Assembly: GCF_056746865.1 (NCBI RefSeq)
Contig: NZ_CM163382.1
Length of the DNA: 64,000 bases
Reading direction: 5' to 3' (one strand)
Every line of letters starts with the position of its first letter. The stretch's first letter is position 1. The position numbers and the translations under genes were made by a program. Under the pieces are notes generated by a model, which was given only the letters and a program-made list of their open reading frames with translations, did no database searches and was not told where the DNA came from. This document shows positions 1-64,000 of this stretch, piece by piece.

Positions 1-3000
1 CATCGCCACGGACGACGTGATTAACGCCGCAGAAAAAGGCGCTGATTTAACGCTTTCCGGCACCACCACTAACGTAGAACCCGGTCAAACCGTCACCGTC
101 ACCTTTGGCGGGAAAAATTACACTGCCAGCGTAGCGAGCGATGGTAGCTGGACTGCCACCGTACCCGCCGCCGATCTGGCGTCATTACCCGAGGGCAGCG
201 CCTCCGCACAGGCCAGCGTCAGCAATATCAACGGCAATAGCGCCTCGGCGGTGCATAACTACAGCATCGATAGCAGTGCCCCGACCATCATTATCAATAC
301 CGTCGCCAGCGACAATATCGTCAACGCCAGCGAAGCCGATGCGGGTGTGACGGTGAGCGGCAGCACCACCGCTGAAGCGGGGCAGATTGTTACGGTTACG
401 CTCAATAGCCCGACCGTGCAGACCTATCAGGCAACGGTGCAGGCGGACGGCAGCTGGAGCATCAATATTCCGGCGGCAGATCTTGAGGCATTGACCGATG
501 GCAGCCACACCCTGACCGCCACGGTCAATGACAAAGCGGGCAACCCGGCGAGCACCACGCATAATCTGGCGGTGGATCTCACCGTTCCGGTACTTACCAT
601 CAACACCATTGCGGGCGACGATATTATTAACGCCGCCGAACACGGGCAGGCGCTGGTGATTTCCGGTTCCAGCACTGGCGGAGAAGCGGGGGATGTCGTC
701 ACCGTCACGCTAAACAGTAAAACCTACACCACGACGCTGGATGCTTCCGGCAACTGGAGCGTCGGCGTTCCGGCGGCGGATGTCACGGCACTGGGCAGCG
801 GCCCGCAAACTGTTACCGCCACGGTGACTGATGCGGCGGGTAATAGCGATAACGAGACGCACACGGTTACCGTTAACCTTGCTGCGCCGACCATTGGCAT
901 TAACACCATTGCTACCGATGACGTGATTAACGCCACCGAAAAAGGCGCGGATCTGCAAATTTCCGGCACCAGTAATCAGCCAGCAGGCACCACAATTACG
1001 CTGACGCTGAACGGGCAAAATTACACTGCGACGACGGACGCCGCAGGCAACTGGAGCACCACGGTGCCAGCTTCCGCAGTCGGTGCGCTGGGCGAAGCCA
1101 GCTACACGGTGACGGCGAACGTCACCGACAGCGCGGGCAACAGCAATTCCGCCAGTCATAACGTGCAGGTCAATACCGCGCTGCCTGGCGTCACCCTTAA
1201 TCCGGTGGCGAGCGACGACATTATTAACGCTGCCGAATCGGGCGTGGCGCAGACCATCAGCGGGCAGGTGACGGGCGCGGCGGCGGGCGATACGGTTACC
1301 GTAACGCTTGGCGGGAAAACTTACACCGCTACCGTGCAGGGGAATTTAAGCTGGAGCGTGGACGTTCCGGCGGCGGATATTCAGGCCATCGGCAATGGCG
1401 ACCTGACAGTTAATGCCTCGGTGACCAACGGCGTTGGTAATACCGGCAGCGGTTCGCGAGATATTACTATCGACGCTAATTTGCCTGGCCTGCGCGTCGA
1501 TACCGTGGCGGGCGATGATGTGGTCAACAGCATCGAGCACAGTCAGGCACTGGTGATAACTGGTAGCAGCAGCGGGCTGGCGGCGGGCGCGGCGCTGACG
1601 GTGGTGATTAACACGGTCACTTACGCTGCGACAGTATTAGCCGATGGCACATGGAGCCTTGGCGTTCCGGCGGCAGATGTGGGCAACTGGCCTGCGGGTA
1701 CGGTGAATATCACGGTTTCAGGTGCCACTAGCGCAGGAAACCCGGTCACTATCACCCATCCGGTCACCGTCGATCTGGCGGCGGTGGCGATCTCCATTAA
1801 CACCGTTTCCGGCGACGATGTGATTAACGCCGCCGAAAAAGGGGCAGATTTAACCCTTTCCGGCAGCACCTCCGGCGTGGAGCTGGGGCAAACGGTCACC
1901 GTTACCTTTGGCGGCAAAACCTACACCGCCACCGTAGCGGGCGATGGCAGCTGGACAACCAGTGTACCTGCTGCCGATCTCGCCGCATTACGCGACGGCG
2001 ACGCCACGGTACAGGCCAGCGTCAGCAATATTAACGGCAACACGGCTTCGGCGACCCACGCCTACAGCGTCGATGCCACGGCACCGACGTTTGCCATTAA
2101 CACCATCGCCACCGACGATATTCTGAACGCCGCCGAGGCGGGCAATCCGCTAACCATCAGCGGCAGTAGCACCGCCGAAGCGGGGCAGACGGTAACCGTC
2201 ACGCTTAATGGCGTGACTTACACCGGCACCGTCCAGGCGGATGGCAGCTGGAGCGTCAGCGTGCCGACGGCGGATCTCAGCAATCTGACCGCCAGCCAGT
2301 ACACGGTCAGCGCCTCGGTAAGCGATAAAGCGGGTAACCCGGCAACCGCCACTCATGGGCTGGCGGTGGATCTCACCGTTCCCGTATTAACCATCAACAC
2401 CGTCTCCGGCGATGACATTATTAACGCTGCCGAACACGGACAGGCGCTGGTGATCTCCGGCTCCAGCACTGGCGGGGAAGCGGGCGATGTCATCACCGTC
2501 ACGTTAAACAGTAAAACCTACACCACCACGCTGGACGCTTCCGGCAACTGGAGCGTCGGCGTTCCGCTGTCAGACGTTACTGCCCTTGGCAGCGGCCCGC
2601 AAACCATCACAGCTACCATTACCGACGCGGCAGGCAACAGCGATGATGCCAGCCGCACGGTCACCGTGAATCTGACCGCGCCAACCATTGGCATTAATAC
2701 TATTGCCGACGATGACGTGATTAACGCTACGGAAAAAGGCGCGGATCTGCAAATTACCGGCACCAGTAATCAGCCCGCAGGCACCACAATAACGGTGACG
2801 CTGAACGGGCAAAATTACACCGCCATAACAGATGCTTCCGGCAACTGGAGCGCCACGGTGCCAGCGTCAGCGGTCAGTGCATTGGGTGAGGCCAACTACA
2901 CGGTAACCGCGAACGTCACCGACAGCGCAGGCAACAGCAATTCCGCCAGCCATAACGTGCTGGTCAACAGCGCGTTACCTGCCGTCACCATTAACGCGGT

Positions 3001-6000
3001 GGCGGCCGATGACATTATTAACGCTGCCGAAGCGGGCAATGCGCAAACCATCAGTGGGCAGGTGACGGGTGCCGCGGCGGGCGACACAGTTACCGTTACG
3101 CTGGGTGGCAACACCTACACCGCCACGGTGCAGGCTAATTTAAGCTGGAGCGTTAGCGTGCCGGCGGCGGATATTCAGGCCATCGGCAATGGTAATCTCA
3201 CAGTAAACGCCTCGGTCACTAATGGCGTGGGCAACACCGGCAGCGGCTCGCGCGATATCACGATCGATGCCAATCTGCCTGGCTTGCGGGTCGATACCGT
3301 GGCGGGCGATGATGTTATTAACAGCATTGAGCACAATCAGGCGCTGGTGATAACAGGTAGCAGCACCGGGTTAACGGCGGGAACGGCGTTAACGGTCGAG
3401 ATTAACAACGTTACTTATGGCGCGACGGTATTAGCCGACGGCACGTGGAGCCTCGGTATTCCGGCGGCAGACGTCAGCAACTGGCCTGCGGGTACGGTGG
3501 ATATTACGGTAAGCGGCACCAACAGCGCCGGAACAACCTCTACCATTACCCATCCGGTTACCGTCGATCTGGCGGCGGTCGCCATCACCATTAACACCCT
3601 TTCCGGCGATGATGTGATCAACGCCGTGGAGAAAGGCGAAACGCTGGTCGTAAGCGGCAGCACCAGCGGTGTGGAAGCTGGGCAGACGGTGACCGTCACC
3701 TTTGGCGGTAAAAATTACACCACCACTGTGGAAGCCAACGGCAGCTGGACGGTGAATGTGCCGCCTGCCGATCTCGCTGCGCTACCGGACGGCGCGGGCA
3801 ACGTGCAGGCGAGCGTCAGCAATATTAACGGCAACAGCGCCCAGGCCGATCGCGCGTATAGCGTCGATGCCACCGCGCCGCTTATTACTATCAACACCAT
3901 CGCCAGCGACGATACTCTTAACGTGAGCGAAGCGGGCGCGGGGATCACCATCAGCGGCACCACCACGGCGCAGGCCGGGCAGACGCTGACCGTCACGCTC
4001 AATAACAACACGTACCAGACCACCATTCTCGCGGATGGCACCTGGAGCGTGAACGTTCCGGCAACGGATTTAAGCGGATTAACCGCCAGCAGTTATACCG
4101 TGACTGCGACGGTGAGCGACAAAGCGAGCAACCCGGCAAGCGCCGATCATGCGCTGGCGGTGGACGTTACCGCTCCGGATCTCACCATTAACACCGTCGC
4201 GGGCGATGACATCATCAACGCTATCGAACACGGGCAGGCGCTGGTGGTGAGCGGCACCAGCACGGGCGCGGCGGCAGGCGATGTGGTGACCGTCTCGCTC
4301 AACGGCAAAAACTACACCACCACGCTGGATGCCTCTGGTAACTGGAGCGTCGGTATCCCGGCGGCAGATGTGACGGCGCTGGCAACCGGAAGCCAGACCA
4401 TTACTGCCAGCCTGAGCGATCGCGCGGGCAACAGCGACAGCGCTACCCATAATGTCACCGTTGATCTTAGCGGCCCGACGCTGACCATCAGTACCGTCTC
4501 CGGCGACGACATCATCAATAATGCGGAGAAAACTCAGGATCTGACCATCAGCGGCGGCTCCAGCGGTCTGGCGACCGGCACCACGGTCACCGTGATGTTG
4601 AACGGCCTGGCGTACAGCGCCACCACCGATAGTTCCGGCAACTGGAGCGTTACCGTGCCTGCTTCGGCGGTCGGTGCCCTGGGCGAGGCGGTCTATTCGA
4701 TTAGCGCCAGCGCCACCGACAGCGCGGGCAACAGCGGCAGTACCACCCATACGGTGAATGTCGAATCGCTCCTGCCTGGGGTGATCATTAATACCGTGGC
4801 GGGCGATGACATTATCAACGCCGCTGAAATCGTTGTGGCGCAGACCATCAGCGGTCAGGTCACGGGAACGGCGGTTGCCGGGAATACGGTGATTGTCACC
4901 ATTGGCGGCAATCAATATAACGCCACCGTGCAGTCAGATTTAAGCTGGAGCGTCAGCGTACCGGCGAACGTTTTGCAGGCGCTGGGTAACGGTGAACTGA
5001 CCATCAGCGCCTCGGTGACCAATTCCGCAAATAATACCAGCACCGCGACGCACGATATCGTGATAGATGCCAACCTGCCAGGTCTGCGCGTCGATACCGT
5101 GGCAGGCGATGATGTGATTAACAGCATCGAGCACACTCAGGCGTTGGTGATCACCGGTAGCAGTAGCGGACTGGCGGCGGGCGCGGCGTTGACGGTGGTT
5201 ATCAATAGCGTCACCTACGGCGCAACGGTACTCGCCGATGGCAGCTGGAGCGTCGGTGTTCCGGCGGCAGATGTCACAAACTGGCCTGCGGGAACGGTCA
5301 ATATTGCCGTTTCTGGCACCAATACCGCCGGAACCACAACCAGCATTAGCCATCCGGTCACGGTCGATCTCGCGGCCGTGGCGATTACCATTAACACCCT
5401 TTCCACTGACGATGTGATTAATGCCGCCGAAAAAGGCAGCGATTTGCAGCTCTCCGGCACCACCTCCGATGTGGAAGCGGGGCAAACCATCACCGTTATC
5501 TTCGGCGGCAAAAGCTACACCACCACGGTTGCCGCGGGCGGCACCTGGGGGCTGACAATCCCAGCAGCCGATCTCGCAACCTTGCCTGACGGCGCAGCAA
5601 ACGTCCAGGCCAGCGTCAGCAACGTCGCAGGTAACAGCGCCCAGGCAACGCATGCTTACAGCGTCGATGCCACCGCGCCTTCCGTTACCATCAACACCAT
5701 CGCCACGGACGATATTCTTAACGCCGACGAAGCGGGATCGGCGCTGACCATCAGCGGCACCAGCACGGCGGAAGCCGGGCAGACGGTGACCGTGACGCTA
5801 AACGGCGTCAATTACAGCGGCAACGTGCAGGCAGACGGGAGCTGGAGCGTCAGCGTCCCGACCGGCGATTTAGCTAACCTCACTGCCAGCCCCTATACGG
5901 TGAGCGCAGCGGTCAGCGACAAAGCCGGAAATCCGGCCTCGGCGACGCATAACCTGACGGTGGATCTTGTTGCGCCGGTCGTTACCATTAACACGGTAGC

Positions 6001-9000
6001 GGGCGATGACATCATTAACGCCACAGAACACGGACAGGCGCAGATTATCAGCGGCTCGGCAACGGGCGCGACGACCGGTAACACGGTGTCCGTGACGATT
6101 GGCACGACCACTTACACCACCGTGCTGGACGCCAACGGCAACTGGAGCATCGGCGTGCCTGCCAGCGTGATTTCCGCACTGGCGCAGGGGAATGTGACCA
6201 TTACCGCCACGGTCACCGACTCCGCAGGCAACAGCGGCACGGCCTCGCACACTGTCAGCGTGGCGCTCGGCGCGCCGATACTGAGTATTAACACCATCGC
6301 CGTTGATGACATCATTAATGCCACGGAGAAAGGCGCGGATCTGGCGATTTCCGGAAGCAGCAACCAGCCTGCGGGTACGCAGATAACCGTTACGCTCAAC
6401 GGGCAAAATTACACCACCACTGCCGATGCATCCGGTAACTGGAGCGTGACCGTTCCGGCGTCACGGGTGAGCACCCTCGGTGAAGCCACTTACACGGTGA
6501 CTGCCGCCGCCACTGACGCCGATGGCAACAGCGGTTCCGCCAGCCATAACGTGCAGGTTAATACCGCGCTGCCGGGCGTCACCATTAACGTTGTCGCGAG
6601 CGACGATATTATTAACGCTGCCGAAGCGGGCGCGGGCCAGAGCATCAGCGGGCAGGTGACGGGCGCGGCAGCGGGCGACACGGTAACCGTCACGCTCGGC
6701 GAGGCGACTTACACTGCCACGGTGCAGGCGAATTTAAGCTGGAGCGTCGATGTTCCGGCCTCCGCGCTACAGGCGTTGGGCAACGGTGAACTGACCATTT
6801 CGGCTTCGGTAACGAACAGCGTAGGCAATACCGGCAACGGCACGCGCGAAATCACCATCGACGCGAATCTCCCCGGTCTGCGGATTGACACCGTGGCGGG
6901 CGATGATGTGGTCAACATTATCGAGCACGGGCAGGCGCTGGTGATTACCGGCAGCAGCTCCGATCTGGCAGCGGGCAGCAACGTCACGCTGACCATTAAC
7001 GGGCAAACCTATGTTGCGGCGGTACTGGCGGATGGCTCATGGAGCGTCGGCGTTCCGGCGGTGGATGTCAGCGCCTGGCCTGCGGGGACGGTCACGATTA
7101 CAGCCAGCGGCAACACCACCGCCGGAAACCCGGTGAGCGTTACGCATCCGGTGACTGTCGATCTCACTGCGGTGGCGGTCAGCATCAACGCCATTACTGC
7201 CGATGACGTGATTAACGCTGCCGAAAAAGGCGCGGCGTTAACGCTCTCTGGCAGCACTTCTGGTGTCGAAGCCGGGCAAACGGTCACCGTCACCTTTGGC
7301 GGCAAAACCTACACTGCAAGCGTCGCGGCGAATGGTTCCTGGAGTACCACGGTTCCGGCGACAGATATGGCAGCCCTGCGTGATGGCGATGCCAGCGCGC
7401 AGGCCAACGTCAGCAATGTTAACGGCAACAGCGCCACCACTACCCACGCTTACAGCGTCGATGCTACCGCGCCAACGGTGACCATTAACACCATTGCGGG
7501 CGACGACATTCTTAACGCCGCCGAAGCCGGAGCGGCGCTGACCATCACTGGCAGCAGCACGGCGGAAGCGGGGCAGACGGTGACCGTCACCCTCAATGGT
7601 GCAAACTATACTGGCACCGTACAGACGGACGGCAGCTGGAGCATCAGCGTACCGCCAGCCGACTTAAGCGCCCTGACCGCCAGCAACTACACCGTTAGCG
7701 CGGCGGTGAGCGACAAAGTCGGAAACCCGGCCTCGGTTAATCACAACCTGACGGTGGATACGTCTGTTCCGGTCGTCACCATCAACACGGTGGCAGGCGA
7801 TGATGTGATCAACGCGACGGAACACGCCCAGGCGCAGATTATCAGCGGCTCCGCCACGGGTGCGGCAACCGGCAGCGCCGTGACGGTGACTATCGGCACA
7901 AACACCTTTACCACCGTACTGGATGCCAGCGGTAACTGGAGCGTCGGCGTTCCGGCAAGCGTCGTCTCGGCGCTGGCGAACGGCACGGTGACCATTAACG
8001 CCAGCGTCACCGATGCCGCCGGAAACAGCGGCAGCGCTACGCATCTGGTGACGGTCAATACTGGCCTTCCGTCAATTACCTTTAACGCCATCAGCGGCGA
8101 TAACGTCCTGAACGCCGATGAAAAAGGCCAGCCGTTGACCATTAGCGGTAGCAGTACGGGGTTGGCGACCGGCGCACAGGTTACCGTCACACTCAACGGT
8201 CATAACTACAGCGCTACCACCGACGCGGCGGGCAACTGGACGTTAACCGTGCCGGTGAGCGATCTGGCGGCTTTAGGCCAGGCCAACTATATCGTCAGCG
8301 CCAGCGCCACCAGTGCGGCAGGCAACATCGCCAGCAGCCAGGCGAATTTACTGGTCGATAGCGGCCTGCCGGGCGTCACCATCAACACCGTGGCGGGCGA
8401 TGATATTATCAACGCCGCCGAAGCCGGGGCCGATCAAACCATCAGCGGGGTGGTCACTCGTGCCGCCGCTGGCGATACGGTTACCGTCACGCTGGGCGGC
8501 AACACTTACACCACCACGGTACAGGGCAACTTAAGCTGGAGTATCAGCGTTCCGGCAGCCGATCTCCAGGCGTTGGGCAATGGCGATTTGACCATTAACG
8601 CTTCGGTCACCAACGCGAATGGCAATACGGGCAGCGGTACGCGGGATATCACCATTGACGCTAACCTGCCAGGGCTGCGCGTGGATACGGTAGCGGGCGA
8701 TGATATCGTCAACAGCATTGAACACGGGCAGGCGCTGGTGATCACTGGCGGCAGTAGCGGCCTGAATGCAGGCGTGCCATTGACGATCACGATTAACGGC
8801 ACGGCTTATTCCGCCACGGTACAGGCAGACGGGAGCTGGAGCGTCGGCATTCCGGCGACAAACGTCAGCGCATGGCCTGCGGGGGCGTTAACCGTTGACG
8901 TGGCAGGCCAGAGCAGCGCCGGAAATCCGGTCAGCGTCAGCCATCCGTTCACCGTCGATTTAACGGCGGTGGCAATCAGCATCAACACCGTTGCCAGCGA

Positions 9001-12000
9001 CGACGTAATTAACGCCGCCGAAAAAGGCACCGACCTGACCCTTTCTGGCAGCACCAGCGGAATTGAAAGCGGGCAAACCGTTACCGTCACTTTTGGCGGT
9101 AAAACCTACACTGCAAGCGTCGCCGCCAACGGTAGCTGGAGTGTGAACGTTCCAGCGGCAGATCTGGCAACTCTGCCAGACGGCGCGGCGAACGTGCAGG
9201 CCAGTGTCAGCAGCGCGAGCGGTAACAGTGCCTCGGCGACCCATGCGTACAGCGTTGACGCCAGCGCACCGACGCTCACCATTAACACCATTGCCAGCGA
9301 CGATATTCTTAACGCCACGGAGGCGGGAAGCCCGCTCACCATCAGCGGCACCAGCACCGCCGAAACCGGGCAGACGGTCACCGTAACCCTTAACGGCGCA
9401 ACCTACAGCGGTAATGTGCAGGCAGACGGTAGCTGGAGCGTCAGCGTTCCCCCTTCAGCCTTAGGCGCGCTGACCGCAAGCAATTACACCGTCAGCGCCA
9501 CGGTCAACGACAAAGCGGGCAACCCCGGCAGCACCAGCCATAATCTGGCGGTAGACACCACCGCGCCGGTTCTCACCATTAACACCGTGGCAGGCGATGA
9601 CATCATCAACGATGCTGAACACGCCCAGGCGCTGGTGATTTCCGGCACCAGCAGCGGCGGGGAAGCGGGCGATGTGGTGAGCGTTGTGCTCAACGGCAAA
9701 ACCTACACCTCCACCCTGGATGCCTCCGGCAACTGGAGCGTTGGCGTTCCGGCGGCGGATGTTACGGCGCTGGGTAGCGGCGCACAGACCATCACCGCCA
9801 GCGTCAGCGATCGGGCGGGTAACAGCGATGACGCCAGCCGCACCGTGACCGTCAGCCTCAGCGCGCCAGTGATTAGCATCAACACCATCGCGGGCGATGA
9901 TGTGATCAACGCGACGGAAAAAGGATCTGATCTGACGCTTTCCGGCACCAGCGATCAGCCTGCGGGTACGGCGATCACCGTTACGCTGAACGGACAAAAC
10001 TACAGCGCCACCACCGACGCCTCCGGCAACTGGAGCGTTACCGTGCCTGCCTCTGCTGTCAGTGCGCTGGGCGAAGCCACCTACAGCGTGACGGCGAGCG
10101 TCACCAATGCTCAGGGTAACAGCAGCACCGCCAGCCATAACGTGCAGGTCAATACCGCGCTGCCGGGCGTCACCATTAATCCGGTGGCGACGGACGATAT
10201 TATCAACGCCGCTGAAGCAGGCAGTGCGCAAACCATCAGCGGCCAGGTAACCGGTGCGGCGGCGGGCAGCACCGTCACCGTTGAACTGGGCGGCAAAACT
10301 TACACCGCCACGGTCCAGGCTGATTTAAGTTGGAGTGTGAGCGTACCTGCCGCCGACTGGCAGGCGCTGGGTAACGGTGAGTTAACGGTTAATGCCTCGG
10401 TGACCAACGCCGTTGGCAACACCGGTAGCGGCACGCGCGATATCACCATCGATGCCAGTCTGCCTGGCCTGCGGGTGGATACCGTCGCGGGTGATGATGT
10501 GGTCAATATCATCGAACACAGTCAGGCGCAGGTGATCACCGGTAGCAGCTCCGGCTTTGCGGTGGGCACGGCGCTGAACGTAGTGATAAATAATCAAACT
10601 TACGCCGCCACGGTGCTGGCGAACGGCAGCTGGAGCGTCGGCGTTCCTGCGACGGATGTCAGTAACTGGCCTGCGGGAACGCTGAATATTACCGTTAGCG
10701 GCGCGAACAGTGCCGGAACGCAAACCAGCATTACCCATCCGCTGACCGTTGATCTCACCACCGTCGCCGTCAGCATAAACAGCATCACCAGCGATGATGT
10801 GATTAACGCCGCCGAAAAAGGCGCGGCGCTAACGCTCTCCGGCAGCACGTCCGGCGTCGAAGCGGGGCAAACCGTTACCATTACTTTTGGCGGTAAAACC
10901 TACACCACCACGGTGGCGGCAAACGGTAGCTGGAGCACCACCGTTCCGGCGGCGGATATGGCGGCCCTGCGTGACGGCGATGCCAGCGCCCAGGTGCGGG
11001 TGACTAACGTCAACGGCAACAGCGCCACGGCAACGCATGAATACAGCGTCGATAGCGCCGCGCCAACGGTCACCATCAACACCATTGCCAGCGATAACAT
11101 CATCAATGCCAGCGAAGCGGCGGCGGGCGTAACGGTGTCCGGCACCAGCACGGCGCAAACCGGGCAGACGCTCACCGTCACGCTTAATGGCACTAACTAC
11201 CAGACCACGGTGCAGGCAGACGGCAGCTGGAGCTTAACGCTGCCCGCCAGCGACTTAACCGCACTTGCCAATAACGGCTACACCCTGACCGCCACGGTCA
11301 GCGATTTGGCGGGTAACCCTGGCAGCGCCAGCAAAGGTGTGACCGTCGATACCACCGCGCCCGTCATCAGCTTTAACACCGTGGCGGGCGACGATGTGAT
11401 TAACAGAGTTGAACACACTCAGGCGCAGATTATCAGCGGCACCGCCACGGGCGCGGTGGCGGGCGACCGTCTGGTGGTGACCATCGCCGGGCAGCAGTAT
11501 GTCACCAGCACCGATGCCAGCGGCAACTGGAGCGTCGGCGTGCCTGCCAGCGTGATTTCCGGCCTTGCAGATGGCACAGTGACTATCAGCGCCACTATCA
11601 CCGATAGCGCAGGCAACAGCAGCACCCAGACGCACAACGTACAGGTAAACACGGCGGCAGTGTCGCTCTCGGTCAGCACCATCAGCGGCGATAATATTAT
11701 TAACGCCGCCGAAGCGGGCAGTGCGCTGACCCTGAGCGGCACCGGAACGAACTTTGCCGCAGGTACAGTGGTGACCGTGTTGCTTAACGGCAAAGGCTAC
11801 AGCGCTACCATTCAGAACAACGGGAGCTGGAGTGTGAACGTGCCGGCGGCAGACGTCGCGGCACTGGCGGATGGCACCAGCTACACGGTTAGCGCCTCCG
11901 CCCAGGATAGCGCCGGAAACAGCGCCACGGCCTCGCGCAGTGTGGCGGTGGATCTCACCGCGCCGGTTATCAGCATAAACACGGTTTCAACGGACGACCG

Positions 12001-15000
12001 ACTCAACGCCGCCGAACAGCAGCAGCCGTTAACCCTTAACGGCTCGACCAGCGCGGAAGTAGGGCAGACGGTAACCGTCACCTTTGGCGGCAAAACTTAT
12101 ACCGCCACGGTGGCCGCCAATGGCACCTGGGCGCTGAACGTGCCTGCGGCAGATCTGGCCGCGCTCGGGCAGGGCGCACAGACCATTACCGCCAGCGTGA
12201 ACGATCGCGCCGGTAACCCCGGTCAAACCACGCACGCCCTGACCGTCGATACCGTTGCGCCAACGGTCACCATCGCCACGGTGGCGGGTGACGATATTAT
12301 CAACAACGCCGAACAGCTCGCTGGGCAAACCATCAGCGGCACCACCACCGCTGAAGTGGGCCAGACGGTGACCGTCACCTTTAACGGTCAGAGCTGGACT
12401 GCAACGGTCGGCAGCGGCGGAAGCTGGTCGGTGTTTATTCCGGCGCAGCAGTTTGCCGGATTAAGCGACGGCAGCTACACCATTAGCGCGACGGTTAGCG
12501 ATCAGGCCGGAAACCCTGGTAGCGCCAGCCGTGGCGTGACATTGAACGGCGACGTCCCCTCCGTCACCATCAACACCTTTGCGGGCGATGATGTGGTGAA
12601 TGCGGCGGAGCACGGCTCGTCGCTGGTGATCAGCGGCACCACCACCGCCCCAGTCGGGCAGACGCTGACCCTGACCTTAAACGGCAAAACCTACACTACC
12701 ACGGTACAGACCGGCGGTAGCTGGAGCTACACCCTCGGCAGCGCCGATGTCACCGCGCTGGCGGACGGCAATGCCTACGTGATTAACGCCTCGGTGAGCA
12801 ACGCCATTGGCAACACCGGCAGCAGCAATCACACCATTACCGTCGACCTCAGCGCCCCGGCGATGGGCATTAATATCGATTCCCTGCAAGCCGACACTGG
12901 CCTTAGCTCCAGCGACTTTATCACCAGCGTCAGCCCGGTGGTGGTCAACGGCTCGCTCACCGCCGCGCTTGCCAGTAACGAGACGGCGCAAATCAGTATC
13001 GACGGCGGCGTAACCTGGACCACGCTTACCGTTACCGGCACGACCTGGCGCTATAACGACAGCCGCACGCTGACCGATGGTAACTATCTCTATCAGGTAC
13101 GGGTGATTGACGCAGCGGGCAACGTCGGTGCCACTGACAGCCAGAATGTGGTGATCGACACCATCGCGCCAGATCCAGCAGTAAAAACCATCGCCATCAG
13201 CGCGATCACCACCGATACTGGATTGATTACTAACGATTTTGTCACCAGCGACACGACGCTTGCGGTGAGCGGCACGCTGGGGGCGGCGCTTTCTGCCGGT
13301 GAGTTCGCGCAAATCAGCATTGATGGCGGCACCACCTGGCAGAATCTTTCGGTAAGCGGTTTGACCTGGACATATCTTGACGGGCGTACGCTGACTGACG
13401 GCAACTACAACTATCAGGTACGGGTGATCGACACCGCCGGAAATATCGGCGCGACTGCCAGCCAGATAGTCACCGTGGATACCACCGCGCCGCTGGCGAG
13501 CAAAACCATCGCCATTGCGGGCATTAGCGATGACACCGGGTTAAGCAGCAGCGATTTTGTTACTCGCGACACTACGCTTACTGTGCGCGGCACGCTCGGC
13601 GCGGCGCTGGCGGCAGACGAACGGGCGCAAATCAGCCTCGACGGCGGTGTCACCTGGACCACGTTAACCGTTATCGGCACCAGCTGGAGCTATGCCGATG
13701 GTCGCACACTGACCGACGGCACCTGGAACTACACGGTGCGGGTGGTGGATCTGGCGGGGAACGTTGGGCAGACCGCAACGCAAAACGTGGTGGTCGACAC
13801 CACCAGCCCGGAAGCGGCGAAAAGTATCACCATTACCGGTATCAGCGATGACACCGGAGCCAGCAGCAGCGATTTTATTACCAGCGACACCTCGCTTACC
13901 GTGCGCGGCGTATTGGGGGCGGCGCTCGGCGCTAACGAATTCGCGCAAATCAGTACCGACAACGGCGCAACCTGGGTGAACGTGACCGTCGCCGCAGACG
14001 GCCTTAACTGGAGTTACGTTGACGGACGCACGCTCACCAACGGCACCACCACCTGGCAGGTGCGGGTGGTGGATCTGGCGGGCAACGTTGGCGCAACCGG
14101 CAGCCAGTCGGCGCAGATTGACACCGTGAACCCGGCGCAGGTACTCACCATCGCCAGCATCAGCACCGACACGGGGAGTTCGGCAACTGACTTTATCACC
14201 AGCGATACCTCGCTCACGCTGACCGGTTCGCTGGGGGCGGGGCTTGCCAGCGGCGAAGTGGCGCAGATTAGCCTCGACGGCGGCGCGACCTGGATCACGC
14301 TCACCACCAACGGCACGCAGTGGACCTACACTGACAGCCGCACGCTGACCGACGGCAGCTACGTTTACCAGGTGCGGGTGCTGGATCTGGCGGGGAATAC
14401 TGGCCCGGTGGTGTCGAAAACGGTGGTGGTCGATACGATTAACCCCACCGCGACGCCGACCATTGTGTCGTACACTGATGACGTCGGGCAGCGGCAGGGG
14501 ACATTAAGCAGTTCGCAGGCCACCGACGACACTACGCCGTTGCTGAACGGCGTGCTCTCCGGCCCGCTTGCCAGCGGTGAAGTGGTTTACCTCTACCGTA
14601 ACGGCCTGCTGTTAGGCGCGGTAACGATGGTAGGCGCACTGAACTGGACCTACAGCGACAGCGGGCTGGTGAGCGGTGCCTACACCTACAGCGCGCGAGT
14701 GGTGGATCTGGCGGGGAATATCACCTCCTCCAGTGATTTTGTCCTGATGGTCGATACCTCTATTCCGACCACGCTGGCGCAAATTACCAGCCAGACCACG
14801 CGCGATACTACGCCGATTATCAGCGGGGTGATCACCGCCGCGCTTGCCAGCGGGCAGTATGTTGAAGTGGTGATCAACGGCAAAACCTACACCTCTGAAC
14901 CGGGCGGTGCGGTGGTGGTCGATCCGGCGCACAACACCTGGTATGTACAGTTGCCGGATACCGACGCGCTGGCGGCTTCTGCGACCGCCTATAACGTCAC

Positions 15001-17248
15001 CGCGCAGGTAAAAAGCTCGGCGGGCAACGGCAATAACGCCAATATTAGCAACGGCACGGTGACGGTTAACGCGGCGATTGATTACACACCGACCTGGACC
15101 ACCGCCAGCAAAACCACCGCCTGGGGGCTGACCTACGGCCTCGACACGCACGGAATGTGGACGGTGCTGGCAAACCAGCAGGTAATGCAATCGACTGACC
15201 CACTCACCTGGTCGAAGACCGCGCTGACGCTGTATCAGAGCGGCAACAACTACGCCACCAGCTCCATCGCCGATTACGACCGTAACGGCACGGGCGATCT
15301 GTTTATCACCCGTGATGACTACGGTACAGGCTATATCAACGGCTTTACCAATAACGGCGACGGCACCTTTTCCAGCGCTATTCAGGTCACCGTCGGCACC
15401 CTGACGTGGTACGGCTCGATTGTGGCATTTGATAAAGAGGGCGACGGCTATCTCGACTTCTGGATTGGCGACGCGGGCGGGCCGGACTCCAACACCTTCC
15501 TGTGGAACAACGCAGGTACGCTGGTAGGTAACTCCACTACGTCGAACAGCGGCGGTAGCGCCACGGTGGGCGGGGCGGTGACGGGGTATCTTTCGCTCAA
15601 CGAAGGTTCTGGCGTCGATCTGAACAATGACGGCAGGATCGACCTGGTTCAGCACACCTACAACCTGAACAACTATTACACGCTATCTTCGCTCATCAAC
15701 CAGGGGAATGGCACGTTTGTCTGGGGGCAGAACACCACCAATACCTTCCTGAGCGGGGCGGGTAGTGGCGCTATGAGCAGCAGCGTTTCTATGACCTGGG
15801 CCGATTTCGATGGCGACGGCGATATGGACCTCTTCCTGCCTGCCAGCCAGGGAAGAGCTAACTACGGCTCGCTGTTATTCAACACCAACGGCGTGCTGGG
15901 CAGTCCGGTGGCGGTGGGCGCAACGGCAACCACCTACGCCAGCCAGTTTAGCGTGGCGGTGGACTGGAACCACGACGGCCTGATGGATATCGCCCGTATC
16001 GCCCAGACCGGACAATCGTATCTTTACACCAACGTTGGTGGTGCCAGCAACTGGACACAATCGGCCCTCGGCGGCAGCCAGAGCGGTACCACCAGCGGCG
16101 TGGCGGCAATGGACTACGACTGGGACGGCGCGGTGGATGTACTGGTGACCAAACAGTCGGGCAGCGTGTTCCTGATCCGCAACACCAACACGGTGAGCTA
16201 CGGCACTTCGCTACACCTGCGCATCACCGATCCCAACGGCATTAACGTCTATTACGGTAATACCGTAAAACTGTATAACTCGGCGGGGGTGCTGGTCGCC
16301 ACGCAAATCATTAACCCGCAGTCGGGGATGGGGGTTAACGACACCTCGGCGCTGGTCAACTTCTACGGGCTGAATGCCGGAGAAACCTACAACGCGGTGC
16401 TGATCAAATCCACTGGCACCACCGCCAGCAATATCGACCAGACGGTCAACACCAGCTGGGGCGGCTTACAGGCCACCGATGCCACTCACGCTTACGACCT
16501 CAGCGCCGAAGCAGGCACCGCGAGCAACAATGGCAAGTTCGTCGGCACGGGCTATAACGACACCTTCTTTGCCACCGCAGGTACTGACACTTACGACGGC
16601 TCCGGCGGCTGGGTGTACAGCTCCGGCACCGGAACGTGGCTGGCAAACGGCGGCATGGACGTGGTTGATTTCCGCCTCTCGACGGTGGGCGTGACCGCGA
16701 ACTTAAGCAGCACCGCCGCACAGGCCACCGGCTTTAACACCTCGACATTTACCAATATCGAAGGCATTTCCGGCTCGAATTTTAACGACACTCTGACCGG
16801 CAGCAGCGGCGATAACCAACTGGAAGGGCGCGGCGGCAACGACACCCTTAACATCGGAAACGGCGGTCACGATACCTTGCTCTATAAATTGCTCAACGCC
16901 AGTGACGCTACCGGCGGCAACGGCTCAGACGTGGTGAATGGCTTTACGGTAGGGACATGGGAAGGCACCGCCGACACCGATCGCATTGATATCCGCGAGT
17001 TGTTACAGGGCAGCGGCTACACCGGCAACGGCAAAGCCAGCTACGTCAACGGCGTGGCAACGCTGGATGCGCAGGCTGGAAACATCGGTGATTTTGTCAA
17101 AGTCACCCAGAGCGGCAGCGACACCATCGTGCAGATCGACCGCGACGGCACGGGCGGCACTTTTGCGGCAACTAACGTGGTCACGCTGACGGGCGTGCAT
17201 ACCGACCTCGCCACTTTGCTGGCGAATCATCAGTTGATGGTGGTGTAG
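1..17248 (+). CDS. Giant T1SS-secreted repeat adhesin (SiiE/LapA/Bap-like), 5' partial; 5743 codons in window
   Basis: Reading frame is open from window start (frame 2) to the stop at 17248. About 12.8 kb of ~100-aa Ig-like repeats, then a second repeat class, FG-GAP/VCBS-like motifs, RTX-like Gly/Asp-rich repeats and an acidic C-terminus, with a T1SS ABC transporter gene 4 bp downstream. Confidence 0.9.
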   Translation, partial: IATDDVINAAEKGADLTLSGTTTNVEPGQTVTVTFGGKNYTASVASDGSWTATVPAADLASLPEGSASAQASVSNINGNSASAVHNYSIDSSAPTIIINTVASDNIVNASEADAGVTVSGSTTAEAGQIVTVTLNSPTVQTYQATVQADGSWSINIPAADLEALTDGSHTLTATVNDKAGNPASTTHNLAVDLTVPVLTINTIAGDDIINAAEHGQALVISGSSTGGEAGDVVTVTLNSKTYTTTLDASGNWSVGVPAADVTALGSGPQTVTATVTDAAGNSDNETHTVTVNLAAPTIGINTIATDDVINATEKGADLQISGTSNQPAGTTITLTLNGQNYTATTDAAGNWSTTVPASAVGALGEASYTVTANVTDSAGNSNSASHNVQVNTALPGVTLNPVASDDIINAAESGVAQTISGQVTGAAAGDTVTVTLGGKTYTATVQGNLSWSVDVPAADIQAIGNGDLTVNASVTNGVGNTGSGSRDITIDANLPGLRVDTVAGDDVVNSIEHSQALVITGSSSGLAAGAALTVVINTVTYAATVLADGTWSLGVPAADVGNWPAGTVNITVSGATSAGNPVTITHPVTVDLAAVAISINTVSGDDVINAAEKGADLTLSGSTSGVELGQTVTVTFGGKTYTATVAGDGSWTTSVPAADLAALRDGDATVQASVSNINGNTASATHAYSVDATAPTFAINTIATDDILNAAEAGNPLTISGSSTAEAGQTVTVTLNGVTYTGTVQADGSWSVSVPTADLSNLTASQYTVSASVSDKAGNPATATHGLAVDLTVPVLTINTVSGDDIINAAEHGQALVISGSSTGGEAGDVITVTLNSKTYTTTLDASGNWSVGVPLSDVTALGSGPQTITATITDAAGNSDDASRTVTVNLTAPTIGINTIADDDVINATEKGADLQITGTSNQPAGTTITVTLNGQNYTAITDASGNWSATVPASAVSALGEANYTVTANVTDSAGNSNSASHNVLVNSALPAVTINAVAADDIINAAEAGNAQTISGQVTGAAAGDTVTVTLGGNTYTATVQANLSWSVSVPAADIQAIGNGNLTVNASVTNGVGNTGSGSRDITIDANLPGLRVDTVAGDDVINSIEHNQALVITGSSTGLTAGTALTVEINNVTYGATVLADGTWSLGIPAADVSNWPAGTVDITVSGTNSAGTTSTITHPVTVDLAAVAITINTLSGDDVINAVEKGETLVVSGSTSGVEAGQTVTVTFGGKNYTTTVEANGSWTVNVPPADLAALPDGAGNVQASVSNINGNSAQADRAYSVDATAPLITINTIASDDTLNVSEAGAGITISGTTTAQAGQTLTVTLNNNTYQTTILADGTWSVNVPATDLSGLTASSYTVTATVSDKASNPASADHALAVDVTAPDLTINTVAGDDIINAIEHGQALVVSGTSTGAAAGDVVTVSLNGKNYTTTLDASGNWSVGIPAADVTALATGSQTITASLSDRAGNSDSATHNVTVDLSGPTLTISTVSGDDIINNAEKTQDLTISGGSSGLATGTTVTVMLNGLAYSATTDSSGNWSVTVPASAVGALGEAVYSISASATDSAGNSGSTTHTVNVESLLPGVIINTVAGDDIINAAEIVVAQTISGQVTGTAVAGNTVIVTIGGNQYNATVQSDLSWSVSVPANVLQALGNGELTISASVTNSANNTSTATHDIVIDANLPGLRVDTVAGDDVINSIEHTQALVITGSSSGLAAGAALTVVINSVTYGATVLADGSWSVGVPAADVTNWPAGTVNIAVSGTNTAGTTTSISHPVTVDLAAVAITINTLSTDDVINAAEKGSDLQLSGTTSDVEAGQTITVIFGGKSYTTTVAAGGTWGLTIPAADLATLPDGAANVQASVSNVAGNSAQATHAYSVDATAPSVTINTIATDDILNADEAGSALTISGTSTAEAGQTVTVTLNGVNYSGNVQADGSWSVSVPTGDLANLTASPYTVSAAVSDKAGNPASATHNLTVDLVAPVVTINTVAGDDIINATEHGQAQIISGSATGATTGNTVSVTIGTTTYTTVLDANGNWSIGVPASVISALAQGNVTITATVTDSAGNSGTASHTVSVALGAPILSINTIAVDDIINATEKGADLAISGSSNQPAGTQITVTLNGQNYTTTADASGNWSVTVPASRVSTLGEATYTVTAAATDADGNSGSASHNVQVNTALPGVTINVVASDDIINAAEAGAGQSISGQVTGAAAGDTVTVTLGEATYTATVQANLSWSVDVPASALQALGNGELTISASVTNSVGNTGNGTREITIDANLPGLRIDTVAGDDVVNIIEHGQALVITGSSSDLAAGSNVTLTINGQTYVAAVLADGSWSVGVPAVDVSAWPAGTVTITASGNTTAGNPVSVTHPVTVDLTAVAVSINAITADDVINAAEKGAALTLSGSTSGVEAGQTVTVTFGGKTYTASVAANGSWSTTVPATDMAALRDGDASAQANVSNVNGNSATTTHAYSVDATAPTVTINTIAGDDILNAAEAGAALTITGSSTAEAGQTVTVTLNGANYTGTVQTDGSWSISVPPADLSALTASNYTVSAAVSDKVGNPASVNHNLTVDTSVPVVTINTVAGDDVINATEHAQAQIISGSATGAATGSAVTVTIGTNTFTTVLDASGNWSVGVPASVVSALANGTVTINASVTDAAGNSGSATHLVTVNTGLPSITFNAISGDNVLNADEKGQPLTISGSSTGLATGAQVTVTLNGHNYSATTDAAGNWTLTVPVSDLAALGQANYIVSASATSAAGNIASSQANLLVDSGLPGVTINTVAGDDIINAAEAGADQTISGVVTRAAAGDTVTVTLGGNTYTTTVQGNLSWSISVPAADLQALGNGDLTINASVTNANGNTGSGTRDITIDANLPGLRVDTVAGDDIVNSIEHGQALVITGGSSGLNAGVPLTITINGTAYSATVQADGSWSVGIPATNVSAWPAGALTVDVAGQSSAGNPVSVSHPFTVDLTAVAISINTVASDDVINAAEKGTDLTLSGSTSGIESGQTVTVTFGGKTYTASVAANGSWSVNVPAADLATLPDGAANVQASVSSASGNSASATHAYSVDASAPTLTINTIASDDILNATEAGSPLTISGTSTAETGQTVTVTLNGATYSGNVQADGSWSVSVPPSALGALTASNYTVSATVNDKAGNPGSTSHNLAVDTTAPVLTINTVAGDDIINDAEHAQALVISGTSSGGEAGDVVSVVLNGKTYTSTLDASGNWSVGVPAADVTALGSGAQTITASVSDRAGNSDDASRTVTVSLSAPVISINTIAGDDVINATEKGSDLTLSGTSDQPAGTAITVTLNGQNYSATTDASGNWSVTVPASAVSALGEATYSVTASVTNAQGNSSTASHNVQVNTALPGVTINPVATDDIINAAEAGSAQTISGQVTGAAAGSTVTVELGGKTYTATVQADLSWSVSVPAADWQALGNGELTVNASVTNAVGNTGSGTRDITIDASLPGLRVDTVAGDDVVNIIEHSQAQVITGSSSGFAVGTALNVVINNQTYAATVLANGSWSVGVPATDVSNWPAGTLNITVSGANSAGTQTSITHPLTVDLTTVAVSINSITSDDVINAAEKGAALTLSGSTSGVEAGQTVTITFGGKTYTTTVAANGSWSTTVPAADMAALRDGDASAQVRVTNVNGNSATATHEYSVDSAAPTVTINTIASDNIINASEAAAGVTVSGTSTAQTGQTLTVTLNGTNYQTTVQADGSWSLTLPASDLTALANNGYTLTATVSDLAGNPGSASKGVTVDTTAPVISFNTVAGDDVINRVEHTQAQIISGTATGAVAGDRLVVTIAGQQYVTSTDASGNWSVGVPASVISGLADGTVTISATITDSAGNSSTQTHNVQVNTAAVSLSVSTISGDNIINAAEAGSALTLSGTGTNFAAGTVVTVLLNGKGYSATIQNNGSWSVNVPAADVAALADGTSYTVSASAQDSAGNSATASRSVAVDLTAPVISINTVSTDDRLNAAEQQQPLTLNGSTSAEVGQTVTVTFGGKTYTATVAANGTWALNVPAADLAALGQGAQTITASVNDRAGNPGQTTHALTVDTVAPTVTIATVAGDDIINNAEQLAGQTISGTTTAEVGQTVTVTFNGQSWTATVGSGGSWSVFIPAQQFAGLSDGSYTISATVSDQAGNPGSASRGVTLNGDVPSVTINTFAGDDVVNAAEHGSSLVISGTTTAPVGQTLTLTLNGKTYTTTVQTGGSWSYTLGSADVTALADGNAYVINASVSNAIGNTGSSNHTITVDLSAPAMGINIDSLQADTGLSSSDFITSVSPVVVNGSLTAALASNETAQISIDGGVTWTTLTVTGTTWRYNDSRTLTDGNYLYQVRVIDAAGNVGATDSQNVVIDTIAPDPAVKTIAISAITTDTGLITNDFVTSDTTLAVSGTLGAALSAGEFAQISIDGGTTWQNLSVSGLTWTYLDGRTLTDGNYNYQVRVIDTAGNIGATASQIVTVDTTAPLASKTIAIAGISDDTGLSSSDFVTRDTTLTVRGTLGAALAADERAQISLDGGVTWTTLTVIGTSWSYADGRTLTDGTWNYTVRVVDLAGNVGQTATQNVVVDTTSPEAAKSITITGISDDTGASSSDFITSDTSLTVRGVLGAALGANEFAQISTDNGATWVNVTVAADGLNWSYVDGRTLTNGTTTWQVRVVDLAGNVGATGSQSAQIDTVNPAQVLTIASISTDTGSSATDFITSDTSLTLTGSLGAGLASGEVAQISLDGGATWITLTTNGTQWTYTDSRTLTDGSYVYQVRVLDLAGNTGPVVSKTVVVDTINPTATPTIVSYTDDVGQRQGTLSSSQATDDTTPLLNGVLSGPLASGEVVYLYRNGLLLGAVTMVGALNWTYSDSGLVSGAYTYSARVVDLAGNITSSSDFVLMVDTSIPTTLAQITSQTTRDTTPIISGVITAALASGQYVEVVINGKTYTSEPGGAVVVDPAHNTWYVQLPDTDALAASATAYNVTAQVKSSAGNGNNANISNGTVTVNAAIDYTPTWTTASKTTAWGLTYGLDTHGMWTVLANQQVMQSTDPLTWSKTALTLYQSGNNYATSSIADYDRNGTGDLFITRDDYGTGYINGFTNNGDGTFSSAIQVTVGTLTWYGSIVAFDKEGDGYLDFWIGDAGGPDSNTFLWNNAGTLVGNSTTSNSGGSATVGGAVTGYLSLNEGSGVDLNNDGRIDLVQHTYNLNNYYTLSSLINQGNGTFVWGQNTTNTFLSGAGSGAMSSSVSMTWADFDGDGDMDLFLPASQGRANYGSLLFNTNGVLGSPVAVGATATTYASQFSVAVDWNHDGLMDIARIAQTGQSYLYTNVGGASNWTQSALGGSQSGTTSGVAAMDYDWDGAVDVLVTKQSGSVFLIRNTNTVSYGTSLHLRITDPNGINVYYGNTVKLYNSAGVLVATQIINPQSGMGVNDTSALVNFYGLNAGETYNAVLIKSTGTTASNIDQTVNTSWGGLQATDATHAYDLSAEAGTASNNGKFVGTGYNDTFFATAGTDTYDGSGGWVYSSGTGTWLANGGMDVVDFRLSTVGVTANLSSTAAQATGFNTSTFTNIEGISGSNFNDTLTGSSGDNQLEGRGGNDTLNIGNGGHDTLLYKLLNASDATGGNGSDVVNGFTVGTWEGTADTDRIDIRELLQGSGYTGNGKASYVNGVATLDAQAGNIGDFVKVTQSGSDTIVQIDRDGTGGTFAATNVVTLTGVHTDLATLLANHQLMVV
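2..12850 (+). repeat. Tandem array of ~300-bp (~100-aa) Ig-like domain repeats organised as a ~1.8-kb higher-order unit of six domain subtypes, at least 7 copies
   Basis: Recurring motifs (INAAEKGADLTLSG, TVTFGGKTYTA, INAAEHGQALVISG, INATEKGADLQISG, AQTISGQVTGAAAGDTVTVTLGG, VNSIEHSQALVITG) return in the same order. Antisense artefact ORFs recur at 1621, 3415, 5215, 7009, 8806 and 10600, giving a period of about 1797 bp. Confidence 0.85.
12851..14450 (+). repeat. Second class of ~105-aa repeats in the adhesin (about six copies)
   Basis: Repeated pattern DTGLSSSDFITSDTSLTVRGTLGAALAA.E.AQIS.DGG.TW..LTV.G..W.Y.DGRTLTDG.Y.YQVRV.D.AGN; two more degenerate copies follow to about 15050. Confidence 0.6.
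15270..16150 (+). repeat. FG-GAP/VCBS-like calcium-binding repeats (probable beta-propeller) in the adhesin
   Basis: Spaced Dx[DN]xDGxxD motifs: DYDRNGTGDLF, FDKEGDGYLDF, DLNNDGRIDLV, DFDGDGDMDLF, DWNHDGLMDIA, DYDWDGAVDVLV. Confidence 0.55.
16540..16890 (+). repeat. RTX-like glycine/aspartate-rich nonapeptide repeats preceding the C-terminal secretion signal
   Basis: GTGYNDTFFATAGTDTYDGSGG and GSNFNDTLTGSSGDNQLEGRGGNDTLNIGNGGHDTLLY resemble GGxGxDxUx repeats; the protein ends ...TLLANHQLMVV. Confidence 0.6.
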
Positions 17249-17251
17249 AGA

Positions 17252-19414
17252 ATGAAAAAAAATGCCCAGTCCGTGGAAGCCTGGCTGGAGGCGATGATCG
17301 CCGTGGCGCGTTATTACCGCCTTGATTTTTCTCAGGAGAATGTGCGCGCGACCGTCAACTGGGAGCGCGACAGTAAGCGGGAGGAGTTACTCACCGACAT
17401 GGCGCGGCAGTTGGGGATGGGGCTTCGGCTGGTGGAGTTCTCCACCGACTCGCTCAACCCGTGGCGGCTGCCGTTGATCGCCGTTTTTGATAATCAACAA
17501 ATTGGCGTGATCACCCGCCGTGACAATCACGACAATATCAGCATTCAGTTTAGCGGTGACGAAGGGCTGGAAACTACGCTTAACGTCGCGGATGTTGAGG
17601 ATAAAATCGTTGAACTGGCGCTACTGCGCCCGCTCAGCGCCATCCCTGACGCGCGGGTAGATGACTATATTCGCCCGTATCAGGCGAACTGGTTCTGGAG
17701 CCTTTCGCTAAAAGACTGGCGGCGCTACGGCGATATTATGCTGGCCTCGCTGGTGGCGAACGTGCTGGCGCTGGCGGCGATGATTTTCTCGATGCAGGTT
17801 TACGACCGGGTGGTTCCGGCGCAATCGTACCCGACGCTATGGGTGCTGTTCGCCGGGGTGATGATGGCGATCCTGTTTGAGTTCTGTATGCGCATGGTGC
17901 GCACACATCTTTCGGATGTGATCGGCAAGCGGGCGGATCTGCGCATTTCGGATCGCGTTTTTGGTCACGCATTACGGCTGAAAAATAACGTGCGATCGAA
18001 ATCCACCGGATCGTTTATCTCGCAGATCCGCGAGCTGGAATCGGTGCGGGAGCTGATTACTTCCACCACCATCGGCGCGGTGGCGGATCTGCCGTTCTTC
18101 CTGCTGTTTGTCTTTATTTTATGGATGATCGGCGGCTGGCTGGTGCTGGTGGTTTTGCTGGCGCTGCCGTTATTGGTGATCCCCGGCCTGCTGGTGCAAC
18201 GCCCGCTGGCGCGGCTGGCGAACGAAGGGATGCGCGAGTCGGCGGTGCGTAACGCTACGCTGGTGGAAGCCGTGCAGTCGATTGAAGATATTAAGCTGCT
18301 GCGCGCCGAACAGCGTTTTCAGAATCAGTGGAACCACACCAACGACGTGGCCTCGTCCATCAGCATGAAGCAACGTTTTCTCACCGGGCTACTGCTCACC
18401 TGGACCCAGGAAGTGCAGTCCATCGTTTACGTCGTGGTGCTGTTGGTGGGCTGCTTTATGGTAATGAACGGTGACATGACCACCGGCGCGCTGGTCGGGA
18501 CGACGATCCTGGCTTCGCGCACCATCGCGCCGCTGTCGCAGATATCCGGCGTGCTCTCGCGCTGGCAGCAGGCGAAAGTGGCGCGCAACGGACTTGATGA
18601 ACTGATGAAGCGCCCGGTGGATCAGCCGGAACACGGCAAACTGGTGCATAAAGCGGTGCTACACGGCAATTATCAGTTCAGCAACGCTATCTTTTATTAC
18701 GATGAAGAAGAGAAAATTGCCGATGTGGCGATTGGCAAACTCAACATTCAGGCCGGAGAGAAAATCGCCATTCTTGGGCGCAACGGCGCGGGTAAATCAA
18801 CGCTACTGCAAATGCTCGCCGGAATGCGTATCGCCCAGCAGGGGCAGGTGCTGCTGGATAACATCAGCATCGGTCAGCTTGATCCGGCGGATCTGCGCCG
18901 CGACATGGGGCTGCTGAGCCAGACCGGGAGACTCTTTTTCGGTTCGCTGCGGGAAAACCTGACGATGGGGATGCCGGAAGCCAGCGATGAAGATATCGAA
19001 CGCGCGTTAACCCTCAGCGGGGCGCTGCCGTTTGTGCAGAAGCAGAAAAACGGCCTCAACTACATGATTCAGGAAGGGGGATTTGGCCTCTCTGGTGGTC
19101 AGCGGCAAACGCTGCTGCTGGCGCGGCTGCTCATCTCTCAACCCAATATCGTGCTGCTCGATGAACCCAGCGCCTCGCTGGACGAAATGGCGGAAGCGCA
19201 TTTAATCGAACAACTGAAACAGTGGATTGGCCATCGCACGCTGATTATCGCCACTCACCGCACGGCGATGCTGCAACTGGTGGACCGCATTATCGTGATG
19301 GATCAGGGGCGGATTGTGATGGATGGCGCGAAAGAGGCCATTTTGCGTGAACAGAGCGAACCCACGGCGCGACGGGTGGTGTTGCAGGAGAAGAATAAGG
19401 GGTCTGCCGCATGA
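17252..19414 (+). CDS. T1SS ABC transporter (ATPase/permease, HlyB/LapB-like) with N-terminal C39-like domain
   Basis: 720 aa. Walker A GRNGAGKST, ABC signature LSGGQRQ, Walker B IVLLDEP and H-loop ATHR are present, with hydrophobic segments in the middle. Starts 4 bp after the adhesin stop and overlaps the next gene by 4 bp. Confidence 0.9.
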   Translation: MKKNAQSVEAWLEAMIAVARYYRLDFSQENVRATVNWERDSKREELLTDMARQLGMGLRLVEFSTDSLNPWRLPLIAVFDNQQIGVITRRDNHDNISIQFSGDEGLETTLNVADVEDKIVELALLRPLSAIPDARVDDYIRPYQANWFWSLSLKDWRRYGDIMLASLVANVLALAAMIFSMQVYDRVVPAQSYPTLWVLFAGVMMAILFEFCMRMVRTHLSDVIGKRADLRISDRVFGHALRLKNNVRSKSTGSFISQIRELESVRELITSTTIGAVADLPFFLLFVFILWMIGGWLVLVVLLALPLLVIPGLLVQRPLARLANEGMRESAVRNATLVEAVQSIEDIKLLRAEQRFQNQWNHTNDVASSISMKQRFLTGLLLTWTQEVQSIVYVVVLLVGCFMVMNGDMTTGALVGTTILASRTIAPLSQISGVLSRWQQAKVARNGLDELMKRPVDQPEHGKLVHKAVLHGNYQFSNAIFYYDEEEKIADVAIGKLNIQAGEKIAILGRNGAGKSTLLQMLAGMRIAQQGQVLLDNISIGQLDPADLRRDMGLLSQTGRLFFGSLRENLTMGMPEASDEDIERALTLSGALPFVQKQKNGLNYMIQEGGFGLSGGQRQTLLLARLLISQPNIVLLDEPSASLDEMAEAHLIEQLKQWIGHRTLIIATHRTAMLQLVDRIIVMDQGRIVMDGAKEAILREQSEPTARRVVLQEKNKGSAA

Positions 19415-20586
19415 ACGGACAACTGCAATACAACCGTGGCCTGACTGAACCCCGCTTGCCGCGTTCGGCGCTGGCGGTACGCGTTACCGCTGTGATGCTG
19501 CTCTGTTTTCTCGGCTGGGCGTGGTACTTCCAGCTTGATGAAGTCACCACCGGCAGCGGCACGGTAGAACCCTCCGGGCGCGAACAGGTGGTGCAGTCGC
19601 TGGAAGGCGGAATTCTGTATCATCTCGACGTCAAGGTTGGCGATATTGTTGAACAGGGCCAGCCACTGGCGCAGCTTAACCGCACCAAAACGGAATCCGA
19701 CGTCCAGGAAGCAATGTCGCGGCTGTACGCGGCGCTGGCAACCTCGGCGCGGCTGCGGGCGGAAGTGAGTAATAAACCGCTGGTCTTCCCTGACGAACTG
19801 AATAAATTCCCCGAACTTATCGAGTCGGAAACGGCGTTGTACAACACTCGCCGCGATGGGCTGAACAAAGCCACCACCGGGCTGACGCAGGGGATTAGCC
19901 TGGTCAACCGCGAACTGGCGATGACCCAGCCGCTGGTAAAACAGGGGGCGGCGAGCAGCGTTGAAGTGCTGCGCCTGCAACGCCAGGCCAATGAACTGGA
20001 AAACAAACTCAGCGACGTGCGCACGCAATACTACGTTCAGGCGCGCGAAGAGTTAGCAAAAGCCAATGCGGAAGTGGAAACCCAGCGTTCGGTGATCCGT
20101 GGACGGGAAGACTCCCTCACCCGGCTCAACTTTACCGCGCCGGTACGTGGCATTGTTCAGGACATTGACGTCACCACGGTTGGCGGCGTTATTGCCCCCG
20201 GTGGTAAACTGATGACCATCGTGCCGCTGGATGAGCAACTGCTGATCGAGGCAAAAATCTCCCCGCGCGATGTGGCGTTTATCCATCCGGGGCAAAAATC
20301 GCTGGTGAAAATAACCGCCTACGATTACTCCATCTACGGCGGCCTGCCGGGAGAAGTGGCGGTGATATCACCAGACACCGTGCAGGATGAAGTACGGCGC
20401 GATGTTTATTACTATCGGGTGTACATTCGCACTTTCAGCAACCATCTGGAAAATAAAAGCAAACAGCAGTTTCCGATATTCCCCGGTATGGTGGCGACGG
20501 TCGATATCCGCACCGGCAAAAAAAGCGTGCTGGATTATCTGTTGAAACCCTTTAACAAAGCACAGGAGGCGTTGCGCGAACGATGA
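19411..20586 (+). CDS. T1SS periplasmic adaptor (HlyD-family membrane fusion protein)
   Basis: 391 aa. N-terminal transmembrane helix ([20 protein letters not shown]), long coiled-coil-prone central region, C-terminal beta domain; start overlaps the ABC transporter stop. Confidence 0.85.
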
Positions 20587-20990
20587 ACATTAGCGATGTA
20601 GCAAAAATTACCGGCCTGACCAGCAAAGCCATTCGCTTCTATGAAGAGAAGGGGCTGGTGACGCCGCCGATGCGCAGCGAAAATGGTTATCGAACCTACA
20701 CGCAGCAGCATCTCAACGAACTGACCTTACTGCGCCAGGCGCGCCAGGTGGGCTTTAACCTGGAAGAGAGCGGCGAACTGGTGAATCTGTTTAACGATCC
20801 GCAGCGTCACAGTGCCGACGTCAAACGTCGCACCCTGGAGAAAGTGGCGGAGATCGAGCGACATATCGAAGAACTGCAATCCATGCGCAACCAGCTGTTG
20901 GCGCTGGCGAATGCCTGCCCTGGCGATGACAGCGCCGACTGCCCGATTATCGAAAATCTCTCCGGCTGCTGTCATCATCGGGCGGGGTGA
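20583..20990 (+). CDS. cueR: Copper-responsive MerR-family regulator CueR
   Basis: 135 aa, [25 protein letters not shown]...[24 protein letters not shown], recognised as E. coli CueR with its C-terminal Cys metal-binding motif. Confidence 0.95.
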
Positions 20991-20993
20991 AAA

Positions 20994-21197
20994 TCAGTTA
21001 ATCCCCGTTTGCACCGAAAGAATATGCTGCAAACTTTCTACCATAATGCGCCCCGACTGAAATAAGCCTTCCTGGATTTCGTTGTTAACATTCACAGCGT
21101 GAACCAGGGAGGCTAATAACACCACTTGCAAGAAGGCAAAAATAAACGCACCGATAATCATAATATGCGTCAGGGGGATTTTCCTTTGCTCTTTCAT
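20994..21197 (-). CDS. Small single-pass membrane protein (67 aa), last gene of the autotransporter operon
   Basis: Hydrophobic helix IMIIGAFIFAFLQVVLLASLV. Its ATG overlaps the stop of the upstream lipoprotein gene (ATGA), suggesting translational coupling. Confidence 0.45.
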   Translation of the reverse strand: MKEQRKIPLTHIMIIGAFIFAFLQVVLLASLVHAVNVNNEIQEGLFQSGRIMVESLQHILSVQTGIN

Positions 21198-21616
21198 TTT
21201 AAATAACCCACAAACTGACCTTCCTTCATTAAGGCGACTTTTCCCGTGTGGTGATAAACAATGACGTTATAAAGACCTGACTGATAAACAGTGGCATCTT
21301 TATTGTCTTCATCAATTGCACATAATGAATCATTGAGATAAGCAAAGTTCTTACTGCTCATTCTAAAGGTCATGCCAAATCCTTTATAAATAGATTTTTT
21401 AGCGGCCTGGGCATGTTGTGCGGCTTCTGCATTTTTAAATGCCTGCGCTTCTGATGCACTTAAAATAGCCGCCTGACGCTGTTGTTCTGCGAGATAACAG
21501 GTGTCATGGCTGACGCCCTGCGCCTGGCAATCTGCGATGCGGGAAGTGGGTGAACTACAGCCAGCCAGTAATATAACCGCCAGCAGGGAAAACGATTTAA
21601 TGGAGCTATTCATCAT
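21194..21616 (-). CDS. Lipoprotein (140 aa) encoded immediately downstream of the trimeric autotransporter
   Basis: Signal peptide with lipobox LLAGC|SS; same strand as and 53 bp downstream of the autotransporter gene. Confidence 0.7.
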   Translation of the reverse strand: MMNSSIKSFSLLAVILLAGCSSPTSRIADCQAQGVSHDTCYLAEQQRQAAILSASEAQAFKNAEAAQHAQAAKKSIYKGFGMTFRMSSKNFAYLNDSLCAIDEDNKDATVYQSGLYNVIVYHHTGKVALMKEGQFVGYLK

Positions 21617-21669
21617 TGTTAACCTTAAATAATGTACGGAAAATTGCGAATAAGAAATTGCTGTTAAAA

Positions 21670-23454
21670 TTAGAACGAATATCCCACGCCGACACCCGCA
21701 CCGAAATCAGATTGTGTATCCGCAGAAATACCTGCTTTAAGTACCGTATGCGTTCCGGCATTAAAAGATGTTCCTACAGACACCGCAGATTCACCGTTGT
21801 ACGTTCCCGCTCCCGCTGACACCATCATCAAGTCACCGGTTTTCACCTGTGGTTGTGAGGCGATAGCGATGGCAGATGCAGTTCCCGCATTGGCTTCTTT
21901 ACGATTGTCCTCAACTTCGTTTTTCAGAGAATCGAAATGGTTATTGAGCGTAGTAATCTGCTGGCTATTATCCGCTACTCGTTTTTGCGTGTTGCTTAAC
22001 TGCTGATGCGTTTGGGTTACGTCTTGTGTCAGGCTGTCAATTTGTTCATGCGTTTGTGTTGAGTCTTGCGCCAGACGCTGAATTTGTTCCCCGTACTGCA
22101 CACTATCGATATGCTGTTGCGTTGCCTGGTTAGTCGCCAGAGTATCTATTTTTTGTTTTTGTTCTGCTGCAGTACGCGCATTCGCATCATTTTGTGCTCT
22201 CAGTCCGGCGTTAACCATCTCTTGATAATGTGCGTTGGTCTGGGCATCGCCAAGTGCGGAAACCGTTTTTTGCGTCGCGTCGATTTGTTTCTGCTGATCG
22301 TCCATTTGTTGCTGCTGGGTGTCAGCTTGTGCCTGTTGCGCATTGGCAGCGGCTGTCTGTCTGGCGTCAATCATGCTCTGATATCGGGCGGCAGTCTGCA
22401 CATCCCCGGTGGCGGCAACGGTTTTCCGGGTTTCGTCGAGTTGTTGCTGCTGGTCAGCAATATCGCTGCGGTTCTGTTCGATATTATTTTTGTTTTCTGT
22501 CACAGCACCGGAAAGTTTGACGCCGTTCATCAGAGCGGTGTTGGCGTTAGCGTTGGCATGGTCAGCCGTTGACTGGGCATGTGCGACATCGCCTTTTATG
22601 TTGGTGACGTCTGACTGCACTGCGGAGACATCATTACGGGTGTCGGCGATGGCGGCTTTATTGGCATCAATATCCGTCTGCGCCACCATAATGGCGTGCT
22701 GCGCGTCATCAGCTTTCATTGAAGCCCAGTTGGCGACATGTTGTGCGTCCTGAATGGCGGTATCCTGCCCGTTGTCGCGGACGATCTGTTTTTGCTCGTT
22801 TGATGCCAACAGTTTCTGCTGGTCGGCAATATCGCTGCGGTTCTGTTCGATGTTGTTTTTGTTTTCTGTCACAGCACCGGAAAGTTTGACGCCGTTCATC
22901 AGAGCGGTGTTGGCGTTAGCGTTGGCATGGTCAGCCGTTGACTGGGCATGTGCGACATCGCCTTTTATGTTGGTGACGTCTGACTGCACTGCGGAGACAT
23001 CATTACGGGTGTCGGTGATGGCGGCTTTGTTGGCATCAATATCCGTCTGCGCCACCGTGATGGCGTGCTGCGCGTCATCAGCTTTCAGTGAAGCCCAGTT
23101 GGCGGCATGTTGTGCGTCCTGAATGGCGGTATCCTGCCCGTTGTCGCGGTCGGTCTGCGCTTGATTGGTTATCGGGTTCAGCGTATTGGCGGGCTGTACG
23201 GGAGAGGCAGCTGTATTTTCCTGAGGTGTCGTTGTCCGGTAATCATGCGCAATCAGATAATTTTGTGCGGCTGCACTATTCCCTGTCCTTTCTAAAAATC
23301 GACCAATTTTCTGATCAATTTCCGATTGCGACATTCCTGGCTGGATTGCCGTTAATTCTGTCGTTGCCGCCTCAACAGTATCACCCGCAAACGCAGATGG
23401 ACTTACCGCGGTAGCAACAACGACAGCCAGTAAAGACAGCTTTACAGTTTTCAT
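21670..23454 (-). CDS. Trimeric autotransporter adhesin-like protein with YadA-like C-terminal anchor (~594 aa)
   Basis: Sec signal MKTVKLSLLAVVVATAVSPSAFA; long Q/A/D-rich coiled-coil-like stalk with internal repeats; C-terminus GTASAIAIASQPQ...GAGVGVGYSF matches the YadA-type anchor pattern. ATG chosen at 23454; the ORF track extends to a TTG at 23472. Confidence 0.8.
   Translation of the reverse strand: MKTVKLSLLAVVVATAVSPSAFAGDTVEAATTELTAIQPGMSQSEIDQKIGRFLERTGNSAAAQNYLIAHDYRTTTPQENTAASPVQPANTLNPITNQAQTDRDNGQDTAIQDAQHAANWASLKADDAQHAITVAQTDIDANKAAITDTRNDVSAVQSDVTNIKGDVAHAQSTADHANANANTALMNGVKLSGAVTENKNNIEQNRSDIADQQKLLASNEQKQIVRDNGQDTAIQDAQHVANWASMKADDAQHAIMVAQTDIDANKAAIADTRNDVSAVQSDVTNIKGDVAHAQSTADHANANANTALMNGVKLSGAVTENKNNIEQNRSDIADQQQQLDETRKTVAATGDVQTAARYQSMIDARQTAAANAQQAQADTQQQQMDDQQKQIDATQKTVSALGDAQTNAHYQEMVNAGLRAQNDANARTAAEQKQKIDTLATNQATQQHIDSVQYGEQIQRLAQDSTQTHEQIDSLTQDVTQTHQQLSNTQKRVADNSQQITTLNNHFDSLKNEVEDNRKEANAGTASAIAIASQPQVKTGDLMMVSAGAGTYNGESAVSVGTSFNAGTHTVLKAGISADTQSDFGAGVGVGYSF
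22440..23160. repeat. Near-identical ~369-bp tandem duplication (two copies) inside the autotransporter stalk
   Basis: Sequence from ctgctggtcagcaatatcgctgcggttctgttcg at 22447 recurs at 22816 with few mismatches; encodes the duplicated ~123-aa block DNGQDTAIQDAQH...NIEQNRSDIADQQ. Confidence 0.85.
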
Positions 23455-23472
23455 GCATTTTTTCTCTTTCAA

Positions 23473-23820
23473 AGTAAGTCACATATTTGTTTCTATAAGC
23501 AACGTAAAACGTTGTTATAAGAATTAATCTGCGTTGCAATTTGATCGAAATCTACGCCGCCATTTGTGTGATGTAAAGCGCATTTTTGTCTGGTGTAAGC
23601 GTAAACATCACCAATAAGAAACAAAAAATGTTTCTTATATAAATAAAATCGAAAATCATTTTGTGCTCTTTCAATGTAAAAAAGAGTAAAGACTTGTTTT
23701 GATAAGCGAAATAAATTCTGTTTCTGGACTAAACGTGAAGCGGTTCCTGATGTGTGCTAAAATGCGTTTCTTTGATAAATCTCAATTTTTAAGAGGTTTA
23801 CGCCAGGCAGGAAAATTTAA
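23473..23820. promoter_or_regulatory. AT-rich divergent control region between the autotransporter operon and a small ORF
   Basis: About 350 bp of markedly AT-rich non-coding DNA; perfect palindrome aagaaaca-aaaaa-tgtttctt at 23616-23636. Confidence 0.4.
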
Positions 23821-24183
23821 ATGAATGAATTTGAGAAGATTTTTAATGAAATGAATCTGGACCGGGCATTGCTACCGATCCTTTTTCGTTCGAACCGGTC
23901 AACAGTGTGGAAATATTTAAGTGGCGATAGTACGGCTCCTGCCTCAGCTATGTCACTGATTATGCTGTTGCAGTTAATCCAGAAACGAAACCCCGATCTG
24001 TTAGCCGAATGGTTAACGCTTTCTGATTTCACCATTCCGCCAGAAGTTTACCTGGACCAGCCTGATTACTGGAAAGGGTGGGTGTATACGCAACACAAGG
24101 TCAATAAAAACGTCCTGGAATATCTAAAAAAACATTATCCGGATGAAGACCAAAAAAACATGAATAAAGGTAGTGACGAGTAA
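23821..24183 (+). CDS. Hypothetical small protein (120 aa), possible helix-turn-helix regulator
   Basis: AT-rich ORF divergent from the autotransporter; segment SNRSTVWKYLSGDSTAPASAMSLIMLL loosely resembles an XRE-type HTH. No confident family assignment. Confidence 0.4.
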   Translation: MNEFEKIFNEMNLDRALLPILFRSNRSTVWKYLSGDSTAPASAMSLIMLLQLIQKRNPDLLAEWLTLSDFTIPPEVYLDQPDYWKGWVYTQHKVNKNVLEYLKKHYPDEDQKNMNKGSDE

Positions 24184-24194
24184 TTTGCCAATGC

Positions 24195-24365
<171 letters not shown>

Positions 24366-24367
24366 CA

Positions 24368-24826
24368 TCAGGCGATGACCGCACGGATGATCAGCGTTAT
24401 CCCTTCTATCGCAATGACTTCAACATGCGTACCTGCACCGAGATCCTCGCTGGCGCTGACAGGCCATGAACTGTCACCGACGCGCATATGACCTCGCCCG
24501 TTGACCAGCGGAGATTCCAGCACAAAACGTCGGCCAATAAGCTGCTGCCCGCGCTGGTTTAAATGACTGTCGCTGTGCTTTTGTTCGCGCACCCGCCGCG
24601 ACAACCATTTCCACCACAGCCAGGCGGCGAGCAGCGTCAGGACGGCAAACATCACCCCTTGCCACTCCCAACCCAGCGGCACCAGCCAGACCACCAGACC
24701 GGTAATCACCGCTGCCACGCCGCTCCACAACAAATAACCATTTCCGCCCAGCATCTCGGCTGCCAGCAGCAACCCGCCGAGACTGAGCCAGAAAATATGT
24801 GGATGAACGACCATTAACTCCATCAT
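24368..24826 (-). CDS. ybbJ: NfeD-family inner membrane protein YbbJ
   Basis: 152 aa, hydrophobic N-terminal half; overlaps the upstream stomatin-like gene, consistent with the qmcA-ybbJ pair. Confidence 0.85.
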
Positions 24827-25740
24827 GGCTGAGTCCGTTTGTTGGCGCTGTCTTTCACCAGCTCGGCAATCCCGGCAATCGACCCCATCAGGCTGCTGGC
24901 CTCTAATGGCATCATCACTACTTTGCTGTTACTGGAGGAACCGATCTGCTGTAACGCTTCGGTGTATTTCTGCGCTACGAAGTAGTTCACCGCCTGAATA
25001 TCACCGGAGGCGATGGCTTCAGACACCATTTTGGTGGCGCGGGCTTCTGCTTCAGCGGAACGTTCACGAGCTTCAGCCTGTAAAAACGCCGACTGACGTT
25101 CGCCTTCCGCTTTCAGGATTTGCGACTGTTTTTCACCTTCGGCTTTGAGGATTTCCGCCTGACGGATCCCTTCCGCTTCGAGGATGTAAGCGCGTTTGGT
25201 ACGTTCCGCTTTCATCTGCGCGTTCATTGAAGAGATAAGCTCTGCCGGTGGGCGCACGTCGCGAATTTCAATACGGGTGACTTTAATCCCCCACGGGTTG
25301 GTGGCTTCATCGACAATACGCAGCAGGCGTGAGTTGATGCTGTCGCGCTGAGAGAGCATTTCGTCAAGTTCCATTGAACCCAACACGGTACGGATGTTAG
25401 TCATGGTCAGGTTGATGATCGCCAGCTCCAGATTGCTGACTTCATAGGCAGCGCGTGGCGCGTCAATCACCTGAATAAAGCACACGGCGTCGATGGTAAC
25501 GTTGGCGTTATCTTTCGAGATAACTTCCTGGGAAGGGATATCGAGCACTTGCTCCATCATATTGATCTTGCGACCAATGCGATCCATAAACGGCACCACC
25601 AGACTGAGCCCCGGCTGTAACGTTTTGGTATAGCGACCAAAACGTTCTACTGTCCACTGATAGCCCTGCGGCACGATTTTGACGCCCGCGCCGACAATGA
25701 CCAGCGCGACAAAAATGAGAATCGGGATAAAGATAAGCAT
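24823..25740 (-). CDS. qmcA: SPFH/band-7 stomatin-like protein QmcA
   Basis: 305 aa, [37 protein letters not shown]..., recognised as E. coli QmcA (YbbK). Confidence 0.9.
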
Positions 25741-25885
25741 CGGAAAAACCTCCTGTTGTACCGTCCATAATCAGCAAAATTGCTGCTTGATTAAACAAAT
25801 TATACCTGATTACTGAAAGAGAGTTCCCCCTTATTCCTGCGAAGGATAAACTGTTTTTAGTAAAAATCAGAAAAAGGGAACAGCG

Positions 25886-26563
25886 ATGCAGGAAAATAGT
25901 CCTTTGCTTCAGCTACAAAACGTAGGATATCTGGCGGGTGATGCGAAGATTCTTAATAACATCAATTTTTCGCTGCGTGCTGGCGAATTTAAGTTAATTA
26001 CCGGTCCTTCTGGTTGTGGCAAAAGTACGCTGCTAAAAATAGTTGCTTCATTGATCAGCCCAACCAGCGGAACGTTACTGTTTGAAGGTGAGGATGTCAG
26101 CACACTAAAGCCAGAAATCTACCGCCAGCAAGTGTCTTACTGCGCCCAGACGCCGACGCTGTTTGGCGATACGGTATACGATAATCTGATCTTTCCCTGG
26201 CAGATCCGTAACCAGCAGCCTGACCCGGCCATTTTTCTCGATTTTCTTGAACGTTTCGCTTTGCCGGACAGCATTTTGACGAAGAATATCGCCGAGCTAT
26301 CTGGTGGTGAAAAACAACGCATCTCATTGATTCGTAACCTGCAATTTATGCCGAAGGTTTTATTGCTGGATGAAATCACCAGTGCGCTGGATGAAAGTAA
26401 TAAACATAACGTTAATGAGATGATCCATCGCTATGTGCGCGAGCAAAATATTGCCGTGCTGTGGGTGACACACGATAAAGACGAAATTAATCATGCGGAT
26501 AAAGTGATTACACTGCAACCGCATGCCGGAGAAATGCAGGAAGCACGCTATGAACTCGCATAA
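25886..26563 (+). CDS. fetA: ABC transporter ATP-binding protein FetA (YbbL)
   Basis: 225 aa; Walker A GPSGCGKST, signature LSGGEKQR. Confidence 0.9.
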   Translation: MQENSPLLQLQNVGYLAGDAKILNNINFSLRAGEFKLITGPSGCGKSTLLKIVASLISPTSGTLLFEGEDVSTLKPEIYRQQVSYCAQTPTLFGDTVYDNLIFPWQIRNQQPDPAIFLDFLERFALPDSILTKNIAELSGGEKQRISLIRNLQFMPKVLLLDEITSALDESNKHNVNEMIHRYVREQNIAVLWVTHDKDEINHADKVITLQPHAGEMQEARYELA

Positions 26564-27329
26564 TATTACTAACGAATCATTGGCACTGGCATTAATGCTG
26601 GTGGTGGTGGCAATCTTAATTAGCCATAAAGAAAAACTGGCGCTGGAGAAAGATATTCTCTGGAGCGTCGGGCGCGCGATAATTCAGCTGATTATTGTCG
26701 GCTATGTGCTGAAGTATATTTTCAGCGTGGATGATGCCAGCCTGACATTATTGATGGTGTTATTTATCTGCTTTAATGCGGCGTGGAACGCGCAAAAACG
26801 CAGTAAATATATTGCTAAAGCTTTTATCTCATCGTTTATTGCCATTACGGTCGGGGCGGGAATTACCCTGGCGGTGCTGATTCTCTCAGGGTCGATTGAA
26901 TTTATCCCGATGCAGGTGATCCCTATCGCCGGGATGATAGCCGGTAACGCCATGGTAGCGGTGGGGTTGTGTTACAACAATTTAGGGCAACGGGTGATTA
27001 GCGAACAGCAACAGATTCAGGAGAAACTGAGTCTTGGCGCGACGCCGAAACAGGCTTCAGCGATATTGATTCGCGACAGTATTCGCGCTGCTTTAATTCC
27101 GACGGTCGATTCAGCAAAAACGGTAGGCTTAGTGAGTTTACCAGGAATGATGTCCGGGCTGATATTTGCCGGGATTGATCCGGTGAAGGCGATTAAATAT
27201 CAGATTATGGTGACCTTTATGCTGCTCTCAACCGCCAGCCTGTCGACCATTATTGCCTGCTATTTAACCTATCGTAAGTTTTACAATTCGCGCCACCAGT
27301 TGGTGGTGACGCAATTGAAGAAGAAATGA
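26550..27329 (+). CDS. fetB: ABC transporter permease FetB (YbbM)
   Basis: Start placed at the ATG giving MNSHNITNESLALALMLVVVAIL...; multiple transmembrane segments; overlaps the fetA 3' end. Confidence 0.9.
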   Translation: MNSHNITNESLALALMLVVVAILISHKEKLALEKDILWSVGRAIIQLIIVGYVLKYIFSVDDASLTLLMVLFICFNAAWNAQKRSKYIAKAFISSFIAITVGAGITLAVLILSGSIEFIPMQVIPIAGMIAGNAMVAVGLCYNNLGQRVISEQQQIQEKLSLGATPKQASAILIRDSIRAALIPTVDSAKTVGLVSLPGMMSGLIFAGIDPVKAIKYQIMVTFMLLSTASLSTIIACYLTYRKFYNSRHQLVVTQLKKK

Positions 27330-27335
27330 TGCAAT

Positions 27336-27361
27336 GCCGGATGCGCAGCATCGCATCCGGC
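27336..27361. terminator. Hairpin between convergent fetB and ybbN (probable bidirectional terminator)
   Basis: gccggatgcg-cagcat-cgcatccggc, a 10-bp perfect stem. Confidence 0.5.
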
Positions 27362-27391
27362 GTTGTGGTTCATGTGCCGATCAACGGAAAC

Positions 27392-28288
<897 letters not shown>

Positions 28289-28306
28289 TTAAGCGCGCGC
28301 TTCAAC

Positions 28307-29116
28307 TCACCCCTGCAATATTTTGTCCATCACGCGCCCCGGCAGCAGGCGCTTAAGCACCATTACTGCCCAGGTCACCAGCGTTACCGGATAGCGCATC
28401 TTCGGTTTCTCGCTAATAAAAGCATGGCGTACTTTGTCGACCACCGCTTCCGGTCCCAACGTAAAGCGGGCGGCGATGCCAGGATTTTCGACTGGTTTAT
28501 CACTTTGCGTCTGGTTGACGTTGTCGGTGAAGCGAGTACGAATGGGACCGGGTTCGATCAGGCTAACTTTAACTCCGCTGTGGCGCAGCTCCATGCGCAG
28601 CGCATCCGACCACGCCTCCAGCGCATATTTACTGGCTGCGTAAGCGCCGCGACCCGGCGTGGAGATTAATCCCATCACCGATGAGGTCATCACAATACGC
28701 CCTTCACCGTGCGGTAACATCGCGGGTAACAGGCGCATGGTGAGCTGGTGAGCGCCGAAAAAGTTGGCAGAAAACTGCTGTTCCATCTGCGCACGGCTGA
28801 TGGTGGAAAGGGGGCCATACATGCCGAATCCGGCATTGTTAAAGATCCCATACAGACAATTATCGGTCAGGGCGATCACTTCGTCGGCTGCGCGATCAAC
28901 ACTTTCTGGTGAATCCAGATCGATCAACACGCCGGTAAATCCCATGCTGTTCATGCGCTCAACATCATCCGGTTTCCGGCAACCTGCCAGCACATGAAAA
29001 CCCTGGCGTTTTAATTCGAGCGCGCTTTCCAGGCCAATTCCACTGGAACATCCGGTAATTAAGACCGATTTTTGCATAACTTTACCTGTCAGGATCTCCG
29101 TTGCTTTATGAGTCAT
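28307..29116 (-). CDS. ybbO: Short-chain dehydrogenase/reductase YbbO
   Basis: 269 aa; SDR glycine motif TGCSSGIG and catalytic YAASK. Confidence 0.9.
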   Translation of the reverse strand: MTHKATEILTGKVMQKSVLITGCSSGIGLESALELKRQGFHVLAGCRKPDDVERMNSMGFTGVLIDLDSPESVDRAADEVIALTDNCLYGIFNNAGFGMYGPLSTISRAQMEQQFSANFFGAHQLTMRLLPAMLPHGEGRIVMTSSVMGLISTPGRGAYAASKYALEAWSDALRMELRHSGVKVSLIEPGPIRTRFTDNVNQTQSDKPVENPGIAARFTLGPEAVVDKVRHAFISEKPKMRYPVTLVTWAVMVLKRLLPGRVMDKILQG

Positions 29117-29732
29117 GATTTACTAAAGGCTGCAACTGCTTCGCCATCCAGTCGGCAATAAACGGCTGGGCGTCGCGGTTGGGATGAATACCGTCATCCT
29201 GCATCCATTGTGGCTTGAGGTAGACCTCTTCCATAAAAAAGGGCAGCAGCGGAACATCAAACTCTTTGGCGAGTTTGGGGTAAATGGCGCTAAAGGCTTC
29301 ATTATAACGGCGACCATAGTTTGCAGGCAGACGTATTTGCATTAACAATGGTTCAGCGTTGGCGGCTTTGACATCCTGCAAAATCTGGCGCAGCGTCTGC
29401 TCGGTTTGTTGTGGCTGAAAACCACGCAAACCGTCATTGCCGCCCAGTTCTACCAGCACCCAGCGCGGCTGATGCTGTTTCAGCAGAGCCGGAAGGCGCG
29501 CCAGCCCTTGTTGCGAGGTGTCGCCGCTGATGCTGGCATTGACTACCGACGTTTTATTCTGCCACTTATCATTCAACAAGGCAGGCCAGGCCGCGCTGGC
29601 AGACATTCGATACCCGGCGCTCAGGCTATCACCCAGAATCAATAACGTGTCCGCTGCGGCGGCACGGAAGGTTAACAGGACCAGGAACAGGAAGGGCAAA
29701 TGCCAGCGGAAAACATTGTTGAAGTTCATCAT
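29106..29732 (-). CDS. tesA: Acyl-CoA thioesterase I / lysophospholipase L1 TesA (SGNH hydrolase)
   Basis: Start placed at MMNFNNVFRWHLPFLFLVLLTFRAAAADTLLILGDSLSAGY; GDSL motif present. Confidence 0.9.
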   Translation of the reverse strand: MMNFNNVFRWHLPFLFLVLLTFRAAAADTLLILGDSLSAGYRMSASAAWPALLNDKWQNKTSVVNASISGDTSQQGLARLPALLKQHQPRWVLVELGGNDGLRGFQPQQTEQTLRQILQDVKAANAEPLLMQIRLPANYGRRYNEAFSAIYPKLAKEFDVPLLPFFMEEVYLKPQWMQDDGIHPNRDAQPFIADWMAKQLQPLVNHDS

Positions 29733-30386
29733 CTTAAGAAGTCCGTCGGTCAGGGGGAGCATGAACTCTCCATCCTCACCGGAGTTGAGCTGGTTGTCAA
29801 ACGTGGCGAGACCATCGCACTGGTGGGCGAGTCGGGATCGGGTAAGTCAACCTTGCTGGCGATCCTCGCCGGGCTGGATGACGGCAGCAGTGGCGAAGTG
29901 AGTCTGGTGGGACAACCGCTACATAATATGGACGAAGAAGCGCGGGCAAAGTTGCGCGCGAAGCACGTCGGCTTTGTTTTTCAGTCATTTATGTTAATTC
30001 CTACCCTTAACGCGCTGGAAAACGTCGAGCTTCCGGCGCTGCTGCGCGGTGAGAGTAGCGCGGAAAGTCGTAACGGAGCGAAAGCGTTGCTCGAACAGTT
30101 AGGGCTGGGTAAACGTCTGGATCATCTTCCGGCACAGCTTTCCGGCGGTGAACAGCAACGAGTGGCGCTGGCACGAGCCTTTAACGGTCGACCTGATGTG
30201 CTGTTTGCCGACGAACCCACCGGCAACCTTGACCGCCAGACCGGCGATAAAATTGCCGACCTGCTGTTTTCCCTCAACCGTGAACATGGCACCACGTTGA
30301 TTATGGTGACCCACGACCTGCAACTGGCGGCACGCTGCGACCGCTGCTTACGGCTGGTGAACGGGCAGTTGCAGGAGGAAGCATGA
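29700..30386 (+). CDS. ybbA: ABC transporter ATP-binding protein YbbA
   Basis: 228 aa; Walker A GESGSGKST, signature LSGGEQQR. Confidence 0.9.
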   Translation: MPAENIVEVHHLKKSVGQGEHELSILTGVELVVKRGETIALVGESGSGKSTLLAILAGLDDGSSGEVSLVGQPLHNMDEEARAKLRAKHVGFVFQSFMLIPTLNALENVELPALLRGESSAESRNGAKALLEQLGLGKRLDHLPAQLSGGEQQRVALARAFNGRPDVLFADEPTGNLDRQTGDKIADLLFSLNREHGTTLIMVTHDLQLAARCDRCLRLVNGQLQEEA

Positions 30387-32797
30387 TTGCACGTTGGTTC
30401 TGGCGCGAATGGCGTTCGCCGTCGCTATTAATTGTCTGGCTGGCGCTAAGCCTGGCGGTGGCCTGCGTGCTGGCGCTGGGCAATATCAGCGATCGCATGG
30501 AGAAGGGCTTAAGCCAACAAAGCCGGGAGTTTATGGCGGGCGATCGGGCGTTGCGCAGTTCGCGCGAAGTGCCGCAAGCATGGCTGGAGGAAGCGCAAAA
30601 GCGCGGCCTGAAAGTCGGCAAGCAGCTGACTTTCGCCACCATGACATTTGCAGGCGACACACCGCAGCTGGCGAACGTTAAAGCGGTGGATGATATCTAC
30701 CCGATGTATGGCGATCTGCAAACCAATCCCCCTGGCCTGAAACCGCAGGCGGGCAGCGTATTGCTGGCCCCACGCCTGATGGCACTGCTTAACCTAAAAA
30801 CGGGCGACACCATTGACGTGGGCGATGCCACCTTGCGGATTGCCGGAGAAGTGATTCAGGAACCGGATTCCGGTTTTAACCCCTTCCAGATGGCTCCGCG
30901 TCTGATGATGAATCTGGCGGATGTCGATAAAACCGGAGCCGTGCAGCCGGGGAGTCGGGTCACCTGGCGCTATAAATTCGGCGGCAACGAGAACCAGCTC
31001 GACAGCTATGAGAAATGGTTGTTACCTCAGCTTAAACCCGAACAACGCTGGTACGGTCTGGAACAGGACGAAGGCGCGCTGGGGCGCTCGATGGAACGCT
31101 CGCAACAGTTCCTGCTGCTTTCGGCGCTTCTGACCTTGCTGCTGGCAGTGGCAGCGGTGGCGGTGGCGATGAATCATTACTGTCGCAGTCGCTACGATCT
31201 TGTGGCGATCCTCAAAACGCTGGGGGCAGGGCGAGCGCAACTGCGTAAGCTAATCGTCGGTCAGTGGTTGATGGTGCTGACGCTTTCAGCCGTTACCGGC
31301 GGGGCGATAGGCCTGTTGTTCGAAAACGTGTTGATGGTGCTGCTCAAGCCCGTTTTGCCTGCTGCACTACCGCCAGCCAGCCTCTGGCCGTGGTTGTGGG
31401 CGCTGGGCACCATGACGGTCATCTCGCTGCTGGTGGGGCTACGACCGTACCGCTTGTTGCTGGCAACCCAGCCTTTACGCGTATTGCGTAATGATGTGGT
31501 CGCGAACGTCTGGCCGCTCAAGTTTTATCTGCCGATTGTCAGTGTGGTGGTTGTGCTGCTGCTCGCCGGATTAATGGGCGGCAGTATGCTGCTCTGGGCG
31601 GTGCTGGCGGGCGCGGTAGTACTGGCTTTGCTGTGCGGTGTGCTGGGCTGGATGCTGCTGAATGTACTTCGCCGCATGACGCTGAAATCGCTACCTCTGC
31701 GCCTGGCGGTTAGCCGCCTGTTACGTCAGCCGTGGTCAACGTTAAGCCAGCTTTCGGCATTTTCGCTCTCCTTTATGCTGCTGGCGCTGTTGCTGGTATT
31801 GCGTGGCGATCTGCTCGACCGCTGGCAACAGCAGCTACCGCCAGAAAGCCCGAACTACTTTTTAATCAACATCGCCACAGAACAGGTAGAACCGCTAAAA
31901 GCGTTCCTCGCGGAACATCAGATAGTCCCGGAATCATTTTATCCGGTGGTGCGGGCGCGACTGACGGCGATTAACGACAAGCCGACAGAAGGCAATGAAG
32001 ATGAGGCGCTTAACCGCGAACTCAATCTTACCTGGCAAAATACGCGGCCCGATCATAATCCGATTGTCGCCGGTAACTGGCCGCCAAAAGCCGATGAAGT
32101 GTCAATGGAAGAGGGGCTGGCGAAACGCTTAAACGTTGCCCTCGGCGATACCGTGACTTTTATGGGCGATACCCAGGAGTTCCGCGCTAAAGTGACCAGC
32201 CTGCGCAAAGTGGACTGGGAAAGTCTGCGGCCTAATTTCTATTTTATTTTCCCTGAAGGGGCATTAGACGGACAACCGCAGAGTTGGCTTACCAGTTTCC
32301 GCTGGGAGAATGGCAACGGCATGTTGACGCAACTCAACCGCCAGTTCCCTACCATTAGCCTGTTAGACATTGGCGCGATTTTAAAACAGGTCGGTCAGGT
32401 GCTGGAGCAGGTAAGTCGGGCGCTGGAAGTGATGGTGGTGCTGGTCACCGCCTGCGGTATGTTGCTGTTGCTGGCACAGGTGCAGGTGGGAATGCGTCAG
32501 CGTCATCAGGAGCTGGTGGTGTGGCGCACACTCGGTGCGGGCAAAAAACTGCTGCGCACGACATTGTGGTGTGAGTTCGCCATGCTCGGGTTTGTATCCG
32601 GCCTGGTGGCCGCAATTGGTGCGGAAACGGCACTGGCGGTACTGCAATCGAAAGTGTTTGATTTCCCGTGGGAGCCAGACTGGCGATTGTGGATTGTTCT
32701 GCCGTGCAGCGGTGCGCTGCTGCTGTCGCTTTGCGGCGGCTGGCTGGGTGCGCGACTGGTTAAGGGTAAGGCGCTATTCAGGCAGTTTGTGGGATGA
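30383..32797 (+). CDS. ybbP: FtsX-like ABC transporter permease YbbP
   Basis: 804 aa, multiple transmembrane segments; start overlaps the ybbA stop. Confidence 0.9.
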   Translation: MIARWFWREWRSPSLLIVWLALSLAVACVLALGNISDRMEKGLSQQSREFMAGDRALRSSREVPQAWLEEAQKRGLKVGKQLTFATMTFAGDTPQLANVKAVDDIYPMYGDLQTNPPGLKPQAGSVLLAPRLMALLNLKTGDTIDVGDATLRIAGEVIQEPDSGFNPFQMAPRLMMNLADVDKTGAVQPGSRVTWRYKFGGNENQLDSYEKWLLPQLKPEQRWYGLEQDEGALGRSMERSQQFLLLSALLTLLLAVAAVAVAMNHYCRSRYDLVAILKTLGAGRAQLRKLIVGQWLMVLTLSAVTGGAIGLLFENVLMVLLKPVLPAALPPASLWPWLWALGTMTVISLLVGLRPYRLLLATQPLRVLRNDVVANVWPLKFYLPIVSVVVVLLLAGLMGGSMLLWAVLAGAVVLALLCGVLGWMLLNVLRRMTLKSLPLRLAVSRLLRQPWSTLSQLSAFSLSFMLLALLLVLRGDLLDRWQQQLPPESPNYFLINIATEQVEPLKAFLAEHQIVPESFYPVVRARLTAINDKPTEGNEDEALNRELNLTWQNTRPDHNPIVAGNWPPKADEVSMEEGLAKRLNVALGDTVTFMGDTQEFRAKVTSLRKVDWESLRPNFYFIFPEGALDGQPQSWLTSFRWENGNGMLTQLNRQFPTISLLDIGAILKQVGQVLEQVSRALEVMVVLVTACGMLLLLAQVQVGMRQRHQELVVWRTLGAGKKLLRTTLWCEFAMLGFVSGLVAAIGAETALAVLQSKVFDFPWEPDWRLWIVLPCSGALLLSLCGGWLGARLVKGKALFRQFVG

Positions 32798-32809
32798 TGA
32801 CAGGCGTTA

Positions 32810-32930
32810 GATTGCCTGATGCGCTACGCTTATCAGGCCTACGAGGATCGTGCAATATATTGATTTTGCAAGATTGTGTAGGCCGGATAAGGCGTTTACG
32901 CCGCATCTGGCATGAACAGTGTGCATTTTG
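32810..32930. repeat. REP/BIME palindromic repeats downstream of ybbP
   Basis: gcctgatgcgctacgcttatcaggcctac and gtaggccggataaggcgtttacgccgcatc motifs. Confidence 0.6.
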
Positions 32931-32942
32931 GCAATAAATATG

Positions 32943-32997
32943 AAACCAACTGTCATGTCGGTTTTTTTAAAGGCCGAAGGTGGTAAACCTTCGGCCT
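32943..32997. terminator. Hairpin pair: imperfect copy of a 30-bp terminator-like element plus a strong adjacent 10-bp stem-loop
   Basis: aaccaactgtcatgtcggttttttt followed by aggccgaagg-tggtaaa-ccttcggcct. Confidence 0.45.
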
Positions 32998-33305
32998 TAG
33001 CTACGTTTCCTCAGTTATTCAATAAACTGACGGATCAGTTCCAGCAGCGCGATTAGCGCCTTAAGAACGATGAGAACTGCCTCTCTCCAAATTAGAGCAC
33101 CAGAATCAGCACCACCTGTATCCTGACCAGGACTTAAAAGTACTTTTCCGCACTGCGGTAATCCCTTGAGGCAGTATCACTACTAGCGTCGGGATTGTAT
33201 CGCCAACATAGCTGTTTGAATATGTAGGCATCCTGACTTATAATTCATTTGCTAGATGAGGACTGTTTCATTTCTGCCCGGAACCACCAAGTCTTGGGCG
33301 GAAAA

Positions 33306-33340
33306 AATAAAAAAACCGACTGTCATGTCGGTTTTTTTAT
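33306..33340. terminator. Bidirectional rho-independent terminator downstream of selU
   Basis: aaaaaaaccgac-tgtcat-gtcggttttttt: stem-loop flanked by an A-run and a T-run. Confidence 0.65.
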
Positions 33341-33401
33341 ATCTGTATTCTGGTGCAACCATTCTGTTCTCACGACAATCGCCGTTTCAGAATACCGCCC
33401 A

Positions 33402-34511
<1,110 letters not shown>

Positions 34512-34564
34512 TCAAATCAGCTTGCGCGCTATTTTACGCGCCAACGCGCAAGGAAACTTGATTT

Positions 34565-35491
34565 TTAACTGCGTGGGTTGCCGAAAATTTCTAAAAATCC
34601 GCTGATTTCCGGCCTGCGCTGGGTAAACAAGGTCACAATATCTTCTACCGCTTTGCCGCTGCCAAATTTGCGCCATGCCAGACTCAATGGCGAAGGAGGG
34701 CGCATCGTTGGGATTACCCGGCTGACCAGTTGTTGATTATCGATCATTGACTGGCAAAGTGATTTTGGCAAAAAACCAATGCCAACGCCCGCCAGATGGG
34801 CGGCGATTTTCGTTTCCATATCGGGAACAATAATCTCTTTTTGCCCCGGCAATCGCCAGGCGACGCGTTTGGTTAGTGTTCGGGCGCTGTCTTCAATATT
34901 GACCGCCGGAAAGCGCCGCAACTGTGCTTCTGTTAGCGGCTCTTCAACGTTCGCCAGCGGATGATCCGCCGCCATGACAAAGCGCCATTGCACCGATCCT
35001 AAGGGATCAAGACTAAAGGTATTTGCCAGCGCCTCGGTTCCCGTGACGCCGATAGCCAGTGAAAAACCTTCGTACAATAGCGAGTCCCAGACGCCCATAT
35101 AGATTTGTCGGGAGATGTGAAACTGGGTAAACGGGTAACGTTCATTCAGCCACGCCAGCAGCTGGGCGACGGCCTGGGGGGTGTAGAGCAGGTTGTTGAT
35201 GACAATATTCACCTGGCGTTCCACGCCATCATTCACCTGTTGCAGCTCGCTGGGCATACTTTCCAGCCAGCTCAGCCAGTCTCTGGCCTGGGAAAGTAGA
35301 TGCTCGCCAGCCGCTGTCAACGTCACGCTGCGAGTCGTGCGGAAAAACAGCGCCACTCCGGTATTCTCTTCCAGAAGTTTAATGCGATAACTGATCGTCG
35401 CCGTGGTTTTACACAATCGTTCTGCCGCTTTTGAAAAACTTCCTGTTTCAGCAACCGCAATGAAAGTCCGCAAGGTTTCTGGATCGAACAT
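34565..35491 (-). CDS. allS: LysR-type activator AllS
   Basis: 308 aa with N-terminal HTH; divergent from allA. Confidence 0.9.
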
Positions 35492-35598
35492 CTTCAGGTA
35501 TCCCCTTTTAAATCCGCAAGTTGCGTGATTTTCTTATCCTCTGATTTATCAGTATTTTTACATGATAACCCTGTTCAATTTGTGGACTAAATCTAGTT

Positions 35599-35615
35599 TT
35601 GGAAAAATATTCCAA
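35599..35615. promoter_or_regulatory. Candidate AllR operator in the allS-allA intergenic region
   Basis: Palindrome ttggaaaaatattccaa, near-identical to the palindrome upstream of gcl. Confidence 0.55.
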
Positions 35616-35720
35616 CTTTTGTGTTGATGTTGTTCTCTTAAGGTTTTAGATTGCCTGTTATTGAAACCAAGCTGACCGGTCGGCGGTGGTTGAACGGAAT
35701 TATGTTATAAGGACAAAAAG

Positions 35721-36203
35721 ATGAAACTTCAGGTATTACCGTTAAGTCAGGAAGCCTTTAGTGCTTATGGCGACGTAATCGAAACGCAGAAACGGGATTT
35801 TTTCCATATTAACAATGGACTGGTGGAGCGTTACCACGATTTGGCGCTGGTTGAGATTCTTGAGCAAGACCGTACGCTTATCAGCATTAACCGCGCGCAA
35901 CCGGCGAATCTGCCGCTGACCATTCACGAACTCGAACGTCATCCGCTGGGTACTCAGGCCTTTATCCCGATGAAAGGTGAAGTGTTTGTGGTGGTCGTGG
36001 CGTTAGGTGACGACAAACCAGACCTGTCAACGCTGCGGGCGTTTATTACCAACGGCGAACAGGGGGTGAATTACCATCGTAACGTCTGGCATCATCCACT
36101 TTTCGCCTGGCAGCGCGTCACCGATTTTCTGACCATCGATCGCGGCGGCAGTGACAACTGTGATGTTGAAAGTATTCCTGAACAGGAACTCTGTTTTGCG
36201 TGA
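35721..36203 (+). CDS. allA: Ureidoglycolate lyase AllA
   Basis: 160 aa, [21 protein letters not shown]... Confidence 0.9.
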
Positions 36204-36280
36204 CGCCTGCAACCGACTTGCATAAGATAAACTAATTGTTCATTGTTTATGCTCACTTGTAGGTCGGAGTTAACGTAGGT

Positions 36281-37096
36281 ATGACGGAAGTTAGACGGCG
36301 CGGCAGGCCAGGACAGGCGGAGCCTGTGGCACAGAAGGGCGCACAGGCGTTAGAGCGGGGAATTGCGATTCTGCAATATCTGGAAAAAAGTGGGGGAAGT
36401 TCGTCGGTTAGCGATATCTCTCTCAATCTGGATTTGCCGCTCTCCACGACCTTTCGCTTGCTGAAGGTTTTACAGGCAGCGGATTTTGTCTATCAGGACA
36501 GTCAGTTAGGCTGGTGGCATATAGGATTAGGTGTCTTTAACGTCGGTGCGGCGTACATCCATAACCGCGATGTCCTCTCCGTCGCCGGGCCGTTTATGCG
36601 CCGCCTGATGTTACTTTCCGGCGAAACGGTCAATGTCGCGATCCGTAACGGTAATGAAGCGGTATTAATTGGTCAGTTAGAGTGTAAATCGATGGTCAGG
36701 ATGTGCGCGCCACTGGGCAGTCGTCTGCCGCTGCATGCTTCCGGTGCGGGCAAAGCGCTGCTTTATCCGCTGGCGGAAGAGGAGTTGATGAGCATCATTC
36801 TGCAAACCGGTTTGCAGCAGTTTACGCCAACTACGCTTGTGGATATGCCCACCTTGCTGAAGGACCTGGAACAAGCGCGTGAACTGAGCTATACCGTAGA
36901 TAAAGAAGAGCATGTTGTCGGCCTGAATTGTATAGCTTCAGCAATTTACGATGATGTAGGTAGCGTTGTTGCCGCTATCTCCATCTCCGGGCCTTCATCA
37001 AGACTGACAGAAGATCGTTTTGTCAGTCAGGGTGAGCTGGTCAGAGACACCGCCCGCGATATCAGCACGGCGTTGGGACTGAAAGCACATCCATAG
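36281..37096 (+). CDS. allR: IclR-family repressor AllR
   Basis: 271 aa; N-terminal HTH and C-terminal IclR effector domain. Confidence 0.9.
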
Positions 37097-37108
37097 TGTC
37101 TGTCGCAT

Positions 37109-37133
37109 CCCGCTCTGCGGAGCGGGTTTTTTT
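37109..37133 (+). terminator. Rho-independent terminator after allR
   Basis: cccgctc-tgcg-gagcggg followed by ttttttt. Confidence 0.65.
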
Positions 37134-37148
37134 GACAAAATTTGAAAG

Positions 37149-37165
37149 TTGGAAAATTTTTCCAA
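37149..37165. promoter_or_regulatory. Candidate AllR operator in the gcl promoter
   Basis: Perfect palindrome ttggaaaatttttccaa, about 20 bp upstream of the gcl ribosome-binding site. Confidence 0.6.
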
Positions 37166-37185
37166 TTAATAGAGGTAGGAATAAA

Positions 37186-38967
37186 ATGGCAAAAATGAGA
37201 GCCGTTGACGCGGCAATGTATGTGCTGGAGAAAGAAGGTATCACCACCGCCTTCGGCGTTCCGGGAGCTGCAATCAATCCGTTCTACTCAGCGATGCGTA
37301 AGCACGGCGGTATTCGTCACATTCTGGCGCGTCATGTGGAAGGTGCTTCGCACATGGCGGAAGGTTATACCCGCGCAACGGCAGGGAATATCGGCGTATG
37401 TCTGGGAACCTCGGGACCAGCAGGCACTGACATGATCACCGCGCTCTATTCCGCTTCTGCTGATTCCATTCCTATTCTGTGTATTACCGGTCAGGCACCG
37501 CGCGCCCGTCTGCATAAAGAAGATTTTCAGGCCGTAGATATTGAAGCAATTGCTAAACCGGTCAGCAAAATGGCGGTTACAGTTCGTGAAGCGGCGCTGG
37601 TGCCTCGTGTGCTGCAACAGGCATTTCACCTGATGCGTTCTGGTCGTCCGGGGCCGGTACTGGTGGATTTACCGTTTGACGTACAGGTTGCGGAAATCGA
37701 GTTTGATCCTGACATGTACGAACCGCTGCCGGTCTACAAACCTGCAGCCAGCCGTATGCAGATCGAAAAAGCGGTAGAAATGTTAATTCAGGCCGAACGT
37801 CCGGTGATTGTTGCCGGGGGCGGGGTAATCAATGCTGACGCAGCTGCACTGTTACAACAGTTTGCTGAACTGACCAGCGTTCCGGTGATCCCAACGCTGA
37901 TGGGCTGGGGCTGTATCCCGGATGACCACGAACTGATGGCCGGGATGGTGGGTCTGCAAACTGCGCATCGTTACGGTAACGCAACGCTACTGGCGTCCGA
38001 CATGGTGTTTGGTATCGGTAACCGTTTTGCTAACCGTCATACCGGTTCGGTAGAGAAATACACCGAAGGGCGCAAAATCGTTCATATCGATATTGAGCCG
38101 ACGCAAATTGGCCGCGTGCTGTGTCCGGATCTGGGCATTGTCTCTGATGCTAAAGCGGCGCTGACGCTGCTGGTTGAAGTGGCGCAGGAGATGCAAAAAG
38201 CGGGTCGTCTGCCGTGTCGTAAAGAATGGGTCGCCGACTGCCAGCAGCGCAAACGCACTTTGCTGCGCAAAACCCACTTCGACAATGTGCCGGTGAAACC
38301 GCAGCGCGTGTATGAAGAGATGAACAAAGCCTTTGGTCGCGATGTTTGTTATGTCACCACCATTGGTTTGTCACAAATCGCTGCGGCACAAATGCTACAT
38401 GTCTTTAAAGACCGCCACTGGATCAACTGTGGGCAGGCAGGCCCGTTGGGCTGGACCATTCCGGCGGCGCTGGGCGTGTGTGCCGCTGATCCAGAGCGCA
38501 ATGTGGTGGCGATTTCCGGTGACTTCGACTTCCAGTTTCTGATTGAAGAATTAGCCGTTGGCGCACAGTTCAACATTCCGTACATCCATGTACTGGTCAA
38601 TAACGCCTATCTGGGTCTGATTCGCCAGTCGCAGCGCGCGTTTGATATGGATTACTGCGTACAGCTCGCGTTCGAAAATATTAACTCCAGCGAAGTGAAC
38701 GGTTACGGCGTCGACCACGTAAAAGTAGCGGAAGGTTTAGGTTGTAAAGCGATTCGCGTTTTCAAACCGGAAGATATAGCACCAGCCTTTGAACAGGCGA
38801 AAGCCTTAATGGCGCAATATCGGGTACCGGTAGTCGTGGAAGTTATTCTCGAGCGTGTGACCAATATTTCGATGGGCAGCGAACTGGATAATGTCATGGA
38901 ATTTGAAGATATCGCCGATAACGCAGTGGATGCACCGACTGAAACCTGCTTCATGCACTATGAATAA
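37186..38967 (+). CDS. gcl: Glyoxylate carboligase (tartronate-semialdehyde synthase)
   Basis: Start placed at [27 protein letters not shown]...; ThDP-enzyme architecture; RBS aggtagga upstream. Confidence 0.95.
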
Positions 38968-38979
38968 GGGAGATAAATA

Positions 38980-39756
38980 ATGTTACGTTTCTCTGCTAAT
39001 TTATCGATGTTATTTGGTGAATATGATTTTCTCGCCCGTTTTGAGAAAGCTGCGCAGTGTGGTTTTCGCGGCGTTGAATTTATGTTCCCTTATGACTACG
39101 ACATTGAAGAATTAAAACAGGTGCTGGCGAGTAATAAACTCGAACATACGCTGCACAATTTACCGGCAGGTGACTGGGCGGCGGGCGAGCGGGGTATTGC
39201 CTGTATTCCTGGCCGTGAAGAAGAGTTTCGGGATGGCGTAGCAGCAGCGATTCGTTATGCCCGTGCGCTGGGTAATAAAAAAATTAACTGTCTGGTCGGT
39301 AAAACGCCGGCTGGTTTCAGCAGTGAACAGATTCACGCAACGCTTGTAGAAAACCTGCGTTATGCCGCGAATATGCTGATGAAAGAAGATATTTTATTAC
39401 TGATTGAACCTATTAACCATTTTGATATTCCTGGTTTCCATCTCACCGGAACTCGGCAGGCACTGAAACTGATTGATGATGTTGGTTGCTGCAATTTGAA
39501 AATACAGTATGACATTTATCACATGCAGCGGATGGAAGGTGAATTAACCAACACTATGACGCAATGGGCCGATAAAATTGGTCACCTGCAAATTGCTGAT
39601 AATCCGCATCGCGGCGAACCGGGGACCGGAGAAATTAATTATGATTATCTCTTTAAGGTAATCGAAAATTCTGACTACAACGGTTGGGTTGGGTGTGAAT
39701 ATAAACCCCAAACCACCACGGAAGCCGGTTTACGCTGGATGGATCCGTACCGTTAA
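38980..39756 (+). CDS. hyi: Hydroxypyruvate isomerase
   Basis: 258 aa, MLRFSANLSMLFGEYDFLARFEKAAQCGFRGVEF... Confidence 0.9.
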   Translation: MLRFSANLSMLFGEYDFLARFEKAAQCGFRGVEFMFPYDYDIEELKQVLASNKLEHTLHNLPAGDWAAGERGIACIPGREEEFRDGVAAAIRYARALGNKKINCLVGKTPAGFSSEQIHATLVENLRYAANMLMKEDILLLIEPINHFDIPGFHLTGTRQALKLIDDVGCCNLKIQYDIYHMQRMEGELTNTMTQWADKIGHLQIADNPHRGEPGTGEINYDYLFKVIENSDYNGWVGCEYKPQTTTEAGLRWMDPYR

Positions 39757-39855
39757 AACGTAACGCTATTCAGACAATGCTTTTTTAGGCCGCTAAGTTG
39801 GCAGGGGATCGTGTTGTCTGAATTCAGGAAAAGCGAAATTTAAAAGAGGTTAATT

Positions 39856-40734
39856 ATGAAACTGGGATTTATTGGCTTAGGCATTATGGGTACACCGATG
39901 GCCATTAATCTGGCGCGAGCCGGTCATCAACTGCATGTCACAACCATTGGTCCGGTTGCTGATGAATTACTGTCACTGGGTGCCGTCAGTGTTGAAACTG
40001 CGCGCCAGGTAACGGAAGCATCGGACATCATTTTTATTATGGTGCCGGATACGCCACAGGTTGAAGAAGTTCTGTTTGGTGAAAATGGTTGTACCAAAGC
40101 CTCGCTGAAGGGCAAAACCATTGTTGATATGAGCTCCATTTCCCCGATTGAAACTAAGCGTTTCGCTCGTCAGGTGAATGAACTGGGCGGCGATTATCTC
40201 GATGCGCCCGTCTCCGGCGGTGAAATCGGCGCGCGTGAAGGGACGTTGTCGATTATGGTTGGCGGTGACGAAGCGGTATTTGAACGTGTTAAACCGCTGT
40301 TTGAACTGCTCGGTAAAAATATCACCCTCGTGGGCGGTAACGGCGACGGTCAAACCTGCAAAGTGGCAAATCAGATTATCGTGGCGCTCAATATTGAAGC
40401 GGTTTCTGAAGCCCTGCTGTTTGCTTCAAAAGCCGGTGCAGATCCGGTACGTGTGCGCCAGGCGCTGATGGGCGGCTTTGCTTCCTCACGTATTCTGGAA
40501 GTTCACGGTGAGCGCATGATTAAACGCACCTTTAATCCAGGTTTTAAAATTGCGCTGCACCAGAAAGATCTCAACCTGGCACTGCAAAGTGCGAAAGCAC
40601 TTGCGCTGAACCTGCCAAACACTGCGACCTGCCAGGAGTTATTTAATACCTGTGCGGCAAACGGTGGCAGCCAGTTGGATCACTCTGCGTTAGTGCAGGC
40701 GCTGGAATTAATGGCTAACCATAAACTGGCCTGA
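39856..40734 (+). CDS. glxR: Tartronate semialdehyde reductase
   Basis: 292 aa; NAD-binding GFIGLGIMG motif. Confidence 0.9.
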   Translation: MKLGFIGLGIMGTPMAINLARAGHQLHVTTIGPVADELLSLGAVSVETARQVTEASDIIFIMVPDTPQVEEVLFGENGCTKASLKGKTIVDMSSISPIETKRFARQVNELGGDYLDAPVSGGEIGAREGTLSIMVGGDEAVFERVKPLFELLGKNITLVGGNGDGQTCKVANQIIVALNIEAVSEALLFASKAGADPVRVRQALMGGFASSRILEVHGERMIKRTFNPGFKIALHQKDLNLALQSAKALALNLPNTATCQELFNTCAANGGSQLDHSALVQALELMANHKLA

Positions 40735-40903
40735 TACCCGCAATAAAAATGGCCGATATCAGAAAATGAATCGGCCAGCAATATTAAAAAAAGAAAGCAG
40801 CCAAAGATGTTGCTTCAGTATTAAAAATAATATTTTTATTTTATTTGTTCCTCATAGCTAGATTAAAACAGCGTTATTCGATACGTGAAATTAAGAGGGA
40901 TTT

Positions 40904-42358
40904 ATGGAACATCAGAGAAAACTATTCCAGCAACGCGGCTATAGCGAAGATCTATTGCCGAAAACGCAAAGCCAGCGGACCTGGAAAACATTTAACTATT
41001 TTACCTTATGGATGGGTTCGGTTCATAACGTTCCCAATTATGTGATGGTCGGCGGCTTTTTTATTCTCGGCTTGTCTACCTTTAGTATTATGCTGGCAAT
41101 TATCCTCAGCGCCTTTTTCATTGCCGCGGTAATGGTATTAAACGGTGCTGCGGGCAGTAAATACGGTGTGCCTTTTGCCATGATCCTGCGTGCTTCTTAC
41201 GGCGTACGTGGTGCACTGTTTCCCGGATTATTAAGAGGCGGGATTGCTGCCATTATGTGGTTTGGCCTGCAATGTTACGCTGGATCGCTGGCCTGCTTGA
41301 TTCTGATTGGCAAAATCTGGCCGGGATTTTTAACTCTCGGTGGTGATTTTACCCTGTTAGGGCTTTCTCTACCGGGCTTAATCACTTTCTTACTCTTCTG
41401 GCTGGTGAACGTCGGAATCGGTTTCGGTGGTGGCAAAGTTTTAAATAAATTCACTGCCATTCTTAACCCGTGCATCTATATCGTTTTCGGCGGTATGGCG
41501 ATTTGGGCGATTTCGCTGGTCGGGCTCGGTCCAATCTTTGACTACATTCCGAGCGGTATTCAGAAAGCAGAAAACAGTGGCTTCCTGTTCCTGGTGGTGA
41601 TTAACGCGGTAGTTGCGGTCTGGGCGGCACCGGCGGTGAGCGCATCCGACTTTACGCAAAACGCCCACTCGTTTCGTGAGCAGGCGCTGGGGCAAACGCT
41701 CGGTTTAGTTGTGGCCTATATTCTGTTTGCGGTCGCCGGGGTATGTATTATTGCCGGAGCCAGTATTCACTACGGCGCTGACACCTGGAACGTGCTGGAT
41801 ATTGTTCAGCGTTGGGATAGCCTGTTTGCCTCGTTCTTTGCGGTACTGGTTATTCTGATGACGACTATCTCCACTAACGCCACCGGTAATATTATTCCTG
41901 CTGGTTATCAGATTGCCGCTATTGCACCGACGAAACTGACCTATAAAAACGGCGTACTGATTGCCAGTATTATCAGCCTGCTGATCTGCCCGTGGAAATT
42001 AATGGAAAATCAGGACAGTATTTATCTGTTCCTCGATATTATCGGCGGAATGCTGGGTCCGGTAATTGGTGTCATGATGGCGCATTATTTTGTGGTGATG
42101 CGTGGGCAAATTAATCTTGATGAACTGTACACCGCACCTGGCGATTATAAATATTACGATAACGGTTTTAACCTCACTGCGTTTTCAGTAACTCTGGTGG
42201 CCGTTATTTTATCTCTTGGCGGTAAGTTTATTCCCTTTATGGAACCGTTATCTCGTGTTTCATGGTTTGTCGGCGTCATCGTCGCCTTTGCGGCCTACGC
42301 CTTATTAAAGAAACGTACAACAGCAGAAAAAACAGGAGAGCAAAAAACCATAGGTTAA
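40904..42358 (+). CDS. ybbW: Allantoin permease (NCS1 family) YbbW
   Basis: 484 aa, polytopic membrane protein within the allantoin cluster. Confidence 0.85.
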   Translation: MEHQRKLFQQRGYSEDLLPKTQSQRTWKTFNYFTLWMGSVHNVPNYVMVGGFFILGLSTFSIMLAIILSAFFIAAVMVLNGAAGSKYGVPFAMILRASYGVRGALFPGLLRGGIAAIMWFGLQCYAGSLACLILIGKIWPGFLTLGGDFTLLGLSLPGLITFLLFWLVNVGIGFGGGKVLNKFTAILNPCIYIVFGGMAIWAISLVGLGPIFDYIPSGIQKAENSGFLFLVVINAVVAVWAAPAVSASDFTQNAHSFREQALGQTLGLVVAYILFAVAGVCIIAGASIHYGADTWNVLDIVQRWDSLFASFFAVLVILMTTISTNATGNIIPAGYQIAAIAPTKLTYKNGVLIASIISLLICPWKLMENQDSIYLFLDIIGGMLGPVIGVMMAHYFVVMRGQINLDELYTAPGDYKYYDNGFNLTAFSVTLVAVILSLGGKFIPFMEPLSRVSWFVGVIVAFAAYALLKKRTTAEKTGEQKTIG

Positions 42359-42417
42359 TTAATCCCGATATTGAACATTGAGTTAAAAACCAATCTGTAT
42401 TTTACAAGGAGTTTGTT

Positions 42418-43779
42418 ATGTCTTTTGATTTAATCATTAAAAACGGCACCGTTATTTTAGAAAACGAAGCTCGCGTTGTAGATATCGCCGTTAAAGGCGG
42501 AAAAATTGCTGCTATCGGTCAGGATCTGGGCGATGCAAAAGAAGTTATGGATGCGTCTGGTCTGGTGGTTTCGCCAGGCATGGTTGATGCGCACACCCAT
42601 ATTTCTGAACCGGGTCGTAGCCACTGGGAAGGTTATGAAACTGGTACTCGCGCAGCGGCAAAAGGTGGTATCACCACCATGATCGAAATGCCGCTCAACC
42701 AGCTGCCTGCAACGGTTGACCGCGCTTCAATTGAACTGAAGTTCGATGCCGCTAAAGGCAAGCTGACTATCGATGCGGCACAACTCGGTGGCCTGGTGTC
42801 TTACAACATCGACCGTCTGCATGAGCTGGATGAAGTGGGCGTTGTCGGCTTCAAATGCTTCGTTGCGACCTGTGGCGATCGCGGTATCGACAACGACTTC
42901 CGTGACGTCAATGACTGGCAGTTCTTCAAAGGTGCGCAGAAGCTGGGCGAACTGGGGCAGCCGGTGCTGGTGCACTGCGAAAACGCACTGATCTGTGATG
43001 CACTGGGCGAAGAAGCGAAAAGTGAAGGTCGCGTAACTGCCCATGACTATGTGGCTTCGCGTCCGGTATTTACCGAAGTGGAAGCGATTCGCCGCGTACT
43101 GTACCTGGCGAAAGTTGCCGGTTGCCGTCTGCACATTTGCCATATCAGCAGCCCGGAAGGCGTTGAGGAAGTGACTCGTGCACGTCAGGAAGGTCAGGAT
43201 GTTACCTGTGAATCCTGCCCGCATTACTTTGTACTGGATACCGAACAGTTCGAAGAAATCGGTACTCTGGCGAAGTGTTCACCGCCGATCCGCGATCTGG
43301 AAAACCAGAAAGGCATGTGGGAAAAACTATTTAACGGTGAAATCGACTGCCTGGTTTCCGACCACTCACCATGCCCTCCGGAAATGAAAGCCGGCAACAT
43401 CATGGAAGCATGGGGCGGTATTGCCGGTCTGCAAAACTGTATGGACGTGATGTTCGATGAAGCGGTACAGAAACGCGGAATGTCTCTGCCAATGTTCGGC
43501 AAATTAATGGCGACTAACGCAGCAGATATTTTCGGTCTGCAGCAAAAAGGCCGTATCGCCCCAGGAAAAGATGCCGACTTCGTCTTCATTCAGCCGAATA
43601 GCAGCTATGTTCTTACCAATGACGATCTGGAATATCGCCACAAAGTCAGCCCGTATGTTGGCCGTACCATTGGCGCGCGTATCACGAAAACCATCTTACG
43701 TGGTGATGTGATTTACGACATTGAACAGGGCTTCCCTGTTGCGCCGAAAGGTCAATTTATCCTTAAACATCAGCAGTAA
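42418..43779 (+). CDS. allB: Allantoinase
   Basis: 453 aa; amidohydrolase metal-binding motif DAHTH. Confidence 0.9.
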
Positions 43780-43835
43780 TCTGGCCCCTGCAATGCCCGT
43801 CCTTGCGGCGGGCATTCTCCGGTTAAGGTGTGTTT

Positions 43836-45137
43836 ATGTTCAATTTTGCAGTCAGCCGCGAAAGCCTGTTATCAGGATTTCAGTGGTTTTTCTTTATTTT
43901 TTGCAACACTGTTGTGGTTCCTCCTACGCTACTTTCTGCTTTTCAGTTGCCGCAAAGCAGCCTGCTTACGCTCACGCAATATGCTTTTCTTGCTACCGCA
44001 CTGGCCTGCTTCGCTCAGGCGTTCTGCGGTCATCGTCGCGCTATTATGGAAGGGCCGGGTGGCCTGTGGTGGGGAACCATCCTTACTATCACCCTTGGCG
44101 AAGCATCGCGCGGGACACCGATCAACGATATCGCTACCAGTCTGGCGGTGGGGATTGCGCTCTCCGGCGTGCTGACGATGTTGATTGGTTTTAGCGGATT
44201 AGGTCATCGCCTGGCGCGATTATTTACGCCGTCGGTGATGGTCCTGTTTATGTTGATGCTGGGCGCACAGCTGACCACTATCTTTTTCAAAGGTATGCTC
44301 GGGCTGCCGTTTGGCATAGCCGACCCGAATTTTAAAATTCAGTTACCGCCGTTCGCGCTCTCGGTGGCGGTGATGTGCCTGGTACTGGCGATGATTATTT
44401 TCCTGCCGCAACGTTTTGCCCGTTACGGCCTGCTGGTCGGCACGATAACCGGCTGGTTGTTGTGGTACTTTTGCTTTCCTTCTTCGCATTCGCTCTCCGG
44501 TGAGTTGCACTGGCAGTGGTTCCCGCTCGGCAGTGGAGGTGCTTTGTCGCCGGGGATTATTCTGACGGCGGTGATTACAGGTCTGGTTAATATCAGCAAT
44601 ACCTACGGTGCGATTCGGGGCACGGATGTTTTTTATCCGCAGCAGGGCGCGGGGAATACGCGTTATCGTCGTAGCTTTGTGGCGACCGGATTTATGACGC
44701 TGATAACCGTACCGCTGGCGGTAATTCCATTTTCACCGTTTGTTTCATCCATTGGTTTATTAACCCAGACTGGCGATTACACGCGGCGTTCGTTTATTTA
44801 TGGCAGCGTTATTTGCCTGCTGGTTGCACTGGTTCCGGCACTCACTCGACTGTTTTGCAGTATCCCTTTACCCGTGAGTAGCGCGGTTATGCTGGTTTCT
44901 TATCTGCCTTTACTCTTTTCCGCGCTGGTGTTTAGCCAGCAAATCACGTTTACCGCTCGCAATATTTATCGACTCGCATTGCCGTTATTTGTCGGCATAT
45001 TTTTAATGGCATTACCGCCTGTGTATCTGCAAGACCTTCCATTAACGCTTCGTCCTCTGCTCAGTAACGGCTTACTGGTCGGGATTTTACTGGCTGTTCT
45101 TATGGATAATCTTATTCCGTGGGAACGCATCGAATAA
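43836..45137 (+). CDS. ybbY: Putative purine/uracil permease YbbY
   Basis: Polytopic membrane protein; ATG at 43836 gives MFNFAVSRESLLSG...; the ORF track extends to a GTG at 43830. Confidence 0.8.
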   Translation: MFNFAVSRESLLSGFQWFFFIFCNTVVVPPTLLSAFQLPQSSLLTLTQYAFLATALACFAQAFCGHRRAIMEGPGGLWWGTILTITLGEASRGTPINDIATSLAVGIALSGVLTMLIGFSGLGHRLARLFTPSVMVLFMLMLGAQLTTIFFKGMLGLPFGIADPNFKIQLPPFALSVAVMCLVLAMIIFLPQRFARYGLLVGTITGWLLWYFCFPSSHSLSGELHWQWFPLGSGGALSPGIILTAVITGLVNISNTYGAIRGTDVFYPQQGAGNTRYRRSFVATGFMTLITVPLAVIPFSPFVSSIGLLTQTGDYTRRSFIYGSVICLLVALVPALTRLFCSIPLPVSSAVMLVSYLPLLFSALVFSQQITFTARNIYRLALPLFVGIFLMALPPVYLQDLPLTLRPLLSNGLLVGILLAVLMDNLIPWERIE

Positions 45138-45158
45138 TTTGTTGAAAAAGGATTGATA

Positions 45159-46304
45159 ATGAAGATTGTCATTGCGCCAGACTCGTTTAAAGAGAGCTTA
45201 AGTGCAGAAAAATGTTGTCAGGCAATTAAAGCCGGGTTTTCGACCCTCTTTCCCGATGCGAACTATATCTGTTTGCCGATAGCGGATGGCGGCGAAGGGA
45301 CGGTGGATGCGATGGTCGCCGCGACGGGCGGCAACATCGTGACGCTTGAAGTCTGCGGGCCGATGGGCGAAAAAGTGAATGCTTTTTATGGCCTTACCGG
45401 CGACGGGAAAACAGCGGTGATTGAGATGGCGGCAGCAAGTGGTCTGATGCTGGTCGCGCCTGAAAAGCGTAATCCGTTGCTGGCCTCCAGTTTTGGTACG
45501 GGGGAGTTAATTCGTCATGCGCTGGATAACGGCATTCGCCATATTATTCTCGGCATAGGCGGCAGTGCGACGGTCGACGGTGGTATGGGCATGGCGCAGG
45601 CGCTTGGTGTGCGTTTCCTTGATGCCGACGGTCAGGTGCTGGCGGCTAACGGCGGCAATTTAGCACGCGTGGCAAGTATTGAGATGGATGAATGCGATCC
45701 GCGTCTGGCGAACTGCCATATTGAAGTAGCATGTGATGTTGATAACCCGCTGGTGGGGCCACGCGGTGCGGCGGCGGTGTTTGGTCCGCAAAAAGGGGCA
45801 ACGCCGGAAATGGTCGAAGAGCTGGAGCAGGGACTGCAAAATTACGCCCGTGTTTTACAACAGCAAACTGAAATCAACGTCTGCCAGATGGCGGGCGGCG
45901 GCGCGGCGGGCGGGATGGGCATTGCGGCGGCGGTATTCCTCAATGCGGATATTAAACCGGGTATTGAGATTGTACTGCGGGCGGTCAACCTGGAGCAGGC
46001 GGTGCAGGGCGCAGCGCTGGTGATCACCGGGGAAGGGCGCATCGACTCGCAAACGGCAGGCGGTAAAGCACCGCTGGGCGTGGCGTCGGTGGCGAAGCAG
46101 TTTAATGTCCCGGTGATTGGGATTGCTGGCGTATTGGGTGATGGCGTGGAAGTGGTGCACCAGTACGGCATTGACGCGGTGTTCAGCATTTTGCCACGTC
46201 TGGCACCTTTAGCCGAAGTGCTCGCCAGCGGTGAAACCAATCTCTTCAACAGCGCACGAAATATTGCCTGCGCCATTAAAATAGGTCAGGGAATTAAAAA
46301 CTGA
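45159..46304 (+). CDS. glxK: Glycerate 2-kinase
   Basis: Start placed at [27 protein letters not shown]... Confidence 0.9.
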
Positions 46305-46318
46305 CTCTTGCCATTAGA

Positions 46319-46349
46319 GCGGATGCATTTTATCCCGCATCCGTTTTTT
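46319..46349 (+). terminator. Rho-independent terminator after glxK
   Basis: cggatgc ... gcatccg followed by tttttt. Confidence 0.6.
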
Positions 46350-46364
46350 ACCTGAATTTACCGC

Positions 46365-46395
46365 AAAAAAAGCCACGGTATAAACCGTGGCAAAA
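46365..46395. terminator. Bidirectional terminator between glxK and allE
   Basis: aaaaaaa-gccacggt-ataa-accgtggc-aaaa. Confidence 0.6.
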
Positions 46396-46433
46396 TCCAA
46401 CATAGCTAAAAATAATCAGGCGAGTGGTATGAC

Positions 46434-47219
46434 TTAAATCTCTACGTCGCGGTTGCAATCTTTCGAGTAAATATAACTAAACGCTTCACCACGCCCTACG
46501 CCATAACCGGCCTGTAAGGAATAAGCGCCCATGAAGATGTAATCGCCTTTTTTCACCGGGATCCAGTTATTGTCGAGGTTATAAACCCCCTGACCGGAAA
46601 GAATATAGGCACCGTGTTCCTGGACGTGAGTTTCGATATAACCGTGGCTGGCACCTGGCGCAAAAGAGAGGATATGCATGTTCATATCAAAACCTAACTC
46701 TTTGGGCAGAAAATCTAGCAGAATAACATCGTCCATGCCTTCATAATGAATGCGTTCGAGTTCGCTGGCATTGCCAGAAACCAGCCACGGTGCATGGCCT
46801 TCTACCGGAACATAGCGGCGCTTATATAAAAAGATTTGGCTGTCTTCGGCCTGGGCGTTAACAAACGTCATTAAGGAGCCTGGTGGGCAATAAAGATAGC
46901 CACCTTCGCTTAAGGCAAATGTTTTGCCTTCAGCTTTGGCAGTGATATTTCCAGAGATCACATACAGGAACGTTTCAATGCCTTCGCCACCGAAGCCCTG
47001 TTGGTTGCCACCGTTTTGATGCAGTGTGACCAGATAATCAACAAAAGAGGCACCCAGCTTTGGCGTGGAGAGGATTGTCGCGTCACAATTTTCAAAGCCC
47101 GGAATAATATTTTTTACCAGACCATCCGGGGTTAAAAGTGCGAAATTACCGTGTTTAACAATCGCACGGTTAGCCAGTAAATCATCGCGGTAACCGGTGA
47201 CGTTATTTAAATATCCCAT
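46434..47219 (-). CDS. allE: Ureidoglycine aminohydrolase (cupin) AllE/YlbA
   Basis: 261 aa, MGYLNNVTGYRDDLLANRAIVKHGNFALL... Confidence 0.9.
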   Translation of the reverse strand: MGYLNNVTGYRDDLLANRAIVKHGNFALLTPDGLVKNIIPGFENCDATILSTPKLGASFVDYLVTLHQNGGNQQGFGGEGIETFLYVISGNITAKAEGKTFALSEGGYLYCPPGSLMTFVNAQAEDSQIFLYKRRYVPVEGHAPWLVSGNASELERIHYEGMDDVILLDFLPKELGFDMNMHILSFAPGASHGYIETHVQEHGAYILSGQGVYNLDNNWIPVKKGDYIFMGAYSLQAGYGVGRGEAFSYIYSKDCNRDVEI

Positions 47220-47229
47220 TTATGACTCC

Positions 47230-48465
47230 TTATTTCTGCCAGGCAAGTTGATAAAGCATGAGTGCCAACGTTTTGACCCCTTCGGCAAGGTCGGTAATAT
47301 TGGTGCGTTCCGCCGGGTTATGGCTGATCCCGTTGATGCTGGGGATAAAAATCATGCAGGTTGGTACGCGAGGCGCGAAAATTTGCGCGTCGTGCCCGGC
47401 ACCACTGTGCATCACCCGGTAATTCAGTTTTTCACTTTCACACAATTCTATCAGGGTGGCGACCAGTTCCTTGTTCATCGGCACGGGTTCTTCGTCCATC
47501 CATAAATCGATATCAATACCAATGTCCATTTCATCGCAAATCGCCCGCATGTCGTTTTCTAACTGTTGGGTGAAATCGCGCAGCACGGCAGCATCGGTAT
47601 GGCGACAATCAATGGTGAACGTGGTTTTACCCGGCACCACATTCACCGTATTCGGGCGCGGCTCCACCTTACCAAAGGTCAGCACCAGCGGGTCGCCCAT
47701 CTTTTTCGCTTTTTCGACAGACTGATGGCAAATGCGACTGAAAGCGTAAACCGTATCACGACGATAACCCATCGGCGTGGTGCCTGCATGGTTTGATTCG
47801 CCGTTCAGCGTCACCGTATAGCGACGCTGCCCGACAATTGCATTCACCACGCCAATTGATTGACCATTACTTTCCAGCACACAGCCCTGTTCGATATGCA
47901 GTTCGACAAAGGCTTTAATATCCTGACGCGGAGTTAGTGGGGCGTTCGGCAGAGTAAATCCGCAAGCCTTCATCGCATCGACAAAACTATTTCCTTTGGC
48001 ATCACAGATATTCCGCACGTCGTCAGGATTCGCCAGCCCAAAGATATTTTTACTGCCCCAGAAGACATACGGGAAGCGGCTGCCTTCTTCTTCTGCCATC
48101 GCCACCACTTCGACCGTACGTAACGGCGCGCCGTATTGCGTTTTCAGCCAGTCAATTGCCAGCCACGCCGCCAGCGCGCCGAATTGCCCGTCGAGGTTAC
48201 CGCCGTTAACCACGGTATCGATATGCGAACCGCTCAGAACCACTTCTTGTGGATATTCGGTGCCACTCAGGCGACCATATAAATTCCCCACTTCATCGAA
48301 ACGTGTTTCCAGCCCGCTTGCTGCCATTCTTTTTTTAAATTGCTGCTGAGTTTCCAGCCATTCCGGCGAATAAAGTAAACGGGTCATCCCACCCGTTGGG
48401 TCAGCGCCAAAAGAGGAAAGCCAGGGCAGCGTTTCTTCTATGGCTTGACGGAAATGTGTAATCAT
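47230..48465 (-). CDS. allC: Allantoate amidohydrolase
   Basis: Start placed at MITHFRQAIEETLPWLSSFGADPTGGMTRLLY...; M20-family peptidase fold. Confidence 0.9.
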   Translation of the reverse strand: MITHFRQAIEETLPWLSSFGADPTGGMTRLLYSPEWLETQQQFKKRMAASGLETRFDEVGNLYGRLSGTEYPQEVVLSGSHIDTVVNGGNLDGQFGALAAWLAIDWLKTQYGAPLRTVEVVAMAEEEGSRFPYVFWGSKNIFGLANPDDVRNICDAKGNSFVDAMKACGFTLPNAPLTPRQDIKAFVELHIEQGCVLESNGQSIGVVNAIVGQRRYTVTLNGESNHAGTTPMGYRRDTVYAFSRICHQSVEKAKKMGDPLVLTFGKVEPRPNTVNVVPGKTTFTIDCRHTDAAVLRDFTQQLENDMRAICDEMDIGIDIDLWMDEEPVPMNKELVATLIELCESEKLNYRVMHSGAGHDAQIFAPRVPTCMIFIPSINGISHNPAERTNITDLAEGVKTLALMLYQLAWQK

Positions 48466-48486
48466 AAGAAAGTCCTGTCTCAATAA

Positions 48487-49536
48487 TTATTGCGCAAAGG
48501 GATTTTTCGTTTCGTATGACGTGTTATAAAGCGCGTCAGAAATTAAATACTGGTAAATATCATCAACAATTTCGATGCCTTCGACGGCGGCTTTGCGTTG
48601 TTTAATATCCTGATCCTGTCCGGGATAATAAACCTGGTTAAAACCGGGCGCGGGGGTTATGGCATTTAATTCGCGCATGGTCTGGCTAAGATGTTGACGG
48701 AATAGTTCGCTGGAGGAGAAAAAGTTCGGGTTAATAACGATATGTAATTGCCCCAAATTACGCCCGGCGTGTAAATCGTCATACATCGAACTAACCTGTC
48801 GCCCGAACGGTAAGCCGAGTAAGACGCCTGAGAGGACGTCAATCATCATCATCAGGCCATACCCTTTCGGTCCGGCGGCAGGGAGCAGGGCGTTAACTGC
48901 AAATGGATCGGTTGTTGGTGCTCCGTTTTTATCGACCGCCCAGGTATCCGGGATAGACATATTACGCGAGCGGGCGTCGAGCACTTTTCCCCATGCCTGT
49001 ACGGTAGTCGCCATATCAAAGGTAAGGATCTCGTCGCCTTCTCCCGGCGCGGCAAAGGCCAGTGGGTTAGTACCGTAGTAAATTTCCGCGCCGCCAAACG
49101 GCACCACCATTGGATCGGACTGGCACATCGAAATGCCAATTAATCCTGCGCGGGCTGCCTGCTGCACAAAATAAGAGATTGCGCCGCTGTGACCCATCCG
49201 GCTGATACCGACCACCGCAACGCCATTTTGCTGGGCGGTTTTGATGGCATGTTCCATACCCATTTTCGCCGCGACCTGTCCGGCAGCATTGTCGGCATGT
49301 AAAATTGCCGAACACGGCCCGGTTTCTTCAAGACGAAATTCCGGTTCACGGTTGGTGCCGCCTTTTGAAATGCGTTCCGCGTAGTATTCCACGCGCACCG
49401 CGCCATGAGAGTGGATCCCTCTGGCATCGGCGTAAACCAATACTTCAGCCACGGTTGCAGCGTGCTCACGTTTTAACCCAGCCTGGCAGAGTTTATTCTC
49501 GATTAGCTGGCGGAGTGTTTCCCGACTGATTTTCAT
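48487..49536 (-). CDS. allD: Ureidoglycolate dehydrogenase
   Basis: 349 aa, MKISRETLRQLIENKLCQAGLKREHAATVAEVLVYADARGIHSHG... Confidence 0.9.
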   Translation of the reverse strand: MKISRETLRQLIENKLCQAGLKREHAATVAEVLVYADARGIHSHGAVRVEYYAERISKGGTNREPEFRLEETGPCSAILHADNAAGQVAAKMGMEHAIKTAQQNGVAVVGISRMGHSGAISYFVQQAARAGLIGISMCQSDPMVVPFGGAEIYYGTNPLAFAAPGEGDEILTFDMATTVQAWGKVLDARSRNMSIPDTWAVDKNGAPTTDPFAVNALLPAAGPKGYGLMMMIDVLSGVLLGLPFGRQVSSMYDDLHAGRNLGQLHIVINPNFFSSSELFRQHLSQTMRELNAITPAPGFNQVYYPGQDQDIKQRKAAVEGIEIVDDIYQYLISDALYNTSYETKNPFAQ

Positions 49537-49595
49537 CTGTCTTCCTTTTTAACGACGGTGTGAAGCATGACTGCAATTAACATACAGGGAAAATA

Positions 49596-49615
49596 TCTGG
49601 ATTATGTGATCCAGA
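49596..49615. promoter_or_regulatory. Palindrome in the divergent allD/fdrA control region (candidate operator)
   Basis: tctggat-tatgtg-atccaga, a perfect 7-bp inverted repeat with 6-bp spacer in a 316-bp AT-rich intergenic region. Confidence 0.3.
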
Positions 49616-49852
49616 CAGGCAAAAAAATATAGTTAGAATTTATTTGATAATCCGCTCGCTTTTAACCTGGTTTTTAAAACAACCACGCTTATTAAAAAAT
49701 AACACGTAATAGCATGGCGGTTATTTGAATTCTTTTGTTAATAATCCCTGTGTGATATTCATCACCTTATTTTCCCGTTCTCATCGATACCGTAATCGCC
49801 ACATTAACACTGCTCGTGCAATTGCCATGGGTGCAATTTTTAAGGAGTTGTT

Positions 49853-51520
49853 ATGATCCACGCCTTTATTAAAAAAGGGTGTTTTCAGGATTCTGTCAGT
49901 TTAATGATTATTTCACGAAAACTCAGCGAATCAGAAAATGTTGATGATGTTTCCGTAATGATGGGTACGCCCGCCAATAAAGCGTTATTAGATACCACAG
50001 GTTTCTGGCATGACGATTTTAATAACGCCACGCCGAACGATATTTGCGTGGCAATTCGTAGCGAAGCGGCGGATGCGGGGATCGCGCAGGCGATTATGCA
50101 ACAGCTTGAAGAGGCGCTAAAACAACTGGCGCAGGGTTCAGGCAGCAGCCAGGCGTTGACGCAGGTGCGTCGCTGGGACAGTGCCTGTCAGAAATTACCC
50201 GATGCCAGTCTGGCGCTGATTTCAGTGGCTGGCGAGTATGCGGCGGAGCTGGCTAATCAGGCGCTGGATCGCAACCTCAACGTGATGATGTTCTCCGATA
50301 ACGTCACGCTGGAAGATGAAATCCAGCTCAAAACCCGCGCACGCGATAAAGGCTTGCTGGTGATGGGGCCGGACTGCGGTACGTCGATGATTGCCGCCAC
50401 GCCGCTGGCTTTTGCTAACGTGATGCCGGAAGGCAATATTGGCGTCATTGGCGCTTCCGGTACCGGGATTCAGGAGCTGTGTTCGCAGATTGCGCTGGCA
50501 GGTGAGGGAATTACCCACGCGATTGGTCTTGGCGGGCGCGACCTCAGCCGTGAAGTGGGCGGCATCAGTGCGCTAACGGCGCTGGAAATGTTAAGCGCCG
50601 ACGCGAAAAGCGAAGTGCTGGCATTTGTTTCAAAACCACCTGCCGAAGCTGTGCGTCTGAAAATTGTTAATGCCATGAAAGCAACCGGCAAACCGACGGT
50701 GGCGCTGTTTTTAGGTTATACCCCGGCGGTGGCCCGCGACGAGAATGTCTGGTTTGCCTCCTCGCTTGATGAGGCCGCACGCCTGGCTTGCCTGCTTTCA
50801 CGCGTCACGGCGCGACGTAACGCAATAGCACCTGTCAGCAGCGGATTTATTTGCGGTTTGTATACCGGCGGTACGCTGGCTGCTGAAGCGGCGGGATTAC
50901 TTGCCGGACACCTTGGCGTGGAAGCCGACGATACCCATCAACATGGCATGATGCTCGACGCCGACGGACATCAGATCCTCGACCTGGGCGATGATTTTTA
51001 CACCGTCGGGCGTCCCCATCCGATGATCGACCCGACCTTACGCAACCTGTTAATTGCCGATCTCGGCGCTAAACCGCAAGTGCGCGTGTTGCTGCTTGAT
51101 GTCGTGATTGGCTTCGGTGCGACTGCCGATCCTGCCGCCTCGCTGGTGAGCGCCTGGCAAAAAGCCTGTGCCGCGCGTCCAGACAATCAACCACTGTATG
51201 CCATTGCCACGGTGACAGGCACCGAACGTGACCCGCAATGCCGCTCGCAACAAATCGCCACGCTGGAAGATGCGGGGATCGCGGTCGTGAGTTCGCTGCC
51301 GGAAGCCACCTTGCTGGCGGCAGCGTTAATTCATCCGCTCTCGCCTGCCACACAGCAACACACACCGTCATTACTGGAAAACGTCGCCGTGATTAACATC
51401 GGATTACGCAGCTTTGCGCTGGCGCTACAAAGCGCCAGCAAACCGGTTGTGCATTACCAATGGTCGCCAGTCGCCGGCGGCAATAAAAAACTGGCTCGTT
51501 TATTAGAACGTTTGCAATAA
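49853..51520 (+). CDS. fdrA: FdrA (CoA-binding, succinyl-CoA synthetase alpha-like) protein
   Basis: 555 aa, MIHAFIKKGCFQDSVSLMIISRKLSESENVDDVSVMMGTPANK... Confidence 0.85.
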   Translation: MIHAFIKKGCFQDSVSLMIISRKLSESENVDDVSVMMGTPANKALLDTTGFWHDDFNNATPNDICVAIRSEAADAGIAQAIMQQLEEALKQLAQGSGSSQALTQVRRWDSACQKLPDASLALISVAGEYAAELANQALDRNLNVMMFSDNVTLEDEIQLKTRARDKGLLVMGPDCGTSMIAATPLAFANVMPEGNIGVIGASGTGIQELCSQIALAGEGITHAIGLGGRDLSREVGGISALTALEMLSADAKSEVLAFVSKPPAEAVRLKIVNAMKATGKPTVALFLGYTPAVARDENVWFASSLDEAARLACLLSRVTARRNAIAPVSSGFICGLYTGGTLAAEAAGLLAGHLGVEADDTHQHGMMLDADGHQILDLGDDFYTVGRPHPMIDPTLRNLLIADLGAKPQVRVLLLDVVIGFGATADPAASLVSAWQKACAARPDNQPLYAIATVTGTERDPQCRSQQIATLEDAGIAVVSSLPEATLLAAALIHPLSPATQQHTPSLLENVAVINIGLRSFALALQSASKPVVHYQWSPVAGGNKKLARLLERLQ

Positions 51521-51529
51521 GGGGTTCCC

Positions 51530-52789
51530 ATGTTTACATCAGTGGCGCAAGCCAATGCTGCGGTTATCGAACAAATTCGTCGTGCTCGTCCACACTGGCT
51601 GGATGTGCAACCGGCTTCTTCACTTATCAGCGAACTAAACGAGGGCAAAACACTGCTTCACGCCGGGCCGCCAATGTGCTGGCAGGAGATGACCGGACCC
51701 ATGAAAGGGGCATGTGTGGGCGCATGTCTGTTTGAAGGCTGGGCGAAAGATGAAGCGCAGGCGCTGGCAATGCTGGATCAGGGGGAAGTGAACTTCATTC
51801 CTTGTCACCATGTGAATGCCGTCGGGCCAATGGGCGGCATTACTTCTGCCAGTATGCCGATGCTGGTGGTCGAGAACGTGACCGACGGCAACCGGGCGTA
51901 CTGCAACCTCAACGAAGGTATCGGCAAAGTGATGCGTTTTGGCGCTTACGGCGAAGATGTCCTGACTCGCCATCGCTGGATGCGCGATGTGTTAATGCCA
52001 GTATTAAGCGCGGCGCTGGGGCGCATGGAGCGCGGTATCGATCTCACCGCGATGATGGCGCAGGGCATTACCATGGGCGATGAGTTCCATCAACGCAATA
52101 TTGCTTCCTCAGCACTGTTAATGCGTACGCTGGCCCCACAAATTGCTCGCCTCGATCATGATAAACAGCACATTGCGGAAGTGATGGATTTCCTCAGCGT
52201 GACCGATCAGTTCTTCCTCAACCTCGCGATGGCCTACTGCAAGGCGGCGATGGATGCTGGCGCGATGATCCGCTCAGGCAGCATCGTCACGGCTATGACC
52301 CGCAACGGCAATATGTTCGGGATTCGGGTCAGCGGGCTGGGCGAACGCTGGTTTACTGCGCCTGTAAACACTCCCCAAGGTCTGTTTTTCACCGGTTTCT
52401 CGCAGGAGCAGGCGAACCCGGATATGGGCGATAGCGCAATTACCGAAACCTTTGGTATTGGCGGAGCGGCGATGATCGCAGCGCCTGGCGTAACGCGCTT
52501 TGTCGGTGCGGGTGGCATGGAAGCGGCCAGAGCGGTATCTGAAGAGATGGCGGAAATCTTCCTTGAACGCAATATGCAGTTGCAGATCCCCGGCTGGGAT
52601 TTTCAGGGCGCGTGCCTGGGGCTGGATATTCGTCGCGTGGTAGAAACCGGCATTACGCCACTCATCAATACCGGTATCGCCCATAAAGAGGCGGGGATCG
52701 GGCAGATTGGCGCAGGCACTGTGCGGGCACCGCTGGCGTGCTTTGAACAGGCGCTGGAAGCACTGGCTGAAAGCATGGGGATTGGTTGA
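51530..52789 (+). CDS. ylbE: DUF1116-family protein YlbE (intact)
   Basis: 419-aa uninterrupted ORF between fdrA and ylbF. Confidence 0.8.
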
Positions 52790-52799
52790 GGAACGCACA

Positions 52800-53615
52800 A
52801 TGACGATCATCCATCCTCTGCTTGCCAGCCGTAGTGCACCGAATTATCGCCAGTCCTGGCGGTTAGCGGGCGTGTGGCGGCGGGCGATTAACCTGATGAC
52901 GGAAAGCGGTGAATTGTTAACACTGCATCGTCAGGGTAGTGGTTTCGGCCCCGGAGGATGGGTGCTTCGCCGCGCGCAATTCGATGCGTTATGCGGTGGA
53001 TTATGCGGCAATGAACAACCGCAGGTTGTGGCACAAGGGATTCGCCTCGGACGTTTCACGGTTAAACAGCCACAGCGTTATTGTTTGCTGCGTATTACGC
53101 CGCCTGCGCATCCTCAACCGCTTGCAGCTGCATGGATGCAACGCGCGGAGGAAACCGGGCTTTTCGGGCCACTGGCGTTGGCGGCAGGCGATCCGCTTCC
53201 TGCTGAATTACGCCAGTTTCGCCACTGTTTTCAGGCCGCGCTCAATGGCGTGAAGACCGACTGGCGGCACTGGCTGGGCAAAGGTCCGGGATTAACGCCG
53301 AGTCATGATGACACGCTGAGCGGAATGCTGCTGGCGGCCTGGTATTATGGCGCTTTAGATACGCGCTCCGGTCGCCAGTTTTTTGCCTGTTCCGACAATC
53401 TTCAACTCGTTACCACAGCGGTGAGCGTCAGTTATTTACGTTATGCCGCGCAAGGATATTTCGCCTCGCCACTCCTGCACTTTGTCCATGCTCTGAGTTG
53501 CCCGAAACGTACCGCTGTTGCGATTGATTCGCTGCTGGCGCTGGGGCATACGTCAGGGGCAGATACGCTGCTGGGGTTCTGGCTTGGTCAACAATTATTA
53601 CAAGGAAAACCATGA
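52800..53615 (+). CDS. ylbF: DUF2877-family protein YlbF
   Basis: Start placed at [28 protein letters not shown]...; the longer ORF from 52707 overlaps ylbE out of frame. Confidence 0.8.
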
Positions 53616-54505
53616 AAACACTGGTTGTGGCTCTTGGGGGCAACGCCTTACTCCAGCGCGGTGAGGCGCTGACGGCGGAAAATCAATATCGCAATATCGC
53701 CAGTGCTGTACCCGCGCTGGCACGCCTGGCCCGTTCTTATCGGCTGGCGATTGTTCACGGCAACGGGCCGCAGGTGGGGCTGCTGGCATTGCAGAATCTG
53801 GCGTGGAAAGAAGTGGAACCGTATCCGCTGGATGTGCTGGTGGCGGAAAGCCAGGGGATGATTGGCTATATGCTGGCGCAGAGCTTGAGCGCACAGCCGC
53901 AGATGCCGCCTGTCACGACGGTGCTGACGCGCATTGAAGTTTCGCCTGATGATCCGGCATTTTTACAGCCAGAGAAGTTTATCGGTCCGGTTTATCAGCC
54001 AGAAGAACAAAAGGCACTGGAAGCGGCTTACGGCTGGCAGATGAAACGTGATGGTAAATACTTGCGCCGGGTGGTGGCGTCTCCGCAACCGCGTAAAATT
54101 CTCGACAGCGAAGCCATCGAGTTGTTGCTCAAAGAGGGGCATGTGGTGATTTGCAGTGGTGGTGGCGGTGTGCCTGTGACGGACGACGGAGCAGGGAGCG
54201 AAGCAGTGATTGATAAAGATCTCGCCGCTGCGTTGCTCGCCGAGCAGATTAACGCCGATGGGCTGGTGATCCTCACCGATGCTGACGCGGTTTATGAAAA
54301 CTGGGGAACGCCGCAGCAACGCGCCATTCGCCGTGCCACACCGGATGAGTTAGCGCCATTTGCCAAAGCCGATGGTTCGATGGGGCCGAAGGTAACGGCG
54401 GTGAGTGGCTATGTCAGAAGCCGTGGCAAACCTGCGTGGATTGGGGCGTTATCGCGGATTGAAGAGACGCTGGCGGGCGAAGCGGGGACCTGTATTTCGC
54501 TGTAG
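53612..54505 (+). CDS. ybcF: Carbamate kinase-like protein YbcF
   Basis: 297 aa, [29 protein letters not shown]... (amino acid kinase fold); start overlaps the ylbF stop. Confidence 0.85.
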
Positions 54506-54630
54506 TCGTAGGCATTAGACATTTGTGCCTGATGCGACGCTTGACGCGTCTTATCAGGCCTACAATGGGTACCGGAGCGTTAAGCCGGATAAGGCGTTCA
54601 CGCCGAATCCGGTAAGAATATGTGCACCAG
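54506..54630. repeat. REP/BIME palindromic repeats between ybcF and purK
   Basis: gcctgatgcgacgcttgacgcgtcttatcaggcctaca and gccggataaggcgttcacgccgaatccggt motifs. Confidence 0.6.
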
Positions 54631-54631
54631 G

Positions 54632-55699
54632 TTAACTGAACTTACTCTGCGCCCAAATCACGCCGCTGGCATACTCTGGCGGCAGCAGCGGGATTAAGGC
54701 TTCCAGCGTCGCGGTCAGACGCGATGTGTCGCTGTCGGTCAAATTCAGATGCCCCACTTTACGGCCCGGACGGACTTCTTTGTCGTACCAGTGCAGATGC
54801 ACCAGCGGCAATTTCAGCCAGTCATAATTCACATCGCTACCAATCAGGTTGATCATCACCGACGGACTATTCACTACCGGTTGCGGTAACGGCAGATCGG
54901 TAATCGCCCGCAGATGCAGCTCAAACTGGCTGATGCTGGCACCGTTTTGTGTCCAGTGACCGCTGTTATGCACACGCGGAGCCAGTTCGTTGATCAGCAG
55001 ACCTTGCGGGGTGACAAAACACTCCATCGCCATCACGCCCACATAGCCCAGCTCCTGCATAATCGCCGACAGCATCTCTTCGGCTTGCGCTTGCTGCTGC
55101 GCATTGGCCTGCGGGAAAGCGACGCTGGTACGCAAAATACCGTCCTGATGCAGGTTATGCGTCAGCGGATAAAACACGGTGCTACCATCAAAGCCGCGCG
55201 CGCCAACCAGCGACACTTCGCCAGAGAAGTTAATGCCCTGCTCGACAATACATTCGCCGTAACACTCTGCCGGTAACTGTTCGGTTTCATCGGCACGTAA
55301 ACGCCATTGACCGCGACCGTCATAGCCACCAGTGCGACGCTTAACAATCGCCAGCTCACCTAAACGATCAAACACCGCAGGCCACTCGCTGCGATCGGCA
55401 AGTAACTGCCACGGTGCGGTCGGCAGGTGGAGCTTATCGAAAAGCTGTTTCTGAGTCAGACGGTCGGCAATAATCGGGAACACATCGCGGTTCACAAAGG
55501 CCGGATGGCGCGCCAGTTCGCGGGTTAATGCGGTTTCCGGCCAGCGTTCGATCTCAGCGGTAATCACGCTTTGTTGAAAAGGCACCGCCGCCGGTTCAGC
55601 GTCCAGTCCGACCGGCCAGACAGCAATGCCTAACGGTTCGCCTGCCTGACGCAGCATACGGCCTAACTGCCCGTTACCGAGGACGCAAACCTGTTTCAT
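54632..55699 (-). CDS. purK: N5-carboxyaminoimidazole ribonucleotide synthase
   Basis: 355 aa, [25 protein letters not shown]... (ATP-grasp). Confidence 0.95.
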
Positions 55700-56205
55700 G
55701 CCGCACCTCGCGGGTCCGGGTTTTCCAGCACTTCATCAGTTTGTGCTTTGCGCCAGTCATTCAGACGCTGGTGCAGTTCTTTATCATGAGTCGCAAGAAT
55801 TTGTGCTGCCAGTAATGCCGCGTTTGCCGCGCCAGCTTTACCAATCGCCAGCGTACCCACCGGAATGCCGCGTGGCATTTGTACGATGGAGTAGAGGCTA
55901 TCGACACCGCTCAGTGCGGCGCTCTGTACTGGCACGCCCAGCACCGGCACCAGCGTTTTGGCGGCAATCATACCTGGCAGGTGCGCTGCGCCGCCTGCGC
56001 CCGCAATAATCACCTGATAACCGTTCTCTTCGGCGCTTTCGGCGAAGCTGAACAGTTTATCGGGGGTGCGGTGAGCAGAAACCACTTCAACGTGGTGCGG
56101 GACATTCAGGATTTCGAAGATTTCGGCGGCGAACTGCATGGTAGCCCAGTCGCTTTTGGACCCCATCACGATGGCGACACGCGCCGGATTATTGCGGGAA
56201 GACAT
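55696..56205 (-). CDS. purE: N5-CAIR mutase
   Basis: Start placed at [28 protein letters not shown]...; overlaps the purK start. Confidence 0.95.
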
Positions 56206-56322
56206 GCGTCTTAAAACTCCTGTGGTGCACAACTCTCGGCTTTAGAGGGCACAGAGAATAGCACGGAAAGAGAGCAAGGAAAACGGTTGCGTGGCTGTGA
56301 AATCAGCAAAGTTGCGGGTTTT

Positions 56323-57045
56323 TTAAAACGGAAAATGAATCAGCTCAACGTCATCCGCCGTGACTTTCACCATTGAACCTTCAGTATGCCAGGCTCCCAG
56401 CACGACGCGGAAAGCAGGTTGCTGATTGGCGATAAGTTCATGTACTGCCGGGCGATGGGTATGCCCGTGAATCAGCCATTGCACCTGATGTTTTTCCATC
56501 GCACTGACTACCGCGTTTTGGTTAACGTCCATGATCGCCAGCGATTTACTGCTGTTGGCTTCTTTGCTGTTCGCTCGCATTCGCGCGGCAATGCGTTTGC
56601 GCACAAACAACGGCAGGGCGAGGAATAGCGTTTGCAGCCAGGGTTTGTGGACTTTGGCGCGAAAAGCCTGATAACCGGCGTCATCGGTGCACAGCGTGTC
56701 GCCATGCATAATCAATACCCGGCGACCATACAGTTCGAGCACCTTTTCTTCCGGCAATAACGTCATGCCGCTTTCACGGGCAAAGCGTTTGCCGAGCAGA
56801 AAATCACGGTTGCCATGAATGAAATAACAGGGAACACCGGAATCGGACACCGCTTTGATCGCTGCCGCCATCTGGCGATGGAGTGGGTTGGGATCGTCGT
56901 CGCCAATCCACGCTTCAAACAGATCGCCAAGAATATACAGCGCGTCGGCCTTGCGGGCTTCCCCCGCTAAAAAACGCAGAAAACCGGCGGTGATCGCCGG
57001 TTCTTCCGCGCAGAGATGAAGATCTGCAATAAAGAGTGTCGCCAC
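56323..57045 (-). CDS. lpxH: UDP-2,3-diacylglucosamine hydrolase
   Basis: 240 aa, [26 protein letters not shown]... (metallophosphatase). Confidence 0.9.
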
Positions 57046-57047
57046 GA

Positions 57048-57542
57048 TTACTCGCTAACGGTCACGCTTTCAATGATAACGTCTTCTTTTGGCACGTCCT
57101 GGTGCATACCGCTACGACCGGTTGCAACACCTTTGATTTTGTCTACCACGTCCATGCCTTCAACCACTTCAGCAAACACGCAGTAGCCCCAACCTTGCAG
57201 GCTTTCGCCAGAGAAGTTCAGGAAGTCGTTATCAACCACGTTGATGAAGAACTGTGCAGTTGCAGAGTGCGGTGCCTGAGTACGGGCCATTGCCAGCGTA
57301 CCACGGGTATTTTTCAGACCGTTGTTGGCTTCGTTTTTGATCGGTTCTTTGGTGGCTTTTTGTTTCATACCCGGTTCAAAACCGCCGCCCTGAATCATAA
57401 AGCCGTTGATAACACGGTGGAAAATGGTGTTGTTGTAAAAACCTTCGCGGCAGTAGTCCAGGAAGTTTTTAACTGTTTCAGGTGCTTTATCGTCAAAAGT
57501 TTTGATGACAATATCGCCGTGATTGGTGTGGAAAGTAACCAT
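57048..57542 (-). CDS. ppiB: Peptidyl-prolyl cis-trans isomerase B (cyclophilin)
   Basis: 164 aa, [44 protein letters not shown]... Confidence 0.95.
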
Positions 57543-57715
57543 TTTTGCATCCTGTTCCGTTTGATTGGTGCTTCAACCCGGTTCGGGTCATATATAGGGT
57601 GGTGTTATAGCATAACCGCACGATCGGATCATCACGCAATGTATGCTGATTCGCGCGGGAAATATGGGTATTATACGCAACTCAATTACCCACACATGTC
57701 TAAACGGAATCTTCG

Positions 57716-59101
57716 ATGCTAAAAATCTTCAATACTCTGACACGCCAAAAAGAGGAATTTAAGCCTATTCACGCCGGGGAAGTCGGCATGTACGTGTGTG
57801 GAATCACCGTTTACGATCTCTGTCATATCGGTCACGGGCGTACCTTTGTTGCCTTTGACGTGGTTGCGCGCTATCTGCGTTTCCTCGGCTATAAGCTGAA
57901 GTATGTGCGCAACATTACTGATATCGACGACAAAATCATCAAACGCGCCAATGAAAATGGCGAAAGCTTTGTGGCGCTGGTGGATCGCATGATCGCCGAA
58001 ATGCACAAAGATTTTGATGCTTTGAACATTCTGCGCCCGGATATGGAGCCGCGCGCGACGCACCATATCGCAGAAATTATTGAACTCACTGAACAACTGA
58101 TCGCCAAAGGTCACGCTTATGTGGCGGACAACGGCGACGTGATGTTTGACGTACCGACCGATCCGACATATGGCGTGCTGTCGCGTCAGGATCTCGACCA
58201 GCTGCAGGCAGGCGCGCGCGTTGACGTGGTCGACGACAAACGCAACCCGATGGATTTCGTTCTGTGGAAGATGTCGAAAGAGGGCGAACCGAGCTGGCCG
58301 TCGCCGTGGGGCCCGGGCCGTCCAGGCTGGCACATTGAATGTTCGGCAATGAACTGCAAGCAGCTGGGGAACCACTTTGATATCCACGGCGGCGGTTCTG
58401 ACCTGATGTTCCCACACCACGAAAACGAAATCGCTCAGTCCACCTGTGCGCATGATGGTCAGTATGTGAACTACTGGATGCACTCCGGGATGGTAATGGT
58501 TGACCGCGAGAAGATGTCCAAATCGCTGGGTAACTTCTTCACCGTGCGCGATGTGCTGAAATACTACGATGCCGAAACCGTGCGTTACTTCCTGATGTCG
58601 GGCCACTATCGCAGCCAGCTGAACTACAGCGAAGAGAACCTGAAGCAGGCGCGTGCGGCGCTGGAGCGTCTCTACACTGCGCTGCGCGGCACCGATAAAA
58701 CCGTTGCGCCTGCGGGTGGCGAAGCGTTTGAAGCGCGCTTTATTGAAGCGATGGACGACGATTTCAACACCCCGGAAGCCTATTCCGTGCTGTTTGATAT
58801 GGCGCGTGAAGTAAACCGTCTGAAAGCAGAAGATATGGCAGCGGCAAACGCGATGGCGTCTCATCTGCGTAAACTTTCCTCCGTATTGGGCCTGCTGGAG
58901 CAAGAACCGGAAGCGTTCCTGCAAAGCGGCGCGCAGGCAGACGACAGCGAAGTGGCTGAGATTGAAGCGTTAATTCAACAGCGTCTGGATGCCCGTAAAG
59001 CGAAAGACTGGGCGGCGGCAGATGCGGCGCGTGACCGTCTTAACGAGATGGGGATCGTGCTGGAAGATGGCCCGCAAGGGACCACCTGGCGTCGTAAGTA
59101 A
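57716..59101 (+). CDS. cysS: Cysteinyl-tRNA synthetase
   Basis: 461 aa; class I motifs HIGH (CHIGHGRT) and KMSKS present. Confidence 0.95.
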
Positions 59102-59111
59102 TTGCGCTATT

Positions 59112-59137
59112 GCCGGATGCGAGTTTTCGCATCCGGT
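59112..59137. terminator. Hairpin between convergent cysS and ybcI
   Basis: ccggatgcg-agtttt-cgcatccgg, a 9-bp stem. Confidence 0.5.
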
Positions 59138-59658
59138 TATCGTCTGCGCCACCACAACATTCCCATCAGTAGCATCCCCGGCAACCACACCCACATCAAT
59201 TCAGAAATAATCACCTGATGCCCGTACGGTGTGCTGTAACGAGACAATGCAAACGGCGCGACTTTAATCACCTGCCAGGGAGCGAAAAAGCGTTCATCTG
59301 ACCACGGCCACAGCCAGCCAACCCCTTTACCGCCAGTGGTTACCGAATCCAGCAAGCTGTGCGATAGCAACGAGACGGTTAAAAACAGCCAGCAGCGAAT
59401 CAGCCCAGCCCTGAACCATCGGCGTCCAATCAGCACACATAACAGCGGGACAACAAACGCAAACACCAGCGAATGGGTAAACCCGCGATGACCAAAAACA
59501 TTGCCGTAAGCAACGCCAAATTTAAACGACAAGACGTCGGCATCGGGCAGCATCGCCAGGATGATTCCGGCAAATAACAGGCGCGGAGGGATGACTTTCG
59601 AACCCAACCCTAAACCAATGCAAAGGGGAACGGCGGCGTGCGTAATAACGGTTGGCAT
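59137..59658 (-). CDS. ybcI: Inner membrane protein YbcI (DUF457, membrane-bound metal-dependent hydrolase family)
   Basis: 173 aa, multiple transmembrane segments, His-rich. Confidence 0.85.
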   Translation of the reverse strand: MPTVITHAAVPLCIGLGLGSKVIPPRLLFAGIILAMLPDADVLSFKFGVAYGNVFGHRGFTHSLVFAFVVPLLCVLIGRRWFRAGLIRCWLFLTVSLLSHSLLDSVTTGGKGVGWLWPWSDERFFAPWQVIKVAPFALSRYSTPYGHQVIISELMWVWLPGMLLMGMLWWRRR

Positions 59659-59765
59659 GATGGTCCCTTCGGCAAAATGTCGATGCTATCAGCATGGATG
59701 AACGGGGCGTAGAGGGCAAAAGTCTGAAAAGAGAACCGGCCTGTTGATACAGGCCGGGGAAGGGA

Positions 59766-59978
59766 TCAGGCAACAACCTGTACGCTGTGACCGGCAAAAC
59801 TCACTGTCTGACCGGCGACGATTTTGCAGCGTTTGCGCGTTTCAACCGCACCGTCGACTTTTACCTGGCCTTCGGCAATCGCGATTTTCGCCTGCGCGCC
59901 GCTTTCGCTCCAGCCTTCCAGTTTCAGCAAGTCGCACAGCTCAACGTGCGGATGTTTACCTAAAGAAAATGTCGCCAT
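59766..59978 (-). CDS. ybcJ: S4-like RNA-binding protein YbcJ
   Basis: Start placed at MATFSLGKHPHVELCDLLKLEGWSESGAQAK... (70 aa), one base from the folD stop. Confidence 0.85.
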   Translation of the reverse strand: MATFSLGKHPHVELCDLLKLEGWSESGAQAKIAIAEGQVKVDGAVETRKRCKIVAGQTVSFAGHSVQVVA

Positions 59979-59979
59979 G

Positions 59980-60846
59980 TTACTCACCCTGTGGATCATG
60001 ATATTCAACGCACGCCTGTAGCGTGTTTTCAATCAGCGTGGCAACCGTCATCGGGCCAACGCCGCCGGGAACAGGCGTAATGTATGAGGCGCGTTTAGCC
60101 GCGTCTTCAAACACGACGTCGCCCACAACTTTGCCATTTTCCAGACGGTTGATGCCGACATCAATCACAATTGCGCCTTCTTTGATCCAGTCACCGGGAA
60201 TAAAGCCTGGCTTACCGACGGCAACGATCAATAGATCGGCATTTTCTACGTGGTGACGCAGATTTTTAGTGAAACGGTGAGTCACGGTGGTGGTGCAACC
60301 TGCCAGTAGCAGTTCCATGCTCATCGGGCGGCCAACGATATTCGATGCGCCAATCACCACGGCGTTGAGGCCGAAGGTATCAATGTTGTAACGCTCAAGC
60401 AGCGTGACAATACCGCGCGGGGTGCAGGGACGCAGACGCGGCGCGCGCTGGCACAGGCGACCGACGTTATAAGGATGGAAACCGTCTACGTCTTTGTCCG
60501 GGTGAATTCGTTCCAGCACTTTGACGTTATCAATACCCGCCGGTAACGGCAGTTGAACCAGAATGCCATCGATGGTGTTGTCGGCATTCAGCGTATCGAT
60601 AAGCTCCAGCAGCTCCGCTTCGCTGGTGGTTTCCGGGAGGTCGTAAGAGCGGGAGACGAACCCGACTTCTTCACAAGCCTTGCGTTTGCTTGCGACATAA
60701 ATTTGCGATGCAGGGTTACTACCCACCAGCACAACGGCCAGTCCTGGTGCCCGCAGTCCGGCTGCAATACGCGCCTGAACTTTTTGAGCAACTTCAGAGC
60801 GCACCTGCTGCGCAATCGTTTTACCGTCAATAATCTTTGCTGCCAT
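59980..60846 (-). CDS. folD: Bifunctional methylenetetrahydrofolate dehydrogenase/cyclohydrolase
   Basis: 288 aa, [42 protein letters not shown]... Confidence 0.95.
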
Positions 60847-61316
60847 CAGAGAGAGGATTCCATCTGTTACGTAGGTCGAAGGGGATGCGCCTATTTTGTC
60901 AGAAGCGGGGCGCGCTGTCAGGTTTCGTTTCAGATTTATCGCGTGAAGCGACCTCGTGCGAAGGTGAGGCGCACTGTCGCTGAGATTGAAAGCTTCATTT
61001 TTCGTCCATGATGGCGTTGTAAATCTGGAACTGACTTATTTCCTTGTCAAAGGATTAAGATAATTTAAGAAATACCTGACAATATAAAAAGAATTTTCGG
61101 CCTGGTAATTTACCGCTTCAGGTCTATATTTGTGTTGAATATATTTTGCGCGGAAGTATTCATCTAACGGGGCTCTCTATTTTTTAGAATAGAGTGCATA
61201 TTTTCAATTAAGACATTCTTAGAGGATAAAAAGGAATTTACTACTATCAGTGTCTTAAATAAAGTAATCGGTTATATACGGATGTGGAGTCGATAAATGA
61301 GATTGAAGGAATATAT

Positions 61317-61859
61317 ATGAAATTAAGATTTATTTCGTCTGCGCTGGCCGCCGCACTATTCGCCGCTACGGGTAGTTATGCTGCCGTTGTAGATGGCGGT
61401 ACAATTCACTTTGAAGGCGAACTGGTGAATGCTGCCTGTTCAGTGAATACTGACTCGGCAGACCAGGTTGTCACACTCGGTCAATATCGTACCGATATTT
61501 TCAATGCTGTTGGTAATACCTCTGCATTAATTCCATTCACTATACAGTTGAACGACTGCGATCCTGTCGTTGCCGCTAATGCTGCCGTTGCATTTTCTGG
61601 TCAGGCGGATGCAATCAATGATAATTTATTGGCCATTGCATCCAGTACTAATACAACAACAGCAACGGGTGTCGGTATTGAAATACTTGATAATACATCC
61701 GCAATTCTCAAACCTGATGGGAATAGCTTCTCAACCAACCAGAACTTGATCCCCGGGACCAACGTTCTTCATTTTTCTGCACGTTATAAAGGCACCGGTA
61801 CAAGTGCATCAGCAGGGCAAGCAAATGCTGACGCGACTTTTATTATGAGATACGAATAA
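61317..61859 (+). CDS. sfmA: Type 1-like fimbrial major subunit SfmA
   Basis: Start placed at [23 protein letters not shown] (signal peptide); FimA-like pilin. Confidence 0.85.
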
Positions 61860-62078
61860 TCAAAACCACGTTGTTTTGAATTATATATCACGTCTTATAA
61901 CAAAGTAATGTACCGGTTGTCTGAAGCGGTATGGTGGCAATGTAAATCGAAATCATATTCACTTTGTATCATGCCGCTTTATTAAATGAAAAGGGAATGA
62001 TGTGTTGTAAGAAACCAAAGCAATCATTTCTTTATATTTCTTATTTTTGCCGTCAGGAATACACAAGGCGTATTAACT

Positions 62079-62771
62079 ATGATGACTAAAATAAAGTTAT
62101 TGATGCTCATTATATTTTATTTAATCATTTCGGCCAGCGCTCATGCTGCCGGAGGGATCGCATTAGGTGCCACGCGTATTATTTATCCCGCTGATGCTAA
62201 ACAGACTGCGGTATGGATTAGAAATAGCCATACCAATGAGCGCTTTCTGGTCAATTCATGGATTGAAAACAGCAGCGGTGTAAAAGAAAAGTCATTCATC
62301 ATTACACCGCCACTGTTTGTTAGTGAACCCAAAAGCGAAAATACTTTGCGTATTATTTACACCGGTCCACCGCTGGCGGCAGATCGTGAGTCTCTGTTCT
62401 GGATGAATGTTAAGACGATCCCTTCGGTAGATAAAAATGCATTGAACGGCAGGAATGTTTTGCAACTGGCGATTTTATCGCGCATGAAATTATTTCTCCG
62501 TCCAATTCAATTACAAGAATTACCCGCAGAAGCGCCGTACACACTCAAGTTTTCGCGATCCGGTAACTATATCAATGTTCATAATCCATCACCTTTTTAT
62601 GTCACCCTGGTTAACTTGCAAGTGGGCAGCCAAAAACTGGGGAATGCTATGGCTGCACCCAGAGTTAATTCACAAATTCCCTTACCCTCAGGAGTGCAGG
62701 GAAAGCTGAAATTTCAGACCGTTAATGATTATGGTTCAGTAACCCCGGTCAGAGAAGTGAACTTAAACTAA
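62079..62771 (+). CDS. sfmC: Fimbrial periplasmic chaperone SfmC
   Basis: 230 aa with signal peptide; PapD-like chaperone. Confidence 0.85.
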
Positions 62772-62791
62772 CCGAATCATCTGACAATATC

Positions 62792-64000
62792 AGAGCTAAT
62801 TATGAAAATACCCACTACTACGGATATTCCGCAGAGGTATACCTGGTGTCTGGCCGGAATTTGTTATTCATCTCTTGCCATTTTACCCTCCTTTTTAAGC
62901 TATGCGGAAAGTTATTTCAACCCGGCATTTTTATTAGAGAATGGCACATCCGTTGCTGATTTATCGCGCTTTGAGAGAGGTAATCATCAACCTGCGGGCG
63001 TGTATCGGGTGGATCTCTGGCGTAATGATGAGTTCATTGGTTCACAGGATATCGTATTTGAATCGACGACAGTAAATACAGGTGATAAATCAGGTGGGTT
63101 AATGCCTTGTTTTAATCAGGCACTCCTTGAACGAATTGGCCTTAATAGCAGTGCATTCCCCGAGTTAGCCCAGCAGCAAAATAATAAATGCATTAATTTA
63201 CTGAAAGCTGTACCTGATGCCACAATTAACTTTGATTTTGCAGCGATGCGCCTGAACATCACTATTCCTCAGATAGCGTTGTTGAGTAGCGCTCACGGTT
63301 ACATTCCGCCTGAAGAGTGGGATGAAGGTATTCCTGCTTTACTCCTGAATTATAATTTCACCGGTAACAGAGGTAATGGTAACGATAGCTATTTTTTTAG
63401 TGAGCTCAGCGGGATTAATATTGGCCCGTGGCGTTTACGCAACAATGGTTCCTGGAACTATTTTCGCGGAAATGGATATCATTCAGAACAGTGGAATAAT
63501 ATTGGCACCTGGGTACAGCGCGCCATTATTCCGCTGAAAAGTGAACTGGTAATGGGAGACGGCAATACAGGAAGTGATATTTTCGATGGCGTTGGATTTC
63601 GTGGTGTACGGCTTTATTCTTCCGATAATATGTATCCTGATAGCCAGCAAGGGTTTGCCCCAACGGTACGTGGGATTGCCCGTACGGCGGCCCAGCTAAC
63701 GATTCGGCAAAATGGTTTTATTATCTATCAAAGCTATGTTTCCCCCGGCGCTTTTGAAATTACAGATTTGCACCCGACATCTTCAAATGGCGATCTGGAT
63801 GTCACCATCGACGAGCGCGATGGCAATCAGCAGAATTATACAATTCCGTATTCAACAGTGCCGATTTTACAACGCGAAGGGCGTTTCAAATTTGACCTGA
63901 CGGCGGGCGATTTTCGTAGCGGTAATAGTCAGCAATCATCGCCTTTCTTTTTTCAGGGTACGGCACTCGGCGGTTTACCACAGGAATTTACTGCCTACGG
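62792..64000 (+). CDS. sfmD: Fimbrial usher SfmD, 3' partial (runs off the window)
   Basis: ATG at 62792 gives [48 protein letters not shown]..., a FimD-like usher N-terminus; absent from the ORF track because no stop lies within the window. Confidence 0.8.

Follow-up and report, generated by a model that had tools for sequence, protein, structure and literature searches.

The fdrA-ylbE-ylbF-ybcF (allFGHK) operon is a core operon of Escherichia coli and of little consequence for discovery; experiments from the years 2022 to 2025 have identified its enzymes and regulators. YbcF (AllK) is a catabolic carbamate kinase, as demonstrated by the activity of the purified protein (Kim & Kim 2022; PMC9843812), and RT-PCR established that the four genes are transcribed together in K-12 (PMC9843812). 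FdrA, YlbE and YlbF together (AllFGH) constitute the oxamic transcarbamylase, or OXTCase: purified AllF-AllG-AllH produces oxalurate from oxamate and carbamoyl phosphate with measured kinetics (Kim & Kim 2024; PMC11326118). Wild-type MG1655 converted 19.5 mM allantoin into 17.7 mM oxamate, a conversion abolished by deletion of allG (ylbE); oxamate formation was lost in single and triple allFGH deletions, and complementation required all three genes (PMC11326118). AllS and ArcA act as activators of the operon (Kim & Kim 2025). The deletion mutants and purified proteins of the pathway studies were those of MG1655 and the regulation was studied in the K-12 strain MC4100.

In the pathway thus demonstrated in K-12, AllB, AllC and AllE convert allantoin into ureidoglycolate, which AllD oxidizes to the oxalurate feeding AllFGH. 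The three-subunit AllF-AllG-AllH enzyme then reacts oxalurate with phosphate to yield oxamate and carbamoyl phosphate, and AllK transfers the phosphoryl group to ADP, generating ATP and carbamate, the latter decomposing into NH3 and CO2. Transcription from the allD-allF intergenic region requires both AllS, conveying the allantoin signal, and ArcA, conveying anaerobiosis.

The window considered here is the whole analysed stretch of 64,000 nucleotides from contig NZ_CM163382.1 of RefSeq assembly GCF_056746865.1. Its open reading frames place four co-directional genes on the + strand exactly between positions 49853 and 54505, and both this placement, as given in the preliminary description of the locus, and the family assignments (FdrA subfamily, AllG/DUF1116, AllH/DUF2877 and carbamate kinase equivalog) were confirmed. 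The first gene, fdrA or allF (49853..51520), encodes a 555 aa OXTCase subunit with a succinyl-CoA-synthetase-alpha-like fold that matches the FdrA subfamily model NF004760 of NCBIfam over its full length (1035.9 bits for a cut-off of 433) and the PDB entry 3DMY, 'Protein fdrA' (E 9e-302). The second OXTCase subunit is encoded by ylbE or allG (51530..52789), an intact frame of 419 codons (419 aa) devoid of internal stops, which matches Pfam PF06545 AllG, formerly DUF1116 (E 1.2e-97), and has a PDB homologue in 3CLQ (E 2e-111). The third subunit gene, ylbF or allH (52800..53615; 271 aa), starts at the ATG at 52800 just downstream of a GAGGAA, a start identical in MG1655; its product matches Pfam PF11392 AllH, formerly DUF2877 (E 2.1e-29), and a PDB sequence search at E values up to 1 yielded no solved relative. 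NCBIfam gives no family for either YlbE or YlbF, and Pfam was needed for both. The last gene, ybcF or allK (53612..54505; 297 aa), encodes the catabolic carbamate kinase, recognized by the NCBIfam equivalog NF006926 (619.1 bits for a cut-off of 416), by TIGR00746 (426 bits for a cut-off of 358) and by PDB matches to carbamate kinases with E values down to 5e-89. In RefSeq, many products still bear outdated names ('acyl-CoA synthetase FdrA', 'DUF1116', 'DUF2877'), although the literature and Pfam have moved on to AllF, AllG and AllH, the oxamate carbamoyltransferase subunits.

The four genes are separated by gaps of 9 and 10 nt followed by a 4-nt overlap in which the ybcF start overlaps the ylbF stop (ATGA), a spacing consistent with a single transcript. 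They lie within the allantoin gene cluster of the E. coli chromosome, divergently from the allE-allC-allD operon (46434..49536, - strand), whose products are ureidoglycine aminohydrolase, allantoate amidohydrolase and ureidoglycolate dehydrogenase. Further upstream, the window contains allS, allA, allR, gcl, hyi, glxR, allW, allB, ybbY and glxK. The identity of these neighbours was drawn from their ORFs and from the annotation of the near-identical strain 118UI, which shows 4 differences to the window over 49,852 bases. The position beside allantoin catabolic genes claimed in the preliminary description is correct, with allE/allC/allD and the gcl-hyi-glxR-allW-allB-ybbY-glxK block as neighbours.

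The MG1655 allFGHK operon (b0518, b4572, b0520, b0521) consists of the same genes in the same order, with the same lengths, start codons and junctions, and is likewise divergent from allDCE and located upstream of purK. Across the four genes, the nucleotide identity amounts to 96.5-97.2% and the protein identity to 98-99%, with 10 amino acid differences in FdrA, 7 in YlbE, 5 in YlbF and 3 in YbcF. Overall, the operon of the window differs from that of MG1655 by these 25 substitutions, by 12 promoter SNPs and by one REP-type unit fewer after ybcF. The dN/dS ratios relative to MG1655 (0.10 for fdrA, 0.07 for ylbE, 0.07 for ylbF and 0.03 for ybcF) indicate that the four genes are under strong purifying selection. 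From this 98-99% identity to the assayed MG1655 proteins, the dN/dS range of 0.03-0.10, the intact reading frames and the conserved architecture, we infer that the proteins of the window fulfil the OXTCase and carbamate kinase roles in this strain; they carry their 25 substitutions relative to the proteins that were assayed. The operon almost certainly serves the last two steps of anaerobic allantoin degradation and constitutes its oxamate branch. The role initially proposed for it, the conversion of a carbamoyl intermediate with a gain of ATP, was right and matches the purified-protein work, and the accompanying view of a poorly characterised pathway, proposed but not firmly shown, is outdated since both the OXTCase and the carbamate kinase activities have been measured (PMC11326118, PMC9843812).

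The locus had attracted attention because its ylbE was intact, the K-12 MG1655 copy being taken for a disrupted pseudogene. This contrast does not hold, and the observation named in the preliminary description as one that would refute it, an intact K-12 ylbE, is what the current reference shows. In the MG1655 reference NC_000913.3, ylbE (b4572, YP_009029994.1) is an intact CDS of 1260 nt and 419 codons; the two copies align with 97.2% DNA identity, the same start and equal length, and do not differ in integrity. Neither is the intact form a trait of this strain. At least 30 E. coli chromosomes carry the entire 4,653-bp cluster with 100% DNA identity, the cluster is matched in 5,423 of the 5,426 complete E. 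coli genomes (with at least 80% coverage in 5,407), and ylbE itself reaches at least 80% coverage in 5,417 of them. Integrity in these 5,426 genomes was gauged by two proxies, a 44-nt query specific for a four-G allele described below and a sample of ylbE matches taken at even spacing, whose 39 full-length copies all measured exactly 1260 nt. In E. coli, MG1655 included, ylbE is normally intact.

The origin of the contrast can be traced to a homopolymer run at nt 252-256 of ylbE (51781..51785, + strand), where the K-12 'frameshift' of the older records falls and which reads GGGGG both in the window and in NC_000913.3. The computed deletion of one G from the run in the window creates a stop after codon 86. 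The W3110 record NC_007779.1 displays GGGG at this position, with ylbE annotated by PGAP as 'frameshifted', and its ylbE differs from that of MG1655 only at the run and at nt 114, the two ylbE sites also reported in resequencing papers (PMC4404585 among them). The legacy K-12 records, namely W3110 and the older MG1655 reference of the resequencing papers, describe the same locus and the same gene as the window but with G4 for G5, A for G at nt 114 and a stop after codon 86. A 2012 paper states that no other sequenced E. coli has the frameshift and considers it a probable sequencing error (PMC3364942), and the variant with the additional G has been reported as common to MG1655 stocks (PMC4404585). 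A full-text literature search returned no paper directly documenting a ylbE correction in U00096.3; that the reference was corrected is deduced from the current RefSeq record, the W3110 comparison and the resequencing papers. The K-12 ylbE 'pseudogene' is a legacy of these older records.

One could argue instead that K-12, or at least its W3110 branch, is truly frameshifted in ylbE, so that the window would differ functionally from some laboratory K-12 strains. Beyond the W3110 record, the same G4 allele was retrieved from three further K-12-type records, CIT, LIM and CAR, making 4 of about 5,415 matching records when the allele-specific 44-nt query was run against the 5,426 complete E. coli genomes. 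However, ylbE lies at 547,830 or 547,831 in CIT, LIM and CAR versus 547,830 in the W3110 record, and these near-identical coordinates suggest reference-guided assembly. The G5 run or a 1260-nt ylbE is moreover present in the MG1655 reference, in CP032667 and CP010442 (both MG1655) and in C600, J53, ME8067, ER1709 and ER2683, and MG1655 allG is functional in vivo (PMC11326118). Together with the 2012 assessment and the resequenced stocks cited above, these observations make a genuine K-12 frameshift improbable; the G4 of W3110 itself is either a record error or a true sub-strain mutation. Since the K-12 contrast rests on an old record with one G missing, nothing is unusual at this locus, which is with very little doubt the ordinary, conserved and intact allFGHK operon of E. 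coli, already known. The ylbE/allG gene should not be annotated as a K-12 pseudogene.

A second question concerns the CoA-ligase character of FdrA, for which the 2012 study had proposed a hypothesis (PMC3364942). FdrA would then be an acyl-CoA synthetase or an oxamate:CoA ligase activating oxamate, the transcarbamylase being encoded elsewhere, for instance by ygeW. The protein does bear Pfam CoA_binding (193-287) and Ligase_CoA (336-491) domains, which relate it to the SucD/ATP-citrate lyase superfamily, and 'acyl-CoA synthetase FdrA' is still its RefSeq product name in most genomes. Residues 118-290 of FdrA align to residues 66-238 of SucD, the alpha subunit of succinyl-CoA synthetase, with 21% identity (E 4e-9), the SucD segments GPNCPG, SRSGTLTYE and GIGGD having GPDCGT, GASGTGIQE and GLGGRD as counterparts. 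This weak similarity ends before His246 of SucD, which belongs to the GHAGA phosphohistidine loop, and a GHAGA-like motif was looked for in the FdrA sequence and found absent. Unlike SucD, FdrA is also about twice as long and operates with AllG and AllH, whereas the SucD-type partner is an ATP-grasp beta subunit. With 50.9 bits against the succinyl-CoA synthetase alpha model, far under the cut-off of 336, and with the phosphohistidine loop missing, FdrA was ruled out as a member of that family.

The biochemical data weigh in the same direction. The purified AllFGH enzyme carries out a transcarbamylation in which, unlike in the succinyl-CoA synthetase reaction, no CoA thioester is formed, its three genes are all needed for oxamate formation, and YgeW lacks OXTCase activity (PMC11326118). 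The CoA-ligase reading is already largely refuted, and we regard its chances as minimal.

Membership of AllFGH in the classical aspartate/ornithine transcarbamylase group was rejected as well: no OTCase/ATCase domain family was found among the NCBIfam or Pfam matches of FdrA, YlbE and YlbF, in agreement with published observations (PMC11326118). AllFGH shares with the classical transcarbamylases the type of reaction, a reversible carbamoyl transfer with carbamoyl phosphate as one partner and an acceptor amine or amide as the other, but is without sequence similarity to ATCase PyrB, OTCase ArgI/ArgF or YgeW, and it is composed of three different subunits where the classical enzymes possess a homotrimeric catalytic core (PMC11326118).

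The authors of the OXTCase study propose no catalytic mechanism (PMC11326118), and the 2012 study had argued that the OXTCase reaction is unlike CoA-ligase chemistry (PMC3364942); both points weigh against the mechanistic analogy set out here. AllF would have kept the succinyl-CoA-synthetase-alpha scaffold and lost the phosphohistidine loop, and this loss raises the possibility, with low confidence, that the enzyme performs a direct phosphorolysis yielding an acyl phosphate. Such a reaction would have its parallel in the first half-reaction of succinyl-CoA synthetase, in which succinyl-CoA and Pi give succinyl phosphate, and the phosphorylation of the nucleotide (ADP) would be handed over to a separate kinase, AllK. 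By this analogy, AllFGH might be a mechanistically new transcarbamylase that splits oxalurate by direct phosphorolysis, carbamoyl phosphate being the acyl phosphate formed, a tentative reading that we consider rather doubtful. If true, it would hold for the whole enzyme family, the window being no special case.

The divergent intergenic region between allD and fdrA (49537..49852, + strand) holds the promoter of the operon. By position, the EMSA fragment bound by AllS (-203/-144; PMC12535856) corresponds to 49650-49709 and the one bound by ArcA-P (-142/-83; PMC12535856) to 49711-49770. Alignment to MG1655 revealed 12 SNPs over the 316 bp, none of them outside the stretch from -195 to -73. The AllS fragment contains 6 of these SNPs and the ArcA fragment 3; the one at -183 adjoins the predicted AllS motif centre (-181). 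These promoter SNPs may change how the oxamate branch is tuned in this lineage, where expression could differ from K-12. That the intact operon is actually regulated unlike in K-12 through SNPs in AllS/ArcA-bound DNA nevertheless appears unlikely. With 12 SNPs in 123 bp (about 10%), the variable stretch has diverged as much as the synonymous sites of the adjacent genes (dS 0.09-0.14), which fits neutral drift. At both ends of the region, over 121 bp next to allD and over the 72 bp that precede the fdrA ATG, the sequence does not differ from MG1655. The exact AllS and ArcA motifs are moreover no more than in silico predictions, and crude lysates were used for the EMSA (PMC12535856). A scan for consensus promoters and terminators between 49400 and 54750 gave no more hits than expected from shuffled sequence.

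An Rfam scan of positions 33000-58000 detected no RNA family within the four-gene cluster. The sole matches in that interval, STnc480 and AgrB, are located outside the cluster. Downstream of the operon, the ybcF-purK intergenic region (54506..54631) is about 70 bp shorter in the window than in MG1655. It harbours two palindromic units, at 54527-54559 and 54584-54613, which we take to be of the REP type known from E. coli REP/BIME sequences.

The interval 49853-54505 of the window contains four open reading frames, all in one direction, which correspond to fdrA, ylbE, ylbF and ybcF, or allF, allG, allH and allK in the newer nomenclature of the allFGHK operon. On the plus strand, fdrA (49853-51520) encodes 555 amino acids, ylbE (51530-52789) 419 amino acids without any internal stop codon, ylbF, from an ATG at 52800, 271 amino acids and ybcF (53612-54505) 297 amino acids. 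A longer ylbF frame opening at TTG 52707 represents only a mechanical maximum and the ATG was retained. Successive genes are joined by a 9-nt gap, a 10-nt gap and a 4-nt ATGA overlap, and the ribosome-binding sites AAGGAG, AAGGGG and GAGGAA were recognized by eye upstream of fdrA, ylbE and ylbF, respectively. The minus-strand genes allE-allC-allD (46434-49536) adjoin the cluster, with the remaining allantoin regulon nearby. These frames and their neighborhood bear out the preliminary description of an intact four-gene cluster beside the allantoin genes, including a clean 419-codon ylbE.

FdrA falls into subfamily NF004760 (1035.9 bits for a cut-off of 433) and YbcF into the carbamate kinase equivalog NF006926 (619 bits for a cut-off of 416), while YlbE and YlbF match Pfam families PF06545 and PF11392, presently named 'Oxamate carbamoyltransferase subunit AllG' and 'subunit AllH'. 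Judged from these profiles, the family memberships of all four proteins are unambiguous.

The same description had taken ylbE to be a pseudogene in K-12 MG1655, which does not hold: in the current RefSeq sequence NC_000913.3, ylbE (b4572, YP_009029994.1) is an intact CDS of 1260 nt, the very result that the description had named as refuting it. Alignment of the two genes reveals no difference in integrity; they share length and start, are 97.2% identical at the nucleotide level and differ by 7 amino acids, and the premise of an MG1655 lacking intact ylbE is obsolete. The products of fdrA, ylbF and ybcF each differ from their MG1655 counterparts by 3-10 amino acids. The dN/dS ratios between window and MG1655 (fdrA 0.10, ylbE 0.07, ylbF 0.07, ybcF 0.03) indicate that each of the four is under strong purifying selection.

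The pseudogene form depends on a run of guanines at ylbE nt 252-256, which counts five G in the window (51781-51785) and in MG1655; computed removal of one G introduces a stop after codon 86. In the W3110 record NC_007779.1 (positions 2311-3569 of its segment L003), the run counts four G and nt 114 is A instead of G; the differences from MG1655 ylbE are confined to these two sites and PGAP annotates the gene as 'frameshifted'. Comparisons of K-12 strains with the earlier MG1655 reference list these two sites as 'mutations' (547,694 A>G along with 547,831 +G in older coordinates), and they were regarded as variants shared by MG1655 stock cultures (PMC5460176; PMC4404585; PMC3045373). With an allele-specific 44-nt query, the four-G form was encountered in only 4 of about 5,415 matching records, namely W3110 and three K-12-type records (CIT, LIM and CAR) in which ylbE occupies almost the same coordinates as in W3110 and the frameshift is likewise accompanied by A at nt 114. 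In these four, the shorter run could reflect either a record error or a real sub-strain mutation. NZ_CP026028.1 is among the records with this frameshift and the nt-114 A.

The operon is an already known, core Escherichia coli locus. At least 30 E. coli chromosomes match the interval 49853-54505 with 100% identity. Of 5,426 complete E. coli genomes, 5,423 contain a match to the cluster, and coverage reaches 80% or more in 5,407. Strain 118UI (NZ_CP032515.1) differs from the window at no more than six positions over 64 kb. At least 80% of ylbE is covered in 5,417 of the 5,426 genomes, and when ylbE matches were sampled at even spacing, all 39 full-length ones spanned exactly 1260 nt. Together with the rarity of the four-G form, these counts establish intact ylbE as the species norm, MG1655 included. 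Three to six genomes gave no match in the cluster and ylbE searches, ylbE is reduced to nt 822-1260 in NZ_CP029741.1 (AR_0085) and two copies of the cluster lie on records typed as plasmids.

The view that this pathway was proposed but not firmly shown has been superseded by activities measured with purified K-12 proteins (PMC11326118; PMC9843812), and the pathway is now characterized in K-12. Wild-type MG1655 converted 19.5 mM allantoin into 17.7 mM oxamate; deletion of allF, allG or allH reduced oxamate to 0, 0 and 1.2 mM, respectively, and only the three genes together restored the wild-type level (PMC11326118). The purified AllF-AllG-AllH complex, or oxamic transcarbamylase (OXTCase), forms oxalurate from oxamate (KM 36.9 mM) and carbamoyl phosphate (KM 1.3 mM) (PMC11326118). 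Work on YbcF demonstrated carbamate kinase activity of the purified protein and co-transcription of the four genes (PMC9843812). In K-12 strain MC4100, expression depends on two regulators that bind upstream of allF, AllS on fragment -203/-144 and ArcA on fragment -142/-83 (PMC12535856). The pathway thus runs as follows: AllB, AllC and AllE convert allantoin into ureidoglycolate, AllD produces oxalurate, AllFGH splits it with phosphate into oxamate and carbamoyl phosphate, and AllK uses the latter with ADP to yield ATP, NH3 and CO2. Near-identity to the assayed K-12 proteins suggests that allFGHK would function likewise in the window strain. Klebsiella pneumoniae is stated to lack allFGHK (PMC11326118), which may be valid for classical strains only; fdrA, ylbE and ylbF are mentioned in many papers on hypervirulent K. 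pneumoniae.

The OXTCase paper does not give the catalytic mechanism (PMC11326118), and our literature search turned up nothing on the structure or mechanism of the complex. FdrA carries the Pfam domains CoA_binding and Ligase_CoA, and it can be aligned to SucD (FdrA 118-290, SucD 66-238; E 4e-9), with counterparts of the SucD segments GPNCPG, SRSGTLTYE and GIGGD identified by eye in that stretch. The alignment ends just short of the SucD phosphohistidine loop GHAGA (His246); a GHAGA-like motif is absent from FdrA and residues 390-493 contain no histidine. FdrA scores far below the succinyl-CoA synthetase cut-offs and was rejected as a member of that family. The conversion of oxalurate and Pi into carbamoyl phosphate and oxamate is a phosphorolysis yielding an acyl phosphate, formally like that of succinyl-CoA and Pi into succinyl phosphate and CoA. 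The SucD-like alignment, the missing loop and this chemistry tentatively favor direct phosphorolysis by AllFGH on a succinyl-CoA-synthetase-like scaffold, ATP formation being left to AllK. Crystal structures exist for FdrA alone (3DMY) and an AllG homolog (3CLQ), and none was found in the PDB for AllH; 3DMY starts at residue 82 of 555 and is missing the N-terminal 81 residues (window 49853-50095).

The 316-bp allD-fdrA intergenic region carries 12 SNPs relative to MG1655, clustered from -195 to -73 relative to the fdrA ATG (about window 49650-49780); its two flanks, 121 bp toward allD and 72 bp beside fdrA, are identical. Six SNPs lie in the published EMSA fragment for AllS and three in that for ArcA, where a regulatory effect is putative; divergence within the SNP cluster (~10%) about equals the synonymous divergence of neighboring genes, which makes neutral drift the simplest reading of the sequence. 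Two REP-type palindromic units lie in the 126-bp ybcF-purK spacer (54506-54631); the MG1655 spacer measures 194 bp and has one extra unit of ~70 bp, a BIME copy-number difference.

Elsewhere, the window opens with 17.2 kb from the 3' part of siiEA, a giant BapA-related adhesin gene of 20.8 kb in 118UI. Next come genes for a type I secretion permease/ATPase (17252-19414) and an HlyD adaptor (19411-20586), the latter just upstream of cueR; K-12 presumably retains only remnants of this adhesin locus at the position. A minus-strand gene for a YadA-like protein lies at 21670-22719. Between ybbP and mnmH/selU, a minus-strand dinQ-like type I toxin gene (33015-33092, from the 118UI annotation) and a plus-strand Rfam match to AgrB antisense RNA (33252-33340; 53.6 bits, gathering score 40) look like an extra dinQ/agrB-type toxin-antitoxin locus (33015-33340). 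We take the rhsD element to occupy this position in MG1655, where the region examined contains only ylbG beside selU. Within the allantoin cluster, the glxK-allE intergenic region matches the STnc480 sRNA (46361-46427; 84.9 bits, Rfam gathering score 72).
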